Below, one piece after another: positions 1 to 64,000 of a stretch of DNA of 64,000 bases. Numbering within the stretch: position 1 is the stretch's first letter; every line of letters begins with the position of its first letter. This DNA is from a virus. Its lineage: Duplodnaviria; Heunggongvirae; Uroviricota; Caudoviricetes. The translations under genes and the position numbers were made by a program. A model generated the notes under the pieces. The model was not told the DNA's origin. It ran no database searches and was given only the letters and a program-made list of their open reading frames with translations. Where the stretch lies: IMG/VR virus record IMGVR_UViG_3300042892_004166, positions 15,097 through 79,096 of that record; one strand, written 5' to 3'.

Positions 1-2244
1 GAAGTACTTAGTGGACAAAAAGACCTTGCTGGAAATGGAAAGGGAGTAGATTTAAGTAAACCAAAATCTATGTTTGCACTTGCAGGAGCAACGACTCTTG
101 CGATGGTAGGAATTGCAATATCTATAGTATTAAGTGGAGCAATATTTAGTTTGATGCCAGTTATTACAGGTGGTCAATTTTTAACAGCATTAGCAGTTGC
201 AGTTATAATGATTCCAGCCGCTTTTGCATATTCAATGATTCTTAAAGCATCCAAAGATATTACAAAAGAACAATTAATGTTTGCAGCAGCAGCAATTCCA
301 TTAATGGCACTTGGTATTGTTGGAGCAGCTTACGCGTTTATGTTATTACCAAAAGGAGACAATTTAATAGCTCCAGATCCTATATGGGTCCTAAAATCTG
401 CTCTTGCTATTGGATTATTTGCAGTTGGTTTTTATTTTATTATGAAAGCAATTAAAGGAGCCAGTCCTAAAGAACTTCTTTATGGTGCCTTGGCAATTCC
501 ATTAATAGCACTATCATTAGTAGCAATTTCAGTTATATTTATGATGCTTCCGCAAGGAGACAATTTAATGGCGCCGGATCCTATATGGACTCTTAAATCT
601 GCACTTGCAATTGGACTTTTTGCAGTTGGATTTTATTTCATTATGAAAGCTATCAAAGGAGCTTCTCTTAGAGATATTATATTTGGTGCAGTAGCAATTC
701 CAGTTATGGCAATTGGTATTGTTTTGACATCTTGGATTTTTATGGCTCTTCCGGAAGGAGACAATTTAAAAGCGCCAGACCCTATGTGGGTTCTTAAAGC
801 TGGTTTTGCCATGCTTATTTTTGCAATTCCTTTTTATATAATTTCAAAAGCAATCAGTGGAATGAGTCTGAAAGAAATGTTATTTATGGCAGTTGCAATT
901 CCAATAATTGCATTTGGAGTTCTTGCAACCGCATGGATTTTTCAAGGACTTGCTGGGATTAAATTTGAAGCACCCGAACCTGAATGGAGTCTTAAAGCCG
1001 CACTTTCTGTTGTCCTATTCGGAGCTATGATGTATCTTTCAAGCAAAAGTATTGGAAAATTAAGTATGGGTGATATGCTTAAAGCCCTATTAGGGGTTGT
1101 TGTAGCATCATTCGCAGTAATTGCAGTTGCATTGTTATTTTCAATGTTACCAGGTACATTTATTGCTCCACCAATGGATTGGACATTATCTGCCGCTTTA
1201 GCAATTGGTGCATTTGCCATTGTTATTTCGGGAGTTGGTATAGCTGTACAAGCATTGAGTCCAGCGACACTTCTTTTAGGAGCACTAGGTATTATAGTAA
1301 TTGCAATAACAATCGTGGCAGTTGGTTGGATTCTTTCCTTATTAGCACCGGCTATGCCAGCGCTTAAAGGAGTTGCCAGTGGATTTGTCGATATTGTAAT
1401 GATGCCGGTAAATGCTATTATCACAGCATTTGCCCGATTTAAAGATGAAATTGGAATTGAAAATATGATTCCTCTTGCTATTGGTGTTGCTGCCTTAGGA
1501 GGCGCTTGGTTAATATTTTCTGCTGCAGTAGCTGGTGGAGATGTTGCAGGATTACTTGGTTCGGCAGCCGGAGCAGTTGGAGCAATTTTTAATGGAATCT
1601 CATCTCTTTTCGGAGGTAGTACTCCTTCACCTCTTGATATATTAAGGGAACTTGCAACGCTCGGACCACAAATACAAACACTAGCAGCACCGCTTACTGC
1701 TGTTGGTACTGGATTTGCTCTTATTAATAAATCAGCAAACGGAGTTTCTAAAGCATTTGAAAGCGTTACTAAATTTGTCGGAGACACTGATGCTGATGAT
1801 TTAACTGCAAACGCAAAATCATTAAGTAGTATTGCAAACTCTTACGCTAAGATTTCAAATGCAAGCCGAACATTAAATGTTAAAGCAATTGAAACTACTA
1901 CAAACATGTTTAAAGCCCTTACGGATCTTGCCAAGAATAATGGACAATCTGCAATGGGAGTCTTAGCCGATAAATTACTGGTTGCTGTTAAAGAACTTAC
2001 TGGAGCAGCTAAAAATCTTGAAGATAGTGTTGCAAAACAAGGAGATAATACTAGCGCTGCCGCAGATGTTGTTTCTGGAGCATTTAACAATATTAAAGAA
2101 ACTGTTACTGGAGTTAAAAAGGATGTAAGCAAAATGACAGCCGATGCAAAAGGTGTTATGGACCTTCAGCCACTTATTGATGCAATAACATCATTAGAAG
2201 AACGTTTTGATACATTCATTACTGTTAAGATCAAACCAGAATAA
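1..2244 (+). CDS. Partial (5' open at window edge; alternative internal ATG at 70) multi-pass membrane protein with five tandem ~67-aa repeats and an Ala/Gly-rich C-terminal region; possible tape-measure or internal/ejection protein
   Basis: Frame 1 has no stop from position 1. The repeat unit LP(K/Q/E)GDNLxAPDPIWxLKSALAIGLFAVGFYFIMKAIKGAS recurs at 201-nt spacing (340, 541, 742, 943, 1144). Hydrophobic helices throughout. Minus-strand ORFs here are shadows of this gene. Confidence 0.45.
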   Translation, partial: EVLSGQKDLAGNGKGVDLSKPKSMFALAGATTLAMVGIAISIVLSGAIFSLMPVITGGQFLTALAVAVIMIPAAFAYSMILKASKDITKEQLMFAAAAIPLMALGIVGAAYAFMLLPKGDNLIAPDPIWVLKSALAIGLFAVGFYFIMKAIKGASPKELLYGALAIPLIALSLVAISVIFMMLPQGDNLMAPDPIWTLKSALAIGLFAVGFYFIMKAIKGASLRDIIFGAVAIPVMAIGIVLTSWIFMALPEGDNLKAPDPMWVLKAGFAMLIFAIPFYIISKAISGMSLKEMLFMAVAIPIIAFGVLATAWIFQGLAGIKFEAPEPEWSLKAALSVVLFGAMMYLSSKSIGKLSMGDMLKALLGVVVASFAVIAVALLFSMLPGTFIAPPMDWTLSAALAIGAFAIVISGVGIAVQALSPATLLLGALGIIVIAITIVAVGWILSLLAPAMPALKGVASGFVDIVMMPVNAIITAFARFKDEIGIENMIPLAIGVAALGGAWLIFSAAVAGGDVAGLLGSAAGAVGAIFNGISSLFGGSTPSPLDILRELATLGPQIQTLAAPLTAVGTGFALINKSANGVSKAFESVTKFVGDTDADDLTANAKSLSSIANSYAKISNASRTLNVKAIETTTNMFKALTDLAKNNGQSAMGVLADKLLVAVKELTGAAKNLEDSVAKQGDNTSAAADVVSGAFNNIKETVTGVKKDVSKMTADAKGVMDLQPLIDAITSLEERFDTFITVKIKPE
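340..1344 (+). repeat. Tandem 201-bp in-frame coding repeats (5 copies, decaying identity) inside the first gene
   Basis: Near-identical nucleotide blocks at 340-540 and 541-741. Later copies are more diverged. Confidence 0.7.
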
Positions 2245-2286
2245 ACAAACCACGCATTTTTTATATAATATAAAATTTATAAAATT

Positions 2287-2541
2287 ATGAAATACCTTTA
2301 TTTTAGTGCACCGTGGTGCGGACCTTGCAAACAATTAGCACCAAAAATGGAATTAGTTGCAGAAAGTGTTACTGTTGAAAAAATCTTAGTAGATTCAGAC
2401 ACAGAAACAACCGAAAAGTATGGAATCCGAAATATTCCAACAGTAGTATTAATTAATGAGAATGGAGTTGAACTTGAAAGATTTGTAGGAGTTAATCCAG
2501 TTGAATTCTATCTTGAAAAATTTGAGAATCATGCCAACTAA
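2287..2541 (+). CDS. Thioredoxin
   Basis: WCGPC active-site motif near the N-terminus (SAPWCGPCKQ). ~84 aa, thioredoxin-size. Confidence 0.8.
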   Translation: MKYLYFSAPWCGPCKQLAPKMELVAESVTVEKILVDSDTETTEKYGIRNIPTVVLINENGVELERFVGVNPVEFYLEKFENHAN

Positions 2542-2845
2542 AGAATCAATTGTTCAACGATTATTAGACGAGAAATTAATAACTGCTAAAGAAGCAGTTG
2601 TCTTATTAAAGACTGAAAATACTAAATGGTTACCAAATCCAAATCCATGGATTGGTCCTGGAACAACCTTGCCGTATCAGCCATACACTGCTCCAAATAC
2701 ACCATATAATCCAATGTTTCCGCAGTGTGATTGGACTTTTCGACCAGAAAACCAGCCGTTGTATGGGAAATATACAACACATACAGGAACTGCAAACCCT
2801 AATTCATTTGCGCATACTACAAACGAGAACTTTTGCGCTAAATAA
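2501..2845 (+). CDS. Hypothetical Pro-rich protein (start uncertain, overlaps thioredoxin 3' end)
   Basis: ORF only; PNPNPW and PYxP repeats. Confidence 0.35.
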   Translation: MNSILKNLRIMPTKESIVQRLLDEKLITAKEAVVLLKTENTKWLPNPNPWIGPGTTLPYQPYTAPNTPYNPMFPQCDWTFRPENQPLYGKYTTHTGTANPNSFAHTTNENFCAK

Positions 2846-2850
2846 AAAAG

Positions 2851-2887
2851 CCAAGGTTATTTACCTTGGCCTTTATAAGCTTTTTTG
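2851..2887. terminator. Bidirectional rho-independent terminator
   Basis: Hairpin CCAAGGT-tattt-ACCTTGG flanked by an A-run upstream and a T-run downstream. It closes the + gene ending 2845 and the - ORF 2857-2994. Confidence 0.6.
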
Positions 2888-2994
2888 TATTTTTGGGCTC
2901 CTTTATTCTTAGTACTTTTAGTTTTAGAATGAACCCCTTTTCTTTTCTTTTTTGGAGTTGCGTTGAAAGCCCCTCCTGTAGTGCCTTTTGCCAT
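2857..2994 (-). CDS. Small (45 aa) highly basic K-rich protein on the minus strand (MAKGTTGGAFNATPKKKRKGVHSKTKSTKNKGAQKYKKAYKGQGK)
   Basis: Hand-translated ORF below the track cutoff. It converges on the bidirectional terminator and is one of very few minus-strand candidates. Confidence 0.35.
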   Translation of the reverse strand: MAKGTTGGAFNATPKKKRKGVHSKTKSTKNKGAQKYKKAYKGQGK

Positions 2995-3048
2995 GATGTA
3001 TGAATATTTTTAGATTAGATTATTTATCTAAACTTTTTGTAAAAAATT

Positions 3049-3105
3049 ATTGAAAAAGTTTTACCGCGTCAGGTTTTTTGTTTATATTTACACTATAATT
3101 AAAAT
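3049..3105 (+). promoter_or_regulatory. Intergenic cassette copy (degenerate hairpin half + TTGTTTATATTTACACTATAATTAAAA core)
   Basis: Matches the recurrent core TTG(A/T)TTATATTTACA. ATG at 3115. Confidence 0.5.
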
Positions 3106-3114
3106 ATATAGAAT

Positions 3115-3705
3115 ATGAAGAAAATTAAACTATATGAACAATTTATAGAAGAGAGAAGCGGAGAGCTTTTTAATCCTAAGAAAAACAAACCAGTCATATT
3201 AAAACCGACTAAAGATACAGAATTAGAAAAGGAATTCTTTAATCTTATTAGTACAGCGTACTCTGAGATTGGAGGACATATCAAGGTACAATCACCTAGT
3301 GATGTATTTAAAGACCCTGATTGGAACTATTGGGAGGGAATAGATATTCACGGCAGTAATGATTTTGATGTTATCATGTTTGGTGAAAAAACCCGATTTG
3401 GACTTAAATTCTCAGGAGTTGGCCATGATGGAACCAAAGATGCTAAGAGAGATTATATGGATAGACGAGGAAAAGAATTAAAACAACTTGGATATTATAT
3501 AGAAGTTTCTGGTAAAATTGCCGAAATCTTAATTAATAAGTACCAAGTACCTATTGTAACCGACCAAGAAACAGTAGAAAAGGTCTTGGGTAAAAAGGTC
3601 GATTGGATTGGAAACCTAGACGGTGGAACTGGCGGAGGTTGGTATAGTCGAACTATAGGTGGAGGAGCCCATGAAAAAGTAATGTTAGGTAAACCAAAGG
3701 TATAG
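3115..3705 (+). CDS. Capsid-targeting-sequence (CTS)-like family protein 1, function unknown
   Basis: N-terminus MKKIKLYEQFIEE is paralogous to the N-termini at 14949, 15890 and 16395. It resembles the T4 internal-protein CTS MKTYQEFIAE and the (L/I)xE prohead-protease site. Confidence 0.5.
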   Translation: MKKIKLYEQFIEERSGELFNPKKNKPVILKPTKDTELEKEFFNLISTAYSEIGGHIKVQSPSDVFKDPDWNYWEGIDIHGSNDFDVIMFGEKTRFGLKFSGVGHDGTKDAKRDYMDRRGKELKQLGYYIEVSGKIAEILINKYQVPIVTDQETVEKVLGKKVDWIGNLDGGTGGGWYSRTIGGGAHEKVMLGKPKV

Positions 3706-3706
3706 T

Positions 3707-4216
3707 ATGAAAGCACTATTTTTACATGGTCTTGAAAGTAAAGCTAGGAGTCAAAAGTCAGAGTTCTTAGCAAAGTTTGATGCCGAATGTCCTGTAATGG
3801 ACTACAAAAATCCTGGGATGTTTAATGAAATCTTAGCAAAGATACAAAATAATAGACCAGACGTTTTAATTGGAAGCTCAATGGGAGGATGGTTTGCATA
3901 TTGTCTTTCAACAATCACTGGAATACCAACTATTCTTTTTAATCCAGCAGTTCATAGTCGTTCAATGGAACCAGCAGTACAAATTGGAAGTATGAAAGCA
4001 AATCATACTGTTATTCTTGGTAAGAGGGATAATTTAATTAACCCTGAAGGGACAATTGAATGGGTTAAAAAGAATCCTGGAAATTTTAATATTCACTTTG
4101 AAAGTAATGGACATCAAACACCAATAAATGTATTTAAGAAATATGTACTAAATTCTGGCTATCTTAATGAGATGCAGAGAATTAAAATGTTTGAGGAATT
4201 CAAAAACATAGATTAA
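3707..4216 (+). CDS. Alpha/beta-hydrolase fold esterase (YqiA/YcfP-like)
   Basis: MKALFLHGLES N-terminus, GSSMGG nucleophile elbow (GxSxG). Confidence 0.55.
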   Translation: MKALFLHGLESKARSQKSEFLAKFDAECPVMDYKNPGMFNEILAKIQNNRPDVLIGSSMGGWFAYCLSTITGIPTILFNPAVHSRSMEPAVQIGSMKANHTVILGKRDNLINPEGTIEWVKKNPGNFNIHFESNGHQTPINVFKKYVLNSGYLNEMQRIKMFEEFKNID

Positions 4217-4219
4217 AAA

Positions 4220-4291
4220 CTTTAACATAATTTTAACACTCCAGATTTTACCGTCTGGAGTTTTTTGATTATATTTACATATCTAATTAAA
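4220..4291 (+). promoter_or_regulatory. Intergenic cassette: TTTAACA direct repeat + hairpin CTCCAGAttttaccgTCTGGAG + T-run + TTGATTATATTTACAT core
   Basis: Conserved element, 21 copies in window. ATG at 4301. Confidence 0.6.
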
Positions 4292-4300
4292 TTAAACACC

Positions 4301-4438
4301 ATGGAAAAGAAAAAACTTACAAAAATAAACTTCACATTAGAGGAATGGTTTGATGCCCTAAAAGTACCGGCACCGTATCGTAATAAAAAGAAGTATTATA
4401 AGAAAATAAAGCATAAAGATAAATCCGAGGATTTATAA
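4301..4438 (+). CDS. Small basic hypothetical protein (45 aa)
   Basis: ATG 10 nt after cassette core; hand-translated. Confidence 0.3.
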   Translation: MEKKKLTKINFTLEEWFDALKVPAPYRNKKKYYKKIKHKDKSEDL

Positions 4439-4715
4439 AAACTTGTACCATTTAAAAATTAATAATAAACGCCATGAAACAAAATGTAAAAAGCAATCTC
4501 CAGTTTGCATTATGCTGTATTATTGTCTTAATACTTACAGCTCTAGTTGCTCACTTTTCACCTGTAATGTAATATGAAAAATTATATTTTATTCACAAGA
4601 TGTAAAAATAGTATCTTGATAGCCATACTATGCATTAAACTAAGTTGGAATCCCAAACCCCACGGGGCAGCCAGAGCATTGGACAAGAAATATAAGGCTA
4701 GCACTTTTGCAATAT

Positions 4716-4797
4716 GTTAATAACTTTAACAAAAAATTAACACAAAATAGTTTCCGGATTCAAAAAAGTTGATTATATTTACATATCTAATTAAAAC
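4716..4797 (+). promoter_or_regulatory. Intergenic cassette copy (GTTAATAACTTTAACA...TTGATTATATTTACATATCTAATTAAAAC)
   Basis: Conserved element; ATG at 4806. Confidence 0.55.
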
Positions 4798-4805
4798 AAA
4801 GAAAT

Positions 4806-4961
4806 ATGACGACATTTAAGTTCAATACAGTATCAGAAGCAATGGGTCAATTAAGCCACTTAGGTTGCACCGATTACGAATTCACTAATACAAAGACCCA
4901 AATCACAGTGATAGGTATTAATGGCAAAAAGAAGGTTGCAAAAGCAATAATTAAAAAATAA
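4806..4961 (+). CDS. Small hypothetical protein (51 aa)
   Basis: ATG right after cassette; hand-translated. Confidence 0.3.
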   Translation: MTTFKFNTVSEAMGQLSHLGCTDYEFTNTKTQITVIGINGKKKVAKAIIKK

Positions 4962-4965
4962 AAGC

Positions 4966-5280
4966 ATGGGATATTGGACAACCGCATTTGGAAAACGTAA
5001 AAGATTTAATCGAATAGGACATCAACATTTGTCTAACATCTTATGGTTCAAAGAGGTCTTTAATAATGCAACAATCTATAATGATAGGGCTTATGGAGAA
5101 TTACTTTTAGAACTTCGTATAAGATACGATGGCAAACGAAAACCATGGAAACCCTTACCAATTCCAAATGAAATCGATTGGTTAATTCAAATGGGTCTAA
5201 TTATTAACGAGGATATAGTCTTCAAAGGTACAAAAATAGGTTCAATCAAACATATTAATTTAACACTTAAACAAATATAA
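4966..5280 (+). CDS. Hypothetical protein
   Basis: ORF track. Confidence 0.4.
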   Translation: MGYWTTAFGKRKRFNRIGHQHLSNILWFKEVFNNATIYNDRAYGELLLELRIRYDGKRKPWKPLPIPNEIDWLIQMGLIINEDIVFKGTKIGSIKHINLTLKQI

Positions 5281-5323
5281 AAACAGCATGCGTAAATGCA
5301 AGCAATAATTAAAAAATAAGACT

Positions 5324-5500
5324 ATGCTAGACGAATTACAAAAAGTTTGCACAAAACAAAATGCATTAATGTTATCAATGAGTAAAGAATCATGTGATGA
5401 TATTCATTCAGTATTAAGAAGTAAACAATTAGCCGAAAGCATAATTGAACTTGAAATTAAAAAACAATTATTAATAGATTTAATAGCTAAACTAGTTTAA
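5324..5500 (+). CDS. Small hypothetical protein (58 aa)
   Basis: Hand-translated ORF filling the gap. Confidence 0.25.
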   Translation: MLDELQKVCTKQNALMLSMSKESCDDIHSVLRSKQLAESIIELEIKKQLLIDLIAKLV

Positions 5501-5502
5501 TC

Positions 5503-5919
5503 ATGGAAAAACTATCAAACTTAAAATGGTACCTTGCACTTCCAATATGGTATGCAATAATGACAACGGTCGTATTTATAATATGGTTTGGACTCTCTCA
5601 AGCAATGGGAGGACCTGAAGATGTATTTACAAATCCAGTGACATCTCTTAAATTTTCAAGCCTAATGTCAATTCCATTTACTGCTATTGCCCTACTTATG
5701 GTTAGCATGTCAAAGTCCAATACATTATTCTGGGACAGGGCCGAAGAGGTTAGTGAAAGAATCGAAGCTGCTGAAACTTCAAAGGAACTGCATGCAATAA
5801 TCAATGATGAATTTATAGAAGGTGGAACTCTTAGAAGATTATCAGGTGGAGGACCCCACTATGATAAAATGAAACAAATGCTAGCCATTATAAAAACTAA
5901 AATTAAATACGTAAAATAA
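5503..5919 (+). CDS. Membrane protein (2 TM helices) hypothetical
   Basis: ORF track; hydrophobic segments. Confidence 0.4.
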   Translation: MEKLSNLKWYLALPIWYAIMTTVVFIIWFGLSQAMGGPEDVFTNPVTSLKFSSLMSIPFTAIALLMVSMSKSNTLFWDRAEEVSERIEAAETSKELHAIINDEFIEGGTLRRLSGGGPHYDKMKQMLAIIKTKIKYVK

Positions 5920-6125
5920 TGGACGGAATTATTAAATGGGAAGTAGACCATGATTATACTGTTGATAGTTATTTATTAGTAGGAGATTACAATGGACACC
6001 GTTTTGTAAAACCTGTCTTAAAATATTTCTGGGGAATTCCATTAATGTATGCAAAATGGTGCATAACCAGAAATTACACTATTTTATATCCTGAACAATT
6101 TAAAAAAACAAGTAATGAGCAATAA
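5919..6125 (+). CDS. Hypothetical protein
   Basis: ORF track; ATGA overlap with upstream gene. Confidence 0.35.
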   Translation: MDGIIKWEVDHDYTVDSYLLVGDYNGHRFVKPVLKYFWGIPLMYAKWCITRNYTILYPEQFKKTSNEQ

Positions 6126-6777
6126 AGAAAAAAACATCGATGATGCATTAGAAGGATTAAAATTAATGAATGCTTTTATTTCAAATTCAGGTGGAATGCT
6201 TGAGAGTATCTTTGGAGGTTTACATAAACCTGAACCGATAGAAAAATATCCATACCAAAAATTAGGAGATGGATATGAACTTCGACCGATTCCTCTTACA
6301 AAAAAACAATCTGAAAACTCTAGAATTGTAGGGATGAAATATTCTCACCTATATCATAATGACCTTAAAGTATCGGACTTAATCTTTCGTAAAGGCGGAC
6401 TTGGCGGAACTTTTAAAGATGGTTATTGCTCTTTAATTAATTACGTTAAAACAAAACAACCAAAAAAGAACGATAATGGTTTTTCATTTGGAACCCATGT
6501 AATTATTAATAGACTTGGAGAAATTTGTTTAAATAGGGAAAGTTTAGATTATCCATACCATATAGGAGGACATCTTGCTTCGATTGGTAATTACATATAT
6601 GATTTACGAACTGGAAATGCAATTGCACCTAAAAGTTCACCAACAATCCAAGGAGTCAACTGTATAATTATCAATCATACATATAGTTGGTATGACAAAG
6701 AGATAGCATTACCATTAGGAATCTACCGAATAGATTTTCAAACTGCCGAAATAACTAAAATTGACGAAGTAAAATAA
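6115..6777 (+). CDS. Hypothetical protein
   Basis: ORF track. Confidence 0.4.
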   Translation: MSNKEKNIDDALEGLKLMNAFISNSGGMLESIFGGLHKPEPIEKYPYQKLGDGYELRPIPLTKKQSENSRIVGMKYSHLYHNDLKVSDLIFRKGGLGGTFKDGYCSLINYVKTKQPKKNDNGFSFGTHVIINRLGEICLNRESLDYPYHIGGHLASIGNYIYDLRTGNAIAPKSSPTIQGVNCIIINHTYSWYDKEIALPLGIYRIDFQTAEITKIDEVK

Positions 6778-6783
6778 AAAGAT

Positions 6784-6975
6784 ATGAAAATAGTTAAACG
6801 AAGCATTTTTTCGAATCCAATAGGGTCTATGACTATATGGTTAATACCAACAATGTCCTATTTTTTTGGTAAAGTTGGAGGAATTGAATATAATAGAGAA
6901 TGGATATGGTGGGTTGGAATACCTACATTAATTTTAGGATGGTTGGTATTAAACTTTAAAATAAAGAAAATATGA
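6784..6975 (+). CDS. Small membrane protein
   Basis: ORF track; hydrophobic. Confidence 0.35.
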   Translation: MKIVKRSIFSNPIGSMTIWLIPTMSYFFGKVGGIEYNREWIWWVGIPTLILGWLVLNFKIKKI

Positions 6976-7121
6976 AAGTAATCTACATGGAACACACATT
7001 AAACCTGATGGCTACAACCGATTTAGAAGTAGTTAGGAGACTTGTAACCTATGGAACGGTAAAACGTACTGAGGTTGGAACTTATTTAGTAATTGAAACA
7101 AAACCCGAAGAACAAATATAA
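6972..7121 (+). CDS. Small hypothetical protein (49 aa)
   Basis: Hand-translated; ATGA overlap with upstream stop. Confidence 0.25.
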   Translation: MKVIYMEHTLNLMATTDLEVVRRLVTYGTVKRTEVGTYLVIETKPEEQI

Positions 7122-7126
7122 TTATT

Positions 7127-7345
7127 ATGGAAAAATTAACTACAGGAATCGGATTAATCTTTGCTGGGATAGCATTATTAGTCGTGGCTGCAATCTTATT
7201 TGCATGGCCAGTACAATTATTATGGAATGGATGTTTAATTAGTGCAGTTGATGGAGTTCACCCAATCACATTTTGGCAAGCTCTTGGATTGAATTTCTTA
7301 TTTTCAATCCTATTCAAAGGAACTTCAACCTCAAGCAAAAAATAA
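7127..7345 (+). CDS. Small membrane protein
   Basis: ORF track. Confidence 0.35.
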   Translation: MEKLTTGIGLIFAGIALLVVAAILFAWPVQLLWNGCLISAVDGVHPITFWQALGLNFLFSILFKGTSTSSKK

Positions 7346-7346
7346 A

Positions 7347-7544
7347 ATGATACACAATATCATTTTGTACTTATTATTTGGTGTGTCCTATTCATTTGGG
7401 ATGCACCAACTAAGAGAACTGTTAAATGAGAGTAATCCGATTGGAATCCATTTAAAACCATATACAAGGTTTGAACATGTCTTATTGGCCGTATTTTGGC
7501 CATTCTTTCTAATAGTATTTATTGTTTCATTTTTTAAATCTTAA
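7347..7544 (+). CDS. Small membrane protein
   Basis: ORF track. Confidence 0.35.
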   Translation: MIHNIILYLLFGVSYSFGMHQLRELLNESNPIGIHLKPYTRFEHVLLAVFWPFFLIVFIVSFFKS

Positions 7545-7545
7545 T

Positions 7546-8391
7546 ATGCCAGAATTAGCAGAACTTAAACTTACAGCAGCGTATATTAATACAGTATCTG
7601 AAGGTCTTTTTTTTAATAAGATTGAAAAGAATCCCGTGCATAAAGGGGTTGAAATTGATGCAGAATCTACGGTTTTTAAAATTAGTGCAAAGAGCCGAGG
7701 AAAAGAATTGATGGTGTATTTAATCTCTCCAATCGGATATGTTTCTCTCAGAATGAACATGGGTATGGCTGGACATTTTCAAATAACCCCAACAGGTAAA
7801 GAATCAAAACATGCCCATCTTAAGTTCTATTCAGAATGTGGAAAGACCCTGAGTTTTGTAGATGTTCGACGATTTGGAAAGTGGAAAGTTGAAAGCGACT
7901 GGTCAGCGGACAGAGGACCAGACCCCACACAGGACTTTGAAGGATTCCAAAAAAACATAATGGACAATATTGACAAGAAGGAATTTGATAAACCAGTTCA
8001 CTTGGTAATGATGAACCAGAAGTACTTTAATGGAATTGGAAACTACTTACGAGCTGAGATTTTATATAGAGTTGCAGATGCAAATCCATTCCTTCCGGCT
8101 AGAGAGATTCTGCAACAATACCCTGACATTTTAACCTTATGCCGAGAAATACCGCAACTTGCCTACGTAATGGGAGGTGGAAGTATTAAAGACTGGAAAA
8201 ACCCCTTTGGATTAGACGCCGCTCCAGAACATTTCTTTCAATGTTACTCAAATCCAACTATGGCAAATATAGTTGATGCCAATGGTCGAAGATTTTGGTA
8301 CGACCGGAAATGGGACCTTGTTGAATTTGACTCTGATACTTGGTGTCACTATAGCGGAATGCCAAGCCCTGAAGCATACACTAAAAAATAA
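7546..8391 (+). CDS. Fpg/Nei-family DNA glycosylase (H2TH, zincless C-terminus)
   Basis: N-terminal MPELAEL matches the Fpg catalytic Pro2/Glu3. NMGMAGHF, DVRRFGKW and NGIGNYLRAEILYRVADANP match the Fpg HLGMSG / DPRRFG / H2TH motifs. True start is 7546, not the track's 7522. Confidence 0.7.
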   Translation: MPELAELKLTAAYINTVSEGLFFNKIEKNPVHKGVEIDAESTVFKISAKSRGKELMVYLISPIGYVSLRMNMGMAGHFQITPTGKESKHAHLKFYSECGKTLSFVDVRRFGKWKVESDWSADRGPDPTQDFEGFQKNIMDNIDKKEFDKPVHLVMMNQKYFNGIGNYLRAEILYRVADANPFLPAREILQQYPDILTLCREIPQLAYVMGGGSIKDWKNPFGLDAAPEHFFQCYSNPTMANIVDANGRRFWYDRKWDLVEFDSDTWCHYSGMPSPEAYTKK

Positions 8392-8399
8392 ATATTTAT

Positions 8400-8879
8400 A
8401 TGACTGGAAAAATTGCAATTGTCGGAGCTGCTGCTACCGGTAAGGATTACTTAAGAAAACGAATGATGGACAAGGGATTTGTGTATGGAGTTTCATGTAC
8501 AACCCGTTTACCTAGAGAGGGCGAAGTTCATGGAAAGGACTATTATTATCTAACAACTGAGGAATTTGATTCTAAAATTGAAAGAGGAGAATTTGCAGAA
8601 TGGCAAGAATTTAATGGTTGGAAATATGGCCTAACCAAAGATGAATTTGAGCGATGCGATGTGATGATTCTAAATGCTGAGGCTGTTACTCTGCTTGAAC
8701 AGGACTACAGAAACAGGGTCTTTGTAATATACTTAGACATCCCAGAAGAGATTCGTAGAGAGCGCCTAGGTGATCGAAATGATAAAAATGATTCAACTGA
8801 CAGAAGAATTTCAGCAGATAATGAACAATTTAGAAACTTTTTTGATTTTGATTGTAAAATAACTAATGAAAACTTTTAA
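8400..8879 (+). CDS. Guanylate kinase-like nucleoside monophosphate kinase
   Basis: SCTTRLPREGEVHGKDYYYLTTEEF aligns with the GK motif SATTRxPRxGExDGxDYxFV. P-loop-like GAAATGK. Confidence 0.6.
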   Translation: MTGKIAIVGAAATGKDYLRKRMMDKGFVYGVSCTTRLPREGEVHGKDYYYLTTEEFDSKIERGEFAEWQEFNGWKYGLTKDEFERCDVMILNAEAVTLLEQDYRNRVFVIYLDIPEEIRRERLGDRNDKNDSTDRRISADNEQFRNFFDFDCKITNENF

Positions 8880-8906
8880 TAATATATAATACCTAAAACA
8901 ATTCAA

Positions 8907-9425
8907 ATGGCGAAAGCAAAACAAAAATCTACAGCAGAATTAAAAGACCTACGTTCTCAATTAGAAATTGAAGTTAACGAGGCACAAAAAGACTTAGCAG
9001 AAAAGAAATATTCTGTAAATCTTGAAAGCATCCAAAACATTAACGCTATCTTAAAGCAAATTGACAAAAATTACGAGTGGAGTATTAAAAATGCTGCTTT
9101 TGTAATTAACCTTTATGATGCATTAGCAGACCAAAAGAAACAATTCCAAATCGCAGACAAGGGAGAATCTACTGTTCAACTTAGTGGAGTTCAACTTAAT
9201 CAATTGTACACTATTATCACAAACATAACAGGTACTGGTATTGATGGAGCTAAAATCTTTACTAGATTACTAACAAATGTAGGTGCTCAAATCTCAAATG
9301 CCTTAAATGAAATGGCTGAGGCTAACAAGGTAATCCAAGAGAAACACGTTCAATTAGCAGAACTTGATGTTGCTATTGATGAAGCAGAAAAACCTGAGGT
9401 TGCAGTAGAAGAAATCGCACAATAA
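8907..9425 (+). CDS. Hypothetical coiled-coil protein
   Basis: ORF track. Confidence 0.4.
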   Translation: MAKAKQKSTAELKDLRSQLEIEVNEAQKDLAEKKYSVNLESIQNINAILKQIDKNYEWSIKNAAFVINLYDALADQKKQFQIADKGESTVQLSGVQLNQLYTIITNITGTGIDGAKIFTRLLTNVGAQISNALNEMAEANKVIQEKHVQLAELDVAIDEAEKPEVAVEEIAQ

Positions 9426-9427
9426 TT

Positions 9428-9964
9428 ATGAAATTAGCAAGTAAATCTAAAAAACGTTTAGATTTGCTAGAAGCTATCCAAGACGGCATTACTACTCGTG
9501 ATGTTTTTGAAACAATTGGCTACAAGAATCAAAGTGAGGATAAAATAATTCAATTTATTTATCCTCACCTTCTTACTCAGTTGACAGAATATGTCATGGA
9601 AAAGAAGGGCTTTAGCAGATCTCTTGCCAAAGAAAAAGCAAGAACAATGATTAAATGGGAGGGTAATGTAAATACCACTGTGAAACAAATTCAATTCATG
9701 GGGACTCAAAACCGTCCGGATATGACAATCCAAAGCGAAGGGGTTACTATTGCCATCGAATTTAAGAAGGGAGACAGAGGTTCATCCTTACGAGAAGGAT
9801 TTGGACAATCAATAGTATATTCAACTGCTTATGATTTTGTTATTTATATGTTTATTGATGTTAGTGAGGATGGTAGAATCGTCAAAGGCTCATCTGCAGT
9901 AAATGAACAAAAATTCTTAGAGAATTTGTGGGATAATTTTAACGTAAAATTTGCAATAGTTTAA
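9428..9964 (+). CDS. Hypothetical protein, possible PD-(D/E)xK fold (PDMTI...IEFKKG)
   Basis: ORF track; weak motif. Confidence 0.3.
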   Translation: MKLASKSKKRLDLLEAIQDGITTRDVFETIGYKNQSEDKIIQFIYPHLLTQLTEYVMEKKGFSRSLAKEKARTMIKWEGNVNTTVKQIQFMGTQNRPDMTIQSEGVTIAIEFKKGDRGSSLREGFGQSIVYSTAYDFVIYMFIDVSEDGRIVKGSSAVNEQKFLENLWDNFNVKFAIV

Positions 9965-10482
9965 TGAAAACATTCGTAACATCAAATCAGCAATTTGGCC
10001 GACCAGGTGCCATAAAATCATATAAAAGACCCTTCGAGGATGTCCAAGAAATGAATCAAACTCTTTTTGAATCATGGAATTCAACAGTCTCTCCGGAAGA
10101 TATAGTGTACGTTTTAGGTAACTTTGCATGGGACCCAGAAACTGCGGAATATTTCCTTAGAAACCTGAACGGGACTATTATTAATATAGACGGAGAATTT
10201 GACCAGGCCCTTGAAGAGCTAGAAGAGACCGCCTCTGCCCTAGATATTGACTTTTTTAATGGACTATTAGAAGTCTTTTCAGAAGAGAACGCAGTTCTTT
10301 CATATTGGCCTCTCCTTGAATGGCCACGCAAATCAAAAGGTGCCTATTCAATCATAGGATTTCCGAATAAAAAGTATGCAAGTAACCATAAGACCAAAAC
10401 AATTAATTGTTGTTGTGACTTTTGGGAATTTAAACCCGTAGAATTATCCAAGATAATTGAGCTCTTCAATGAAGTAGAATAA
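9964..10482 (+). CDS. Hypothetical protein
   Basis: ORF track. Confidence 0.4.
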   Translation: MKTFVTSNQQFGRPGAIKSYKRPFEDVQEMNQTLFESWNSTVSPEDIVYVLGNFAWDPETAEYFLRNLNGTIINIDGEFDQALEELEETASALDIDFFNGLLEVFSEENAVLSYWPLLEWPRKSKGAYSIIGFPNKKYASNHKTKTINCCCDFWEFKPVELSKIIELFNEVE

Positions 10483-10483
10483 T

Positions 10484-10566
10484 GTTAATAACTTTAACAA
10501 AATTTTAACACTCTAGTGTTTCCCTATTCAAAAAATTGTATTATATTTACATTATAATTAAAAAAC
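10484..10566 (+). promoter_or_regulatory. Intergenic cassette copy
   Basis: GTTAATAACTTTAACAAAATTTTAACAC ... TTGTATTATATTTACATTATAATTAAAAAAC. ATG at 10577. Confidence 0.55.
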
Positions 10567-10576
10567 AAAAACAAAT

Positions 10577-11191
10577 ATGGCATCTAAATCTTACAGAGAA
10601 TTAACAGAGAATTTTTTATCAACCCGTTCTGAAGCAGACTTTACTGCACTTTTTTACAAAGTAAAACCAGGACTTACGACTTATATTAATAAAATAGTAA
10701 AAGATCGCGAAATGGCTGAAGATATTGCCGTAAACACTTTAACAAAATTGTGGACTAAAATTGATCAATATGACCCACAATACCAGATCACTACATGGTT
10801 GTACCGAATTGCATTCAATGATGCATTAGGACATATCAATAATAGAAACAAACAATCCTCCCTGGATGCCCTATCTGATTACGGTGTTGAAGTAAGTGAG
10901 AATGGTGAATTTGTAAGTGGCTCAAAAGGATTAAATGGTGCTATTGAAGATTACGTAATGAAAACCGAACAGGATTTCCTTGAGGAAGATGACGAACTTA
11001 TGGCAAAGTATGGTCGTGCTCTTACTGAAATTGAAAACCTGAAAGGAATGTACCGTGAAATTGTAATTGATCGTTTGATTAATGAGATGAAGTACGAAGA
11101 AATCGCAGAAAAACATGACTTACCGCTACAAACTATTAAAAACCGTATTCGTAGAGGTAAAGCAATCATCGAAGAAAATATGATGTCGTAA
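10577..11191 (+). CDS. Sigma-70 family (ECF-type) RNA polymerase sigma factor
   Basis: Region 2-like DPQYQITTWLYRIAFNDALGHINNR. Region 4 HTH YEEIAEKHDLPLQTIKNRIRRGKAII. Confidence 0.65.
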   Translation: MASKSYRELTENFLSTRSEADFTALFYKVKPGLTTYINKIVKDREMAEDIAVNTLTKLWTKIDQYDPQYQITTWLYRIAFNDALGHINNRNKQSSLDALSDYGVEVSENGEFVSGSKGLNGAIEDYVMKTEQDFLEEDDELMAKYGRALTEIENLKGMYREIVIDRLINEMKYEEIAEKHDLPLQTIKNRIRRGKAIIEENMMS

Positions 11192-11403
11192 TGGTTGTTG
11201 TTGTCTATAGAAAATCTAGCAGTTCAAAAACAAAATACATGATTGTGTTTGAGAATGAACAAAACCCGGATAAAATTATAAATCTGAATGCCAGGAAACC
11301 AATGATTCCGAATAATTATATTATCGATGAGATTGGAGTTGGTGGCAGTTTTATAGAGAGCTATAAAAAACAACATAAAATTAAAAAACATGAAGTTTGT
11401 TAA
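11191..11403 (+). CDS. Hypothetical protein (ATGA-coupled to the sigma factor)
   Basis: ORF track. Confidence 0.35.
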   Translation: MVVVVYRKSSSSKTKYMIVFENEQNPDKIINLNARKPMIPNNYIIDEIGVGGSFIESYKKQHKIKKHEVC

Positions 11404-11406
11404 ATT

Positions 11407-11488
11407 GTTAATAACTTTTTGAAAATAATTAACCTGACATTTTACCGTGTCAGGTTTTTTGTTTATATTTACATATTAAATTTAATTA
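11407..11488 (+). promoter_or_regulatory. Intergenic cassette copy with hairpin ACCTGACAttttaccgTGTCAGGT
   Basis: Compensatory stem variant of the hairpin. Core TTGTTTATATTTACATATTAAATT. ATG at 11490. Confidence 0.6.
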
Positions 11489-11489
11489 A

Positions 11490-12053
11490 ATGAAAGCAAT
11501 AAAACTAATTGACAACATCTATTTAATTGAAGATATATTGGACATTGATAATTATCCAAATCTTTTTGATAGTGTTAAAGTAGAAGCCAGTTTTGATAAA
11601 CCCGGTCGAGGTGGTAGAAAAATGTGTAGAATGACCGATAAGGGTATTACATACACACTATTTGGCAAAAAGTATGGTCGAAAAAACTACTCTGAAACTG
11701 TTTTAAGAATTAAAAAAGAATTAGAGGAGAAGTTACCTGTTAACGCTGATTATTTTAATACATGCACTCTTAATTATTATAATAGTGGAAATTGTTCTTT
11801 TAGGGATCATACCGACAAAATGCCAGACCTAGAACAACCAATGATTGTTGCGACACTTACACTCGGCAATTCTAATCGTAAAATGAGATTGATTAATAGA
11901 TTTACCAACATTGGATACGAGGTTGTACTAAAACATAATTCTATGTTATTTATGGGTCCTGGTATGCAAGACATATATTTACATGGAATTCCAAAAGAAA
12001 AAAATGATGTAGAACCTCGATTAAGTTTAAGCTTTCGAAGACAAAAACTTTAA
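11490..12053 (+). CDS. 2OG-Fe(II) oxygenase, AlkB-like
   Basis: NYYNSGNCSFRDHTD (HxD) ... LINRF ... HGIP distal His. Motif spacing typical of AlkB. Confidence 0.5.
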   Translation: MKAIKLIDNIYLIEDILDIDNYPNLFDSVKVEASFDKPGRGGRKMCRMTDKGITYTLFGKKYGRKNYSETVLRIKKELEEKLPVNADYFNTCTLNYYNSGNCSFRDHTDKMPDLEQPMIVATLTLGNSNRKMRLINRFTNIGYEVVLKHNSMLFMGPGMQDIYLHGIPKEKNDVEPRLSLSFRRQKL

Positions 12054-12126
12054 CAAAAAATTAACATTTTAGATTTTCAGGATTCTAAACTATTGATTAT
12101 ATTTACATATCTAATTTTAACAAAGA
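12048..12126 (+). promoter_or_regulatory. Intergenic cassette copy
   Basis: CTTTAACAAAAAATTAACA ... TTGATTATATTTACATATCTAATTTTAAC. ATG at 12133. Confidence 0.55.
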
Positions 12127-12132
12127 AACACT

Positions 12133-12441
12133 ATGAAAAATTTTAAGGTACTTTCAATCGAAGACGCAGACGAATCAGGAACATCACTTCAAGGTTATAT
12201 TGTTGCAACTTATAGTCAATTACTAGAGGCACTAGGAGAACCTACATACAATGAGCCAAGTGGAGATAATAAAGTTCAAGTTGAATGGGTTGTAGATTTT
12301 GAAGGTGATATTTTTACAATATATGACTGGAAGACCGGTTCAAGAGAATACACTGAAAATGAATTGATGAAATTTAATGTTGGAGGTAAAGTATCAGCAT
12401 CAGATTTTATTCAAGAAGTAGAATCTCAAATCAACAAATAA
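12133..12441 (+). CDS. Hypothetical acidic protein
   Basis: ORF track. Confidence 0.4.
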   Translation: MKNFKVLSIEDADESGTSLQGYIVATYSQLLEALGEPTYNEPSGDNKVQVEWVVDFEGDIFTIYDWKTGSREYTENELMKFNVGGKVSASDFIQEVESQINK

Positions 12442-12442
12442 G

Positions 12443-12592
12443 ATGGGAGACAAAGATACAAATGCAGTAATTTTGATAATTGCTTTAATGGCTTTCCTAT
12501 TTGGATTCTTGGTCGCAGAAGCAATTTACAATGAAAGGCCAATGACTGAAGAGGAATATTATGAACTACAAAAATCACAATGGTATGAGTAA
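12443..12592 (+). CDS. Small membrane protein (49 aa)
   Basis: Hand-translated; one TM helix. Confidence 0.25.
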   Translation: MGDKDTNAVILIIALMAFLFGFLVAEAIYNERPMTEEEYYELQKSQWYE

Positions 12593-12968
12593 AGAACTAT
12601 TTTTATTAAGAGGACTACCAGGAGCTGGAAAATCTACGCTGGCAGAATCATTAAATTGTTATCGTTTAGAAGCAGACCAGTATTTTATGAGTAATGGTAC
12701 TTATGAATTTAATGCAACTAAATTAAAAGATGCGCATGAATGGTGTAGAATCCGATGTGAAGAGTTTATGCAAATGGAACTTAAAATAGCAGTAGCAAAC
12801 ACATTTACCCAAGAATGGGAAATGCAAGCCTACTATGATTTGGCTGAAAAATATGACTATAGAGTATACTCCTTAATCGTAGAAAACCGACATGGAGGGG
12901 TAAATGAGCACAATGTTCCGCAAGAAACATTAGAAAAAATGAAACAAAGATTTGAAGTAAAACTATAA
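12561..12968 (+). CDS. P-loop kinase resembling the kinase domain of T4 polynucleotide kinase (no phosphatase domain)
   Basis: LLRGLPGAGKSTLAES Walker A, compare T4 Pnk GCPGSGKST. Start may be the internal ATG at 12585. Confidence 0.45.
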   Translation: MNYKNHNGMSKELFLLRGLPGAGKSTLAESLNCYRLEADQYFMSNGTYEFNATKLKDAHEWCRIRCEEFMQMELKIAVANTFTQEWEMQAYYDLAEKYDYRVYSLIVENRHGGVNEHNVPQETLEKMKQRFEVKL

Positions 12969-12971
12969 AGG

Positions 12972-13355
12972 ATGGAAAACATTTTTAAAGTTGCCAAATA
13001 CGAAAAGACGGATGAAGGGTTTAAACACCTTGGATATGATGAGTATCAAATCACATATCTTAAAGGTAATAAACCCCATCAAATCCGGGTAGTTGTTAAT
13101 GGTATTTTAACAAATAGAGTTATTAATTTAATCGATGGTAATTCTGGCTATAAAAATCAAATACTATCCGCAATTAGTGATGTTAAAAATGTTAAAATAG
13201 ATTTAAAAACAAGACCGTCAGAAAAAAAGAAGGTAACATTAGCATACATTGGAACATTTTATAGTAAGTTAATCGTTAAAAACGTTAAGAACTATTTGAT
13301 AGGAATTAACAAAGAAGAGAGAAGAGACACATTAACCAAATATGAATTAATATAA
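12972..13355 (+). CDS. Hypothetical protein
   Basis: ORF track. Confidence 0.4.
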   Translation: MENIFKVAKYEKTDEGFKHLGYDEYQITYLKGNKPHQIRVVVNGILTNRVINLIDGNSGYKNQILSAISDVKNVKIDLKTRPSEKKKVTLAYIGTFYSKLIVKNVKNYLIGINKEERRDTLTKYELI

Positions 13356-14479
13356 TGGAAAATCAAAATTCAGTTTGCTACGTAGCAAAAATAAATGAAG
13401 TTCGAGCAATCGAAGGAGCAGATAACATCGAATTAGTTATCGCAGGTGGATGGAATGCCATCACAAAGAAAGGTGAATTTAGAGAAGGTTCCCTAACAGT
13501 AATTGCAACAACAGATGCAGTAATACCTGAAGCCCTTTCTGAAAAAATGGGAGTTGCAAACTACCTAAGAAAAGGTACAAGAGTCCGAACTGTAAAATTG
13601 CGTGGAGTCTATTCAGAATGTTTAATCATTCCAGTTACATATATTAGAGCAAAATCTATTGTAGAAGGAAAGGATTTAATGGAAGAGTTAGGTATCACTA
13701 AATATGAGCCACCAGTTAAACAAATCCAATTAGCATCTGGTAGAAAAATCAAATGGAGAGATAACCAAAACTTCCATATCTACTACAAGTTTCCAAACTT
13801 GAAAAATGTGGCTGGATTATTTACTGAAGCGGATGAGGTTCAAATCACCAGAAAATTGCACGGAACAAATGCACGTTATGGTATTGTAAAGAAATCTAAA
13901 TTGACCCTTTGGGACAGAGTAAGAAAATTCTTAAGAATTGCTGACGAATGGGTTAACTACGAGTACATTTATGGTTCTCATAATTGTGAGAAAGGATCTG
14001 ATTCTCAAGGATTTTATTCAACTGACGTTTGGAGAACAACTGCCGAAGAATATGGTATCAAAGAAAAACTTTGGAGAGCTGTAAAAAGAAAATCAGTCGA
14101 AGAAATTGGTTCTGGTTTTGTTTTGTATGGTGAAATCTATGGTGCAGGAATTCAAAAGAACTATGAATATGGTTTAAAAGATACTAGATTTGCTGCATTT
14201 GATTTAACAATTGATGGAAAGTATATGGACCCTGAATTAACAGAATACATTGTTGAGGAAGTTCTAGAACTCTCTCATGTTACAGTTCTTTATGAAGGAT
14301 TATGGAATCAAGAGGTACAAGATGGTTTGGTTTTCGGTAACTTCATCGACGGTACTAAAGTCCCACATGAAGGAATTGTAATCAAGCACATTACTGGTGA
14401 AAGACAAAAAGTTGCGAAAGTAATTAATCCAGACTACTTGATTTATGGTGAAAAGAATAACGTAGGAGATTCTCACTGA
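13355..14479 (+). CDS. RNA ligase, Rnl2-like covalent nucleotidyltransferase with N-terminal extension
   Basis: Motif I KLHGTNARYG resembles T4 Rnl2 KIHGTN. Downstream acidic and lysine motifs. Confidence 0.5.
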   Translation: MENQNSVCYVAKINEVRAIEGADNIELVIAGGWNAITKKGEFREGSLTVIATTDAVIPEALSEKMGVANYLRKGTRVRTVKLRGVYSECLIIPVTYIRAKSIVEGKDLMEELGITKYEPPVKQIQLASGRKIKWRDNQNFHIYYKFPNLKNVAGLFTEADEVQITRKLHGTNARYGIVKKSKLTLWDRVRKFLRIADEWVNYEYIYGSHNCEKGSDSQGFYSTDVWRTTAEEYGIKEKLWRAVKRKSVEEIGSGFVLYGEIYGAGIQKNYEYGLKDTRFAAFDLTIDGKYMDPELTEYIVEEVLELSHVTVLYEGLWNQEVQDGLVFGNFIDGTKVPHEGIVIKHITGERQKVAKVINPDYLIYGEKNNVGDSH

Positions 14480-14480
14480 T

Positions 14481-14936
14481 ATGGCAGTTGATTACAAAAG
14501 AGTACTTCTAGGAATGCTAGGAGAAAAGATAGTTGCAAAACACTTTAGGGATTCCGGACATCAGGTCGAGGAATCCCTAAACGTTTTTGATTCGGATAAA
14601 GATATGATAATTGATGGATATAACATTGAGGTAAAAACAAATGCACCCTTAATCTATTACGATTCGTTTTCATTTCCAAAGAGCCAACATGATAAGATTA
14701 TGAATTCACATCGGGTTTATTGGGTTTCAGTCCCATTACAAACTCAAGAGGACCAATTTGCGGGTTGCATTTTTGAAATGGACCCTAAGGTCGCAAAACT
14801 GCATACAATTAAATTTAATTCTGGAACAACTGCAATTGGAATCCGTCGACAACAAGACGGAATGAAGGTGATTCATAAGATTGAAGACCCTACTATATTA
14901 AAACAACTTAAAGAACTTTCGTCTTCGTATTTATAA
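14481..14936 (+). CDS. Hypothetical protein, possible Mrr-cat/restriction-endonuclease-like fold
   Basis: GEKIVAKHFRDSGHQV ... DMIIDG ... NIEVKT pattern. Confidence 0.3.
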   Translation: MAVDYKRVLLGMLGEKIVAKHFRDSGHQVEESLNVFDSDKDMIIDGYNIEVKTNAPLIYYDSFSFPKSQHDKIMNSHRVYWVSVPLQTQEDQFAGCIFEMDPKVAKLHTIKFNSGTTAIGIRRQQDGMKVIHKIEDPTILKQLKELSSSYL

Positions 14937-14948
14937 GATATATAATAC

Positions 14949-15893
14949 ATGAAAAGAATTAAATTATTTGAACAGTTTATTGCAGAGAAGGAAGACAATT
15001 CCGATTTGCATAAAATCTATTTGGCTATTAATCCTGATAGTGGGCATAGATGGTGGTCTTATAAAGACTTCGCCGGAGATAATTTCTTTGTACAGGTAAC
15101 ACTTGATAATTACAAAGACATTAACATCAATTCAGAATACCCAATCCTTACATACAATTCTAAAGTAACTCAAAAGCTCCTAGATGAAGGGTTAATTAAA
15201 AAAGAAAATGTCTATAACCTACCAGAACATATCAAACAATCTGGTTCCAAGGCAGAATTTCATAAGTTGGTTGATGGTGATGAAAACATCCCAAAAACTG
15301 CGCATAATGAAAAAGATGCCCTAAAAATTGGATTCCCATTAATTGGAAAACCAGCAGAAGGACACTCAGGACTTGGTATTCAAATCTTTAAGGACCAGAA
15401 ATCATGGGACGATGCAGACCATTCGAAGTTGGATGTTTATTCAGAATATATTGACAAAGCAGCCGAACACAGATTGATTACATTTAAGGGTAAACCATTT
15501 TTCTGGATGGAAAGAAACCCATTGAATGCTAAAGCAAAATCTGGAGAAGGAAAAGGAGACGAACAAATGATGTTTAAATACATTAAAAAGGACGTTACCA
15601 AAATACCACAGAAATTTAATGACCTAGTTGAAAAATTCGGTAAAATATTCTCAGACTTGCCATATATCTGTTTTGATATTATGGAAGATAAATCTGGAAA
15701 ACTATATATAATTGAAAGTAACAGTCAGCCGGGAGTACCATTTGATTCTACAGTTCAGGCATACAGACAATTATTTAATGATTTTTACGGTCGTGATGTA
15801 AATCCAGCGGCTAACACCGAGCTCGAGAAATTGAGTGACTATATGATTAAGAAAACCCTGGACTTTGACCCAAAAAGATTTGAAGTAGAATGA
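14949..15893 (+). CDS. CTS-like family protein 2 with ATP-grasp-like ligase fold
   Basis: N-terminus MKRIKLFEQFIAEKE. GFPLIGKPAEGHSGLGIQIF and YIIESNSQPGVPF resemble the ATP-grasp K-loop and the EVNxxPG motif. Confidence 0.45.
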   Translation: MKRIKLFEQFIAEKEDNSDLHKIYLAINPDSGHRWWSYKDFAGDNFFVQVTLDNYKDININSEYPILTYNSKVTQKLLDEGLIKKENVYNLPEHIKQSGSKAEFHKLVDGDENIPKTAHNEKDALKIGFPLIGKPAEGHSGLGIQIFKDQKSWDDADHSKLDVYSEYIDKAAEHRLITFKGKPFFWMERNPLNAKAKSGEGKGDEQMMFKYIKKDVTKIPQKFNDLVEKFGKIFSDLPYICFDIMEDKSGKLYIIESNSQPGVPFDSTVQAYRQLFNDFYGRDVNPAANTELEKLSDYMIKKTLDFDPKRFEVE

Positions 15894-16408
15894 AAAAAGT
15901 AAAATTATTTGAAGAGTTCCTAGACGAAAAAAAGAAGGGTCTTTGGGACAATATATGGGCTAAAAGAAAGCGCGGCGAAAAACCTGCAAAGCCAGGTGAT
16001 AAAGATTATCCCGATGAAGAGGACTGGGAGGACGCGCAAGAATCTGTTGTTTTAGAATCAGAAGATACTTACAATGACTATCCTGCTGCCGCAAAGGAGA
16101 ATGCAAAGAAGGCCCTGGATTGGAGAGACCAATATGGACGTGATGAAGTAACTGCAGGTACTCCAGTCGGATGGCAACGCGCAAATCAGTTGGCAAAAGG
16201 AGAAAAACTTTCGCAAGATGTAGTTTCCCGAATGGCACAATTTAATCGACATAGAAAGAACTCGAAAATAGCACCAGAACATAAATCAGAACCGTGGAAA
16301 GACAATGGATATGTTGCATGGTTGATTTGGGGTGGAGATGAAGGAGTTGATTGGGCTATGAAAAAAATGGATGAAATTAATAAAAAAGAAAATAATGAAA
16401 AGAATTAA
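15890..16408 (+). CDS. CTS-like family protein 3, acidic and basic segments
   Basis: N-terminus MKKVKLFEEFLDEKKKG. Confidence 0.45.
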   Translation: MKKVKLFEEFLDEKKKGLWDNIWAKRKRGEKPAKPGDKDYPDEEDWEDAQESVVLESEDTYNDYPAAAKENAKKALDWRDQYGRDEVTAGTPVGWQRANQLAKGEKLSQDVVSRMAQFNRHRKNSKIAPEHKSEPWKDNGYVAWLIWGGDEGVDWAMKKMDEINKKENNEKN

Positions 16409-16937
16409 ACTATTCGAAGAGTTCTTAAATGAAAAAATAAAAACAACACATGATTTTAATTGTGCAATGTTATATTTTGACTTTCCAGCAATGGCAACTC
16501 TACATCAATCAATAAGACCTGAAGATATTTTCACAGTAGAAGCTGATGAAAGTTACGGTCTTGAAAATGAACCACACTGTACTTTATTATACGGACTTCA
16601 CCCTGAAGTAACTGTTGATCAGGTTGCAGACAAATTAAAAGGGATTAAACTCGGAGAGTGCAAAGCCTACAATCTTTCTCTTTTTGAAAATGATAAATTT
16701 GATGTCCTAAAATTTGACATGGAAGGTGATAATCTTCATAATGCAAATAAATCACTTAGTGAACTTCCGCACACTACGGACTACCCAGATTATATGCCCC
16801 ACATGACTGTTGCCTACTTAAAACCAGGTAAAGGTTCTGAATATTTAAAGATACTAAATTCAGGAGAACATTCACTAAAACCGCTGCATATTACTTATAG
16901 TATGACAGATGGCTCTAAACAAAAAATAGATTTATAA
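16395..16937 (+). CDS. CTS-like family protein 4 with 2H phosphoesterase (LigT-like) fold
   Basis: N-terminus MKRIKLFEEFLNEK (the track's 16371 start is an upstream extension). Two H-x-T-x motifs, HCTLLYGL and PHMTVAYL. Confidence 0.55.
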   Translation: MKRIKLFEEFLNEKIKTTHDFNCAMLYFDFPAMATLHQSIRPEDIFTVEADESYGLENEPHCTLLYGLHPEVTVDQVADKLKGIKLGECKAYNLSLFENDKFDVLKFDMEGDNLHNANKSLSELPHTTDYPDYMPHMTVAYLKPGKGSEYLKILNSGEHSLKPLHITYSMTDGSKQKIDL

Positions 16938-16939
16938 TT

Positions 16940-17119
16940 ATGACACAAGAATCATTAGACAAAACATTAGGATTTGTTAGACACATTTTAACATTCGTAG
17001 GAGGTTACCTTGTAACTTCAGGAGTTTTAACAGAAGTAACACTTAACACTGGAATCGGTGCAGTTGCAACTCTTATCGGAATAGTATGGTCAGTTATTGA
17101 TAAAAAGAAAAGAGAATAA
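16940..17119 (+). CDS. Small membrane protein (59 aa), holin-like size
   Basis: Hand-translated MTQESLDKTLGFVRHILTFVGGYLVTSGV...IGIVWSVIDKKKRE. Confidence 0.3.
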   Translation: MTQESLDKTLGFVRHILTFVGGYLVTSGVLTEVTLNTGIGAVATLIGIVWSVIDKKKRE

Positions 17120-17182
17120 TTTGAAACAAAAAGGTTTTAAATCATATAACTTTTAAATTAAATAACATTAAACTAAACCAAA

Positions 17183-17350
17183 ATGAAAAAAGTATTTTTA
17201 GCGATTGCATTTATGGCAACACTAGTAGCTACATCTTGTAAGCAAGTAGAAACTACAACTACCGGAACAGATTCAACAACAGTACAAGTTGATTCAGTAA
17301 AAGTAGACACCGTATCAGTAGACACTACAAAAGTAGACACTGTAAAGTAA
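17183..17350 (+). CDS. Small lipoprotein with VDT repeats
   Basis: Signal peptide + lipobox LVATSC. Repeats VDSVKVDTVSVDTTKVDTVK. Confidence 0.4.
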   Translation: MKKVFLAIAFMATLVATSCKQVETTTTGTDSTTVQVDSVKVDTVSVDTTKVDTVK

Positions 17351-17354
17351 TTAA

Positions 17355-17428
17355 ACTTTAACAAAATTTTAACACTCCAGACTTTCGGGTCTGGAGTTTT
17401 TTGTTTATATTTACATTATAATTAAAAC
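17355..17428 (+). promoter_or_regulatory. Intergenic cassette copy with hairpin CTCCAGActttcggGTCTGGAG
   Basis: Core TTGTTTATATTTACATTATAATTAAAAC. ATG at 17436. Confidence 0.6.
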
Positions 17429-17435
17429 ATCAATT

Positions 17436-17660
17436 ATGATACGAAGTAAACAAGTCAAAACCACCCCGATTATTATAGACCTTACAGGTCCTGATGGAAA
17501 TGCATTTGCTCTTATGGCTTACGCTAAACGATTTGCAACCCAGTTAGGATGGAAAGATAGAGGTGAAGCACTCATAAACGAAATGATGAGCGGAGACTAT
17601 GAGAATCTCTTACAAGCATTTGATAATGCATTCGGTGAATTCGTAATCCTAGAAAGATAA
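17436..17660 (+). CDS. Hypothetical protein
   Basis: ORF track. Confidence 0.4.
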   Translation: MIRSKQVKTTPIIIDLTGPDGNAFALMAYAKRFATQLGWKDRGEALINEMMSGDYENLLQAFDNAFGEFVILER

Positions 17661-18019
17661 TGGCTAAATATAAAATACCTAGAGACCGGGTCTTTAAAGA
17701 CTTTGGAATTATGAGAACCATGTTTGGTACCTATATATGTCCGGGTTGGATTCCTGTAGATGAGGGAACAACTAGAGATGATGTAGAGTTCGATGACAGT
17801 ATAATTATTGAGAAACCAATAGTTCCAACCCAATTGAAGGCTGAACCACAGGTGGACCTAGAATTTAAGGTACCATCATCAAACGGAAAGTCAGAATATT
17901 TGGTCAAGTTTCAGAGAGGGGTTTGGAGTTGTAATTGTCCCGCATCGAGCTTCCGAAGAGGAGATTGTAAACATATCAAAGCCCTTTCAATTGAAAACCA
18001 ATCATCTAAAAATAAATAA
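17660..18019 (+). CDS. SWIM zinc-finger protein
   Basis: CxC...CxH signature: VWSCNCPASSFRRGDCKHIKAL. Confidence 0.45.
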   Translation: MAKYKIPRDRVFKDFGIMRTMFGTYICPGWIPVDEGTTRDDVEFDDSIIIEKPIVPTQLKAEPQVDLEFKVPSSNGKSEYLVKFQRGVWSCNCPASSFRRGDCKHIKALSIENQSSKNK

Positions 18020-18296
18020 AAAATAAATGGAATTTACATTGAATTTCATGAAACAAAAAGATATATAATACTATAATATACATAAGAAAATTAAATCTTA
18101 TATATAGATTAGAACAAATAAAACAATTACAATGCAAGCAATTCAACAACATATCATTTTTATGGAACAACCAGTCCTTACGACAGGTAGCCCGATATGT
18201 GCCTCTTATAGAAATAATGGGGATTGGAAGCATTATGGTTCTTTTGAAACAAAATTAGTTAATATGAGTTAAACTCTATTAACATACAAATATTCA

Positions 18297-18330
18297 AAAG
18301 GACCTTTCAGAAATGATTGGTCCTTTTTTG
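18297..18330 (+). terminator. Rho-independent terminator
   Basis: AGGACC-tttcagaaatgatt-GGTCCT followed by TTTTTT. Confidence 0.6.
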
Positions 18331-18416
18331 ATTTTATATGTCTCTGATGGTTATGGCGACCGGTAGCATTGCAAACGCTACAGATACAGTTCGATTCTGT
18401 ACGGAGACTCAAATTA

Positions 18417-18493
18417 AAACTTTAACATAATTTTAACACTTAAAGTTTTACCGATTGAAAGAATTGTTATATATTTACATAACAAATTAGAAC
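18417..18493 (+). promoter_or_regulatory. Intergenic cassette copy (hairpin-less variant) driving tRNA cluster 1
   Basis: CTTTAACATAATTTTAACAC ... TTGTTATATATTTACATAACAAATTAG. First tRNA starts 18526. Confidence 0.5.
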
Positions 18494-18525
18494 AAAGGTT
18501 CTTTGACATACTGATAACCAAATTT

Positions 18526-18597
18526 GCAGATATCGTATAATGGCCATTACTTTAGACTTCCAATCTAAAGATGGGAGTTCGATTCTCCCTATCTGCT
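18526..18597 (+). tRNA. tRNA-Gly: tRNA-Gly(TCC)
   Basis: Acceptor GCAGATA/TATCTGC. T-arm GGGAGTTCGATTCTCCC. Anticodon loop cTTCCaa. Confidence 0.55.
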
Positions 18598-18661
18598 CAA
18601 ACTATACTGCTCGTCATTGAGTAAATATTAAGGGTATTAAATTGATATACCACAGTGTAGC

Positions 18662-18737
18662 TATTATGTAGTGTAGATGGTTAGCACGGGTAGAGGTAAT
18701 AGTCTTCCAATCGCAGGTTCGAATCCTGTCATGATAA
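18662..18737 (+). tRNA. tRNA, anticodon undetermined
   Basis: Acceptor TATTATG/CATGATA (one GU). T-arm GCAGGTTCGAATCCTGT. Confidence 0.4.
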
Positions 18738-19197
18738 CTAAATTGATTGCCGGTCACAAGTATCGGTTCTTAACGGGAAATCGCTCTCGAGGTACTGTAA
18801 ATTGTATCGTGAACAGACTGGAACGCTTTCGTAACCGCATCCAAGTGGGCAGTAGGGGATGACGAAAAGAAATAAATTGTATAATGGCGAAAATATGGAA
18901 TCGGCCGATAAACATAGAAGTAGCATGAAACGAATATCCAAAGGAGAATATTCTCCGGAGAATAACGAAGCTCAGCGGTATCAATCAAACACCTCCTCGC
19001 GGTGATACTGGAAATTTAATTAGGCAGTTCATTCAATAAGCTTTAAGAATGTTCCGTTACTTTGAAAATACAAGTGATGCGCTCCGAAACCTAGTTAAAA
19101 ACCAAGTTTGAAATAATGCTTGTTCGTATAAAGGTAGTACAATGCTCTTTGACAGCATCGGAGGAGGATCGTTACCTCCACAGGCAACAAATAATTT

Positions 19198-19273
19198 CTG
19201 GATGTAGAGGAGCCCGGTTTATCTCGCTGGCCTTGGACGCTAGAGCACGCAGGTTCGAATCCTGCTATCCAGA
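19198..19273 (+). tRNA. tRNA-Pro: tRNA-Pro(TGG)
   Basis: Acceptor CTGGATG/TATCCAG. Anticodon arm CTGGC-cTTGGac-GCTAG. T-arm GCAGGTTCGAATCCTGC. Confidence 0.5.
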
Positions 19274-19332
19274 CACAGATGAGATTGTTACTAATTCATA
19301 GAACTACATATTGTGAGCATAGAATTAGATTT

Positions 19333-19405
19333 GCCCTGGTGGTGGAACGGTAGACACGCTAGTCTTAGGAACTAGATATTGAGGGTTCGAATCCCTCCCT
19401 GGGTA
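19333..19405 (+). tRNA. tRNA-Leu: tRNA-Leu(TAG)-like (short variable arm)
   Basis: Anticodon arm CTAGT-cTTAGga-ACTAG. T-arm GAGGGTTCGAATCCCTC. One acceptor mismatch. Confidence 0.4.
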
Positions 19406-19411
19406 CAAGGA

Positions 19412-19479
19412 TTAAAGTTAGCTTAGTAGTAAAGCACCGCACTGATAAAGCGGAGAAGGGATTCAAACACCCACTTTAA
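19412..19479 (+). tRNA. tRNA-like, possibly degenerate (anticodon loop ctGATaa; weak T-arm)
   Basis: Acceptor TTAAAGT/ACTTTAA is perfect. D-arm GCTT-agtagta-AAGC. T-loop ATTCAAA is non-canonical. Confidence 0.3.
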
Positions 19480-19486
19480 TTGATTT

Positions 19487-19558
19487 GCCTCTAAAGCATA
19501 AATGGTGATGCGCTTGTTTTGTACACAAGATAACAGGGTTCGATTCCTTGTAGAGGCT
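19487..19558 (+). tRNA. tRNA-Thr: tRNA-Thr(TGT)
   Basis: Acceptor GCCTCTA/TAGAGGC. Anticodon arm CTTGT-ttTGTac-ACAAG. T-arm CAGGGTTCGATTCCTTG. Confidence 0.6.
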
Positions 19559-19564
19559 CTAAAT

Positions 19565-19636
19565 GTTGCGTTAGTGAAGGGGTAAACACGTATCACTTTC
19601 TATGATGAGGCATGGGTTCGAATCCCATACGCAATA
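19565..19636 (+). tRNA. tRNA-Glu: tRNA-Glu(TTC)
   Basis: Anticodon arm TATCA-ctTTCta-TGATG. T-arm ATGGGTTCGAATCCCAT. Confidence 0.55.
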
Positions 19637-19675
19637 CTACGTTGGTTCGCACTAAACAGTCGAGGAAGTGCATTT

Positions 19676-19747
19676 GGGGTTATAGTGAAATTGGCATCAC
19701 GATAGATTTGCATTCTGTTATTCCGGGTTCGAATCCCGGTAGCTCCA
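19676..19747 (+). tRNA. tRNA-Ala: tRNA-Ala(TGC)
   Basis: D-arm GTGAaattggcaTCAC. Anticodon arm ATAGA-ttTGCat-TCTGT. T-arm CCGGGTTCGAATCCCGG. Confidence 0.55.
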
Positions 19748-19752
19748 CAAAA

Positions 19753-19828
19753 GGTCTTGTGAGCCCCATTGGTCGGGGAATTGCACTGTCACTGCTCTAA
19801 AATGAGGGTTCGAAACCCTCCGGGACCG
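19753..19828 (+). tRNA. tRNA, anticodon undetermined
   Basis: Acceptor GGTCTTG/CGGGACC (two GU). T-arm GAGGGTTCGAAACCCTC. Confidence 0.4.
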
Positions 19829-19837
19829 CAAAATAAT

Positions 19838-19911
19838 CGAGGTGTAGTAGAGTTGGTAACAATGTCGCCCTGTCACGGCGAAGGTCACGGGTTCGAGTCC
19901 CGTCATCTCGG
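19838..19911 (+). tRNA. tRNA-Asp: tRNA-Asp(GTC)
   Basis: Anticodon arm TCGCC-ctGTCac-GGCGA. T-arm ACGGGTTCGAGTCCCGT. Confidence 0.6.
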
Positions 19912-20015
19912 CAACAAACTGGATAGGCAAGTATAGAATCTGCAAATTCTATCGGGACTATAAGGTTACTACATATGATAAAGAGTACTTTGCAGACGAA
20001 ATTTATTTAGTAGTT

Positions 20016-20104
20016 TTCTCTTTGGTGAAATTGGCAAACATGGACCACTATTGAATGTGGTTGCTCAACGTAAGTTGATGAAGGTTCGAGTCCTTCAAGG
20101 GAAA
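20016..20104 (+). tRNA. Type II (long variable arm) tRNA, anticodon uncertain (Ser/Leu class)
   Basis: Acceptor TTCTCTT/AAGGGAA. T-arm GAAGGTTCGAGTCCTTC. 89 nt. Confidence 0.4.
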
Positions 20105-20109
20105 CAAAT

Positions 20110-20183
20110 AGCGGGTTGGTAGAAGTTGGTATCTCGTGAGCCTCATAAGCTTAAGGTCGGGGGTTCGAGTCCCTCACCCGCAA
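20110..20183 (+). tRNA. tRNA-Met: tRNA-Met/Ile2(CAT)
   Basis: Anticodon arm TGAGC-ctCATaa-GCTTA. T-arm GGGGGTTCGAGTCCCTC. Confidence 0.5.
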
Positions 20184-20278
20184 CAAAGGAATAATTACTC
20201 CAGTATGATTGGTAAGCGCCGGGAACTAAGGCCCGGTTGGCAAAGTAAATTATTTAGAGGTAAGCAAAAGACTAAATT

Positions 20279-20350
20279 GGATCTTTAGCTCAGAGGCAGA
20301 GCGGTTGTTTGTTAGGCAACGGGTCGAGATTTCGAAATTCTCAGGGTCCT
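20279..20350 (+). tRNA. tRNA-Asn: tRNA-Asn(GTT) copy 1
   Basis: D-arm GCTCagaggcaGAGC. Anticodon arm GTTGT-ttGTTag-GCAAC. T-arm GAGATTTCGAAATTCTC. Confidence 0.5.
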
Positions 20351-20356
20351 CAAAAT

Positions 20357-20428
20357 TCTTCTCTCGTATAAAGGTTATTACGGATGACTGTTAATCATTT
20401 TATCTAGGTTCGAGTCCTAGGGGAAGAG
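20357..20428 (+). tRNA. tRNA-Asn: tRNA-Asn(GTT) copy 2
   Basis: Anticodon arm GATGA-ctGTTaa-TCATT. T-arm CTAGGTTCGAGTCCTAG. Confidence 0.5.
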
Positions 20429-20492
20429 CAAATTACCATTAAGGAATGATACGAGCCTGCAAAGTTCGAAAAGAGTCAGATGGTAATCAACT

Positions 20493-20566
20493 AGTGGTAT
20501 AGCTCAATTGGTTAGAGCACTTCGCTGATACCGAAGAGGTTTTAGGTTCGATTCCTAATATCACTA
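20493..20566 (+). tRNA. tRNA-Ile: tRNA-Ile(GAT)
   Basis: D-arm GCTCaattggttaGAGC. Anticodon arm CTTCG-ctGATac-CGAAG. T-arm TTAGGTTCGATTCCTAA. Confidence 0.6.
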
Positions 20567-20572
20567 CAATAA

Positions 20573-20654
20573 GGGTAGCAAAAGTCGTTCGGATACGGCA
20601 GCCGGTCTGTAAAATCGGTCTCTAAAGGGAGTGGTTCGAGTCCACTGCTGCCCA
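20573..20654 (+). tRNA. tRNA-Tyr: tRNA-Tyr(GTA), extended variable arm
   Basis: Anticodon arm CCGGT-ctGTAaa-ATCGG. T-arm AGTGGTTCGAGTCCACT. Confidence 0.5.
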
Positions 20655-20678
20655 CGTAAAAAAGAGATGTTGGTTCGA

Positions 20679-20703
20679 ATCCAACCTGGTCCTGGGAAAC
20701 TGG
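20679..20703 (+). other. Orphan T-arm/acceptor-like fragment (GTTGGTTCGAATCCAAC-CTGGTCC) without a matching 5' half
   Basis: T-arm motif present but no complementary acceptor within 90 nt upstream that is not already used by tRNA-Tyr. Confidence 0.3.
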
Positions 20704-20734
20704 GTCGGTATTATAACGGATATTATACTTTTAT

Positions 20735-20810
20735 GGACCTTTGGTATAGCTGGTGCGTACGCTAGTCTGAAGAACTAGAGGAGTAGGTTCGATTCCTACA
20801 GGGTCCACCA
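20735..20810 (+). tRNA. tRNA-Phe: tRNA-Phe(GAA) with encoded CCA
   Basis: Anticodon arm CTAGT-ctGAAga-ACTAG. T-arm GTAGGTTCGATTCCTAC. Ends AGGGTCC-A-CCA. Confidence 0.6.
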
Positions 20811-20989
20811 AAATGTCCGTAGTCAATGGTGACAACTGGATCTTTTAACTAGTTATGTATGGAACACTTTAGACGTAAGGTGGAAAATCATGAAGAGTTA
20901 AATAGAATATGCCTCTGAAAGGTCGACAAGATGAGAGTATTTGACAAGATTCGGTAGACAGGTTCGATCCCTGTTACGTGGCTCTAAAA

Positions 20990-21067
20990 TGCGATGTTGG
21001 TCAGAGACGGTCTCATGAGCCGTATCGGTAGATATACCCTCCAGAGGTTCAACTCCTCTAATCGCAA
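20990..21067 (+). tRNA. tRNA, anticodon undetermined
   Basis: Acceptor TGCGATG/AATCGCA (6/7). T-arm AGAGGTTCAACTCCTCT. Confidence 0.35.
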
Positions 21068-21074
21068 CTAGGTC

Positions 21075-21165
21075 AGATATGTAGCTCAGTGGTAGAGCAA
21101 TCCTCAGTACTTCGCAGTTGCAAGGAACATGGACGTGCCGGACAGTTCAATTCTGCCCATATCTA
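21075..21165 (+). tRNA. Long tRNA (91 nt) with canonical D-arm TAGCTCAGTGGTAGAGC; anticodon arm not resolved
   Basis: Acceptor AGATATG/CATATCT is perfect. 41 nt lie between D-arm and T-arm. Confidence 0.4.
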
Positions 21166-21241
21166 CAAAAAAATCGTCTTGGGTCATTTAATATGATTTA
21201 ATGGGTAAAACCTGGTAGGTTAAGCGATATCCTACATATTT

Positions 21242-21312
21242 ACGGGTGTAGTGCAACGGTAGCATTCTGGTCTCCAACACCAGCGATGGGGGTTCAAATC
21301 CCTCCACCCGTG
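21242..21312 (+). tRNA. tRNA-Trp: tRNA-Trp(CCA)
   Basis: Acceptor ACGGGTG/CACCCGT is perfect. Anticodon arm CTGGT-ctCCAac-ACCAG. T-arm GGGGGTTCAAATCCCTC. Confidence 0.65.
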
Positions 21313-21319
21313 CTGTAAG

Positions 21320-21394
21320 GTTCTTGTAGCTAAATTGGTGAAGGCGCTCGGCTCATAACCGAGAGATATGGAGGTTCGATCCCTCCCAAGGACA
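21320..21394 (+). tRNA. tRNA-Met: tRNA-Met/fMet/Ile2(CAT)
   Basis: Anticodon arm CTCGG-ctCATaa-CCGAG. T-arm GGAGGTTCGATCCCTCC. Confidence 0.6.
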
Positions 21395-21399
21395 CAATT

Positions 21400-21472
21400 A
21401 GTCTATTAGTTCAACGGATAGTAACATTCGACTACGGATCGGAAGATGAGGGTTCGAATCCTTCATAGACTA
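21400..21472 (+). tRNA. tRNA-Arg: tRNA-Arg(ACG)
   Basis: Acceptor AGTCTAT/ATAGACT is perfect. Anticodon arm TTCGA-ctACGga-TCGGA. T-arm GAGGGTTCGAATCCTTC. Confidence 0.6.
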
Positions 21473-21517
21473 CTAAGGCAAATTTAAAAGTTCGAATAAT
21501 ATGTAGATATATATAAT

Positions 21518-22150
21518 ATGAAAACATGTGAAAATTGCAACAACGAACATGAAGGAACTTATGGTTCTGGCAGATTCTGTTCAACAAAATGTTCTAGAGG
21601 TTTTAGTACTAAAGCCAAAAGAAAAGAAATTAATGAAAAAGTTTCTAAAAAAATAAGTGCCAATGCAAACCCTGACGTTAAACTATGTTGCATGTCATGT
21701 CAAAATGAATTTACGGTAAAATGGCACAAAAGAAATTCTAAATTTTGTTCTAAATCATGTGCAGTTGCACATCCTAATCATTTAGAATACAGTAGAAGAG
21801 GTGGATTAAATAGCGCTAAATCTCAAAATAAAAGAAGCAAAAATGAAATACTATTTGCTGAATTATGTCAAAATGAATTTAAAAATATTTTAACAAATGA
21901 ATGTATATTTAATGGATGGGATGCAGACGTTATAATACCTTCAATAAAAATTGCTATTTTATGGAATGGTAAATGGCACTATGAAAAAATTACCAAAAAT
22001 CATTCATTAGAACAGGTCCAAAACAGAGATAGGATAAAAATCCAAGAAATAATTAAATGTGGATATGTTCCTTATATAATTAAAGATTCTGGTAGATATA
22101 ATGAAAAATTTGTATTAAGTGAATTTGAAAAATTAAAAAATGCGATATAA
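21518..22150 (+). CDS. Putative homing endonuclease: N-terminal Cys-rich zinc-binding repeats + C-terminal DUF559/Vsr-like PD-(D/E)xK nuclease domain
   Basis: CENCNNEH...CSTKCSRGF and CCMSCQNEF...CSKSCAVAH. C-terminal GWDADVIIPSIKIAILWNGKWH...RDRIKIQEIIKCGYVPYII. Sits between tRNA clusters, as T4 segB does. Confidence 0.45.
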   Translation: MKTCENCNNEHEGTYGSGRFCSTKCSRGFSTKAKRKEINEKVSKKISANANPDVKLCCMSCQNEFTVKWHKRNSKFCSKSCAVAHPNHLEYSRRGGLNSAKSQNKRSKNEILFAELCQNEFKNILTNECIFNGWDADVIIPSIKIAILWNGKWHYEKITKNHSLEQVQNRDRIKIQEIIKCGYVPYIIKDSGRYNEKFVLSEFEKLKNAI

Positions 22151-22212
22151 CTCAGAGGAAGAGTACTCCGCTCATATTGGAGATGTCAGGATTTCGAAAT
22201 TCCTTATCGCAA
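22141..22212 (+). tRNA. tRNA-Met: tRNA-Met/Ile2(CAT), overlaps the 3' end of the upstream CDS
   Basis: Acceptor TGCGATA/TATCGCA is perfect. D-arm ACTCagaggaaGAGT. Anticodon arm CTCCG-ctCATat-TGGAG. Confidence 0.6.
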
Positions 22213-22222
22213 CAAAATACAA

Positions 22223-22295
22223 TCTCTCGAAGCTCATGTGGACGGGCACTCCGCTTTTAACGGAGGGGTAGATGGTTCGAGGCCATCCGGGGGAA
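22223..22295 (+). tRNA. tRNA-Lys: tRNA-Lys(TTT)
   Basis: Anticodon arm CTCCG-ctTTTaa-CGGAG. T-arm GATGGTTCGAGGCCATC. Confidence 0.6.
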
Positions 22296-22359
22296 CAATT
22301 AGACTGTTAAGGTAGGACGTCAGTCACGGAGAGGTGAGCCATACCTAACCCTCTCAAAA

Positions 22360-22430
22360 CTCGAATTGGCGTAATGGTAGCGTATTTGTTTTACATGCAA
22401 AGGGCAGTGGTTCGATTCCACTATTCGAGA
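22360..22430 (+). tRNA. tRNA-Val: tRNA-Val(TAC)
   Basis: Acceptor CTCGAAT/ATTCGAG is perfect. Anticodon arm TTTGT-ttTACat-GCAAA. T-arm AGTGGTTCGATTCCACT. Confidence 0.6.
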
Positions 22431-22437
22431 CTAATAT

Positions 22438-22510
22438 GGTGTTTCTAGCTTAATCGGTAAAGTGCTACACTGTGAATGTAGAGAACAGGGTTCGAAACCC
22501 GGAAACACAC
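22438..22510 (+). tRNA. tRNA-His: tRNA-His(GTG)
   Basis: Anticodon arm CTACA-ctGTGaa-TGTAG. Discriminator C with an extra 5' G. T-arm CAGGGTTCGAAACCCGG. Confidence 0.55.
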
Positions 22511-22604
22511 GACGATACCCAGAGGGTATAAGTCCTGGTCAGAGATTTATTCTTGCAAACTTGGTACCTAAAGCCGAGCGGCCAATCTACGGGATTGGCT
22601 TTAT

Positions 22605-22677
22605 GCCCCTATAGCATAAATGGAAATGCAACATCCTTCTAAGATGTTAAATGGAGATTCGAATTCTTCTAGGGGTA
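22605..22677 (+). tRNA. tRNA-Arg: tRNA-Arg(TCT)
   Basis: D-arm GCATaaatggaaATGC. Anticodon arm ACATC-ctTCTaa-GATGT. T-arm GGAGATTCGAATTCTTC. Confidence 0.65.
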
Positions 22678-22687
22678 CAAACAAATT

Positions 22688-22781
22688 GGAAGATTAAGCC
22701 GAAAGAGTCTGGGTACCGGCAGCGCACTTGAAATGCGTCGATCATTAAAATGGTGTGGGGGTTCGAATCCGTCATCTTCCG
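22688..22781 (+). tRNA. tRNA-Ser: tRNA-Ser(TGA), type II
   Basis: Acceptor GGAAGAT/ATCTTCC is perfect. Anticodon arm GCGCA-ctTGAaa-TGCGT. Long variable arm. Unusually large D-loop. Confidence 0.45.
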
Positions 22782-22791
22782 CAATTAACTT

Positions 22792-22877
22792 GGAGAGTAA
22801 TCTGAAGTGGCTTCAGTGCTGTTTGCTAAACAGTTGGTCCGGGAGAACCGGATGGGGATCGTAACCTCTGCTCTCCG
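22792..22877 (+). tRNA. tRNA-Ser: tRNA-Ser(GCT), type II
   Basis: Acceptor GGAGAGT/GCTCTCC. Anticodon arm GCTGT-ttGCTaa-ACAGT. Variable-arm hairpin TCCGG-gagaa-CCGGA. Confidence 0.55.
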
Positions 22878-22892
22878 CAAATATTTAATATC

Positions 22893-23405
22893 ATGAACAT
22901 TTTTAACAAAACATTAGTAATCGATTCGAGCTATATGCCTCGAAGTGTTATCAGTAGTCTTAGAGCATTTTCAATAGTGTATAAGGGAAACGCAAAAGTG
23001 ATTTGGGAGCATGATTGTAAATTTGGTCTATGCGACCCTGATGCTGAAATCTATAAGCCTTCGATTATAAAAGTACAAAAGTACATTTATACTGAGCACC
23101 GAAACGTTCCTCTAACCAGAGAAAATGTCTTTAAGAGAGACAACCATAAATGCGTTTATTGCGAAGAATCCGACAGAAAGAAACTTACAATAGACCATGT
23201 TATTCCCCAATCAAAAGGAGGTCCTAACACCTGGGAAAATCTTACCACTGCCTGCAAAAAATGCAATGGTGAAAAAGCAGACTTAAGTCTGGAAGAGTAC
23301 GGTAAGACCATTCCGCAACCCAGAAGACCTCATTTCCTTATGTTAATGAAACATATCGAAAACATTCCAGACGAATGGAAACAATATCTATTTTTCGACA
23401 AGTAG
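22893..23405 (+). CDS. HNH endonuclease (homing-endonuclease-like), immediately 3' of tRNA cluster 2
   Basis: DNHKCVYCEESDRKKLTIDHVIPQSKGGPNTWENLTTACKKCNGEK is an HNH motif with Zn ligands. Confidence 0.7.
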   Translation: MNIFNKTLVIDSSYMPRSVISSLRAFSIVYKGNAKVIWEHDCKFGLCDPDAEIYKPSIIKVQKYIYTEHRNVPLTRENVFKRDNHKCVYCEESDRKKLTIDHVIPQSKGGPNTWENLTTACKKCNGEKADLSLEEYGKTIPQPRRPHFLMLMKHIENIPDEWKQYLFFDK

Positions 23406-23412
23406 ATTCTCA

Positions 23413-23439
23413 AAGCCCGGTTAATGCCGGGCTTTTTTG
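23413..23439 (+). terminator. Rho-independent terminator
   Basis: AGCCCGG-ttaat-GCCGGGCT + TTTTTT. Confidence 0.65.
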
Positions 23440-23448
23440 TGTAAAATT

Positions 23449-23523
23449 GTTAATAACTTTTTGGGATTAATGTTTCCTGATAAAAAGTTTTTGATTATAT
23501 TTACATATCTAATTAAAACAAAG
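23449..23523 (+). promoter_or_regulatory. Intergenic cassette copy
   Basis: TTGTTAATAACTTTTTG ... TTGATTATATTTACATATCTAATTAAAACAAAG. ATG at 23530. Confidence 0.55.
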
Positions 23524-23529
23524 AAAATT

Positions 23530-23679
23530 ATGAATGCAATAGAAATATTAATGTTAGAAAATCAAATAGTGATGATGCAAGCATTGTATGACATGTCAGA
23601 GTTGTCTCACTCAAAAATGGAAGAACTGAGACAACAAATTAAAAAATCTAAAGAATTATTAGCTTTTTATAAATTATAA
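23530..23679 (+). CDS. Small hypothetical protein (49 aa)
   Basis: The track ORF 23437..23679 has an upstream extension that translates the promoter core. ATG at 23530 follows the cassette. Confidence 0.35.
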   Translation: MNAIEILMLENQIVMMQALYDMSELSHSKMEELRQQIKKSKELLAFYKL

Positions 23680-23758
23680 TTAAAATAAAGAAACAAAAAC
23701 CTACCCATTGAATATAACTTAAGTCTTTAAGCCTTTGGGTAAAATAAACAAGCAAACT

Positions 23759-24514
23759 ATGAAAAATGTACACTTATTAGCAACACCGAATCCAAGCAGA
23801 TTATATTATCTAGGTAATAGTTCTGAGTTAACTCTTAGCAAATATACTTCGCTGTTTAGGGCCTTTGAAAGAAGTACTCAGCAGCTCTATATTACTGCCA
23901 ATGGTAAATTTAATAGAGGAGATTACGTTACAGACGGGATTGAGGTAATGAAAGCCAGTCCAAAGCTGGTTGATGCTCAAGGTTTAATTGATAGAAGAGA
24001 ATGGAAAAGGATTATCCTAACAACGGATACTGCTCTTATTAATGAAGGGGTTCAGGCCATTCCAGAGGAATTCTTAAAATGGTATATTAAGAATCAAAAT
24101 TGTGAAAAGATAGAAACAGTAGAAAAGAGCAGATGCTGCGGTCGATGTAATGGAGTTGATGACCTTTGTTTTACAGACATGACATGCACATTGCATCAAG
24201 GTCGTGGATGCGAAACTTGTTATGGAAAGAGGGTTGAATATTCAATAAACCTTCCCAAAGATGAAATAATGGAAAGGTTTATCCAAAATGCTAAACAAGA
24301 AACACTTGAAGAAACTATTGATAAGGCATCATTACTAGAATTTCCAATTAAGGAATGGTATAGAAGTGATGATTATAACAGAGAAGAAATAACTGCAGCT
24401 AGAGATGGATTCAAAAGAGGTGCTAAATGGCAACAAGAACAAGATGCAAAAGAAATAAAACTTCTTAGAGAAGAGTTAGCATACGAAAAGAGAAATAAAA
24501 CAAGCAAACTATGA
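23759..24514 (+). CDS. Hypothetical Cys-rich protein
   Basis: Start chosen at ATG 23759, preceded by AACAAGCAAACT. The same 12-mer precedes the ATG at 24511. CCGRCNGVDDLC...CETCYGK cluster. Confidence 0.4.
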   Translation: MKNVHLLATPNPSRLYYLGNSSELTLSKYTSLFRAFERSTQQLYITANGKFNRGDYVTDGIEVMKASPKLVDAQGLIDRREWKRIILTTDTALINEGVQAIPEEFLKWYIKNQNCEKIETVEKSRCCGRCNGVDDLCFTDMTCTLHQGRGCETCYGKRVEYSINLPKDEIMERFIQNAKQETLEETIDKASLLEFPIKEWYRSDDYNREEITAARDGFKRGAKWQQEQDAKEIKLLREELAYEKRNKTSKL

Positions 24515-24729
24515 GAGAAGTTATATTTGGACTATTAGGAATTACAGCAGGATTATTTATAAGATTTGTAGTTATCGAACCGCTTAAAAAGGTCCGAATT
24601 AAAAAGTTACTAGCAAAGCGCAAATGGAAATGTTACGAATTTCATAGAGCTAATATGCCGCAGTATGGATGTACTCTCCAGTGTAAAGAATGCAGGCAAC
24701 ATCAATATTTTAAAATAAATAAGATATGA
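24511..24729 (+). CDS. Hypothetical small protein with N-terminal TM helix and CxxC pair
   Basis: ORF track. Confidence 0.35.
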   Translation: MREVIFGLLGITAGLFIRFVVIEPLKKVRIKKLLAKRKWKCYEFHRANMPQYGCTLQCKECRQHQYFKINKI

Positions 24730-24932
24730 AACAATTATTGCTTTTACTTGTATTACTATTATTAACCTCTTGTTCTGTAGAGCAGAGAATCTATAAACAC
24801 TCTTACACTAATGAATGGTGCTATACGGATAATGAAAGGTACCAAGTATATAAGACCGCTCTAGGCACTCGATATATTTTAGTCCTGAATGAGAAACAAA
24901 CCAGATTTAAAAGACAATATATAAAATTATGA
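24726..24932 (+). CDS. Small lipoprotein
   Basis: Signal peptide LLLLLVLLLLTSC lipobox. Confidence 0.4.
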   Translation: MKQLLLLLVLLLLTSCSVEQRIYKHSYTNEWCYTDNERYQVYKTALGTRYILVLNEKQTRFKRQYIKL

Positions 24933-25312
24933 TAAAATATCTAATTTTACTGTTTTACTTAACAACATACTCACAAGAGGTTATACTAACATCTGGTCAA
25001 TATGAATACAGTATTGGTCAAATATTTTATGTAGCACCTGAAGGGATACAAATTTCTGATGAAGAACCTAAGTTAAATTTACTAAATAACTTAATTTCCG
25101 AAGTTACTATTTATCCAAATCCTACTAAGAATAATATAATTGTGAATTCTAGAATTGATGAGTCTATAGACTATGAAGTCTATGATTTAACTGGAAGATT
25201 GATTAAAAGTAGTAGAATAAAAAATGAAGAAACTATTTTTTTTGAATCCCTGCCCAATACTTTATATTTAATAAAAATCAATAATAGAATTTATAAACTA
25301 CTTAAAATATAA
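24929..25312 (+). CDS. Secreted protein with T9SS (Por) C-terminal sorting domain
   Basis: N-terminal signal peptide. C-terminal EVTIYPNPTKNNIIVNS...YEVYDLTGRLIKS...LPNTLYLIKI matches the Bacteroidetes T9SS CTD pattern. Confidence 0.5.
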   Translation: MIKYLILLFYLTTYSQEVILTSGQYEYSIGQIFYVAPEGIQISDEEPKLNLLNNLISEVTIYPNPTKNNIIVNSRIDESIDYEVYDLTGRLIKSSRIKNEETIFFESLPNTLYLIKINNRIYKLLKI

Positions 25313-25315
25313 AAA

Positions 25316-25507
25316 ATGAGCAAAGTAAAAATTGTACTTGAGTACATTATAGACAACGAGGATTGGACAGACCAAGAGTATGAAGACAATCAAGATGTAG
25401 AAAGAACTTTGGAAATAACCGAAGAGATGCTAAGAGCTTTAATACTTCAAAATGTTGAACTGCAACCTGGAGACTTTATAGACCAAATTATAATAAATAA
25501 AAAATAA
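25316..25507 (+). CDS. Small acidic hypothetical protein
   Basis: ORF track. Confidence 0.35.
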   Translation: MSKVKIVLEYIIDNEDWTDQEYEDNQDVERTLEITEEMLRALILQNVELQPGDFIDQIIINKK

Positions 25508-25508
25508 G

Positions 25509-26216
25509 ATGAGAATCACATTAATTAGCGACACACATACTAAGCACGGTTTAATAGACCCTAAATTGGACCTTCCAGGTGGAGACTTATTACTTCATGC
25601 TGGGGATTTAATGAACTCTGGTTATAATAAAAATGACATTAAAGATTTTTGTCACTGGTATAATTCGCTTGAGCATTATGACCAAAAGATATTTATTGCC
25701 GGAAATCATGATAGAACCTTTGAGGATTTTCCAGATGATGCAAGAGAGATTTATAGTTCTTATAAAGGCATTACATATTTACAAGACGAAAGACTTGATT
25801 TATGGGACGAGGATGACCAACAAACAGTTATTTATGGTACTCCATGGCAGCCATGGTTCTATGACTGGGCTTTTAACCTTCCGAAAGGCGGACCAGGATT
25901 AATGAGCAAATGGGAAGCCATTCCGGAAGACACTGATATATTAATCACTCACGGACCACCTCAAGAGATTTTGGATATTAGTGGACCTCCATATAATGAG
26001 CCACTCTTAGGATGCGCCTTATTGAGAGAACGAGTAGATGTAGTTAAACCAAAGATACATGTTTTTGGGCATATTCACGGTAGTTATGGTTATAAGTTCT
26101 TGAATGGAACTCATTTCTTTAATGCTTCAATCTTGAATGAAGAGTATAAGTACACGAACAAACCAGTAACATTCGATTGGGACCCGGTTACTAATGAAGT
26201 AACATTCATAAATTAA
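25509..26216 (+). CDS. Calcineurin-like metallophosphoesterase
   Basis: ISDTH, GDL, GNHD, GH motifs in order. Confidence 0.65.
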   Translation: MRITLISDTHTKHGLIDPKLDLPGGDLLLHAGDLMNSGYNKNDIKDFCHWYNSLEHYDQKIFIAGNHDRTFEDFPDDAREIYSSYKGITYLQDERLDLWDEDDQQTVIYGTPWQPWFYDWAFNLPKGGPGLMSKWEAIPEDTDILITHGPPQEILDISGPPYNEPLLGCALLRERVDVVKPKIHVFGHIHGSYGYKFLNGTHFFNASILNEEYKYTNKPVTFDWDPVTNEVTFIN

Positions 26217-26287
26217 CAAAACATTAACACTCCAGATTTTACGGTCTGGGGTTTTTTGTTTATATTTACATTATAATTAAAACAAAC
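26213..26287 (+). promoter_or_regulatory. Intergenic cassette copy with hairpin CCAGAttttacggTCTGG
   Basis: Core TTGTTTATATTTACATTATAATTAAAACAAAC. ATG at 26291. Confidence 0.6.
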
Positions 26288-26290
26288 AAT

Positions 26291-26596
26291 ATGTCTGAAA
26301 AAGTAGAAATTACCGTAGTTAAAACAAAGCCCTTAAAATCCACAACAAGTGTTGAAGGAGTATTAGTACAATGCAGTGATAATAAATGGTACGCCATTTT
26401 AACAATGAGACCTAGTAGAAATCCATGGTATATGAAGGCTGTAAGTGCTACTTCTACCGGAAGAACTAATATTTCTGACGAACTATTCTCTAAGAGATGT
26501 ACTGGAAGTGTTAAACCTGATGTAGAGGAAGGAACACAAATATTATTAAACGCCCTAAATGGACTTGAAGTTCCAAAGGACAAAATCGCATATTAA
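26291..26596 (+). CDS. Hypothetical protein
   Basis: ORF track. Confidence 0.4.
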   Translation: MSEKVEITVVKTKPLKSTTSVEGVLVQCSDNKWYAILTMRPSRNPWYMKAVSATSTGRTNISDELFSKRCTGSVKPDVEEGTQILLNALNGLEVPKDKIAY

Positions 26597-26597
26597 A

Positions 26598-27203
26598 ATG
26601 ATAAACAACCTAGAAATAATCAAACCACTCCTAAACTTTGAAAACAAAGGAGACTTTTATATGCTCTATGTTTTTAAACGCAAGAAGGACCAGCCAGCAG
26701 AAGAACGAGATAATCACCAATCAGTAAGGACTATTAAGACTTATTGTATTGAGAGTATCGACCACCTTGAAAGAAGATGGGATGAGGTTATTCAACTTTG
26801 TGAAATGTTTAAAGCCAGAGCCTATATCCACGTACAAAAACAAAACCACTTCGATGTAAGTCTAAGTATGATGGTTGACTTGGCTCAACGTATCCAAAAT
26901 GGTCAACACAACCAAAAAGGTCTATTCGATTCGGTTGTAGGACAAATCAAAACCGGAGAGAAGAGATGGATAATCGATGTTGATGATATTATGGAAGCCA
27001 GTCCTATAATGATGGCCTACATAGACCATGAATGCGGACCATTTGGAGAGTCAAAAATCGAGGCTATTATCCCAACCAAGAATGGACATCACTTGATTAC
27101 TAAGAAATTCAATGTGTTAAAGTTTAAAGAGAAATATCCCGACCTGGACATACAAAAAAGGAACCCAACCTTATTGTATTACCCTAATAGTTTGGACCTA
27201 TAA
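26598..27203 (+). CDS. Hypothetical protein
   Basis: Start moved to ATG 26598 just after the upstream stop; the track start 26559 overlaps. Confidence 0.4.
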   Translation: MINNLEIIKPLLNFENKGDFYMLYVFKRKKDQPAEERDNHQSVRTIKTYCIESIDHLERRWDEVIQLCEMFKARAYIHVQKQNHFDVSLSMMVDLAQRIQNGQHNQKGLFDSVVGQIKTGEKRWIIDVDDIMEASPIMMAYIDHECGPFGESKIEAIIPTKNGHHLITKKFNVLKFKEKYPDLDIQKRNPTLLYYPNSLDL

Positions 27204-27260
27204 TTTAAAATATGGTCGTTTTAAATGGATATATACTTTAAATAAAAAAAAAGTTAAAGT

Positions 27261-29588
27261 ATGTCAATATTTAAAACGACTTTAAGTGTAGAGTCAGCCG
27301 ATCAATCTACACCTGTTAAATTTACCACTTCATATAACAACGATCTACTAGATAATATTGTTATGAGCAAGGTAACAGTTAATACTAATCCTACAGAAAT
27401 TCCATTAGGCGGTGGTAGATCTAGAGGTTCATTCCTTTATGTTAAATCAACTGCAACAAACCCAAAGCAAAATATAATTGGTATTGTAACTGGTGGAGGC
27501 GTAATCACTCTTTCTCCTGGAGAATTTGCCGCTGTTCCTCTTTATACATATAATGAAAACGAGGGTCCTTTTGGAAGTAACGGTATTGGAGCATTTACAA
27601 CAAATGGAACTGCAGAATTAGAATATTTTACTGGAAGTCGAGGAGAAGATGTTGGAGAAAATGTGCTTGTAAAATTCAAAGACTCTGGTACTACGTGGAA
27701 ATATTTTACATTAGACGCTAATACGGCAATCCCTGGACAAGGGCCTAATATATTTATGAACGGATCAATAGTAGATACTACAATTAACCACACTGACTAT
27801 CCAAATGAGACAATTCAAGCAGTTGTTAATCGAAAGGGTTATATTTGGAGATTTTTTGATAATGCCGGAAACAATATATTTGTTTTTGTAAATAGTAGAG
27901 GTTCTATAATCGGTGCTGAAAATATTAATCAAACTTTTAACAGTTACAATGGAGATGGAAGAGCCAACTTAATAACTTGGTATGACGGAGATGATGGACA
28001 TGCAATCTATTTTGATGGTGATAACTTTTATCAACATGATTTTATAGGTATTAGTAATATCTACGTTGAAAATAACTGGGATAACTGTACTGCTGATGGA
28101 ACTTTTACTGTGTATGTTGAAGGATATAATGGAACAGTAAATGAAGCCGTATTTTTAATTAAAGGTGCTAATAAAACCTTAATCAAAACCACCAATCCAA
28201 TCACCAATTTTACAAATTCTTACGTATATTCATACGGTAACTTTATTGTAGTTGAAACTTTAACCGAAGGAAATACATACGATGTTATAGAAACTCTAGA
28301 AATATTCAACACTGATGGTACACTTCTTAAAACTGTAGATTTTAATAATATTGAAATGACACAGCGTGACTACTATTTCTATGGTTCGGGTAAAATGCAA
28401 GTGGTATACACAAATAACAGTTCTGGAGATTTCATATTCTTGAACTACAACCAACTTACTGGAAAACTTATCGGAGAGGACCTAACTTGGACTTCAAATC
28501 ATAACGCTTATGAAGTTATCAGCAATACTTATCACACTGGAGCTGGAAGGGACTACAAACCAGAATCAGTTGCAATTATTTTGCATGGTAATTATTTTGT
28601 CAATAACAGTCTTTTATTAGATACAGACACTGACGGAGACCTTGAAGTAACTTATATTATCAATAATGATTTGGAACAAAGAAATTATATTGTACCAAAT
28701 ACTGAAGACAATTTCTATACAAGTAACGATTGGAACACCAAAATCTATGCAACTGATAAAGATTTTATATTACTATCAGGCGATAGTAACTTAAGTGGAC
28801 CATTGGTTGCAACTCGTTTTACATCCGGAGTTGAACCAACCCGTTTTAACCTTATTAATGATTTAAGTACTTATGATGCTTCAAATTATAATACGGATTG
28901 TTTTGGAGATTATCGTGCATTATGGCTTAGACCTGATACTGTTTCACCATACACTCGTGAAATAACCGTTTATGATTCAAAGGTACTGGACAAAATTTTA
29001 ATCAGTAATGATGATGACTGGTCTACTGAATTTAATACATTGATCGCCGTAGATTACGCTGCTGACAAAGAGTGGTACTTTAATACCTCTACTAAAAAAT
29101 GGACACTACTTCCAACATTTACTAATGGAAGTTATTGGAACGCTAATTCTGAAGGTGACCAATACCCTGTAAGTCCTGGTAAAATTTTATTAGTTAGACC
29201 TCAATTCACCTCAACATTAGACACCTTATATTGTAGAATGATAACCAGAGGAGCTGCGGCTAATGAAAAGGAATTACTTAAACTTGGAAACATAAACAGT
29301 TGGAATTTAGACATGAGCACCGAAACAGTAGTTTTAGCCTATAAGGAAACCTCAAATATTAATTGGAAAGTTCGTGTCTTTGACCTTAACCTTAGTTTTT
29401 TATATGAAATCGATACTGAAAAACCAAATTATGATAATTATACTAACTACGGAAAATTAAATTACTGGGTATTTTATGACAACAATGGTAACTATACTCA
29501 TTATAAATTTGGGAAATTGCTAAGCTCGTTAACTACAACCCATCCTAATGGATACAATTATGCTTTTGATAGCAACGGCTGGTGGTAA
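27261..29588 (+). CDS. Large Asn/Thr/Tyr/Gly-rich protein (775 aa), possibly structural or receptor-binding (tail-fibre-like composition)
   Basis: ORF track. Composition only; no motif recognised. Confidence 0.35.
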   Translation: MSIFKTTLSVESADQSTPVKFTTSYNNDLLDNIVMSKVTVNTNPTEIPLGGGRSRGSFLYVKSTATNPKQNIIGIVTGGGVITLSPGEFAAVPLYTYNENEGPFGSNGIGAFTTNGTAELEYFTGSRGEDVGENVLVKFKDSGTTWKYFTLDANTAIPGQGPNIFMNGSIVDTTINHTDYPNETIQAVVNRKGYIWRFFDNAGNNIFVFVNSRGSIIGAENINQTFNSYNGDGRANLITWYDGDDGHAIYFDGDNFYQHDFIGISNIYVENNWDNCTADGTFTVYVEGYNGTVNEAVFLIKGANKTLIKTTNPITNFTNSYVYSYGNFIVVETLTEGNTYDVIETLEIFNTDGTLLKTVDFNNIEMTQRDYYFYGSGKMQVVYTNNSSGDFIFLNYNQLTGKLIGEDLTWTSNHNAYEVISNTYHTGAGRDYKPESVAIILHGNYFVNNSLLLDTDTDGDLEVTYIINNDLEQRNYIVPNTEDNFYTSNDWNTKIYATDKDFILLSGDSNLSGPLVATRFTSGVEPTRFNLINDLSTYDASNYNTDCFGDYRALWLRPDTVSPYTREITVYDSKVLDKILISNDDDWSTEFNTLIAVDYAADKEWYFNTSTKKWTLLPTFTNGSYWNANSEGDQYPVSPGKILLVRPQFTSTLDTLYCRMITRGAAANEKELLKLGNINSWNLDMSTETVVLAYKETSNINWKVRVFDLNLSFLYEIDTEKPNYDNYTNYGKLNYWVFYDNNGNYTHYKFGKLLSSLTTTHPNGYNYAFDSNGWW

Positions 29589-29624
29589 TCTTTAAAATTT
29601 AATATAAAACAAAAACATATAAAT

Positions 29625-30029
29625 ATGAACTATACAGTTAACGCAAACATCTACGAAACAGTAGATGTAAATTATAAAAAGAAAGATTCAAAAGGAGTAC
29701 AACTTCTTTCTGAATATAAAAAAGAACCCGTTAAAAAAAGAGCTTTTAGTTTATCAACAGAGGCTAATATTGAAACATACACTGCAGATGAAATTATCAC
29801 ATCAGTGAAAGCCAAATTAAATCTTCCAGAAGGGGTAGTTGATGTTAAACTTACAGCGCACGGAAAAGATTTAGTTGGAACCGAGGCAGTAACCTCTTAC
29901 GGAGTAAAATTTGAAGCAACTCTTCCACTTAAAACAAAAGCAGAAGTTCCTGTTGCTCCAGTAGTTGAAGAAACTCCAGTAGTAGAAGAAACTCCAGTAG
30001 TAGAAGAAACTCCAGAAAACCCTGCATAA
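29625..30029 (+). CDS. Hypothetical protein with C-terminal (ETPVVE)x3 tandem repeat
   Basis: PVVEETPVVEETPVVEETPENPA. Confidence 0.4.
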   Translation: MNYTVNANIYETVDVNYKKKDSKGVQLLSEYKKEPVKKRAFSLSTEANIETYTADEIITSVKAKLNLPEGVVDVKLTAHGKDLVGTEAVTSYGVKFEATLPLKTKAEVPVAPVVEETPVVEETPVVEETPENPA

Positions 30030-30049
30030 ATAAAAAATAATATAAAGAG

Positions 30050-30466
30050 ATGGCATCATTAAAAACAACAATAACACTGGATTCAAGTACTCTTTTCCCA
30101 AATCCATTGTCAATAAAATCAACAGATACTGAGACTATTAATGGCGATTCAACATCATTAATTACTAATCAAATTCAGCCATCTGCTACAGAAGTATTAT
30201 TAGAAACTAACGAACAATCTGGAAATTTTGGAATTATTTATCTATATTGTCAATCTGCAAGTACTAATTCAAACTTCGGAATTGATATTTATTTAACACA
30301 TAAAAGCGCACCTACAGTTACCATACATTTCGCAAGATTGCTATCTGGAAATGCAACATTCCTACCAATTTATGCAGCAGACATTGCAGGTTTCAAAATC
30401 GATATTAAAAATAATGACCCGGTTAGCCCAGCAACAGTAACATATTTTTACGGTTCTAAAGACTAA
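30050..30466 (+). CDS. Hypothetical protein
   Basis: ORF track. Confidence 0.4.
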   Translation: MASLKTTITLDSSTLFPNPLSIKSTDTETINGDSTSLITNQIQPSATEVLLETNEQSGNFGIIYLYCQSASTNSNFGIDIYLTHKSAPTVTIHFARLLSGNATFLPIYAADIAGFKIDIKNNDPVSPATVTYFYGSKD

Positions 30467-30487
30467 TTAAAAGATACATTTAATACA

Positions 30488-30517
30488 GGAGAGGAGCAAT
30501 ATTGCTCCTCTTTTTTT
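30488..30517 (+). terminator. Rho-independent terminator
   Basis: GAGGAGCAAT-ATTGCTCCTC + TTTTTTT. Confidence 0.65.
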
Positions 30518-30603
30518 GTTAATAACTTTAACAAAATTTTAACACTTAAAGTTTTACCGATTCAAAACTATTGATTATATTTACATATCAAATTAAAACA
30601 AAC
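30518..30603 (+). promoter_or_regulatory. Intergenic cassette copy (hairpin-less variant)
   Basis: GTTAATAACTTTAACAAAATTTTAACAC ... TTGATTATATTTACATATCAAATTAAAAC. ATG at 30609. Confidence 0.55.
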
Positions 30604-30608
30604 ACATT

Positions 30609-31274
30609 ATGAAAATAGTAGTTAACCCAGGACAAAGAGTCTTTTTTACTTCAGACACTCACTACAACCATACAAATATTTGTAGAGGAGTTAGTAAATG
30701 GGATGGTGCCCGAGGTACTAGGGATTACAAGACATTGGACCAGATGAACATCGACTTGCAGGACAATATAAACATGTTGGTTATGGAAAACGACATCCTG
30801 ATTCACTTGGGTGATTGGAGCTTTGGTGGTTTTGATTCTATTGTAGAATTTAGAAACAAATTAAACTGTAAAAATATCCACCTTTTCTTAGGAAATCACG
30901 ACCATCATATCCTTACAAACCGTGGAGATGTTCAAGACCTTTTCGCCTCAGTAAATGAGCAAAGAATGGTTACAATCGTTATGCCTCCATTGGTTAAAAA
31001 CGGACCAAGTGCAAAACACCGATTCGTAATGAGTCACTACCCTATGGCTAGTTGGCAAGATATGGGACAGGGAGTTATGCACATCCACGGACATATTCAC
31101 ACACCTCACCAGTTTAAAGTTGGACCTGGCCGAATGATGGATGTTGGAATCGATGGAAGTCCTGATTTTCAGCCATACACAATTCAACAAGTTTTGAAAC
31201 TAATTGGCAATAGACCTATAAAATCTTTATTAACCCATGAATTTGACCACCATAATGACGCGGCAACTTCTTAA
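30609..31274 (+). CDS. Calcineurin-like metallophosphoesterase (second copy)
   Basis: FFTSDTHYNH, GDWSFGG, GNHDHH, HIHGHIH motifs. Confidence 0.6.
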   Translation: MKIVVNPGQRVFFTSDTHYNHTNICRGVSKWDGARGTRDYKTLDQMNIDLQDNINMLVMENDILIHLGDWSFGGFDSIVEFRNKLNCKNIHLFLGNHDHHILTNRGDVQDLFASVNEQRMVTIVMPPLVKNGPSAKHRFVMSHYPMASWQDMGQGVMHIHGHIHTPHQFKVGPGRMMDVGIDGSPDFQPYTIQQVLKLIGNRPIKSLLTHEFDHHNDAATS

Positions 31275-31286
31275 TTTTAAACAACT

Positions 31287-31571
31287 ATGAATACATTTTC
31301 TAAATTTTTCTTGATGATTCTTGGTATCTTTATCGGAATCGCCGGAGTATTTCAACTCCAACAAATTGCATTTGAACTATTAAGTGCACCGGACGATGGT
31401 CTCTTCTTTCTGGGACTTTTTTATCTAGCAATTGTAATTTTTATATGGGGAAGTGCCGTATATGTTATAGCTGACTATTTAATAAAGTTAAAGAACAAAA
31501 AAGACTCTGAATGCACTACATGTAAATGTGGAGCAAAAAAAGTAAGTAATAAACAAAAACCAAATAATTAA
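31287..31571 (+). CDS. Small membrane protein (possible NfeD-like partner of the downstream SPFH protein)
   Basis: Two TM helices + C-terminal CTTCKCG. Gene order small-membrane then SPFH. Confidence 0.35.
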   Translation: MNTFSKFFLMILGIFIGIAGVFQLQQIAFELLSAPDDGLFFLGLFYLAIVIFIWGSAVYVIADYLIKLKNKKDSECTTCKCGAKKVSNKQKPNN

Positions 31572-31586
31572 TTTAAAACAAAAAAA

Positions 31587-32432
31587 ATGAGATTAAAATC
31601 GATTGGAATTATTTTAGCAGTAGTAGTAGGTATTTTCGCAATGTTTAGTTCATGCGAAGTAATTGATGCAGGACATGTAGGAGTAAAGGTTAACATGTAT
31701 GGCTCAGGTAAAGGGGTCAATAATGTAACAGCATGCACAGGATGGGTATTTTTTAATCCTGTTACAACAAAGATTTATGAGTTTCCAACATTTATTCAAC
31801 ATAAAGAATATAAGAACTCAGAGGAAGGAGACAATTCATTTACTGTAAATACAAAAGATGGTTCGGAGTTCCGAGTTGCACCTATCTTAAACTATTCAGT
31901 AGCAGCCGACAAAGCACCTTCAATATTTGCCAAATATCGTAGAACCTTACCAGAATTGGAGGAAGGTTTCTTAAAGACGGCAATATATGACGCATTCCGA
32001 CTTGCAACTAATAAATATTCAGCAGAACAATTAATATCAAATAGAGCCCTTTTCGAAGTTGAAGTAAGAAGGTTATTAGAAGCGCAGATTGTTAAAGAAG
32101 GATTTATAGTTAATCAATTTACATCTAACTTAGAATATCCTACATCATTTAAGAATGCCATTAATGCTAAGAACAACGCAGTTCAGGCAGCCCTAACCGC
32201 AGAGAATCAAGTACAAACTGCGACAGCTCAAGCTAAAATTAAAGTAGCAAAAGCACAAGGAGACGCTGAAGCCCTGTTAACAAACGCAAGAGCAGAAGCA
32301 GAGTCTAATAAATTAAGACAATCGACCTTGACTCCGATGTTATTACAGCAACAATGGATAGAGAGATGGGATGGAGCACTTCCTACAACTCAATTGGCAA
32401 GTGGAGCTAATACTATGTATGGCTTAAAATAA
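31587..32432 (+). CDS. SPFH/band-7 (prohibitin/HflK/C-like) domain protein
   Basis: N-terminal TM. AGHVGVKVNMYGSGKGV ... VAPILNYSV ... LISNRALFEVEVRRLLE is typical of the SPFH core. Coiled-coil Ala/Gln-rich tail. Confidence 0.6.
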   Translation: MRLKSIGIILAVVVGIFAMFSSCEVIDAGHVGVKVNMYGSGKGVNNVTACTGWVFFNPVTTKIYEFPTFIQHKEYKNSEEGDNSFTVNTKDGSEFRVAPILNYSVAADKAPSIFAKYRRTLPELEEGFLKTAIYDAFRLATNKYSAEQLISNRALFEVEVRRLLEAQIVKEGFIVNQFTSNLEYPTSFKNAINAKNNAVQAALTAENQVQTATAQAKIKVAKAQGDAEALLTNARAEAESNKLRQSTLTPMLLQQQWIERWDGALPTTQLASGANTMYGLK

Positions 32433-32435
32433 ATT

Positions 32436-32519
32436 GTTAATAACTTTTTAAAAATAATTAACCTGACATTTTACCATGTCAGGTTTTTTGTTTATATTTA
32501 CATTATAATTAAAACAAAC
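32436..32519 (+). promoter_or_regulatory. Intergenic cassette copy with hairpin ACCTGACAttttaccaTGTCAGGT
   Basis: Core TTGTTTATATTTACATTATAATTAAAACAAAC. ATG at 32524. Confidence 0.6.
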
Positions 32520-32523
32520 AATT

Positions 32524-32682
32524 ATGACAATCTACACAGTTTTACCGTACTTTTCTAATCCAGATGACGGAGTATTCTTCAATGATGTTAAGAGCTTTAC
32601 TGATTATGATGAAGCTTACCACTATGCTACAAGCTACTGCTCTGGAAAAACGTTTGACATAATCGAAAACCAATTAGACTAA
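32524..32682 (+). CDS. Small hypothetical protein (52 aa)
   Basis: Hand-translated; directly follows cassette. Confidence 0.3.
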   Translation: MTIYTVLPYFSNPDDGVFFNDVKSFTDYDEAYHYATSYCSGKTFDIIENQLD

Positions 32683-32687
32683 AAAAT

Positions 32688-33620
32688 ATGAATTGTAACT
32701 ACAGAATACTAAAAGACGTGCATATCGGACAGAGAGTTCGTAAAACAAAGGACAAAACTACAGTGCCTTTCAAAAATGACCCGATGACGGACGTAAAAAT
32801 CATGAAATGGAACCAATTAGGGTTTCAACTAAGTCACCCAGACTTACCAAAAGATATTTGGGTTGATTTCCATCAATTGCCATTAGACACTATCCAATTA
32901 GAATATGGTGTTATTAAGAATCCAATCACATTCGTAGAAGAGGTAATGGTCGGAGGTTCGATGGTCCTTGTCCGCGCCGATACATTGGATTACATGGAGA
33001 TGATACATGACAAGAAGGAGAAAGAGGAGGCTGCAACCTACGGTGTTAGAGCGTTGACTCCAGGTGATAGAGTTATTAGTGCAATATGTAAACATGGAAA
33101 TGTAATGGTGTACTTAGGTACATTTAATATTGCAACGTACGGCTATTCTAGAAGTTATGGTTATAGAAGTGATAGCAAAACTTTCTATTATGTTAATGAA
33201 ACTCCTGAAAGAGCCTTCTTTGCATACGAAGACCCTGATGGGAAGTATAACATCAAATCATATCCTATTCAAAACAAAATTGTCAAAGAGAATTATTTAG
33301 CATCTGATAAAGATAGAGGAGATAGAGTAGACCCTCAATTCACCGACGAATCACAAAATCTTCAAATGGTCCTGGATTTGGCATTAGCCAGAAGATATGA
33401 GGCAAAATATTCTGATGAGAAAATCAAGGAGATTAAGGAACAATACCCTAAAATGAAATATGGTGAATATGACCCTATTTGTTACATACAAAAAGGTAAA
33501 ACCAACATTAGAGAAAATGCACTAGGTTTTATGAAAGAAGGTAATTTAATGGAAACTACCCGATTGTATTTAAACGAACAAGAGGCAAATACAGCATATA
33601 GCAATTCTAGAAGATACTAA
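32688..33620 (+). CDS. Hypothetical protein
   Basis: ORF track. Confidence 0.4.
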   Translation: MNCNYRILKDVHIGQRVRKTKDKTTVPFKNDPMTDVKIMKWNQLGFQLSHPDLPKDIWVDFHQLPLDTIQLEYGVIKNPITFVEEVMVGGSMVLVRADTLDYMEMIHDKKEKEEAATYGVRALTPGDRVISAICKHGNVMVYLGTFNIATYGYSRSYGYRSDSKTFYYVNETPERAFFAYEDPDGKYNIKSYPIQNKIVKENYLASDKDRGDRVDPQFTDESQNLQMVLDLALARRYEAKYSDEKIKEIKEQYPKMKYGEYDPICYIQKGKTNIRENALGFMKEGNLMETTRLYLNEQEANTAYSNSRRY

Positions 33621-33699
33621 ACTTTAACAAAATTTTAACACTCTGGATTTTCCGGATTCAAAACAATTGATTATATTTACATATCTAATTTTAACAAAG
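33621..33699 (+). promoter_or_regulatory. Intergenic cassette copy
   Basis: AACTTTAACAAAATTTTAACAC ... TTGATTATATTTACATATCTAATTTTAAC. ATG at 33707. Confidence 0.55.
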
Positions 33700-33706
33700 A
33701 AACATT

Positions 33707-34045
33707 ATGAGAAATTCAATTTTAACAATTCAAATTTTAGTAGTAGCAATTATTATCGTGGCCATTGGTTTTGGAATCACTGGATATGCTAACGTAAACA
33801 CAGTTACCGCAAAGGTAGAAGGTAAGGAGAGAATTACCGAACAGAACGGAAAAACAATCGACTCTTATTATTTAGTGTACACTGACAAAGGTACATTAAA
33901 ATTAGAAGATGACCTTTTCCGCGGTAATTTTTATTCAAGCGACGAGTATGGTAAACTGAGACAAGATTCTACGTATACCTTCAAAACATCGGGTTACCGT
34001 ATCGGTTTTTTGAGTTCATACCCTAACATTATAGAAGTAAAGTAA
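33707..34045 (+). CDS. Hypothetical protein with N-terminal TM anchor
   Basis: ORF track. Confidence 0.4.
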   Translation: MRNSILTIQILVVAIIIVAIGFGITGYANVNTVTAKVEGKERITEQNGKTIDSYYLVYTDKGTLKLEDDLFRGNFYSSDEYGKLRQDSTYTFKTSGYRIGFLSSYPNIIEVK

Positions 34046-34290
34046 TGTTAAGCGCCGCAAAATACGTAATTGTTGATGGATGTGCCATCATATTCTCAGC
34101 AGCTATCCAACATAAAGATATGGTTGGACACAACGAAATAGCAACTGGAGCCGGATTTGTCAGATTTATCTTTGATGAAAAAGATGATCAGATTAAAGCA
34201 ATGGCTTATGGAAAATCAATATCATTAGGAATCGGGTCGCAAGAAAGAGACACACATATACTAACAACACAAATAACTAATACCTATTAA
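34045..34290 (+). CDS. Hypothetical protein
   Basis: ORF track. Confidence 0.35.
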   Translation: MLSAAKYVIVDGCAIIFSAAIQHKDMVGHNEIATGAGFVRFIFDEKDDQIKAMAYGKSISLGIGSQERDTHILTTQITNTY

Positions 34291-34291
34291 G

Positions 34292-34702
34292 ATGCAAAAA
34301 CATTATTTTGAATTAGACAAAGTAGAATCAATTACTTTAACACTAGAAAGAGAAACGGCTTACCGATGGTATCCAGAGATTCCTGCAACACCTAAGATGT
34401 TCTTAGGAATTCCAATTGGTACTAATAAGGCAATTCCAGCAGGTTGGAACGAATACAAAGATTGTGCAGGAAATGAAAAATGGCAGTGGGATAGAACTAA
34501 AACATCATATTTTGAAGGTTATTCATCATATCGAATTGATGAAACCAACAAAAGGATTTACAATAAATCTCATGTTGAAATCCGACTAGGTTACAAACAA
34601 TCTTTTGGAAAAACATTCGACTCGAATAATGAGGCTCAAACTTATGTAGATGACTTAATCCTAAGTTCAGACAAAAACTTTCACGTAATCATTAACAAAT
34701 AA
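34292..34702 (+). CDS. Hypothetical protein
   Basis: ORF track. Confidence 0.4.
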   Translation: MQKHYFELDKVESITLTLERETAYRWYPEIPATPKMFLGIPIGTNKAIPAGWNEYKDCAGNEKWQWDRTKTSYFEGYSSYRIDETNKRIYNKSHVEIRLGYKQSFGKTFDSNNEAQTYVDDLILSSDKNFHVIINK

Positions 34703-34706
34703 AACT

Positions 34707-35243
34707 ATGAAATTAAACATCAATTCAAACACAGCACAATTGTACAGATGGTTCTATGGAACTTCTAGAATGCCAGAATCCTTATGTCCATACTTCTGGA
34801 AACTTGTCCTAATGTGGACGTTTATCCTACCATATTCGATTCTATCCCTTCCTGTAATTATTATGGAGAGACTAGATAGAAGCCAAACGCATTCGACTGG
34901 AGAACGTGCAGGTCTAGGATTTATTGCGTGGTTTATTTTATTTATTCTAATATGTATGGTATCATGGGTTGGTTTACTCTTTGTAGAACCTGTTAAAGAC
35001 ACCTTATATTATCATTCAATTGTAATCGGAGGAATGGGATGGGTACTTTCTTTTGGAATTGGAATTGCTACTGCTTATAACTATTTAACAAAACTATGGA
35101 AAAACCGAAACATTAAATATGATGAACACGGCTACCGAATTTGGAATCCTATTGTAGAAGAACAAGATTCGATTATTGTAAGTTTTGTTAAAGCATCGTA
35201 TAATAAATATTGTCCTAAAATAGATTGGAACCATAACAAATAA
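34707..35243 (+). CDS. Membrane protein (4 TM)
   Basis: ORF track; hydrophobic. Confidence 0.4.
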   Translation: MKLNINSNTAQLYRWFYGTSRMPESLCPYFWKLVLMWTFILPYSILSLPVIIMERLDRSQTHSTGERAGLGFIAWFILFILICMVSWVGLLFVEPVKDTLYYHSIVIGGMGWVLSFGIGIATAYNYLTKLWKNRNIKYDEHGYRIWNPIVEEQDSIIVSFVKASYNKYCPKIDWNHNK

Positions 35244-35247
35244 AATT

Positions 35248-35391
35248 ATGAAATACATTTCAATAGCACTTATATACATAGCATTCTTTGGTTTAATCGG
35301 AGGTGCATGTTATTTTACAAGTTCAGGATTGCCGTTATGGGCACTAATATTTACTCCACAATGGTCTTCAAAATCTGACGATGATGAATAG
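35248..35391 (+). CDS. Small membrane protein (47 aa)
   Basis: Hand-translated. Confidence 0.25.
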   Translation: MKYISIALIYIAFFGLIGGACYFTSSGLPLWALIFTPQWSSKSDDDE

Positions 35392-35674
35392 TAGAAACCA
35401 ATTCTTAGAAATCGATGGCTTATATTTTGAGTCTGGAACACATGAATGGTTCCATGATAAAACAACCACCAATTACGCCCAAACCGATAATGGTATTTTT
35501 AAAGATGCCCTAAAAAATATCTATTGTTTTGTTACAAGAAGTAAAGAAACTGGAGAATATGATAGAGTAATGATGGACTCAAAAACTAATGAGGTTATCT
35601 ATGATACAAAATCATTAGAAGCAATGGGTGCTGAAATTGACAAACTAAAGTTAATGAAACGATTTAAAATTTAA
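35381..35674 (+). CDS. Hypothetical protein
   Basis: ORF track. Confidence 0.4.
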   Translation: MMNSRNQFLEIDGLYFESGTHEWFHDKTTTNYAQTDNGIFKDALKNIYCFVTRSKETGEYDRVMMDSKTNEVIYDTKSLEAMGAEIDKLKLMKRFKI

Positions 35675-35676
35675 AC

Positions 35677-35913
35677 ATGGAAGCAACAGACGCACTAGGA
35701 AATCCAATTGAAATTGGACAAAGATACGGATATTCACAACAAAGTAGCGGACATGTTACTATAGTTGTAGGAACTGTCGAAAGGGTAAATGAACTTAAAG
35801 TAACATTGAACAATGTGCAAGAACGTAGAGGTCTTTGGGGAAAGATAACTGAATCATTTAGTACAGAAACAAGAAGACGTTCTGTTAATGCATGTCACCT
35901 ATTTAAAATATAA
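35677..35913 (+). CDS. Hypothetical protein
   Basis: ORF track. Confidence 0.35.
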   Translation: MEATDALGNPIEIGQRYGYSQQSSGHVTIVVGTVERVNELKVTLNNVQERRGLWGKITESFSTETRRRSVNACHLFKI

Positions 35914-35917
35914 AAAT

Positions 35918-36352
35918 ATGAACGCAAACGAAACACTTAAGCAAGGATTAGAATATATGAAGAGTCCAGAAGGACAAAAATCGATGGAAGACTATTTTAA
36001 TAAACTTGCCCAACGGGACGCTATCGAACAGGCAAGAGCCAAGAGGTTATTAGAAATGTATGGTGTTTGTGACGATTCTACCTTTGATTATTTAATGTTG
36101 GACATTTTAGTGAAGCAGGAGAAATATGATGCAAGACACTACTCAACATACGCTGAAAGACCCCTACACCTTATGAATTTAATGTGGGAAATTGCATCAA
36201 AAGAAGGTGTTGAAATAGACCCAATCGATGGTCTAACCGAGAACTTCTCTTCAATGGTTTATGATTTTTATGGGTACCAATTCGCAATCACGCACGGGCA
36301 GGGTTCAGTGTTGAGCGTTTACCGTCAAAATGAATTAAGATACCGTAGCTAA
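35918..36352 (+). CDS. Hypothetical protein
   Basis: Start set to ATG 35918 after the upstream stop. Confidence 0.4.
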   Translation: MNANETLKQGLEYMKSPEGQKSMEDYFNKLAQRDAIEQARAKRLLEMYGVCDDSTFDYLMLDILVKQEKYDARHYSTYAERPLHLMNLMWEIASKEGVEIDPIDGLTENFSSMVYDFYGYQFAITHGQGSVLSVYRQNELRYRS

Positions 36353-36720
36353 TGAAGATTAAAGAACTATTAAATCGTGAAGTTGACCTAAAAACCTTTT
36401 TGTTAACCGGACCTCTTGGAGCAATCTATAGTATGTTTAGCCGTAAGATTATTAAAGAGTCTAAAAATACTAATATCGTATATGATATTCGACATGGCAA
36501 ACCAGTTGTTATCCAATCCGAAAAATACATGAATCAATATGACAAAACATATGGAGCTGGAGAGGCAATGAGACCCGGATTCGCACTTGATTCTGTTAAG
36601 TATGGAATGAAACGTGAAATTTGCGACCAAATTATGAAGAGCGACCTATTCGAATGGTCAATTGATGAAACTATAACAGGAACCCGAGTTGCTGCCAGAA
36701 TAATTGTTAATAAGTTTTAA
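36352..36720 (+). CDS. Hypothetical protein
   Basis: ORF track. Confidence 0.4.
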   Translation: MKIKELLNREVDLKTFLLTGPLGAIYSMFSRKIIKESKNTNIVYDIRHGKPVVIQSEKYMNQYDKTYGAGEAMRPGFALDSVKYGMKREICDQIMKSDLFEWSIDETITGTRVAARIIVNKF

Positions 36721-36727
36721 AAATAAA

Positions 36728-36787
36728 TTGATTAAAGTTTTACCGATTAAAAACTTTTGTTTATATTTACATATAATTAAAAACAAC
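36728..36787 (+). promoter_or_regulatory. Intergenic cassette copy (short variant)
   Basis: AGTTTTACCGATTAAAAAC + TTGTTTATATTTACATATAATTAAAAAC. ATG at 36795. Confidence 0.5.
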
Positions 36788-36794
36788 ATATCAG

Positions 36795-37667
36795 ATGATA
36801 ATATTAGACTTGGTTAACCCAGAAAAATCACAGATTAAATACAAAATTAGTCAATTTCCTGACGGTCAGCAAACAGTAGACCTTACGGATTGGAAAGACT
36901 TATTAAGATACGAAGACGCTGTGAAAATCAATTCACGTTTAAATACCTTTAAAGACTTAGAACTGATTATTTGCGCAACTGCAGCCGTTCGTAATATTAA
37001 ACCAACCAGAGAAATTGCACTTTATGTTCCTTATTTTATAGGAGCCCGTTCAGACCGTAAATTTGTTGAAGGCGGAGTTAATTACTTAAAGCAAGTTATT
37101 TGCCCAATTATCAATTCCTTAAACTTTGTAACAGTAATTACATTAGACCCTCATTCAGATGTTTTAGAAGCATGTTTGAATAACTACGAGAAGGTAGATA
37201 ATCACACACTTGCAAAACATGCACTATCAAAGATTGATAATAAGATTGGTGCCCAAGACAGAATTTGTTTAGTAAGTCCAGATGCTGGAGCCTACAAAAA
37301 AATCTATGATGTTGCAAAGAAGTTTGGAATTGAAAATATTATTACCGCAACTAAGGTCCGTGATATGCGAAGTGGAAATATTCTAAGAACTGAGATTCCT
37401 ACATTGAATCAACACGATGACTTAAAATATGTTATCATTGATGATATCTGCGATGGTGGTAGAACCTTTATTGAACTTGCAAAAGCAATCAAAGGAAGCA
37501 GACCAACTGCTAAAGTTTATCTAGTAGTAACTCATGGTATTTTTAGCACCGGATTTGGAGAATTAAACAAATACTTCGAAGGCATTTATACTACAAATTC
37601 TCATAGAAATGTTGCAGATAATGAATATGAACAAAAAACAAACACAACACAATTTAACGTAATATAA
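36795..37667 (+). CDS. Ribose-phosphate pyrophosphokinase family enzyme (PRPP synthetase; could equally be an ADP-ribose pyrophosphokinase, Adps-type)
   Basis: N-terminal FPDGQQTV. Phosphoribosyl-binding loop VIIDDICDGGRT. Overall Prs architecture. Confidence 0.7.
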   Translation: MIILDLVNPEKSQIKYKISQFPDGQQTVDLTDWKDLLRYEDAVKINSRLNTFKDLELIICATAAVRNIKPTREIALYVPYFIGARSDRKFVEGGVNYLKQVICPIINSLNFVTVITLDPHSDVLEACLNNYEKVDNHTLAKHALSKIDNKIGAQDRICLVSPDAGAYKKIYDVAKKFGIENIITATKVRDMRSGNILRTEIPTLNQHDDLKYVIIDDICDGGRTFIELAKAIKGSRPTAKVYLVVTHGIFSTGFGELNKYFEGIYTTNSHRNVADNEYEQKTNTTQFNVI

Positions 37668-37668
37668 C

Positions 37669-37863
37669 ATGTCAAAAAAACCAAAAACAATATTTGTAGA
37701 GCAATTAGTATTAGTTCAGGACCCAATTTTAGGCTCTAAATATGAACTACAAACGGTAGAAGTAGTAGAATCAGAATTCTTTCAGCATCTTGGAATTGAT
37801 GCAACTACCGAACTAGAAAGGATATTAACTGAAGAAATTAAGAAAGCAACTGATGAACAATAG
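37669..37863 (+). CDS. Small hypothetical protein
   Basis: ORF track. Confidence 0.35.
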   Translation: MSKKPKTIFVEQLVLVQDPILGSKYELQTVEVVESEFFQHLGIDATTELERILTEEIKKATDEQ

Positions 37864-38356
37864 AGACAATAGAGAATTTAGAATGTACGGACTAGTTCCT
37901 TACAATATTAGTCCAATTCAGCAAGGCATCCAGTTCGGTCATGCTGTTGTTGAATACGGACTTGAATTCTCAGAGACTCCAGAGTACCAGACATGGGCCC
38001 GAAGAGACAAGACCTTTATAATTCTAAATGGAGGTACTACTAACAATACGGCTTTTATCAAAGGAACTCTTAACAATCATTATTTTACATTATATGACCA
38101 ATGCATCCGTATTGGAGAATTCCACGAACCAGATTTGGGAGACCAATTAACTGCCGTAGTTTTCTTAGTTGATGATAGAGTATATGATAAAGTTGCTTGG
38201 CCAGATTATGAAGGAGATGCTATAGAAGAAAAACTAGGAGGTAGAAGTCTTGAAAAACAATTTTATGAATGGAAGATGAATTTTGCCGAAACTGAAGAGG
38301 AAGCAGACCAAATCATATTCCTAAGAGATTTCCTTAAACAATTTAGATTTGCATAA
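37853..38356 (+). CDS. Hypothetical protein, tentatively PTH2-like (peptidyl-tRNA hydrolase 2 fold)
   Basis: Weak: GIQFGHAVVEY resembles the PTH2 AAQCSHA segment. Confidence 0.3.
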   Translation: MNNRDNREFRMYGLVPYNISPIQQGIQFGHAVVEYGLEFSETPEYQTWARRDKTFIILNGGTTNNTAFIKGTLNNHYFTLYDQCIRIGEFHEPDLGDQLTAVVFLVDDRVYDKVAWPDYEGDAIEEKLGGRSLEKQFYEWKMNFAETEEEADQIIFLRDFLKQFRFA

Positions 38357-38994
38357 TGGGATATTTGAACGAACAAATAGTATCAGCGATGGGAACAAAC
38401 TATCAAGAAATCCAAGGTGACCTAATCCGTTTGGCAAAACAGGGTACATTTGATGTAATCACCCATGGGTGTAATTGTTTTTGTACTATGGGCGCCGGAA
38501 TAGCGCCTCAAATGGCAGATGCGTTTGGATGCGATGAATTTGAAATGGAACTAACTCAATATATTGAGTATGACGACGAGGGTTACGAGCATTTGGTAAA
38601 AACCAAAAATCGTGGAGACATTAATAAACTTGGTACTATTGATTATCAACACCAATATCTATGGTTTAAGCATCCATCGGTTACAGAACCCGGAGTTGCA
38701 GTTCCAATGAACTCAAAGTCATCAGGTCAACCAGGTGTTAAAGATATTATAGTTGTGAATTCATACACACAGTACAATTATGGTGCTAACCATAAAGATG
38801 GTGTTGCCAAGCCAATTGATTATGAGGCACTTGCGCTTTGTCTACGTAAAATCAATAAGACTTTTGCAGGTAAACGTATTGGACTTCCAAAAATTGGAGC
38901 CGGACTGGCTGGTGGAGATTGGAACAGGATTAAAAACATTATTCAAACAGAATTAAGGGACATGCAAGTGTCAGTTGTAATTTATAAACCATGA
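38356..38994 (+). CDS. Macro-domain-like (ADP-ribose binding/processing) protein
   Basis: FDVITHGCNCFCTMGAGIAPQMADAFG resembles the macro-domain NAAN...GGGV.GAI..AAG segment. Confidence 0.45.
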   Translation: MGYLNEQIVSAMGTNYQEIQGDLIRLAKQGTFDVITHGCNCFCTMGAGIAPQMADAFGCDEFEMELTQYIEYDDEGYEHLVKTKNRGDINKLGTIDYQHQYLWFKHPSVTEPGVAVPMNSKSSGQPGVKDIIVVNSYTQYNYGANHKDGVAKPIDYEALALCLRKINKTFAGKRIGLPKIGAGLAGGDWNRIKNIIQTELRDMQVSVVIYKP

Positions 38995-39185
38995 GAAATT
39001 ATAAAGTAATACACAAGCACGATGGTAATACTACCATACAAAAAATTGAATGCCGAGAAATGACAATTGAACATAGTTCTTATTGCTTTTGGACTGGAGA
39101 TTATGGAGCAACCAATAGGCTTGCATGGGCATTTCCAATTATGTTTACAATTGTAGAAGGTTTACCAGACCCTGAAGAAATTTAA
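38991..39185 (+). CDS. Small hypothetical protein
   Basis: ORF track. Confidence 0.35.
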   Translation: MRNYKVIHKHDGNTTIQKIECREMTIEHSSYCFWTGDYGATNRLAWAFPIMFTIVEGLPDPEEI

Positions 39186-39254
39186 CATAATTTTAACACT
39201 CCCAATTTTACCGATTTAAAACTATTGATTATATTTACATTATAATTAAAACAG
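39181..39254 (+). promoter_or_regulatory. Intergenic cassette copy
   Basis: TTTAACATAATTTTAACAC ... TTGATTATATTTACATTATAATTAAAAC. ATG at 39262. Confidence 0.55.
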
Positions 39255-39261
39255 ATACACT

Positions 39262-39507
39262 ATGACAGAATTACAAAAATGGGAAGCAGTTAATCAATGT
39301 AAAAATGCAAAACAATTAGCAGATTTAATTCTATCCTTTGCAGATTCTTTAGGAATGATACTAGGAAGAGATAGTTTTCATGATGCAACTGAAATGTCTA
39401 ATAATGTTATGGTTGTTATGCGTGATGATTATGCAGACCGCTTACTTACCCGAGAGTATGGAATTAGACAACAAGCAATTTATTTAAGAACAATATCTAA
39501 ATATTAA
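39262..39507 (+). CDS. Hypothetical protein
   Basis: ORF track. Confidence 0.4.
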   Translation: MTELQKWEAVNQCKNAKQLADLILSFADSLGMILGRDSFHDATEMSNNVMVVMRDDYADRLLTREYGIRQQAIYLRTISKY

Positions 39508-39511
39508 TACT

Positions 39512-41041
39512 ATGAACCCATTATTTTTAACAGACGGTTACAAAACAGGACATCACCAACAATATCCAAAAGGGACTACGTTGGTCTATTCGAACTTTAC
39601 TCCTCGTAGTAATAAATATGCTCCTAAAGGTTGCAACCAACTAGTAAGTTTCGGCCAACAAATGGTAATGAAACAAATCCACGAGGCTTTTGACAAAGAT
39701 TTCTTTAGCAAACCAAAAGACAAAGTTTGTGGCGAAATGAAAAACGAATTGTCAATGTACTTAAATACTGACTACGATGTTAGCCACTTTGAAGCCCTAC
39801 ATGATTTGGGTTACCTACCAATCGCAGTTAAATCGATTGAGGAAGGAGCTACAGTACCAATGAGAGTACCTGTCTTGACAATTTACAACACACATCCAGA
39901 TTTCTATTGGATTACCAATTACTTGGAGACAGTTATTTCTAACTTGTTATGGAAACCAATGACAAGTGCAACTATTTCCCATGCTTACCGTAAATTATTT
40001 ACAGAATGGCAATTAAAAACTGATGCCGAAAAAGGTTGGTTCGTAGATTGGCAAGCCCATGATTTCTCAATGAGAGGTATGGACTCTATAGATGCTACAA
40101 TCTCTTCAGGATTAGGACACTTAACAAGTTTCTCTGGTTCAGATAGTTTACCTGCAATCTTTGGAGCCCGTAAATATTACAATGAAACTGGATTTGTATC
40201 TGGTTCGGTAAATGCAACAGAGCACTCAGTAATGTGTGCTGGAAGTAAAGATGATGAGATTGGAACCTTCCGTAGATTATTGGAGACATATCCAACAGGA
40301 ATTCTTTCAGTAGTTTCTGACACATGGGACTTATGGAAAGTTTGTACTGAACATATCGTTACCTTAAAAGAGGAAATCCTTGCAAGAGATGGTAAATTAG
40401 TTATTCGTCCTGACTCAGGAGACCCTGTAGATATTATTTGCGGTGCTAATATAATCAAAACAAATGTTCATAGCGATAATGACGTAGTTGCTTACTTAGG
40501 TGGAGTAGCAGAAGTTAATCCTACTGATGAATATTTAAACAAACCAGAAGTAAAAGGTGTTATTGAATTACTTTGGGATGTATTCGGTGGAACTATTAAC
40601 GACCAAGGTTATAAAGTATTAGACCCTCATATTGGAGCAATCTACGGAGACAGTATTACATTAGACCGTGCTGAACAAATCTTCACAAGATTAGAGGCAA
40701 AAGGTTTTGCAAGTACAAACATTGTATTAGGTGTTGGAAGTTTTACATACCAATATAACACTAGAGATACTTTTGGTTTTGCAATGAAAGCCACCTATGT
40801 AGAAGTTGATGGAGTTGGAAGAGAAATCTTTAAAGACCCAATCACTGATGATGGAGTTAAAAAATCTGCAAAAGGTTTATTAAGAGTTGCTGGAGCTGTA
40901 GAAGATAATTTCTACATACTAGAAGACCAATGTACTTGGGAAGATGAAAAGTCTGGATTGTTAAAAACTATCTATTTGAATGGTCAATTTGAAAACCAAA
41001 CAACTCTTACAGAAATTAGAAAACGTTTAACTAATCTATAA
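39512..41041 (+). CDS. nadV: Nicotinamide phosphoribosyltransferase (NAMPT/NadV family)
   Basis: LTDGYKTGHHQQYP matches NAMPT DSYKVTHYKQYP. HDFSMRGMDS matches HDFGYRG. ~500 aa. Confidence 0.8.
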   Translation: MNPLFLTDGYKTGHHQQYPKGTTLVYSNFTPRSNKYAPKGCNQLVSFGQQMVMKQIHEAFDKDFFSKPKDKVCGEMKNELSMYLNTDYDVSHFEALHDLGYLPIAVKSIEEGATVPMRVPVLTIYNTHPDFYWITNYLETVISNLLWKPMTSATISHAYRKLFTEWQLKTDAEKGWFVDWQAHDFSMRGMDSIDATISSGLGHLTSFSGSDSLPAIFGARKYYNETGFVSGSVNATEHSVMCAGSKDDEIGTFRRLLETYPTGILSVVSDTWDLWKVCTEHIVTLKEEILARDGKLVIRPDSGDPVDIICGANIIKTNVHSDNDVVAYLGGVAEVNPTDEYLNKPEVKGVIELLWDVFGGTINDQGYKVLDPHIGAIYGDSITLDRAEQIFTRLEAKGFASTNIVLGVGSFTYQYNTRDTFGFAMKATYVEVDGVGREIFKDPITDDGVKKSAKGLLRVAGAVEDNFYILEDQCTWEDEKSGLLKTIYLNGQFENQTTLTEIRKRLTNL

Positions 41042-41316
41042 TGAATAGACAGTACTCACCAGTACCTTTAATAATAGTAATTTTGGCTGCACTAGTAATC
41101 TTTATGGTTACTAGTTGCAAACCAGATAATTATAAAGACCCACATCAAAATACTAGTGCTAGTCGTTACGAATTAGATAGTACTTCAAAATATTACGATC
41201 AACGCTATAGAGTTTATACTCTTGAAGGTTGCGAGTATATAGTTGCAGGTTCGGGAAGTTCTCGATGGGGTTCACATAAAGGAAATTGTAAAAATCCAAT
41301 ACACGAATGCAAATAA
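41041..41316 (+). CDS. Small lipoprotein
   Basis: Signal peptide + lipobox MVTSC. Confidence 0.4.
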   Translation: MNRQYSPVPLIIVILAALVIFMVTSCKPDNYKDPHQNTSASRYELDSTSKYYDQRYRVYTLEGCEYIVAGSGSSRWGSHKGNCKNPIHECK

Positions 41317-42020
41317 CAATTTACACGGTAGCATATAATGAAGAACTTATGCTACCGTTTTTTATTAAACATTATAGAGCATCATTTCCGGACTGCCGAA
41401 TTGTTGTATACAATAACCAATCAACGGACAGAACTGTAGAAATTGCAAAAGAATTTAATTGTGAGGTTATTCAATACGACACTGGAGATAATTTTTCTGA
41501 TAGAAAAAATCTAGAAATTAAAAACAATTGCTGGAAAGATTCAAAAACCGACTGGAATATTGTCTGTGATGCTGATGAACTTGGTCTCATTACTAGAGAA
41601 CAATTAGAATATGAATCTGGACTGGGAACATCAATAATAAAATTTACCGGTTGGAATATGGTTAATATGTCCGAAGACCCAGCAGATATTAGCATTGATA
41701 CCTTACAATATGGTGAGTATACTCATTATTATAATAAAAGTATTGCATTTGATAAAAGCAAAATCTCTGAAATCAATTTCTATCCAGGATGCCATGAGGC
41801 AGCCCCTCGGGGTGATGTTACATATTCATTAAATCAATATAACCTACTGCATTATAAATATATTGGAGAGGACTATATGGTTAATCGATACCGTCTATTC
41901 CGTTCAAGACTATCGGAAGATAACATAAAACTGGGATGGGGTTACCATTATAATGAAGAAGAGGAAAAACTTCGACAATCATTTAAAATTAAAAAACACA
42001 ACGCAATTAAAATAATATAA
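41307..42020 (+). CDS. Family-2-like glycosyltransferase (GT-A fold)
   Basis: N-terminal ITIYTVAYNEELMLPFF...VVYNNQSTDRT...DTGD is typical of a GT2 start and DxD-like region. Confidence 0.45.
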   Translation: MQITIYTVAYNEELMLPFFIKHYRASFPDCRIVVYNNQSTDRTVEIAKEFNCEVIQYDTGDNFSDRKNLEIKNNCWKDSKTDWNIVCDADELGLITREQLEYESGLGTSIIKFTGWNMVNMSEDPADISIDTLQYGEYTHYYNKSIAFDKSKISEINFYPGCHEAAPRGDVTYSLNQYNLLHYKYIGEDYMVNRYRLFRSRLSEDNIKLGWGYHYNEEEEKLRQSFKIKKHNAIKII

Positions 42021-42022
42021 GT

Positions 42023-42490
42023 ATGCAAGTAATTAAACCAAATAGCAGGTACCAAAACCAAGAAAATAAATGTTCAGTATTTTTAGCCGGTTCTATAGAA
42101 ATGGGAAAGGCAGAAGATTGGCAAAAGAGAATCGAGAACAATTACATTAATACCAATGTAACACTTTACAATCCAAGACGTGATGATTGGGATGCTAGCT
42201 GGACTCAAGAACAATCAAATCCTCAATTTAACCAACAAGTAAACTGGGAAATGAATAGTCTTGAAAATGCAGATATAATCTTCATGTACTTCTCTCCAGA
42301 AACTAAGAGTCCAATTAGTCTCCTAGAATTAGGTTTACATGTCAGAGATAATATTATCGTATGTTGTCCTAAAGGGTTTTGGCGAAAAGGAAATGTCGAC
42401 ATTGTATGTACTCGATATAACATTCCAATCTTTGAAAATCTAGACGATGCGATTGGCGCACTAACCACAAAGATTAATCAAAAACTTTAA
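42023..42490 (+). CDS. Nucleoside 2-deoxyribosyltransferase-like protein
   Basis: SVFLAGSIEMG ... NPRRDDW pattern of the NDT family. Confidence 0.45.
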   Translation: MQVIKPNSRYQNQENKCSVFLAGSIEMGKAEDWQKRIENNYINTNVTLYNPRRDDWDASWTQEQSNPQFNQQVNWEMNSLENADIIFMYFSPETKSPISLLELGLHVRDNIIVCCPKGFWRKGNVDIVCTRYNIPIFENLDDAIGALTTKINQKL

Positions 42491-42561
42491 CATAATTTTA
42501 ACACTCCAGATTTTACGGTCTGGAGTTTTTTGTTTATATTTACATTATAATTAAAACAAAC
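42485..42561 (+). promoter_or_regulatory. Intergenic cassette copy with hairpin CTCCAGAttttacggTCTGGAG
   Basis: Core TTGTTTATATTTACATTATAATTAAAACAAAC. ATG at 42567. Confidence 0.6.
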
Positions 42562-42566
42562 AAATT

Positions 42567-43307
42567 ATGGCAAAGATTTACCGTGTTGGAGGATGTATTC
42601 GAGATAAATTCCTTGGATTGGACTCTAAAGATATAGATTTCACTTTCGTGTTGGAAGATACTAAAGGTTTTACGGTTGAGGATGGTTTTCAAATCATGAC
42701 AAACTGGATGACGGACCAAGGTTTTGAAATCTTCTTAAGTACTCCAGATTGTTTTACGATTCGTGCTAAGTTTCCAAAAGACCATCAGTTCGCCGGACTG
42801 GTTGCAGATTTTGTAATGGCCCGTAAAGAGGTTGGATATGTTGAAGGAACCCGTAGACCTATCCTAGAACTTGGAACATTGGAAGACGATTTAATTCGTA
42901 GAGATTTTACCCTAAACGCCCTTGCAGAAGATGTTGATGGTAATCTTATTGACCTATTCGGTGGAGTAGAGGACTTAAAGGCTGGAATTTTAAGAACTCC
43001 GATGCACGCTAGCGCTACCCTAATGGATGACCCACTTCGTTTGCTAAGAGCACTAAGATTTACTATCACTAAAGATTTTCAAATGCACGCTGATATTTGG
43101 AATGCGATGAAGCAACCAAACATTTTACAGAAACTAGAACAAACTGTAAGTGGAGAGAGAATCAGAGAGGAAATCATAAAAATGATGAAACATGATACTC
43201 CAAGAAGTTTTAGACTACTTGCTGACGTTGACCAAGATATTCCAGGATTCTTAGATTTAATCTTTAAAAATGGGATGTGGCTGAAACCAACTTTTGAAAA
43301 AATATAA
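42567..43307 (+). CDS. tRNA nucleotidyltransferase (CCA-adding enzyme) / poly(A) polymerase head domain
   Basis: YRVGGCIRDKFLG...DIDF (GGxVRD...DxD). RRDFTLNA. LFGGVEDL. DDPLRLLRALRF. Confidence 0.75.
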   Translation: MAKIYRVGGCIRDKFLGLDSKDIDFTFVLEDTKGFTVEDGFQIMTNWMTDQGFEIFLSTPDCFTIRAKFPKDHQFAGLVADFVMARKEVGYVEGTRRPILELGTLEDDLIRRDFTLNALAEDVDGNLIDLFGGVEDLKAGILRTPMHASATLMDDPLRLLRALRFTITKDFQMHADIWNAMKQPNILQKLEQTVSGERIREEIIKMMKHDTPRSFRLLADVDQDIPGFLDLIFKNGMWLKPTFEKI

Positions 43308-43309
43308 TT

Positions 43310-43564
43310 ATGAAAAAGTTTTTAGAATTTATTTGGGAATTGGTTGGACCGACAGTTACGTTTATCGCAGGAATAGTTGCCGGTTTTCTAGGATTAGTTT
43401 GGGTATTTACCGGGTTTGGTGTATTAATATTGTTAGGTCCAGATACATTCCCAACACCAGACTTTGTAAAATGGATTATAGCGATCTTAGATTCTTTCTG
43501 TGCAATCATGATAATCTATAGTTGGATTTACGGAGCTTACAAAAGAGTTTATAAACAAAACTAG
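43310..43564 (+). CDS. Small membrane protein
   Basis: ORF track. Confidence 0.35.
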   Translation: MKKFLEFIWELVGPTVTFIAGIVAGFLGLVWVFTGFGVLILLGPDTFPTPDFVKWIIAILDSFCAIMIIYSWIYGAYKRVYKQN

Positions 43565-43583
43565 TTTTTTAAATATAATACTT

Positions 43584-43871
43584 ATGAAACAACTTGAAGA
43601 CAAAGAAATTTTAATATGTGCATGTCACTCGACTGACCATCAACTTATTATCTTATATGATGAGGATGAGGTTGAAGGACACAGATATCCAACATGTTAC
43701 TTTCATATACATTTAACTAAAAGACCATTTTTGGAACGAGTTAAGTACGGATTAAAATACATTTTTGGAAGACAATGCAACTACGGAGCATTCGATGAAT
43801 TTATATTTAATCCAAAAGATGCCGACAAACTACAAGAACTTGTTAACTATTTAAAAGATTTAAAGAAATGA
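43584..43871 (+). CDS. Hypothetical protein
   Basis: ORF track. Confidence 0.4.
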   Translation: MKQLEDKEILICACHSTDHQLIILYDEDEVEGHRYPTCYFHIHLTKRPFLERVKYGLKYIFGRQCNYGAFDEFIFNPKDADKLQELVNYLKDLKK

Positions 43872-45103
43872 AAAAAATTGTTTTTTATCACACATATCTA
43901 GATGGTAATTACAAAAGTATAATCCAAGACCAATTGACTAAGTTATTTTTAGGTGGTTTATACGATGCATGCGATTCAATACAATTGCATATAGCATCGC
44001 CACATGGAGACAGAATTCAATGGCTTTTAGATATTGTTAAAGACTATAAAAAGATAATTCCAACTGTCATTGAAATTGATAAATCACAATATCCAAGTGA
44101 TTATCGAGAATCTAAAATAACACTGCTAAATCTTAAAAAAATGGCAGATGAAGTTGAAGGATATTATTGCTATTTTCATTCAAAGGGCGTTACTACCCGC
44201 GAAATATTTCAAGATGATTGGAGAAATTCATGTGACTGGGTTACATTTTGCGACTGGCTACCTAATATCCAAATGCTAGACGATGGATATGACGCTATTG
44301 GCCCTAATTACAGACGACATGACGAAGGGTATGATCCACATTTTAGTGGAAATTATTGGTGGGCAACCCATAAGCATTTAAGAAACTTAAATGCTGATTT
44401 TTTAATCGATACTACCAATATATACCTAGAAGAATTTTGGATAGGTTCCGTAGAAGCAAACTTTGAATCTACATTCGAATGTGGATCGGTATATCCTCCG
44501 CTAATTGAAACAACTATTAATAAATATATAAAAAACAAAAGTATGCACACTATTTTTACTCCTCAAACTAGAGAATGGCCAAAGTTGGCAACCCAACAAC
44601 CAACAGCTTGGGGAAATATACCAACAATCTTGCAAGATTTAATAAAAAGATCAGGTATAAAAACAGAAAAAGCGATCGAATTCGGCGTTGAATTTGGATA
44701 TTCAACATCTGCCTTTGCAAATTACTTTAATACAGTAGACGGGGTCGATACCTTCGTTGGAGACATACACGCTGGATTAAGAGAAGATATGCTTGAGGCT
44801 ACTAAATCAAATCTTGCGGAATTTACAAATATAAATCTTATTAGAAGTTCATACGAGGATTATATTAAAGATAATCCTGAAGTATATAATATGGCTCATG
44901 TTGATATTATACACACATACGAAGATACTTACAAGTGCGGGGAATGGTGTGTTCAACATGCAGAAATTACCGTTTTTCATGATACCTTGTCCTTTCCAGA
45001 AGTGTATAAGGCATGCGAAGATTTAAGTATTAAATACAATCTTAATTTCTATAATTATGAAGAATCTCACGGTTTAGGAATACTTACAAAATTAAAACTT
45101 TAA
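43868..45103 (+). CDS. Two-domain hypothetical protein; C-terminal half resembles a class I SAM-dependent methyltransferase
   Basis: AIEFGVEFGYSTSAF (motif I-like) ... VDIIHTYED. Confidence 0.35.
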   Translation: MKKIVFYHTYLDGNYKSIIQDQLTKLFLGGLYDACDSIQLHIASPHGDRIQWLLDIVKDYKKIIPTVIEIDKSQYPSDYRESKITLLNLKKMADEVEGYYCYFHSKGVTTREIFQDDWRNSCDWVTFCDWLPNIQMLDDGYDAIGPNYRRHDEGYDPHFSGNYWWATHKHLRNLNADFLIDTTNIYLEEFWIGSVEANFESTFECGSVYPPLIETTINKYIKNKSMHTIFTPQTREWPKLATQQPTAWGNIPTILQDLIKRSGIKTEKAIEFGVEFGYSTSAFANYFNTVDGVDTFVGDIHAGLREDMLEATKSNLAEFTNINLIRSSYEDYIKDNPEVYNMAHVDIIHTYEDTYKCGEWCVQHAEITVFHDTLSFPEVYKACEDLSIKYNLNFYNYEESHGLGILTKLKL

Positions 45104-45175
45104 CATAATTTTAACAGTTAAAGTTTTCCCGATTCAAACTTATTGATTATATTTACATATCAAATTAAAACAAAC
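45098..45175 (+). promoter_or_regulatory. Intergenic cassette copy
   Basis: CTTTAACATAATTTTAACAG ... TTGATTATATTTACATATCAAATTAAAAC. ATG at 45181. Confidence 0.55.
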
Positions 45176-45180
45176 GCAAA

Positions 45181-45585
45181 ATGATTAGAGTATATTTAGA
45201 TGACGTAAGAACACCGGTTGAAAAAGACTGGGTTGTTGTTAGAAGTTACGATGAATTTGTAGAAAAAGTTACCGAAATTGGACTTGAAAATATTGACTTG
45301 ATTTCATTAGACCATGACCTAGGAGACACTGCAATGGCCGAATGGCATAAAAATGTGTACCACAATTACGAATTGAACTATGATAATATTACAGAAAAGA
45401 CTGGAATGGATTGCACTAAATGGTTGGTCAATCAATGGTTGGATGGAGCTAATGTTGTTGATGTTGTAATACACTCTGCAAATGCAGTTGGTAGTGCAAA
45501 TATGATGGGTTATATTAATAACTATAGACATATTCATAGATTGCCTCAGAATTGCATCCGTGTAAGAATCGAACATACTGTATAA
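45181..45585 (+). CDS. Hypothetical protein
   Basis: ORF track. Confidence 0.4.
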   Translation: MIRVYLDDVRTPVEKDWVVVRSYDEFVEKVTEIGLENIDLISLDHDLGDTAMAEWHKNVYHNYELNYDNITEKTGMDCTKWLVNQWLDGANVVDVVIHSANAVGSANMMGYINNYRHIHRLPQNCIRVRIEHTV

Positions 45586-45587
45586 CT

Positions 45588-45794
45588 ATGGCATATTATA
45601 ATGGACCTCGTAGAAAGAAGAAAGTTGACCCAAGTACGGTAAGACGGAGGACATCCCAAGAGGACTTTGAAAACGTACTTGGAAAACTCAAGAAAGAGGA
45701 AATCAATGTAGACCCTCATTCACAATTCAGAACTATTAACGGAATCCCACATAAGTTTAAAGACGGACAATGGGTACCACTAACAAAATTATAG
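45588..45794 (+). CDS. Small basic hypothetical protein
   Basis: Start moved to ATG 45588. Confidence 0.35.
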   Translation: MAYYNGPRRKKKVDPSTVRRRTSQEDFENVLGKLKKEEINVDPHSQFRTINGIPHKFKDGQWVPLTKL

Positions 45795-45795
45795 T

Positions 45796-46020
45796 ATGGC
45801 AGCAGAAGGAAATACACCAATGGAAATCGAGGAATGGATAGTTAAAACGATTAATTCATGCACTACAATGCAACAGATAATTCGTTCCAGAAATTTAATA
45901 GATTTGTACCATAAATGGCTTTCAACCCAAACAGATTTAAGTTGGGAAGTTAAAAGACATCTTAAAGATAAACTAGTAGAGCACTACAAGAATACAAAAA
46001 TAGAATTAATTAGAAACTAG
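45796..46020 (+). CDS. Hypothetical protein
   Basis: ORF track. Confidence 0.35.
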   Translation: MAAEGNTPMEIEEWIVKTINSCTTMQQIIRSRNLIDLYHKWLSTQTDLSWEVKRHLKDKLVEHYKNTKIELIRN

Positions 46021-46021
46021 G

Positions 46022-46597
46022 ATGAAAGTAATATTTTTAGACAATGACGGAGTAATATGCCTAGATAATAACTGGGGAGGTCGTTCAAAGAAATGGGCTA
46101 AGTACAAAAAACTTAATCCTGAAGCGACTAGCGATACTATAGCTCCGGTTGACATACGATTTGACAACTTTGATAAAAAAGCAATTAAGGTATTAAACCA
46201 AATCTTGGAAGAGACTTGTGCCGAAATAGTAGTAAGTTCCGACTGGAGGTTACATGCAAACTTAGAGGAAATTGGAGAATACTACGAATCACAGGGAATC
46301 TTAAAGAAACCTATCGCATTCACTAAAAGATATATTGGTTGTGATAAACCAGATGAATTTGAATGGACCCGAAGAACAATGTACGAACAGCAGCGTTCTA
46401 TCGAAGTTCGACAATATCTAACCGATCATCCAGAAATTACCAATTGGGTTTGCGTTGATGACTTAGAATTAGGAGAAGCGGATTCTCATGGAAAGGAACA
46501 AGTATGGGGACTATCTAACTTTGTTAATACTCCAAAAATGGCAGAAGGAATTAAACAGCAAGGTGTTAAAGAAAAGATTTTACAATTTTTAAAATAA
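46022..46597 (+). CDS. HAD-superfamily hydrolase-like protein
   Basis: Motif I VIFLDNDGVI (DxDG). Confidence 0.4.
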   Translation: MKVIFLDNDGVICLDNNWGGRSKKWAKYKKLNPEATSDTIAPVDIRFDNFDKKAIKVLNQILEETCAEIVVSSDWRLHANLEEIGEYYESQGILKKPIAFTKRYIGCDKPDEFEWTRRTMYEQQRSIEVRQYLTDHPEITNWVCVDDLELGEADSHGKEQVWGLSNFVNTPKMAEGIKQQGVKEKILQFLK

Positions 46598-46603
46598 AAG
46601 GTT

Positions 46604-46975
46604 ATGTTTAGAAGAACTAAGATTAAATTTGCTAAAAAATTTAGACAAGAATTATCTTCGGAAGACTTAAGAGGTTACCGAAATATTCTAAAGTTGTTGT
46701 ATCACCCTAAGGCTGAAACACCTCTTAAAGATCCGGATGTGGCAAAATTTTATATCCAAGTACCATCGCTTCACCTTGACCTAATTATCGATGCCGAAAA
46801 GGCAGAAATTGTTAACACAAAACAAATCTATCCATTAAATCTGAATGCAAAAGTAACGGAAAGAGCTGTTAAAAGAATCAGAGAGGAAGTATCGAAACAG
46901 CGAACAGACCTTGAAGAGGTAATCCGTGGTAAAAAAGAGACAATATTAACCAAACTTTATAGCCAAATAAAATAA
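46604..46975 (+). CDS. Hypothetical protein
   Basis: ORF track. Confidence 0.4.
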   Translation: MFRRTKIKFAKKFRQELSSEDLRGYRNILKLLYHPKAETPLKDPDVAKFYIQVPSLHLDLIIDAEKAEIVNTKQIYPLNLNAKVTERAVKRIREEVSKQRTDLEEVIRGKKETILTKLYSQIK

Positions 46976-47379
46976 TGAAGAACAATAACTATATGACCGA
47001 TGAGGACTTTGAGGCTTTTTTAAAAGGCATCGGAGGACTTGAAAATGGTTACTACACTGGACGGGATCCCATTACTGCTAGAGGTTACTTTGCCGTAGAT
47101 AATGGTTGGCTAGGAATCTTAAAGAGACTTATAGTAGACCTTATTGAACTTGGATGGGACAAACAGATTTGTCAAGTTAAAGAAAAGTTTGGAGGACTAC
47201 GATTCTATACAAATGGAGTTAGTGAAGATGTTTACAGTCGAATCCGTTTGGCTGAAGATGCCTCATATATTACTTGCGAAAAGTGTGGAGAATTAGGAGA
47301 ACTCAGAGGCGGTGGATGGATGGCAACCCTATGCGATGAACATGCCGAAGGTCGAGAAACTTATAATAACACATTTTAA
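46975..47379 (+). CDS. Hypothetical protein with Cys cluster (CEKCGELG...CDEH)
   Basis: ORF track. Confidence 0.4.
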   Translation: MKNNNYMTDEDFEAFLKGIGGLENGYYTGRDPITARGYFAVDNGWLGILKRLIVDLIELGWDKQICQVKEKFGGLRFYTNGVSEDVYSRIRLAEDASYITCEKCGELGELRGGGWMATLCDEHAEGRETYNNTF

Positions 47380-47969
47380 TGATTAAAACACCTAAAGTAT
47401 TAGTGGCTCCGCCATATGGAGAACTTGAAAAGCAGATGTACCGCGAATGGTTAATTGAAAATGGTTTTAAACCATATTTCTTAGGAACCGAATGTAAAAA
47501 CATCGATGCTCCATTAATACTTTGCGGAGGTGGAGATATTGGTAAAAGTCCTAAAAGAGATGCTAGAGAAACCGAATGGATTACTAGTGCCCTTGAAAAT
47601 GGCCAACCAATTATTGGAATTTGTCGAGGAATGCAACTCTTAAATGTTTACTTTGGCGGAGAGGTTGAAAATATATCCGAACATCTTACTGAAAATCATC
47701 TCAATGATACATTTGACGACGATGACGATCATTCATTTAGACTATCCCAGTTTCATCAAATATATGATATTGATGGAGATTCAAAGACCGTTAATTCACG
47801 TCACCACCAGCACTGTCGTTGGGTTCCATTGAACTTTGAGATTACCCACAGGGCTACTGATGGTACTGTTGAAGGATTTCAAGACTTAGAGAAGAGGATT
47901 TGGGCAGTTCAGTGGCACCCTGAACGGGACGAATGCGAGAACAATGAATATCCACTCAATAAACTTTAA
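47379..47969 (+). CDS. Class I glutamine amidotransferase-like (peptidase C26/gamma-glutamyl hydrolase-like)
   Basis: LILCGGGDI ... GICRGMQLLNVYFGG (nucleophile Cys) ... WAVQWHPE. Confidence 0.55.
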   Translation: MIKTPKVLVAPPYGELEKQMYREWLIENGFKPYFLGTECKNIDAPLILCGGGDIGKSPKRDARETEWITSALENGQPIIGICRGMQLLNVYFGGEVENISEHLTENHLNDTFDDDDDHSFRLSQFHQIYDIDGDSKTVNSRHHQHCRWVPLNFEITHRATDGTVEGFQDLEKRIWAVQWHPERDECENNEYPLNKL

Positions 47970-48039
47970 CATAATTTTAACACTCCTGATTTTCCGGAAT
48001 CATACATATTGATTATATTTACATTATAATTAAAACAAC
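47964..48039 (+). promoter_or_regulatory. Intergenic cassette copy
   Basis: AAACTTTAACATAATTTTAACAC ... TTGATTATATTTACATTATAATTAAAAC. ATG at 48058. Confidence 0.55.
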
Positions 48040-48057
48040 AATTTAAAAACAAATCAC

Positions 48058-48252
48058 ATGAAAACAGTAATTGGAAGTATTTTGGTAGAATTAAGTGTAG
48101 ACACAATCATGATTAAAGATGCTAAGACATTAGACTTGATCAGAGCTAAAACAGTTAATGCAAACGACGCGGTCGACACCTACAAAGAATTAGTAGTGAC
48201 ACTTACTGAAAAACATAGAAATTTAGTAGCAAAAGAACAAGAAAATGATTAA
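48058..48252 (+). CDS. Small hypothetical protein
   Basis: ORF track. Confidence 0.35.
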   Translation: MKTVIGSILVELSVDTIMIKDAKTLDLIRAKTVNANDAVDTYKELVVTLTEKHRNLVAKEQEND

Positions 48253-48466
48253 AACACAAACAAACATTTATGATTCGTCCACGATTAAAGCATCGACATA
48301 CGAGTATGAGAGTAAAAACCTTTATGTGGTTTTTGGCCATGCGACTTACAGATATATTGAGGTACCTGCAGGGGTCTATCAAGAATTTGCGAACGCCGAA
48401 TCGCAAGGAATTGCCCTAAACAGTTTGATTAAGGGTACATATGAATTTGTAAAACTAGAGGAATAA
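48245..48466 (+). CDS. Small hypothetical protein
   Basis: ORF track. Confidence 0.35.
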   Translation: MIKTQTNIYDSSTIKASTYEYESKNLYVVFGHATYRYIEVPAGVYQEFANAESQGIALNSLIKGTYEFVKLEE

Positions 48467-48467
48467 G

Positions 48468-48830
48468 ATGGGAAATTTCATAGTACATAAAGACCTTAAA
48501 ACGGTAGAAATCTTAATGAGCTTCCAGCGATTAGAAGATGGCAAAGAACTTCCAAGTGTAATTGCGCTTGGAGCATCAACACAAAGACCATACGTTTCAC
48601 CAAAATGGGGTAGGTTTGAAAAAACAACCTACAAGACTTCTTATAATAAGAAGACTGGCCAAAAGGTATCGAACTATTATTTATTTTGGGGAGTTGATGA
48701 CCGATTCGAAGAGTCAGGATTCGAACTATTAACTACCAGAACAGGTAGAAAAGTAAGCATGAAAAGTGCCTTAAAGATATTCAATGATGCCAGAAAGGCG
48801 ACAGAATTTGTAAACTTTTCACGAATTTAA
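48468..48830 (+). CDS. Hypothetical protein
   Basis: ORF track. Confidence 0.4.
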   Translation: MGNFIVHKDLKTVEILMSFQRLEDGKELPSVIALGASTQRPYVSPKWGRFEKTTYKTSYNKKTGQKVSNYYLFWGVDDRFEESGFELLTTRTGRKVSMKSALKIFNDARKATEFVNFSRI

Positions 48831-48839
48831 GATATAATT

Positions 48840-49055
48840 ATGACACTAAACGAAAGATTCCAACAATGGTTTATTAATGATGTTGAAGAGCATTATGAAG
48901 GTACTGTAGAGGAAGTTGCTATTGAACATGAAAGGCTAGCAGGTGAATTTGCTATTGAGTTTGCAGAATGGTGTATATTTAATGAGGTAAATAAATCTCC
49001 TAACTATTCTTATAAAAAACTATTAGAAATATATAAAAAAGAAAAAGGATTATGA
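48840..49055 (+). CDS. Small hypothetical protein
   Basis: ORF track. Confidence 0.35.
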   Translation: MTLNERFQQWFINDVEEHYEGTVEEVAIEHERLAGEFAIEFAEWCIFNEVNKSPNYSYKKLLEIYKKEKGL

Positions 49056-49732
49056 AGTACATTTCCATCGATATCGAAACTACAGGATTAGACTCTGAAT
49101 TTAATCAAATCCTTTCAATAGGAGCAGTGATTGAAGACACTTTAAATCAACTTCCATTCGAAGACCTACCAAAATTCCACGCGGTTATAAAACGCGAAAG
49201 TGTTTATGGTAGTATCTTTGCCTTAAATTTAAACAAGGATTTAATTCAGGCGATGAAGGACTATTCTGAAGCCCGTACCGAAGATGAAAAGAAACTGGTT
49301 GAGGAATCATTTGGAGCCAAGTTTTATCATGAAGATGAGGTAGTAGAGGCACTATATCAATTTTGTTATAGAAATGGTTTGGTTGATTTAGACCCTAACT
49401 TTTTAAATAAACAAATGAAAATAGTCGATGGTATTCCATATCCAATTTTAGGTTCAAATATGGTAAAAACCTACTTGACATGTGCTGGTAAAAACTTTGC
49501 AGGATTTGACAAGAAATTCTTAGAGAAACTTCCAAGATGGAAACAAGTCTTTTCAATTCGTAGTAGAGTATTGGACCCAGGAATCCTATTTGTTGATTGG
49601 ATTAACGATGAGAGCGTTCCAGGATTGGACGAATGTAAAAAACGTGCAGGAATCGATGGTGTGGTAACTCACAATGCAGTCGAAGATGCAATGGATGTAG
49701 TAATGTTACTTAGAACGTGTTATGAGCTATGA
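49052..49732 (+). CDS. DEDDh 3'-5' exonuclease (DnaQ/RNase T/oligoribonuclease-like)
   Basis: Exo I ISIDIETTGLD. Exo II FAGFDKKFL. Exo III HNAVEDAMD. Confidence 0.7.
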   Translation: MKYISIDIETTGLDSEFNQILSIGAVIEDTLNQLPFEDLPKFHAVIKRESVYGSIFALNLNKDLIQAMKDYSEARTEDEKKLVEESFGAKFYHEDEVVEALYQFCYRNGLVDLDPNFLNKQMKIVDGIPYPILGSNMVKTYLTCAGKNFAGFDKKFLEKLPRWKQVFSIRSRVLDPGILFVDWINDESVPGLDECKKRAGIDGVVTHNAVEDAMDVVMLLRTCYEL

Positions 49733-49923
49733 CAAGAAGTTTTACATTAACCGAAAGACAGGAGGCGGAACTCCAAGAATGGCAAGCAAAGATTAAAGAA
49801 CTCTTTGGAGAGTACGGTCACTATGATTATACATTCACCCCGTATGGAATGGGTATGGGAGTAGTGGTTAAGAGCCATAAAACTGGAACAACATTAGATA
49901 TAAGTCACGAAGAGGATTGGTAA
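49729..49923 (+). CDS. Small hypothetical protein
   Basis: ORF track. Confidence 0.35.
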   Translation: MTRSFTLTERQEAELQEWQAKIKELFGEYGHYDYTFTPYGMGMGVVVKSHKTGTTLDISHEEDW

Positions 49924-50351
49924 TGGAAGAACAATATATAACATTCGAAGTAGCCCAATTATCTAAAGAAAAGGGATTTAATGTACCTGTTAATAATGCT
50001 TATGATTTAAAAGGAGAATTTGGCAATTATTACGATATTGTTAACGAGTCTCCATTTGATTATGAAGATGACCATATTGATTATGATTCTTTAAGATATT
50101 CTGCGCCGACTCAGGCCTTATTGCAAAAATGGTTGCGAAAAGTACATCAAATCTATGTAGACGTAGATATTGACCAGACCTCCGCTCCTAAATTTTGCTA
50201 CATGATTAGTAGATTTATTGGCAATCCAATGAATTTAGCAGCTGAGGAATGGGATTGGCAGAATCTTCCAAATGGAGTTGATTGGGGACTTCACCGAAAA
50301 TGGGAAGATGCCCTTGAGGAAGGATTATTTGAAGCACTAAAATTAATATAA
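49917..50351 (+). CDS. Hypothetical acidic protein
   Basis: ORF track. Confidence 0.4.
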   Translation: MVMEEQYITFEVAQLSKEKGFNVPVNNAYDLKGEFGNYYDIVNESPFDYEDDHIDYDSLRYSAPTQALLQKWLRKVHQIYVDVDIDQTSAPKFCYMISRFIGNPMNLAAEEWDWQNLPNGVDWGLHRKWEDALEEGLFEALKLI

Positions 50352-50355
50352 AGAT

Positions 50356-50991
50356 ATGGAACCAGAATTAGACATTTTTGACCAATGGGCAGATGAAAGA
50401 GCCAAAAAACCTTGGATTGTAAAAAAACTTCGATACATTCCGATTTGGTGGAATCATGATGGTAGGTATATGCATACAACATTTAAACGAGGAATAAAAA
50501 GCGTTTGGTATTGGTTGCCTATTATTTGGAAGGACCGTCACTGGGATTCTCACTATATCTTTGAGATAATGAAACATAAAATTTCAGCACAGGCTGATTA
50601 CATTGGTCGTAGAGATTTACATACCAGAGCCCAAGAGGATGCCCGTACTATGAGATTATGCGTTAAGTTAATGGGACTGGTTCAAGACGAGTTTTATAGT
50701 TCTGAGTACTCCGACTATCACAAAACAAAACATTGGTTTGAACCTGTTCCGGACAAACCAACCCTATCTTCTTGGGAGTCCAAATTATTAGAAGAGAACT
50801 TTGATGACTACTTTAAGAAATATCCACTGATTTATAAAAAGGTTCTAAACGGAGAAGGAGTTTTTGGTAGAAAGGGTCGCGAAGAGGACAAACAAATAAT
50901 TGCAATGAACATCGGACACATTAATCATGACCGAGCAAGAAAATTGTTATTCAAATTAATGGAACAAAATATCGAACGATGGTGGGACTAG
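50356..50991 (+). CDS. Hypothetical protein
   Basis: ORF track. Confidence 0.4.
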   Translation: MEPELDIFDQWADERAKKPWIVKKLRYIPIWWNHDGRYMHTTFKRGIKSVWYWLPIIWKDRHWDSHYIFEIMKHKISAQADYIGRRDLHTRAQEDARTMRLCVKLMGLVQDEFYSSEYSDYHKTKHWFEPVPDKPTLSSWESKLLEENFDDYFKKYPLIYKKVLNGEGVFGRKGREEDKQIIAMNIGHINHDRARKLLFKLMEQNIERWWD

Positions 50992-51146
50992 CAGTTATAA
51001 TTTATTTTGTAATTGTAGGTATATATGTAGCATACGAATTACATAGGGCTCCTCATTTAGATGATAATGGAAATGAGATTAAAAAAGAGACTAAGACGGA
51101 TAATCTTCTTGATTTCGATGAAGACGAAGAATTTTTAGGTTAACAA

Positions 51147-51222
51147 AACTTTAACATAATTTTAACACTCCAGATTTTTTAGTCTGGGGTTTTTTGTTTA
51201 TATTTACACTATAATTAAAACC
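51147..51222 (+). promoter_or_regulatory. Intergenic cassette copy with hairpin CCAGAtttttTAGTCTGG
   Basis: Core TTGTTTATATTTACACTATAATTAAAACC. ATG at 51229. Confidence 0.55.
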
Positions 51223-51228
51223 AAAAAT

Positions 51229-51465
51229 ATGAACTACCAACAACTACAATTAGTAAAACAGGCAAAAGATGGTGTAATTAATTTAGGCACCGCAAATGGA
51301 TGGAACAAACAAACGGGTGAAGATTATCGAGCCCTGCAAGAATTCAAAGTACCTGGTTCGGGAACTCAAAGAAACTTAGGCAGATGTTATAATGAGTATG
51401 GGTTTGATGTCCTTATTGAAGACCAGACCTACACTGTAATTCATACTGTAGATTCAGGAGATTAA
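51229..51465 (+). CDS. Hypothetical protein
   Basis: ORF track. Confidence 0.4.
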   Translation: MNYQQLQLVKQAKDGVINLGTANGWNKQTGEDYRALQEFKVPGSGTQRNLGRCYNEYGFDVLIEDQTYTVIHTVDSGD

Positions 51466-51466
51466 T

Positions 51467-51907
51467 ATGACACGAATTAATGCACATATCCGACCGATAA
51501 AATTATGCGACCAGCACCTTGTTGCAGAGTATCGAGAAATCCTGAGGACTAATGCTCTTGCAATTAAAAGGGCCAGGAAAGAGGGAAAGTCGATGTTAGG
51601 TAATATTCAACAATCTTTTACACTTGGAAGTGGACACGTTACATTCTTTTATGACAAATTGTTGTATATCCATCTCAGGTTTAATGCTCTTAGAAGTGAA
51701 CTGATTAATCGAGGGATGAATGCCACAATTGAATGGCAGTTAGACGAAATAAAGGAGTTCAAATGGTTATACAATGACTGGCCGGAAGACCAAGAGGCTG
51801 ATCAATTAATTGTTGCACGAATCTTGGAAAGAGCCCGAACTATGAAAAAGATTTCGCACACTTCTAAGAATATTGACTACGAAACATATTGTGAAATTTT
51901 AACATAA
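51467..51907 (+). CDS. denV: Pyrimidine-dimer DNA glycosylase (T4 endonuclease V, DenV)
   Basis: N-terminus [25 protein letters not shown] matches T4 endoV [36 protein letters not shown] matches T4 [12 protein letters not shown]. Confidence 0.85.
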   Translation: [146 protein letters not shown]

Positions 51908-51973
51908 ATTTAACACAAAATAGTTTCCGGATTCAAAACTATTGATTATATTTACATATCTAATTAAAACAAA
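51908..51973 (+). promoter_or_regulatory. Intergenic cassette copy
   Basis: AAATTTAACACAAAATAGTTTCCGGATTC ... TTGATTATATTTACATATCTAATTAAAAC. ATG at 51982. Confidence 0.55.
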
Positions 51974-51981
51974 GAACTATT

Positions 51982-52284
51982 ATGTTTCCATATTCTGCAA
52001 TTGCCGCTTCACAATTATTAAGAAATCAAAAACCTTATGTTGCTAAAGAACCTAAGATTTCTACACTAGTGGATTATACAAAAACAAGTCCTGAAGACTT
52101 CTACAAATTACTTACAATAAGAGCTAAGAGCGCTGGTATATGCGAAATGGCTGATATGATTAGTAACTGGATGGATTTTGATAATTTATCAGATAAGAAA
52201 AAAAGAAGATTCGTTATTGAAACAGAAACACCAGAGTACTATTCAATCCAAAACAGATTTAAAAGATTTTTTAACTTAAAATAA
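51982..52284 (+). CDS. Hypothetical protein
   Basis: ORF track. Confidence 0.4.
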   Translation: MFPYSAIAASQLLRNQKPYVAKEPKISTLVDYTKTSPEDFYKLLTIRAKSAGICEMADMISNWMDFDNLSDKKKRRFVIETETPEYYSIQNRFKRFFNLK

Positions 52285-52290
52285 TATATC

Positions 52291-52626
52291 ATGACAAAAA
52301 CATCAGCAATCGGGCTAATTGAATTAACAACCGAAAGACAGGCAAATAATGGAACTCAATGTTTTCATGACCCAATTACTGGGTGTGATTATTTAAGTTA
52401 TGAAAGTGGATATGTCCGCCGTAAATATTCTGGTTTAAGTTATCGTGGATATGGACAAAGTACAATATATCAATTGAACAAAACTAGAAAGGTCAAAAGA
52501 GAATCAACATACACTCCTGGTAAATTTTATGATTGTGTTGAACGTATTATGGAAATGAACCCTGAGAGCAGAATCGATATAATCGTTAGAGCAACTACAA
52601 ATTTCCGAAAATATTTAAGAAAATAA
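52291..52626 (+). CDS. Hypothetical protein
   Basis: ORF track. Confidence 0.4.
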   Translation: MTKTSAIGLIELTTERQANNGTQCFHDPITGCDYLSYESGYVRRKYSGLSYRGYGQSTIYQLNKTRKVKRESTYTPGKFYDCVERIMEMNPESRIDIIVRATTNFRKYLRK

Positions 52627-52627
52627 T

Positions 52628-53209
52628 ATGAAACTATTCACAGAAAAACAAGTCAAAGAGCTTTTAGAAACTCAAAGAGCTAATTGTTACGTTGCAGTTC
52701 TTTCAGCAGCCAAATCAATAGAAGTTGCTGAACATGCATCAAAGGCACCTCTTCCTGGAGGAGAACAATTCGATCAATTCTATGGAATCGACCCAGAAGC
52801 CCTGATAAACGAAGACATTGAAGACGGAGAATTACAAAGAAACTTTGAAGGGTTTCAAAGGTCAAGAGAATCTGCAAAGACCTCTTATAATGCAACAGTT
52901 CCGACCCTTAATTCAATGGTGGATAAAATTGTTAACTTGAAGGAATTGATAGTAACTCTAGCAGTACAGGGTCTTCCAACCGAGAAAGTGGTAAAACGTC
53001 TTGCAAAACTTGATAGCAGTTTTACGGCTCTTGCAAAAAAATCAGAAGCATATAAACAAGAATTGGACAGACAGGATGCCTTGATTAAGAATTATAAAGA
53101 TTGGAATGAACGCAAATTGTTTATGCATTGGAAATATTTAACTCACTTCGGAGTAACCTCTGAACCTTGGTTAGATTGGAAGAAACAATTTGTTGATGTA
53201 ATGATATAA
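52628..53209 (+). CDS. Hypothetical protein
   Basis: ORF track. Confidence 0.4.
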   Translation: MKLFTEKQVKELLETQRANCYVAVLSAAKSIEVAEHASKAPLPGGEQFDQFYGIDPEALINEDIEDGELQRNFEGFQRSRESAKTSYNATVPTLNSMVDKIVNLKELIVTLAVQGLPTEKVVKRLAKLDSSFTALAKKSEAYKQELDRQDALIKNYKDWNERKLFMHWKYLTHFGVTSEPWLDWKKQFVDVMI

Positions 53210-53221
53210 TAGAAAAGAGAT

Positions 53222-53437
53222 ATGAAAAAGTTTGATGCTAAGGAAATTACTGATAAATTAGATGATATTGGTGTTATCTATACAGTAAATAACAATCCAA
53301 CACCGGAACAGCTTGAAAAACTAAGAAAAGGTGTTGAATCAAGAGATTTAAGAATTCAACAAATGGTAGAAGATTATCACTCAGGCAAGTATGATGAGTT
53401 AATTGAATCCATGGATAATGAAGAACCTGCTACATAA
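53222..53437 (+). CDS. Small acidic hypothetical protein
   Basis: ORF track. Confidence 0.35.
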   Translation: MKKFDAKEITDKLDDIGVIYTVNNNPTPEQLEKLRKGVESRDLRIQQMVEDYHSGKYDELIESMDNEEPAT

Positions 53438-53658
53438 CACGGCGCCAAATTAATTGTGACATGTACTATCTGGAAGGTCAGGTCAGGTTCTTTAGATTTA
53501 CCAATGCTCGCTGTTAATTGAGAGGTAGAGCGCATAATTTCCGAACAAGGGTTAACAGTAGGAAGACGTCGCCCATTGCACTCAATCAGTAACCCTGCTC
53601 TTGTTCTTCTAATGTGAGAAATCCTGTTAGTTAATAAGAAAGACCAAGGTTGGTAAAT

Positions 53659-53742
53659 TAATCGGTTGGTGTAACAGGAGTATTCCTGCTAGGGTTAACA
53701 TGGACGGTAAGTCCGGATAGGGGTTCGAATCCCTTACCGATT
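53659..53742 (+). tRNA. Type II tRNA (84 nt), anticodon undetermined
   Basis: Acceptor AATCGGT/ACCGATT is perfect. Variable-arm hairpin GGAC-ggtaa-GTCC. T-arm AGGGGTTCGAATCCCTT. Confidence 0.4.
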
Positions 53743-53794
53743 TCAAAAATAAAACGGCTCTGCAGAGCTAGGAGAGGTCTGGTTAAAGTGGGCA

Positions 53795-53830
53795 GTGCCA
53801 ACACAGGAAGTTCGAATCTTCCCTCTCTAC
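53795..53830 (+). other. tRNA-like T-arm/acceptor fragment (GGAAGTTCGAATCTTCC-CTCTCTA-C) without a clear canonical 5' half
   Basis: T-arm motif only; no folded D/anticodon arms found by eye. Confidence 0.25.
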
Positions 53831-54077
53831 TAAAAACTACTTGAGTAGGTGGGAGTGGTCAATCAACAACTCACTGAAGTTTCAGGTAAACTTATATTTA
53901 AAACGGGACGGGCGAGCCTATTATAGAGTAAGTAGCAAGTTAATGATTTTTAGGAGGATTGGATCAGTTTTTAACATTAGCGAAGGAGTCAGGTGGAGAA
54001 ATGGCACCAAAGTATAAAACAAAGGGCAGGACGCAAAGTCACTGAACATAGAGGAGAGGTTGAGGAACTTCCATTAC

Positions 54078-54106
54078 TTGTAGGTTCGAATCCTACACTG
54101 ACCACA
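54078..54106 (+). other. tRNA-like 3' half: T-arm GTAGGTTCGAATCCTAC + ACTGACC-A-CCA
   Basis: Ends in encoded ACCA, but no complementary 5' acceptor within 100 nt upstream. Confidence 0.3.
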
Positions 54107-54264
54107 ATGAGTTGATTACTCAGATGATGTGCGTATCTATAAAACGTACCGACATACTCTTGGGCGTGAGGCAAGAGCGGGTTTTGAAATTCAGTTGCGC
54201 CGTTACGGAAACTGGGCTTGGAGGGCAATAAACTTCATGAGGTCTAATCAACCATAATTGCAAA

Positions 54265-54350
54265 AGGTCAGGTGGCGGAATTGGAGAGACGCAACTCTAT
54301 ATGGAGTGGAGGTGAAAGAAACTCATACAGGTTCGAATCCTGTCCTGACT
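54265..54350 (+). tRNA. Leu-like type II tRNA with non-canonical anticodon loop
   Basis: 5' GGTCAGG-TG-GCGGAATTGGAGAGACGC closely matches bacterial tRNA-Leu. Anticodon arm CTCTA-tatggag-TGGAG has A33. T-arm ACAGGTTCGAATCCTGT. 3' CCTGACT-A. Confidence 0.4.
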
Positions 54351-54408
54351 ACGCTAATTAAACTAGTTTATGAACAGTCTTTGAGGTGCGATGCCTCCAT
54401 TAGAACGG

Positions 54409-54474
54409 AAGTCAGGTGAAAGTAGGCTAAGACGAATTAAGTTTCGCGTTGCAGGTTCGATTCCTGTCCTGACT
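54409..54474 (+). tRNA. Truncated tRNA-like element (66 nt) sharing its 3' half with 54265-54350
   Basis: Acceptor AGTCAGG/CCTGACT is perfect. T-arm GCAGGTTCGATTCCTGT. Too short for a full D-arm. Anticodon-like hairpin CGAA-ttaagt-TTCG. Confidence 0.3.
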
Positions 54475-54480
54475 ACAAAT

Positions 54481-54555
54481 TGTTAATAACTTTTTATCAA
54501 AAAGTTTTACCGATTGAAATATATTGATTATATTTACATATCTAATTAAAACAAA
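54481..54555 (+). promoter_or_regulatory. Intergenic cassette copy
   Basis: TGTTAATAACTTTTTATC...AGTTTTACCGATTGAAA...TTGATTATATTTACATATCTAATTAAAACAAAT. ATG at 54556. Confidence 0.55.
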
Positions 54556-55846
54556 TATGAACTTACAAGACATTCAAGATTTCGTTACTGAGTCGAATCA
54601 AACTAACTCTAATACTGACAAATTAAACGTACTTAAAAAGTATGCCAAAAACGATTCAGTACTTCTTGCTCTTAATTACACCTATAATACTTTTAAACAG
54701 TATGGTGTCTCCTCAGAGAATTGCAAAAAGAATTCTAACTTGGTAAAACAAAACTATCCGAACCTATCACAATTGCTTGATGATTTGAATGACCGTAACA
54801 TTACCGGACATACTGCAATTAGTTGTGTTAATGGGTTCATCGAAGCAAATAGGGATTACGAGGAGTTGATTTTTAATATAATTGATAGAAACCTTAAGAC
54901 CCGTTCGACAACATCTATGATTAACAAAGTGATTCCAGGGTTGATTCCTACATTCGATGTTGCATTGGCTAATTCTTACGATGAGAAAACGGCAAAGAAG
55001 GTAGACTTTGATGATATTTGGTTTGTAAGTCGTAAATTGGACGGATGTAGATGTATTTGTATCATTAATGAAGATGGAGAACCTACATATTTCTCTAGAG
55101 CTGGAAATGAGTTTATGACTCTTAAGAACCTGGACGCTGAGATTATCTCATTAGGCCTAAAGAATATGGTTATTGATGGAGAAATCTGTATATTGGATGC
55201 TAATGGAAATGAAAACTTCCAAGGTATCATTAAAGAAATCAAACGTAAAGACCATACAATTGAAAATCCATTCTTTTATATGTTTGACCTTTTAACCATG
55301 GAGGAATTCATTAACAAAGAAGGTACTACAACCTTTGGAATCCGAAATGTTCAATTGGATAACCTTTTCTTTCAAAGAGAATTTACCAAAATTGACTACC
55401 TACCCCAGACTATCTTATTAGATGAGAGAATGCTAACGTATCATGTAGTTCAGGCAAAAGAAAATGGATGGGAAGGACTAATGTTACGTAAAGATGCTCC
55501 TTACCAAGGAAAACGTAGTAACGATGTACTTAAGGTAAAACAATTCTACGATGCAGAATATGTTGTAGTTGACATCGAATATGCAGTCAATAGAGTTATC
55601 GTAGATGGTAAAGAGGTTGCAGAGATGATGATGCGAAATGTTGTAATTGAGCATAAAGGTTATAGAGTTCAAGTTGGTAGTGGGTTCTCTCACGAACAAA
55701 AAAGATTCTACTTCGAGAATCCTAACGAAATTCTTGGAAAACAAATAACAGTTCAGTACTTCGAAGAGACAAAAAATCAAAATGGCGGAATATCTTTAAG
55801 ATTTCCAACCGTAAAAGCAATATATGAAAATGGAAGAGATTGTTAA
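54556..55846 (+). CDS. ATP-dependent DNA ligase
   Basis: Motif I FVSRKLDGCRCI (KxDG). OB-domain region present. The track start 54524 is an extension translating the promoter (IIFTYLIKT). ATG at 54556 follows the cassette. Confidence 0.7.
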
Positions 55847-56069
55847 TCCTTACGCGGAACGTTTCTTAGAGAGAAACTCATTTAAGAATGTTGGTCCTAA
55901 TAAATGGGCCAACGATAAATGTTTAATAACAATTCTAGAGGACTGTTATATGGTTCAATTCACTAATTTTGATGGAAATTGGGAAATGAACACTGATTCA
56001 TATTCACTTCCGCATTTGGTTGGAGTACTAACATGGCATGACCTTTTAGACCGTAACTATGCAAAATAA
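55824..56069 (+). CDS. Hypothetical protein
   Basis: ORF track. Confidence 0.35.
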   Translation: MKMEEIVNPYAERFLERNSFKNVGPNKWANDKCLITILEDCYMVQFTNFDGNWEMNTDSYSLPHLVGVLTWHDLLDRNYAK

Positions 56070-56074
56070 TTAAG

Positions 56075-56407
56075 ATGACAATTAGACACTATAAGAAAGC
56101 ATATTGGATAGGAAGAGATTCTTTTGGCAAAATGATTTATGATGGAGATACTGTTGAGGTTTGGTTACCTTGGGAGACTGGAAGTCCACACCAATCTAAA
56201 GTATTTTGGAATCGTATGGATGGAGCATTCATTGAGTCACATCCGGCGCATAATGCAATTCATGGAAAGGTACATCATCGAGACCTACGTTCATATCTCA
56301 ACACCGAACCTGTTCCTACTTGGAGTTATGAGGAAAACGATGAAGGAACTATTGTTGGCTACAAACAAGGATATGTAAAGAAAGTTAAATCATTTTATAC
56401 CGAATAA
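56075..56407 (+). CDS. Hypothetical protein
   Basis: ORF track. Confidence 0.4.
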   Translation: MTIRHYKKAYWIGRDSFGKMIYDGDTVEVWLPWETGSPHQSKVFWNRMDGAFIESHPAHNAIHGKVHHRDLRSYLNTEPVPTWSYEENDEGTIVGYKQGYVKKVKSFYTE

Positions 56408-56408
56408 T

Positions 56409-56624
56409 ATGGCAAGAGAAGTATCACTTACAATATGTACAAACTGCTTGGATGATTTTCCTAGCAAGGACCTTTACACAGTTTCCAGGAAATCGCATCG
56501 AGGAGTCGAAGATAATCATGACGAATATTATGCGCCTTATTGTACAAAGTGTCTAAAAGACAAGGCATCATACCTAAAAATTATTAGTGAGCCTAAGAGC
56601 ATGAAATTAAAACAAAAGAAATAA
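56409..56624 (+). CDS. Small zinc-ribbon-like protein
   Basis: CTNC ... CTKC pairs. Confidence 0.35.
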   Translation: MAREVSLTICTNCLDDFPSKDLYTVSRKSHRGVEDNHDEYYAPYCTKCLKDKASYLKIISEPKSMKLKQKK

Positions 56625-56625
56625 C

Positions 56626-56868
56626 ATGGAAGAACAAGGATTAATATTAGAAGAGGCATCATTCCGTTTCTCACAAGATGGTAATTGTATATCTGACCCT
56701 GATGAGTTTGAATTCCTAGAAATCGAAGCCCGTTCAAGTCTTGGAATTGACCGAGATAATGATTGTTTCTTTGTCCTTAAAACCAAAAAATGGTCAGTAG
56801 ATTCTATAGAAGACCTTGAAAAATTATTTAACAGAATTAGAAAAGTAGTAATAAATGGAAAAGAATAA
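56626..56868 (+). CDS. Small acidic hypothetical protein
   Basis: ORF track. Confidence 0.35.
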   Translation: MEEQGLILEEASFRFSQDGNCISDPDEFEFLEIEARSSLGIDRDNDCFFVLKTKKWSVDSIEDLEKLFNRIRKVVINGKE

Positions 56869-57067
56869 AGTATTTGTCGGACAAGAATTCCGAACTAACC
56901 CGCAATCAGCCATCCCAGGTGGAAGTGTAGTTGAGGTTCATTATGCAACCAGAATTAAAGTGTATGATAACATTAAGAACCCAAAGGCCTATGTTAAATA
57001 CATAACATCAAATAGCGATGAGCCGGTTATTTCAATCTTAGTTGATGGAAAACCATCTAATTTTTGA
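56855..57067 (+). CDS. Small hypothetical protein
   Basis: ORF track. Confidence 0.35.
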   Translation: MEKNKVFVGQEFRTNPQSAIPGGSVVEVHYATRIKVYDNIKNPKAYVKYITSNSDEPVISILVDGKPSNF

Positions 57068-57116
57068 AACATTATTTAAAAGGGATATATAACATCTAAA
57101 TTTAAAAACTATAACA

Positions 57117-57293
57117 ATGGAAGATTTATTAAATCAAATCGTAGAGGCTGTTGATTCTATTAGAGTAGATGCTGCTAAATTTGAAGAAAAACAAAATGGC
57201 GCTGCTGGAACAAGAGTTCGTAAAGCAATGCAAACTATTAAGACTTTGGCTCAAGATGTGAGAACTCATATCTCTGAAGCTAAAAATGCTTAA
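57117..57293 (+). CDS. Small helical hypothetical protein (58 aa)
   Basis: Hand-translated MEDLLNQIVEAVDSIRVDAAKFEEKQNGAAGTRVRKAMQTIKTLAQDVRTHISEAKNA. Confidence 0.3.
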   Translation: MEDLLNQIVEAVDSIRVDAAKFEEKQNGAAGTRVRKAMQTIKTLAQDVRTHISEAKNA

Positions 57294-57371
57294 AACAATA
57301 TTTTAAAGGATACGTTCAGCAAACTAAAAAACTTTGACTGTAATTCAAACAAACAGTTATCCTGTAAATTT

Positions 57372-57450
57372 AGGCCGGTGGTGGAATGGTAGACACATCA
57401 TCCTTAAACGGTGACGCTTATGCGTGAGGGTTCGACTCCCTTTCGGCCTA
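57372..57450 (+). tRNA. tRNA-Leu: tRNA-Leu(TAA)
   Basis: Acceptor AGGCCGG/TCGGCCT. D-arm GTGGAATGGTAGACAC. Anticodon arm TCATC-ctTAAac-GGTGA. Variable hairpin CGC-ttat-GCG. T-arm GAGGGTTCGACTCCCTT. Confidence 0.6.
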
Positions 57451-57695
57451 CAATCTTAAAACCAGTTCGCGTTGAGGTATCAAGTAGTGGCGTGCGGTAA
57501 CGATGAAACAGTCGTTGAGTCTTTCAGAACAAGACATAAAAGAATTCGAAACCTTGGAATAGATAAGTATTCCTAAAGCTACCACTGAAGGTGATGTTGG
57601 TGACCTTCTAAAAACAAAGTGTCTTGGTACGCTCTGCTGTTGTGGCAACGACAAGGTCTCGGTAGGCAGAAGGCCTCTGACCTACCCAAAACTAA

Positions 57696-57722
57696 AGGGA
57701 CTCTGTAAAGGGTCCCTTTTTT
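57696..57722 (+). terminator. Rho-independent terminator
   Basis: AGGGAC-tctgtaaag-GTCCCT + TTTTTT. Confidence 0.6.
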
Positions 57723-57772
57723 AATTTAGAAACAAATCTAAAATATAGAATATAAATATAAAAATTAGCACT

Positions 57773-58195
57773 ATGAAAAATGCACTATTATATTGGCCTC
57801 GATTCTTTAAAGAGGCATGGATTACAAGAAAATTTTATAAAGCAGTTAAGGCCGTTGAGCCAGAACTTACCGCTGCCGGACTTAGAGTTGACATGATTGG
57901 TCGAATCTATGGTGTTGTAGAAATTCAAAATGAGTTTTTAGGTCAACCAGACTTGGTACAACAATCGATAGTATTTCAACAATTGGGACCTATCAATGAT
58001 ATTCTAATCAAATACGGACTTTCAGACCTTTCATACCCTGAAATAAGTAAAATTGAAGGAAGTGCACAGTATCTTGTTGTACTGTATCCTGACAATGATT
58101 ACTTTACATGGACTGCCGTTGTCAGAAACTTATTATTTGCCGGAATCCTAACAGGAGTTGGATATTTTATCAATTGGATAATTTCCATGTTTTAA
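57773..58195 (+). CDS. Hypothetical protein with C-terminal TM helix
   Basis: ORF track. Confidence 0.4.
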   Translation: MKNALLYWPRFFKEAWITRKFYKAVKAVEPELTAAGLRVDMIGRIYGVVEIQNEFLGQPDLVQQSIVFQQLGPINDILIKYGLSDLSYPEISKIEGSAQYLVVLYPDNDYFTWTAVVRNLLFAGILTGVGYFINWIISMF

Positions 58196-58959
58196 TGGAA
58201 GAATCTATTGAACGGGTAGAAATCAATGGCCGTAGATATTACAGAGTAACCACAAATGGACTTGTACTTGGAACCTATCCAAGTATGACGACAATTCTTG
58301 GAAATACAAAAGACCAAAGTGGACTTGATGAATGGCGAAACAAGATTGGACATGAGGAAGCAGATAGAATCTCAAATCTATCGATGAATCGAGGAACTAT
58401 AATGCACCGTCTTCTAGAATTATACAAAGGACTCCAAGGTACACCGAATCAACGACTATCTCAATTGATATTCATATCAAAGACGGATATTGAAGTCAAC
58501 CAGTTCAATGAGGATCCCTTAGGGGAAACATGGTTGAAGGCTGGTTGGGAATTCTTTCTGAAGTTCTGGACACACCATCCTGATTTTTTTGATAGGGTTG
58601 TTAAGGTACTTGCCGCTGAGAAATTTATATGGTCAGGCCGAGGTTACGCCGGAACTCTTGATAATGCTTCCGAAATGGTTGGAAACAAAATCTTAATCAT
58701 AGACTATAAGAATAGTCGAAAGCCTAAACGGGACGAGTGGATAGAAGATTATTTCCTTCAAGTCGCAGGATATGCAATCGCATTTTGGGAACGTACTGGA
58801 AATGTACCGAGTGGAGGAGAAGTATGGATTGCTAATGAACTAGAAGACAAACCCCAAATATTTACACTAACACAAAGTGACATAAAACATTACTTTAAAG
58901 AATTTATGAAACGATTAAATCAATATAATGAAGAAAACAAAACAATTGAAGAAAAATAA
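58196..58959 (+). CDS. PD-(D/E)xK exonuclease, YqaJ/lambda-Exo-like
   Basis: Start set to ATG 58196. GTIMHRLLE ... IIDYKNSRKP (D-x-K). Confidence 0.45.
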
Positions 58960-60034
58960 GGAGTTCTTATATAACTACCTTAATGCGTACGCTCCAGTAG
59001 CCCAAGAAGGAGAGGGTCAAAAGATCTGGTTGGATTATGTTAGACCATTAGTAAATGGAAATGTAAAAATTGATGCGTATGGTACGGCTTATGCAGTCTT
59101 CCGCGGAAAAACAAAATCTGGACAAGGTTTAGAGCCATGGACTCCTAAAGTTGTAATTGAAGCGCATTGTGATGAAATTGCATGGATTATTACAAACATC
59201 GACAGTGATGGAATGATCCGGGTAAAAAGACATGGTGGAAGCGACAATATGATTGCACCTTCTAAAACGGTAATGATACACACTCATGATGGTAGAAAAT
59301 TAAGAGGACTTTTTGGATGGCCAGCAATTCATACCCGAAAAGAATACACTTCGATGGGTTACAGTCCAGAGGAACTATGGGTTGATATGGGTCTTAAAGA
59401 CAAGGAGGCTGTTGTAAAAGCTGGAGTTGAAATTGGAAACTTAATCACATTTGACACTCAATTAGAAGAGATTGGAAACTATTATGTTGGACGTTCATTA
59501 GACAACAAGATTGGTGGTTATATTATTGCTGAAGCCCTAAGAAAACTGGTAGAAGAGGATGCATATTTACCTTATGATTTATATGTAGTTAATTCAGTTC
59601 AAGAGGAGGTAGGATTACATGGAGCCACTTTAATTGCAAAAACACTTAAAGCTGATTTGGCCCTAGTGCATGATGTTTGCCATGCAACTGATACTCCTAA
59701 AATAGATAAAGCAAAAGATGGAGATAATAAAGGTGGAGAAGGTCCATGTTTAGAGTACACTGCACAAAATCACCGAAAAATTAACAAAATGTTAAGAGAG
59801 GTTGCAAAAGAGGCTAAGATTCCAGTTCAATTAACAGTCGGTTCAATGGGTAATGATACAATGTCCTTCTTTTTAGAGGGTACACCAACTGCAATCTTGG
59901 CAACTCCACTAAGATACATGCATACCACTGTAGAAATGTGTCACAAGAACGATGTTAAATATGCCATACGATTATATGTTGAATTCTTAAAGGCATTAAC
60001 ACCTGAAAAGATAAAAGAAATAAATAACAAATAA
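58928..60034 (+). CDS. M42-family (FrvX/glutamyl aminopeptidase-like) metallopeptidase
   Basis: Two-domain M42 layout: EAHCDEIAWIIT, DNKIGGYIIAEAL, MHTTVE. Start uncertain (overlaps upstream gene). Confidence 0.5.
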   Translation: MKKTKQLKKNKEFLYNYLNAYAPVAQEGEGQKIWLDYVRPLVNGNVKIDAYGTAYAVFRGKTKSGQGLEPWTPKVVIEAHCDEIAWIITNIDSDGMIRVKRHGGSDNMIAPSKTVMIHTHDGRKLRGLFGWPAIHTRKEYTSMGYSPEELWVDMGLKDKEAVVKAGVEIGNLITFDTQLEEIGNYYVGRSLDNKIGGYIIAEALRKLVEEDAYLPYDLYVVNSVQEEVGLHGATLIAKTLKADLALVHDVCHATDTPKIDKAKDGDNKGGEGPCLEYTAQNHRKINKMLREVAKEAKIPVQLTVGSMGNDTMSFFLEGTPTAILATPLRYMHTTVEMCHKNDVKYAIRLYVEFLKALTPEKIKEINNK

Positions 60035-60164
60035 TTTATAAGGTCTTTGGTAGAAAGATATATTTGGTCGTTCTCTTATTTCATGTTCATATCCAAGGAC
60101 CTTTCTTTTAAGCTTCATAAAAAATAAAGATATATATTATAACGACTAAATATATTTTAAAATT

Positions 60165-60839
60165 ATGAACAAATATCACTATGTGTATAGGATTACCAAC
60201 ACAAAACTCAACAAACATTATTACGGCACAAGGAGTTCAAATATAGAGCCATGTAAAGATTTAGGTGTCAAGTATTTTTCAAGCGCATCAGACAAAGAAT
60301 TCAGAAATGACCAGAAGAACAATCCTCAAGATTATAAATATGTTATTGTCTCTGTGTTTAATTCACGAAAAGAAGCAATGCAACTTGAGATTAAACTACA
60401 TACTAAATTTAATGTAGGAATAAATGAATCTTTTTACAATAAATCAAAGCAAACAAGCTCCGGATTTGATTGGAATGGCCCATATTCATTAGAAACTAGA
60501 GAAAAGTTAAGGCAAGCACATCTTGGAAATACTTATTGTAAGGGAAATAAAATGTCTGAAGAAACCAAAGCTAAAATCAAGAAAAAACAATTAGAGTTTG
60601 ATTATAAACCCTCTGAAGAGTTTAAAGAATATTTAAGAGAATTAAATACAGGAGTAAATGTTTATCATGACCCAAATACCAAAGAGAATAGGAGATTCAA
60701 AAATATTGATGAAGTACCTAAAGGTTGGATTAAAGGTCAATCAATTGTGAAAACTGCAAAATGCATACATTGTAATAGAATTGGCAATAAAGCAGCAATG
60801 GTTAGATGGCATTTTGACAATTGTAAAAAGAAACAATAG
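60165..60839 (+). CDS. GIY-YIG homing endonuclease
   Basis: YHYVYRITNTKLNKHYYGTRSS (GIY ... YIG spacing). Basic DNA-binding C-terminal region. Confidence 0.65.
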   Translation: MNKYHYVYRITNTKLNKHYYGTRSSNIEPCKDLGVKYFSSASDKEFRNDQKNNPQDYKYVIVSVFNSRKEAMQLEIKLHTKFNVGINESFYNKSKQTSSGFDWNGPYSLETREKLRQAHLGNTYCKGNKMSEETKAKIKKKQLEFDYKPSEEFKEYLRELNTGVNVYHDPNTKENRRFKNIDEVPKGWIKGQSIVKTAKCIHCNRIGNKAAMVRWHFDNCKKKQ

Positions 60840-60912
60840 ACCGATTCTTAATATAATCCCTAACTCCTGCAAAAATAAAAGAGATAAATAATAAATAACA
60901 AAATTAACAATT

Positions 60913-61203
60913 ATGAACAAAATTAATCAATTTTTTGCAACACATGGTCTTAAAGTTATTGCAGTGCTACTAGTACTTGTATATTTTAAATCATGTAGTA
61001 TTGACTCTGAGGTAACAACCTTAAAGAAAGTTAATAAGGCAAACACTGAAATTATCAATCAACTTCCAACATCAAAAGATGTTAAAATTGAAGGATTAAA
61101 CGCTGAGAAGCGAATGATACAAGCAACGGATAGAAAAATTCTGGATGTTCAAAGACAAAATCAAATCGAAGCAGAAATAGAAGTATTGCAGAAATCTAAG
61201 TAA
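60913..61203 (+). CDS. Hypothetical protein with N-terminal TM anchor
   Basis: ORF track. Confidence 0.4.
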   Translation: MNKINQFFATHGLKVIAVLLVLVYFKSCSIDSEVTTLKKVNKANTEIINQLPTSKDVKIEGLNAEKRMIQATDRKILDVQRQNQIEAEIEVLQKSK

Positions 61204-61427
61204 TGGCTATCGAGAAAAAAACCCACGGATTCGGAACTGACCTGTCAAAAGCTGCCAGGTTTGTTAGAGCCGACATTGCAGCCGACAGGATTGCAAAGGC
61301 CCTGGGTTATGAAGATTGTGGATGTGCCGGTCGAGCTGAGACCTTAGATAATCCGGATCTTTTAGTTAATAAGATTTTTTATAAAAAACAAGAAGATGAT
61401 GAAATCAACAAAGAGCAAGACAGTTAA
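61203..61427 (+). CDS. Small hypothetical protein
   Basis: ORF track. Confidence 0.35.
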   Translation: MAIEKKTHGFGTDLSKAARFVRADIAADRIAKALGYEDCGCAGRAETLDNPDLLVNKIFYKKQEDDEINKEQDS

Positions 61428-62199
61428 CACATTTATAATTGGAACATTCGTTTCACTTTATTTATTAGTGAGTATTATATCAACAATACACGTAGTTGAC
61501 TTTTTTAGGCTATCAAATCCAGAATGGTTAGCAATATCATTAGCAGTTGGATTTGAATTAGGAGCTGCTGCATCTCTAGCTGCATTAATTACCTTAGATA
61601 AAATGAATAAAACCATAGTATGGGGTCTATTTATTTTAATCACTGGAATGCAAATGCAAGGAAATATGTACTACGCATATACAAACATTAAAGATTATCA
61701 GGGATGGGTAGAATTATTTAACCTCGTAGAATGGGAACCTATAGCACAAAAAAGATTACTTGCAGGTGTTTCTGGAGCAATCTTACCGCTTGTAGCACTT
61801 GGGTTTATAAAATCATTGGTAGACTATATTAAACCAGAGGATGTCACAACACCAACCCAGGTTGAAGACTTAGAAGTACTTCATGAAGAGGTTAGTGTAG
61901 AAGAGCAGGTTGAATCAATGAGAAATGTTGTAGAATCTTATGATGACTTACAAGAAGAGATGGATGAATGGGAAAGGGCTTCTCTTGAAGATTTTATTGA
62001 TGAAGAGGATTTAATTGAAGATGTGTACGACGGAATAGTAGGTGCTCCTATCGAAATCGATCGTATAATTGTTAATGATGAATCCGGATTAATAGCTAGA
62101 ACTGGAGAAACCCGAGCAGTAACCGCACCTGATGTTATGCAAGTGTATGACAACGCGCATAGAAACTTTGTATCTATTAAAGAAAAAAATGTATGCTAA
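61396..62199 (+). CDS. Membrane protein (multi-TM N-terminal half, acidic C-terminal half)
   Basis: ORF track; sits upstream of the endolysin. Confidence 0.4.
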   Translation: MMKSTKSKTVNTFIIGTFVSLYLLVSIISTIHVVDFFRLSNPEWLAISLAVGFELGAAASLAALITLDKMNKTIVWGLFILITGMQMQGNMYYAYTNIKDYQGWVELFNLVEWEPIAQKRLLAGVSGAILPLVALGFIKSLVDYIKPEDVTTPTQVEDLEVLHEEVSVEEQVESMRNVVESYDDLQEEMDEWERASLEDFIDEEDLIEDVYDGIVGAPIEIDRIIVNDESGLIARTGETRAVTAPDVMQVYDNAHRNFVSIKEKNVC

Positions 62200-62618
62200 T
62201 TGAAGTCCTATTTGAAAAAGTAAAACTACCAAAACCATACATTAGTAAGAAAATAGATGCAACAACATTACGTGCAGTTCTTGATTCAACCTATCAAACT
62301 GCATATAGGCTTTATTTAATTGCAAATGGTATTAAAGAACTTCAGAAATTTGCTTCAATATCAAGTGACGAGTATTTACTAACTGCAAATGTTGTAACTG
62401 AGTGTGGATTTATTGGAGAGGCCAAGAGCCAAATTTGGAATGTAATTCACTTACAGCCACTTCTACTTAAAAAACCAAAGTTTATTATGAGATGTGAATT
62501 AGTTCATCTTATGTCTAATAAAACAGTTTATAGATGTATTTTTGAACATAAGAATCCTGATGCAATTTATAACCAAGTACAAGAATGTATAGATAATTTA
62601 AAAAACATATTAGAATGA
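62193..62618 (+). CDS. Hypothetical protein
   Basis: ORF track. Confidence 0.4.
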   Translation: MLIEVLFEKVKLPKPYISKKIDATTLRAVLDSTYQTAYRLYLIANGIKELQKFASISSDEYLLTANVVTECGFIGEAKSQIWNVIHLQPLLLKKPKFIMRCELVHLMSNKTVYRCIFEHKNPDAIYNQVQECIDNLKNILE

Positions 62619-63511
62619 GAAATTTATTAAAAAGAGGAGATAGTGGCGAAGACGTTAAGTTGCTACAAAAAGCCTTAGGTGTTAAAGTTGATGGAACCTT
62701 TGGACCTGGAACAGATTTAGCAGTTAAGAACTTTCAAGGGAGCCATGGATTGGCAATTGATGGACTCGTTGGTCCAACCACGCAGAAATTAATTTTTGGT
62801 GCTGAACTTGAAAAACATTTGGACAGTGAAATTACATTAAATGCCTTCGATATTTATTATCTTGACAAAGATGAGTACCATGCAGGTCCTAATAAACCTG
62901 AGTACTTATTCCTGCATCATACTGCCGGAGGAGAAAATCCAATTGCCGTAGTAGACCAATGGAATGATGATACTAGAGGTAAAATTGCAACAGAGTTTTT
63001 AATTGGAGGACCTTCAGTTAATGGTAAAAGTACAAAATACGATGGTGTTATTGTAAAATGCATGCCAGATGGAGGATTTGCAGCCCACTTAGGAGATAAT
63101 GGTTCTCAAAGTATGCATAATAATTCAGTTGGGATTGAAGTATGTAACTTTGGACCTTTAACAAAGGTTGGAAATGTATTTAAAACTTATGTTGGAACAA
63201 TTGTACATCCAGACCAGGTTTGTGACTTAGGATTCAAATTTAGAGGTTCACAATATCACCATAAATATTCAGAGGCTCAAATCGAGGCACTTAGAGAACT
63301 TATACTATTCATTAAAGACCGTAATGGTATTAATATCAAAAAAGGACTTGTTGAATGGTTAACCACTAAAACACCAAATGAAGCATTTGAATTTAATAAA
63401 GATGCATGGGCCGGAAAGGTGAAAGGGATGTTGACTCATACAAACACAAGACGCGACAAGACTGACATGTCACCGCAGCCGGAATTAATTAAAATGTTAA
63501 AATCACTATAG
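62615..63511 (+). CDS. Endolysin: peptidoglycan-binding domain + N-acetylmuramoyl-L-alanine amidase (PGRP/Amidase_2-like)
   Basis: N-terminal PG_binding_1 repeats GDSGEDVKLLQKALG...DGTFGPGT, DGLVGPTT. Amidase region EYLFLHHTAGG. Confidence 0.7.
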   Translation: MRNLLKRGDSGEDVKLLQKALGVKVDGTFGPGTDLAVKNFQGSHGLAIDGLVGPTTQKLIFGAELEKHLDSEITLNAFDIYYLDKDEYHAGPNKPEYLFLHHTAGGENPIAVVDQWNDDTRGKIATEFLIGGPSVNGKSTKYDGVIVKCMPDGGFAAHLGDNGSQSMHNNSVGIEVCNFGPLTKVGNVFKTYVGTIVHPDQVCDLGFKFRGSQYHHKYSEAQIEALRELILFIKDRNGINIKKGLVEWLTTKTPNEAFEFNKDAWAGKVKGMLTHTNTRRDKTDMSPQPELIKMLKSL

Positions 63512-63566
63512 GGTGAAACAAACCTAAAAAATATTATATAATAATTTTAAATCAAAACAAATCAAA

Positions 63567-63851
63567 ATGGAAAAACAAAGTGTATTAGACCAAAATCCAG
63601 AATCTGAAAGAGTATTTGGACCAGATTCAGCTCTAGTAAATGAAGGACCTCAAGCTGAGAACCCAACAAATGGACTTGGTGTTGAAGAAATCATCCCAAT
63701 CTTCGATCAAATTGAAGGTATGGACCAAAATGGTGCAGTAAATGTATTAATCCAAGCTGCTCAAATGGCACAATCTTCTGGAGCTCTTACTGTAAGAGAT
63801 TCAGTTATGATTGCTAAAGCAATTTCAGTACTACAGCCTGGTTCTATATAA
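63567..63851 (+). CDS. Hypothetical protein
   Basis: ORF track. Confidence 0.4.
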   Translation: MEKQSVLDQNPESERVFGPDSALVNEGPQAENPTNGLGVEEIIPIFDQIEGMDQNGAVNVLIQAAQMAQSSGALTVRDSVMIAKAISVLQPGSI

Positions 63852-63877
63852 GAATCAGACCGGATTAGATTTTTAGG

Positions 63878-63905
63878 AGACCTTAAGTAATTAAGGTCTT
63901 TTTTG
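63878..63905 (+). terminator. Rho-independent terminator
   Basis: AGACCTTAA-gtaa-TTAAGGTCT + TTTTTTGTTTTT. Confidence 0.65.
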
Positions 63906-64000
63906 TTTTTAAATCGTTAATAAATATAATGAAACAAATAGGACCAAACCTATATAAATTATAAATCTAACGAATGGACAGCATTAAAACTACCGTCAAA

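Follow-up and report, generated by a model that had tools for sequence, protein, structure and literature searches.

The NAD+ reconstitution pathway 1 (NARP1) has been described in Bacillus phage SPbetaL1, coliphage Bas63 and Vibrio phage ICP1, in which it is encoded by two adjacent genes without a macro-domain gene (Osterman et al., 2024; structures in PMC12774641 and PMC13586617). In 2026, the macro-domain protein Adpp was shown experimentally to convert ADPR-1''-phosphate to ADPR, which extends NARP1 by an associated phosphatase to NARP1-AP, with Vibrio phage Gary carrying the gene set Adps-Adpp-Namat (Osterman et al., 2026, bioRxiv 10.64898/2026.01.28.702374). NARP2 of Vibrio phage KVP40 (Nampt/NadV and Nmnat/NatV) serves the same purpose, the formation of NAD+ from nicotinamide.

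We analysed a 64 kb stretch of DNA (the window) from an uncultured large phage. A preliminary description had reported three co-oriented genes within 4 kb, coding for a Prs-like, a macro-domain and a NAMPT-family protein, and open reading frames were indeed found at exactly those positions: 36795-37667 (Adps-like, 290 aa), 38356-38994 (macro, 212 aa) and 39512-41041 (Namat-like, 509 aa), all on the + strand. All 13 related IMG/VR loci carried Adps and Namat together. Because the same set recurs on these independent metagenome contigs, we reject a chance grouping of genes. With residue-level support for Adps, Namat and Adpp, and with no NMN adenylyltransferase (NMNAT) in the window, we consider it very likely, judging from sequence, that the locus represents a new and diverged member of NARP1-AP. 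As neither the pathway nor its macro extension is new to the literature, the locus is a further example of a known counter-defence, and its novelty had been overrated in the preliminary description.

In the proposed mechanism, NADase defences of the host would cleave NAD+ to nicotinamide and ADP-ribose. Adps would transfer pyrophosphate from ATP to ADP-ribose, yielding ADPR-PP, which Namat would join to nicotinamide to give NAD+ directly, with no NMN intermediate. The macro protein, acting as Adpp, would convert ADPR-1''-phosphate, which RES-type NADases produce, to ADPR by taking off the 1''-phosphate, and thereby make this product usable by the pathway as well. If so, the phage would carry a kit that rebuilds the NAD+ destroyed by bacterial immune enzymes.

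Family placement and diagnostic residues of the three proteins

The protein encoded at 36795-37667 matched PHROG 619 ('ribose-phosphate pyrophosphokinase', 7e-69) and Pfam Pribosyltran (3e-8), and scored below the cut-off of every curated ribose-phosphate diphosphokinase (Prs) model of NCBIfam; with TIGR01251, for example, its score of 86 bits fell short of the cut-off of 113, which E. coli Prs exceeded with 423. Conversely, an HMM built from the Adps proteins of SPbetaL1, ICP1, Gary and Bas60 gave 190 bits for the window protein and 100 for E. coli Prs. The PP loop, DDICDGGRTFIELAK, carries the Adps donor-loop signature and is identical to that of Bas60 Adps. The catalytic lysine, K187, corresponds to K185 of ICP1 and K192 of Gary, and F21, R85, F90, H120 and D163 are kept; in ICP1 numbering, all of F18, R87, F92, H121, D161, K185, D212, D213, I214, C215, D216 and F221 are conserved (PMC13586617). 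The C-terminus is truncated and lacks the Prs C-terminal module, the alpha11-alpha12 region being absent. Together, these features point to an Adps-type, PRPS-like ADP-ribose pyrophosphokinase.

The protein encoded at 39512-41041 matched PHROG 448 (4.5e-191), Pfam NAPRTase (7e-38) and Pfam NAMPT_N. Its top sequence matches in the PDB were 9w5x and 9w5w (517 bits, compared with 227 bits for canonical Nampt); both entries are named 'Nicotinamide phosphoribosyltransferase', and the residues that align are those of the SPbetaL1 Namat sequence in the 2026 supplement. In the selectivity-clamp helix, the sequence GSFTYQYNTRD is an exact instance of the Namat motif described in PMC12774641, whereas NARP2-type Nampt controls read GGGLLQ..RD at the clamp, without the Namat motif. 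Moreover, the clamp loop is of Namat-type length, with K35-Y36 present, the catalytic H238 corresponds to H243 of Gary, and R299 and D301 are kept. Identities in tblastn searches of phages were bimodal, and the window protein sits in the Namat mode. A 34-residue insertion (313-346) lies in a variable loop. The clamp motif and the structure matches suggest a Namat-type nicotinamide ADP-ribose transferase.

The macro-domain protein (38356-38994) matched PHROG 335 ('phosphatase', 3e-41), and Pfam Macro only at 5e-4, under its cut-off. The macro fold was confirmed by an AlphaFold2 model (pLDDT 83) and Foldseek, which returned the macrodomains of DarG, TARG1 and Poa1p (E 9e-8 to 2e-6), the DarG and TARG1 glycohydrolases slightly ahead of Poa1p. 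The protein aligns over its full length with the validated Adpp of Gary (29% identity, E 3e-18), apart from two insertions absent from the latter; H37 corresponds to H24 of Gary, whose H24A mutation abolishes function, and the sequence contains the motifs HGCNCFCTMGAGIAP and GLPKIGAGLAGGDW. The identical macro protein is encoded on a 236-kb contig. The gene was present in 10 of the 13 related loci. PHROG 335 occurs in about 1,850 phage records and many of its genes, such as those of Cellulophaga phage phi17:2 and a Phapecoctavirus, are not beside NARP1, so that adjacency carries much of the assignment as Adpp. Most likely, the protein acts as Adpp, i.e., as an ADPR-1''-phosphate phosphatase. 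The earlier proposal that the macro domain handles a product derived from ADPR agrees with the role of Adpp shown experimentally (bioRxiv 10.64898/2026.01.28.702374).

Alternative readings of the pathway and of the macro protein

Could the two flanking enzymes instead form an ordinary, PRPP-dependent salvage route? A true PRPP synthetase would then supply PRPP to a NadV/Nampt enzyme, which would form NMN as in NARP2, and an NMNAT of the host, or from elsewhere in the phage genome, would complete NAD+. Both proteins do fall within the Prs and Nampt superfamilies, and, in vitro, Namat enzymes still have roughly half of the NMN-forming activity (PMC12774641). However, no NMNAT was found, in line with the preliminary description, by Pfam scans of 51 ORFs, all window ORFs of at least 140 aa included, or by three phmmer probes against the six-frame translation (no match at E<=10; positive control 1e-59), a search that spans 64 kb of a genome of about 236 kb. 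The Prs-like protein moreover lies under every curated Prs cut-off and has an Adps-type donor loop, the aromatic clamp, absent from NARP2 enzymes, is present in the transferase, and Osterman et al. found no phage with both NARP1 and NARP2 (10.1101/2024.02.11.579819). We regard ordinary salvage as very unlikely. The NARP1 route suggested in the preliminary description thus holds at the residue level, every testable discriminator in the sequence favouring Adps and Namat over Prs/NadV salvage.

Even if Adps and Namat form NARP1, the macro protein could be a de-ADP-ribosylating hydrolase of the TARG1/DarG/SCO6735 type that cleaves ADP-ribose off DNA, RNA or protein after modification by ADP-ribosyltransferase defences of the host; in that case, it would be tied to NARP1 only by releasing ADP-ribose, or not at all. 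That DarG and TARG1 head the Foldseek matches is consistent with this idea, as are weak DarG matches in NCBIfam and PADLOC, best PDB sequence matches to BT1257 and SCO6735 rather than Poa1p, the frequency of the family in phages without an adjoining NARP1, and a NADAR ADP-ribosyl hydrolase gene next to the macro gene in 4 of the 13 relatives. Still, the homology to the validated Adpp extends over the full length and retains the essential histidine, the catalytic Asp125 of TARG1 aligns to Ala in the macro family, and the position of the gene within the Adps unit is conserved, and we find the hydrolase unlikely. A role in RNA repair, clearing ADPR-1''-phosphate or Appr>p from the 2'-phosphotransferase step of tRNA ligation, seems very unlikely. 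It would resemble that of yeast Poa1p, whose native role is in tRNA splicing (10.64898/2026.01.28.702374), and would suit the many tRNA and RNA-repair genes of the window, which include 29 tRNAs and genes for a CCA-adding enzyme, an RNA ligase, cREC_REC, HAD_SAK_2 and a Pth2-like protein, with Thg1 in relatives; yet a Tpt1/KptA 2'-phosphotransferase domain was not found in any scanned ORF, and the macro gene of the relatives accompanies Adps and Namat, not RNA ligase.

Organization of the locus and a candidate companion gene

The genes of the locus seem to form two closely packed transcription units, each behind a copy of a phage-wide promoter-like cassette. The window holds 19 copies of this intergenic element (core TTGTTTATATTTACATATAATTAAAAAC), without exception on the + strand (0 expected from shuffles), and every copy ends 3-21 nt upstream of an ATG. 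The copy at 36721-36794 precedes Adps, its core ending 10 nt before the ATG, and a second copy (39186-39261, + strand) heads the unit containing Namat, from which it is parted by a small gene, ORF81 (39262-39507, + strand, 81 aa). The preliminary description had placed all three genes behind copies of the same cassette; this stands for Adps and for ORF81-Namat, but the macro gene, the fourth of the Adps unit, has no copy of its own, and the cassette is window-wide and not specific to NAD genes. The gap between Adps and Namat thus holds five ORFs and one cassette, whereas the validated operons are compact.

Directly after Adps lies an ORF of 64 aa (37669-37863, + strand) with no match in Pfam, PHROG or NCBIfam and a homologue after Adps in 6 of the 13 related loci. 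It is followed by a gene (37853-38356, + strand) for a 167-residue protein with a peptidyl-tRNA hydrolase 2 (Pth2) fold (AlphaFold2 pLDDT 88), for which the best Foldseek matches in the PDB were MJ0051, AF2095 Pth and Bit1 (E 2e-4 to 5e-3). The Pth2-like family has more than 3,500 metagenome members, has no Pfam match, and also occurs, without NARP1, on a contig coding for a T4 Gp23-family capsid protein; the window protein probably stands outside the NAD pathway. Another ORF of 64 aa (38991-39185, + strand), with no family match, occupies a variable insertion spot at which relatives carry NADAR, HAD_SAK_2 and Thg1 genes. ORF81, also with no family match, has homologues of 50-98% identity in 5 of the 13 loci. 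Downstream of Namat, the same unit continues with ORF91, which codes for a small protein whose N-terminus is hydrophobic, and with a gene for a family-2 glycosyltransferase (Pfam Glyco_tranf_2_4, 3e-10; both genes together 41041-42020, + strand). Neither has an evident link to NAD, and their presence varies among relatives.

The last gene of the Namat unit (42023-42490, + strand) codes for a nucleoside-2-deoxyribosyltransferase-like protein (PF15891; 1.4e-33), and is followed by a terminator-like hairpin (42503-42526) and the next cassette copy (together 42491-42566, + strand), at which the unit ends. The gene adjoins NARP1 in all 13 related loci despite rearrangements. Among 72 loci on environmental phage contigs, anchored on homologues of the window PF15891 gene, 47 had a Namat or Nampt gene no more than 9 kb away and 33 had one no more than 1 kb away, whereas other window neighbours were present in only 12-14. 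Glu102, in the sequence SPISLLELG, is at least 95% conserved. A literature search found no paper linking this gene with Namat or Nampt. It may be a further companion of the pathway.

Comparison with described systems

The macro protein shares its fold and the region of an N-terminal H-x-C-N motif with yeast Poa1p and the TARG1/DarG class, but identity is only 15-22%, the window protein has two extra beta-strand insertions, and Ala replaces the catalytic Asp of TARG1. The nicotinamide transferase is homologous to that of NARP2; against Aeromonas phage 31 NadV, tblastn gave only 27% identity and a MAFFT alignment 30%. At the clamp, however, KVP40 and Aeromonas phage 31 have GGGLLQ..RD and the window enzyme GSFTYQYNTRD, and the window has Adps and no Nmnat. 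With NARP1 of SPbetaL1, Bas63 and ICP1, the window proteins have in common the Adps donor loop, the ADPR-contact residues, the Namat selectivity clamp and the catalytic core. The PP loop is of the Bas60 type, and F223 of ICP1 is Glu in the window Adps, as it is in Bas60; the 34-residue Namat insertion is on the window side.

In NARP1-AP of phage Gary, the same three families are encoded on a single strand and follow one another as they do in the window, and the residues at which mutation inactivates the pathway of Gary (Adps K192, Adpp H24 and Namat H243) are present as K187, H37 and H238. Adps is only 32%, Adpp 29% and Namat 44% identical to its Gary counterpart. Unlike in Gary, the genes are not contiguous, two ORFs separating Adps from the macro gene and two the macro gene from Namat, and a promoter-like cassette divides them between two units. 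Compared with Gary Adpp, the macro protein is longer by 54 aa and has two insertions.

Residue signatures of Adps and Namat

In NARP1, as published, Adps turns ADP-ribose (ADPR) plus ATP into ADPR-PP, from which Namat, with nicotinamide, forms NAD+; NARP2 consists of Nampt and Nmnat (Osterman et al., bioRxiv 10.1101/2024.02.11.579819). The determinants of Adps have been defined on the ICP1 enzyme (Liu et al., PMC13586617), and those of Namat as a "selectivity clamp" with the helix motif GSX-phi-X-phi-X-phi-TRD, X being aromatic (Lan et al., PMC12774641).

The reading frame at 36795-37667 (+ strand) is exact, and its product is indeed a Prs-family enzyme, as assessed by matches to PHROG 619 ("ribose-phosphate pyrophosphokinase", 7e-69) and to Pfam Pribosyltran. 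Its matches in the PDB were to canonical PRPS chains only, in a set of structures searched without that of ICP1 Adps. That the protein is a canonical PRPP synthetase (Prs) is nevertheless contradicted by the curated models, as it missed every ribose-phosphate diphosphokinase cut-off, those of the equivalog models by far. On TIGR01251 it scored 86 bits, for a cut-off of 113, against 423 bits for E. coli Prs, which reached 423-533 bits on the curated models. An HMM of the SPbetaL1, ICP1, Gary and Bas60 Adps sequences gave 190 bits for the window protein versus 100 for E. coli Prs.

We aligned the window protein with E. coli Prs and with four Adps sequences, namely those of ICP1, whose structure is solved, of Gary, whose pathway is validated, of Bas60, from the Adps-Namat operon of a coliphage, and of a Leptolyngbya phage; the ICP1 residue mapping was taken from the ICP1 genome record. 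The PP loop DDICDGGRTFIELAK is identical to that of Bas60 Adps and unlike DDMIDTGGTLCKAAE of Prs; at this site the window protein has DDICDGGRTF, compared with DDICDGAASF in ICP1 and DDMIDTGGTL in E. coli Prs. The window protein shares the remodelled PP loop of the ATP-donor site (ICP1 C215-S220 and F221). K187 corresponds to the catalytic beta-hairpin lysine of ICP1 (K185) and Gary (K192), and F21, R85 and F90 to the ICP1 contacts with the adenine of ADPR (F18, R87 and F92), the last of which is a Val in E. coli Prs. H120 and D163 are also kept, and the protein ends at 290 residues, without the alpha11-alpha12 regulatory module found at the C-terminus of Prs. From its sequence, the window Adps is predicted to convert ADP-ribose and ATP to ADPR-PP and AMP.

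The NAMPT homologue recognized in the preliminary description at 39512-41041 (+ strand, 509 residues) is likewise encoded by an exact reading frame, with matches to PHROG 448 ("nicotinamide phosphoribosyl transferase", 4.5e-191) and to Pfam NAPRTase and NAMPT_N. The top PDB sequence matches were 9w5x and 9w5w (517 bits), followed by 9ke8 (440 bits), all three deposited under the title "Nicotinamide phosphoribosyltransferase"; the aligned residues of 9w5x/9w5w agree with the SPbetaL1 Namat sequence of the 2026 supplement. Canonical Nampt scored 227 bits against the window protein. The clamp helix, G409-SFTYQYNTRD-419, is an exact instance of the published Namat motif, which is absent from our NARP2-type controls (GGGLLQMVNRD in the NadV of Aeromonas phage 31, a NadV/NatV phage, and GGGLLQQLDRD in KVP40 Nampt, the KVP40 sequences being those of the paper's supplement). 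By the published clamp-loop rule, the residue that stacks on adenine is the third of the loop if this is R, K or Y, or the fourth when the third is K or Y. The window loop has the length of a Namat loop and, in the register given by the alignment, has S-N-K35-Y36 following the TPR motif, consistent with a Lys followed by the stacker. The Nampt-like catalytic core is kept (D8, Y10, F185, R188, D211, H238, R299 and D301), with H238, at the phospho-histidine position, aligned to the essential H243 of Gary. A tblastn search of phages with Namat was bimodal, with Namat-type matches at 35-52% identity and T4-like NadV below 30%. Residues 313-346 form a lineage-specific insertion of 34 residues in a variable loop, which the 88%-identical relative lacks. 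The proposal that these two genes represent the NARP1 route is supported at the residue level, by the PP loop of Adps and the clamp of Namat.

The macro protein and other routes to NAD+

NARP1 operons carry a macro gene in about 15% of cases (Osterman et al. 2026, bioRxiv 10.64898/2026.01.28.702374). Its product, Adpp, dephosphorylates ADPR-1''-phosphate, which is made by RES-type NADases, and Gary Adpp has been shown to convert this compound to ADPR; NARP1 together with Adpp is termed NARP1-AP (bioRxiv 10.64898/2026.01.28.702374). The published detection rule for NARP1-AP, applied there with HHpred, is a macro-domain protein no more than two genes from the NARP1 genes. The macro gene of the window falls within this rule, being placed between the genes for Adps and Namat and at a distance of two genes from either, and its presence makes the locus an instance of the published NARP1-AP.

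The reading frame of the macro gene (38356-38994, + strand, 212 residues) is exact. The macro-domain likeness of its product, noticed at the outset, was borne out, with a match to PHROG 335 ("phosphatase", 3e-41) and a sub-threshold match to Pfam Macro in a plain hmmscan. Gary Adpp aligned with the protein over its full length (29% identity, E 3e-18). The family invariants of the published NARP1-associated macro proteins are present, including H37, which is invariant in the alignment and corresponds to H24 of Gary, where the H24A substitution abolishes function. An AlphaFold2 model (pLDDT 83) was placed by Foldseek in the DarG, TARG1 and Poa1p class (E 9e-8 to 2e-6). Poa1p, the expected closest homologue of known function for an Adpp, came fourth (E 9e-7), after DarG and TARG1; sequence matches to Poa1p were weak. 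The catalytic Asp125 of TARG1 clearly aligns to Ala in the family of the window protein, but the same HMMER alignment places the catalytic Lys with uncertainty, so that TARG1-type and Poa1p-type chemistry were told apart only in part. The family occurs in about 1,850 phage records, and a Cellulophaga phage and a Phapecoctavirus have close homologues that do not adjoin NARP1 genes. Two lineage-specific insertions (residues ~58-84 and ~100-130) add beta strands that are not in Gary Adpp. We conclude that the protein is likely an ADPR-1''-phosphate phosphatase (Adpp), an assignment less secure than those of Adps and Namat because the family is widespread, has homologues away from NARP1 and here carries two insertions. 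The exact protein is also recorded on a contig of 236,071 bp.

NARP2 would pair a Nampt-type transferase that lacks the adenine clamp with an Nmnat. The clamp is of the Namat type, and the view that the window encodes no NMNAT held over its 64 kb in both Pfam scans and phmmer searches, which argues against NARP2. The Pfam scans revealed no cytidylyltransferase-like domain in 51 ORFs, comprising every ORF of at least 140 residues in the window. Three NMNAT probes (KVP40 Nmnat, the NatV-like protein of Aeromonas phage 31 and a metagenomic CTP_transf protein) gave no match at E<=10 in the six-frame translation of the window, with a positive control at 1e-59. NARP3 would call for a PnuC-like transporter and a NadR-like enzyme, and no such Pfam domains were found among the window ORFs of at least 140 residues. 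An Rfam search of the window for an NAD+ riboswitch or other structured RNA returned tRNAs only. Another known insert in NARP1 loci is an RyR-domain glycosidase; the small ORFs of the present locus gave no Pfam match to such a RyDEP accessory, and an HMM of seven published aRad1 sequences (aRES inhibitors) found nothing significant in the six-frame translation. No family was detectable for these small ORFs, which have no likeness to RyDEP or aRad1.

Architecture and surroundings of the locus

The genes for Adps and Namat share a strand and lie 1.8 kb from each other. The repeated "promoter cassette" behind which the preliminary description had placed the three NAD genes is real, with 19 copies in the window, all on the + strand, versus 0 expected. 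The cassette is promoter-like and conserved over about 75 nt, its core being TTG(A/T)TTATATTTACAT...TAAAAC, and every copy (for example, those at 3078, 17401, 26256, 36757, 39225, 42530 and 54524) ends 3-21 nt ahead of an ATG. Two sub-types, TTGTTT...ACATTATAATTAAAAC and TTGATT...ACATATCTAATTAAAA, were distinguished. An upstream hairpin has a stem that varies in sequence among copies and a conserved loop region, TTTTACCG, and some copies hold a GC-rich hairpin followed by a T-run (e.g. 42503-42526). A sigma-70-family factor with regions 2 and 4 (10577-11191, + strand) could read one class of these cassettes. Its spread across the window makes the cassette uninformative about the NAD genes in particular.

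At the locus, cassettes delimit two tightly packed units in which reading frames overlap or abut. Unit one consists of Adps, ORF64a (37669-37863), ORF167 (37853-38356), the macro gene and ORF64b (38991-39185), and unit two of ORF81 (39262-39507), Namat, ORF91 and a family-2 glycosyltransferase gene (together 41041-42020), and a gene for a PF15891 protein (42023-42490). ORF167 (+ strand) codes for a highly conserved protein of 167 residues that has no Pfam match and belongs to a large unannotated family, with more than 3,500 metagenome relatives, some of them on contigs of 200-270 kb. We considered it as a possible further NARP1 enzyme. Its model (pLDDT 88), however, has a peptidyl-tRNA hydrolase 2 (Pth2/Bit1) fold with a C-terminal helical extension; the gene is present in just 6 of 13 related NARP1 loci and also occurs without NARP1 on a contig encoding a T4 Gp23-family capsid protein. 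On account of its fold and its occurrence without NARP1, we did not count ORF167 in the pathway.

The window is phage-like, with 34% GC and 117 of 132 simple ORF calls on the + strand. It has 29 tRNA genes in two regions (18340-22678 and 53660-57451), 26 of them clustered in the first. An unusual "tRNA-???" of 90 nt, called by ARAGORN at 20016-20105 with an anticodon of four bases, was not confirmed by Rfam, and an extra tRNA at 19412-19480 was matched by Rfam and missed by ARAGORN. Other genes code for an ECF-like sigma factor, RNA and DNA ligases and a lysis amidase. A megablast search of 50,697 phage records found no DNA near-identical to the locus; thus, no cultured phage among them has a near-identical locus. 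The nearest cultured-phage homologues were from Cellulophaga, Leptolyngbya and Synechococcus phages. Shine-Dalgarno-like motifs are rarer upstream of genes (10 of 117) than in the background (17%), and the 5' leaders downstream of the cassette are very short. Few such motifs together with very short leaders are typical of Bacteroidota or cyanobacterial hosts.

A set of RNA-repair genes surrounds the NAD locus (13355-14479, 42567-43307, 45181-45585 and 46022-46597). Its members specify an RNA ligase, a CCA-adding enzyme, a cREC_REC cyclic-phosphate receiver domain and a HAD_SAK_2 phosphatase. An Acb1-like protein of 188 residues (16371-16937, + strand) scored 31.2 bits against Pfam Acb1, for a gathering score of 27; it may be a second counter-defence protein (an anti-CBASS phosphodiesterase) or a 2H-phosphoesterase in RNA repair. 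The RNA-repair set around the NAD locus suggests that the region is dedicated to resisting host defences that target tRNA and NAD.

Related loci and PF15891, a candidate companion gene

The exact locus was found again on several metagenome contigs. We also compared it with 13 related IMG/VR loci, anchored on Adps proteins 58-89% identical to that of the window. Namat was present in all 13, the macro gene in 10, the Pth2-like gene in 6 and Thg1 in 4. Four loci, namely L008 (the same as L023), L024, L033 and L034, code for a NADAR ADP-ribosyl hydrolase (9702-10178 in L008, Pfam 165 bits, equivalent to 11760-12233 in L023). The NADAR gene adjoins the macro gene or sits just downstream of it, within about 0.2 kb; in L033 it comes after both Adps and Namat, and in the other three loci it lies between them. 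In some loci, genes for HAD_SAK_2 and Thg1 are found with it. We found no link between NADAR and NARP1 in the published literature. The Adps-Namat gap is a site of variable insertion, occupied by the macro gene in the window and by both macro and NADAR genes in relatives; in this phage lineage it may be a place where enzymes that process ADP-ribose are swapped in.

The PF15891 gene (+ strand), which codes for a nucleoside-2-deoxyribosyltransferase-like protein (NDT), adjoins NARP1 in all 13 of the Adps-anchored loci, in varying gene orders (Adps-NDT-Namat in three and Namat-Adps-macro-NADAR-NDT in one). A second set comprised 72 loci, or 57 clusters at 97%, anchored on PF15891 homologues of 45-100% identity. 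In 47 of these loci a Namat or Nampt homologue lay within 9 kb of the PF15891 gene, and in 33 within 1 kb; the other neighbours known from the window (the CCA enzyme, HAD and ORF91) were rarer, at 12-14 of the 72. Classified by the clamp motif, 34 neighbours were of the Namat type and 6 of the Nampt (NARP2-like) type, the latter in more distant phages. A KVP40-like Nmnat was found within 2.2-2.6 kb in two of the six Nampt-type loci and at 7.6 kb in a third locus, whose transferase is only 25% identical and was not classified by its clamp. As these counts are not corrected for shared ancestry, we treat the linkage as a lead and not as a result.

The nearest solved relative of the PF15891 protein is 4mcj, an uncharacterised protein (E 4e-28), and the Glu in its SPISLLELG motif is of the nucleophile type and at least 95% conserved. 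Among the papers that could be searched, none connected PF15891 with a NARP pathway. We consider it possible, albeit rather doubtful, that the protein is an accessory enzyme, so far overlooked, in the rebuilding of NAD+ by phages. It might be an N-glycosidase acting on a nucleotide that contains nicotinamide or ADP-ribose, with N-glycosidic cyclic ADPR signals, NMN or NR, and AMP as candidate substrates; if so, its activity would feed or protect both NARP1 and NARP2. The linkage of PF15891, and of NADAR in relatives, to Namat/Nampt is the sole part of this analysis able to change current understanding, and would point to further inputs into phage NAD+ rebuilding.

The remainder extends what is known of NARP1-AP counter-defence to large, tRNA-rich environmental phages without a close cultured relative, whose distant genes are sorted cleanly by two published signatures, the PP loop in Adps and the clamp in Namat. 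It also shows that a compact operon is not required for the pathway, which here is interleaved with unrelated genes and extends over two promoter-like cassettes, and that detection rules based on neighbourhood need room for non-compact loci. The locus would be expected to overcome the NAD+-depleting defences Thoeris, DSR, SIR2-HerA and SEFIR, as NARP1 does. The locus is a diverged, non-compact member of NARP1-AP, an already published pathway, in an uncultured phage lineage.
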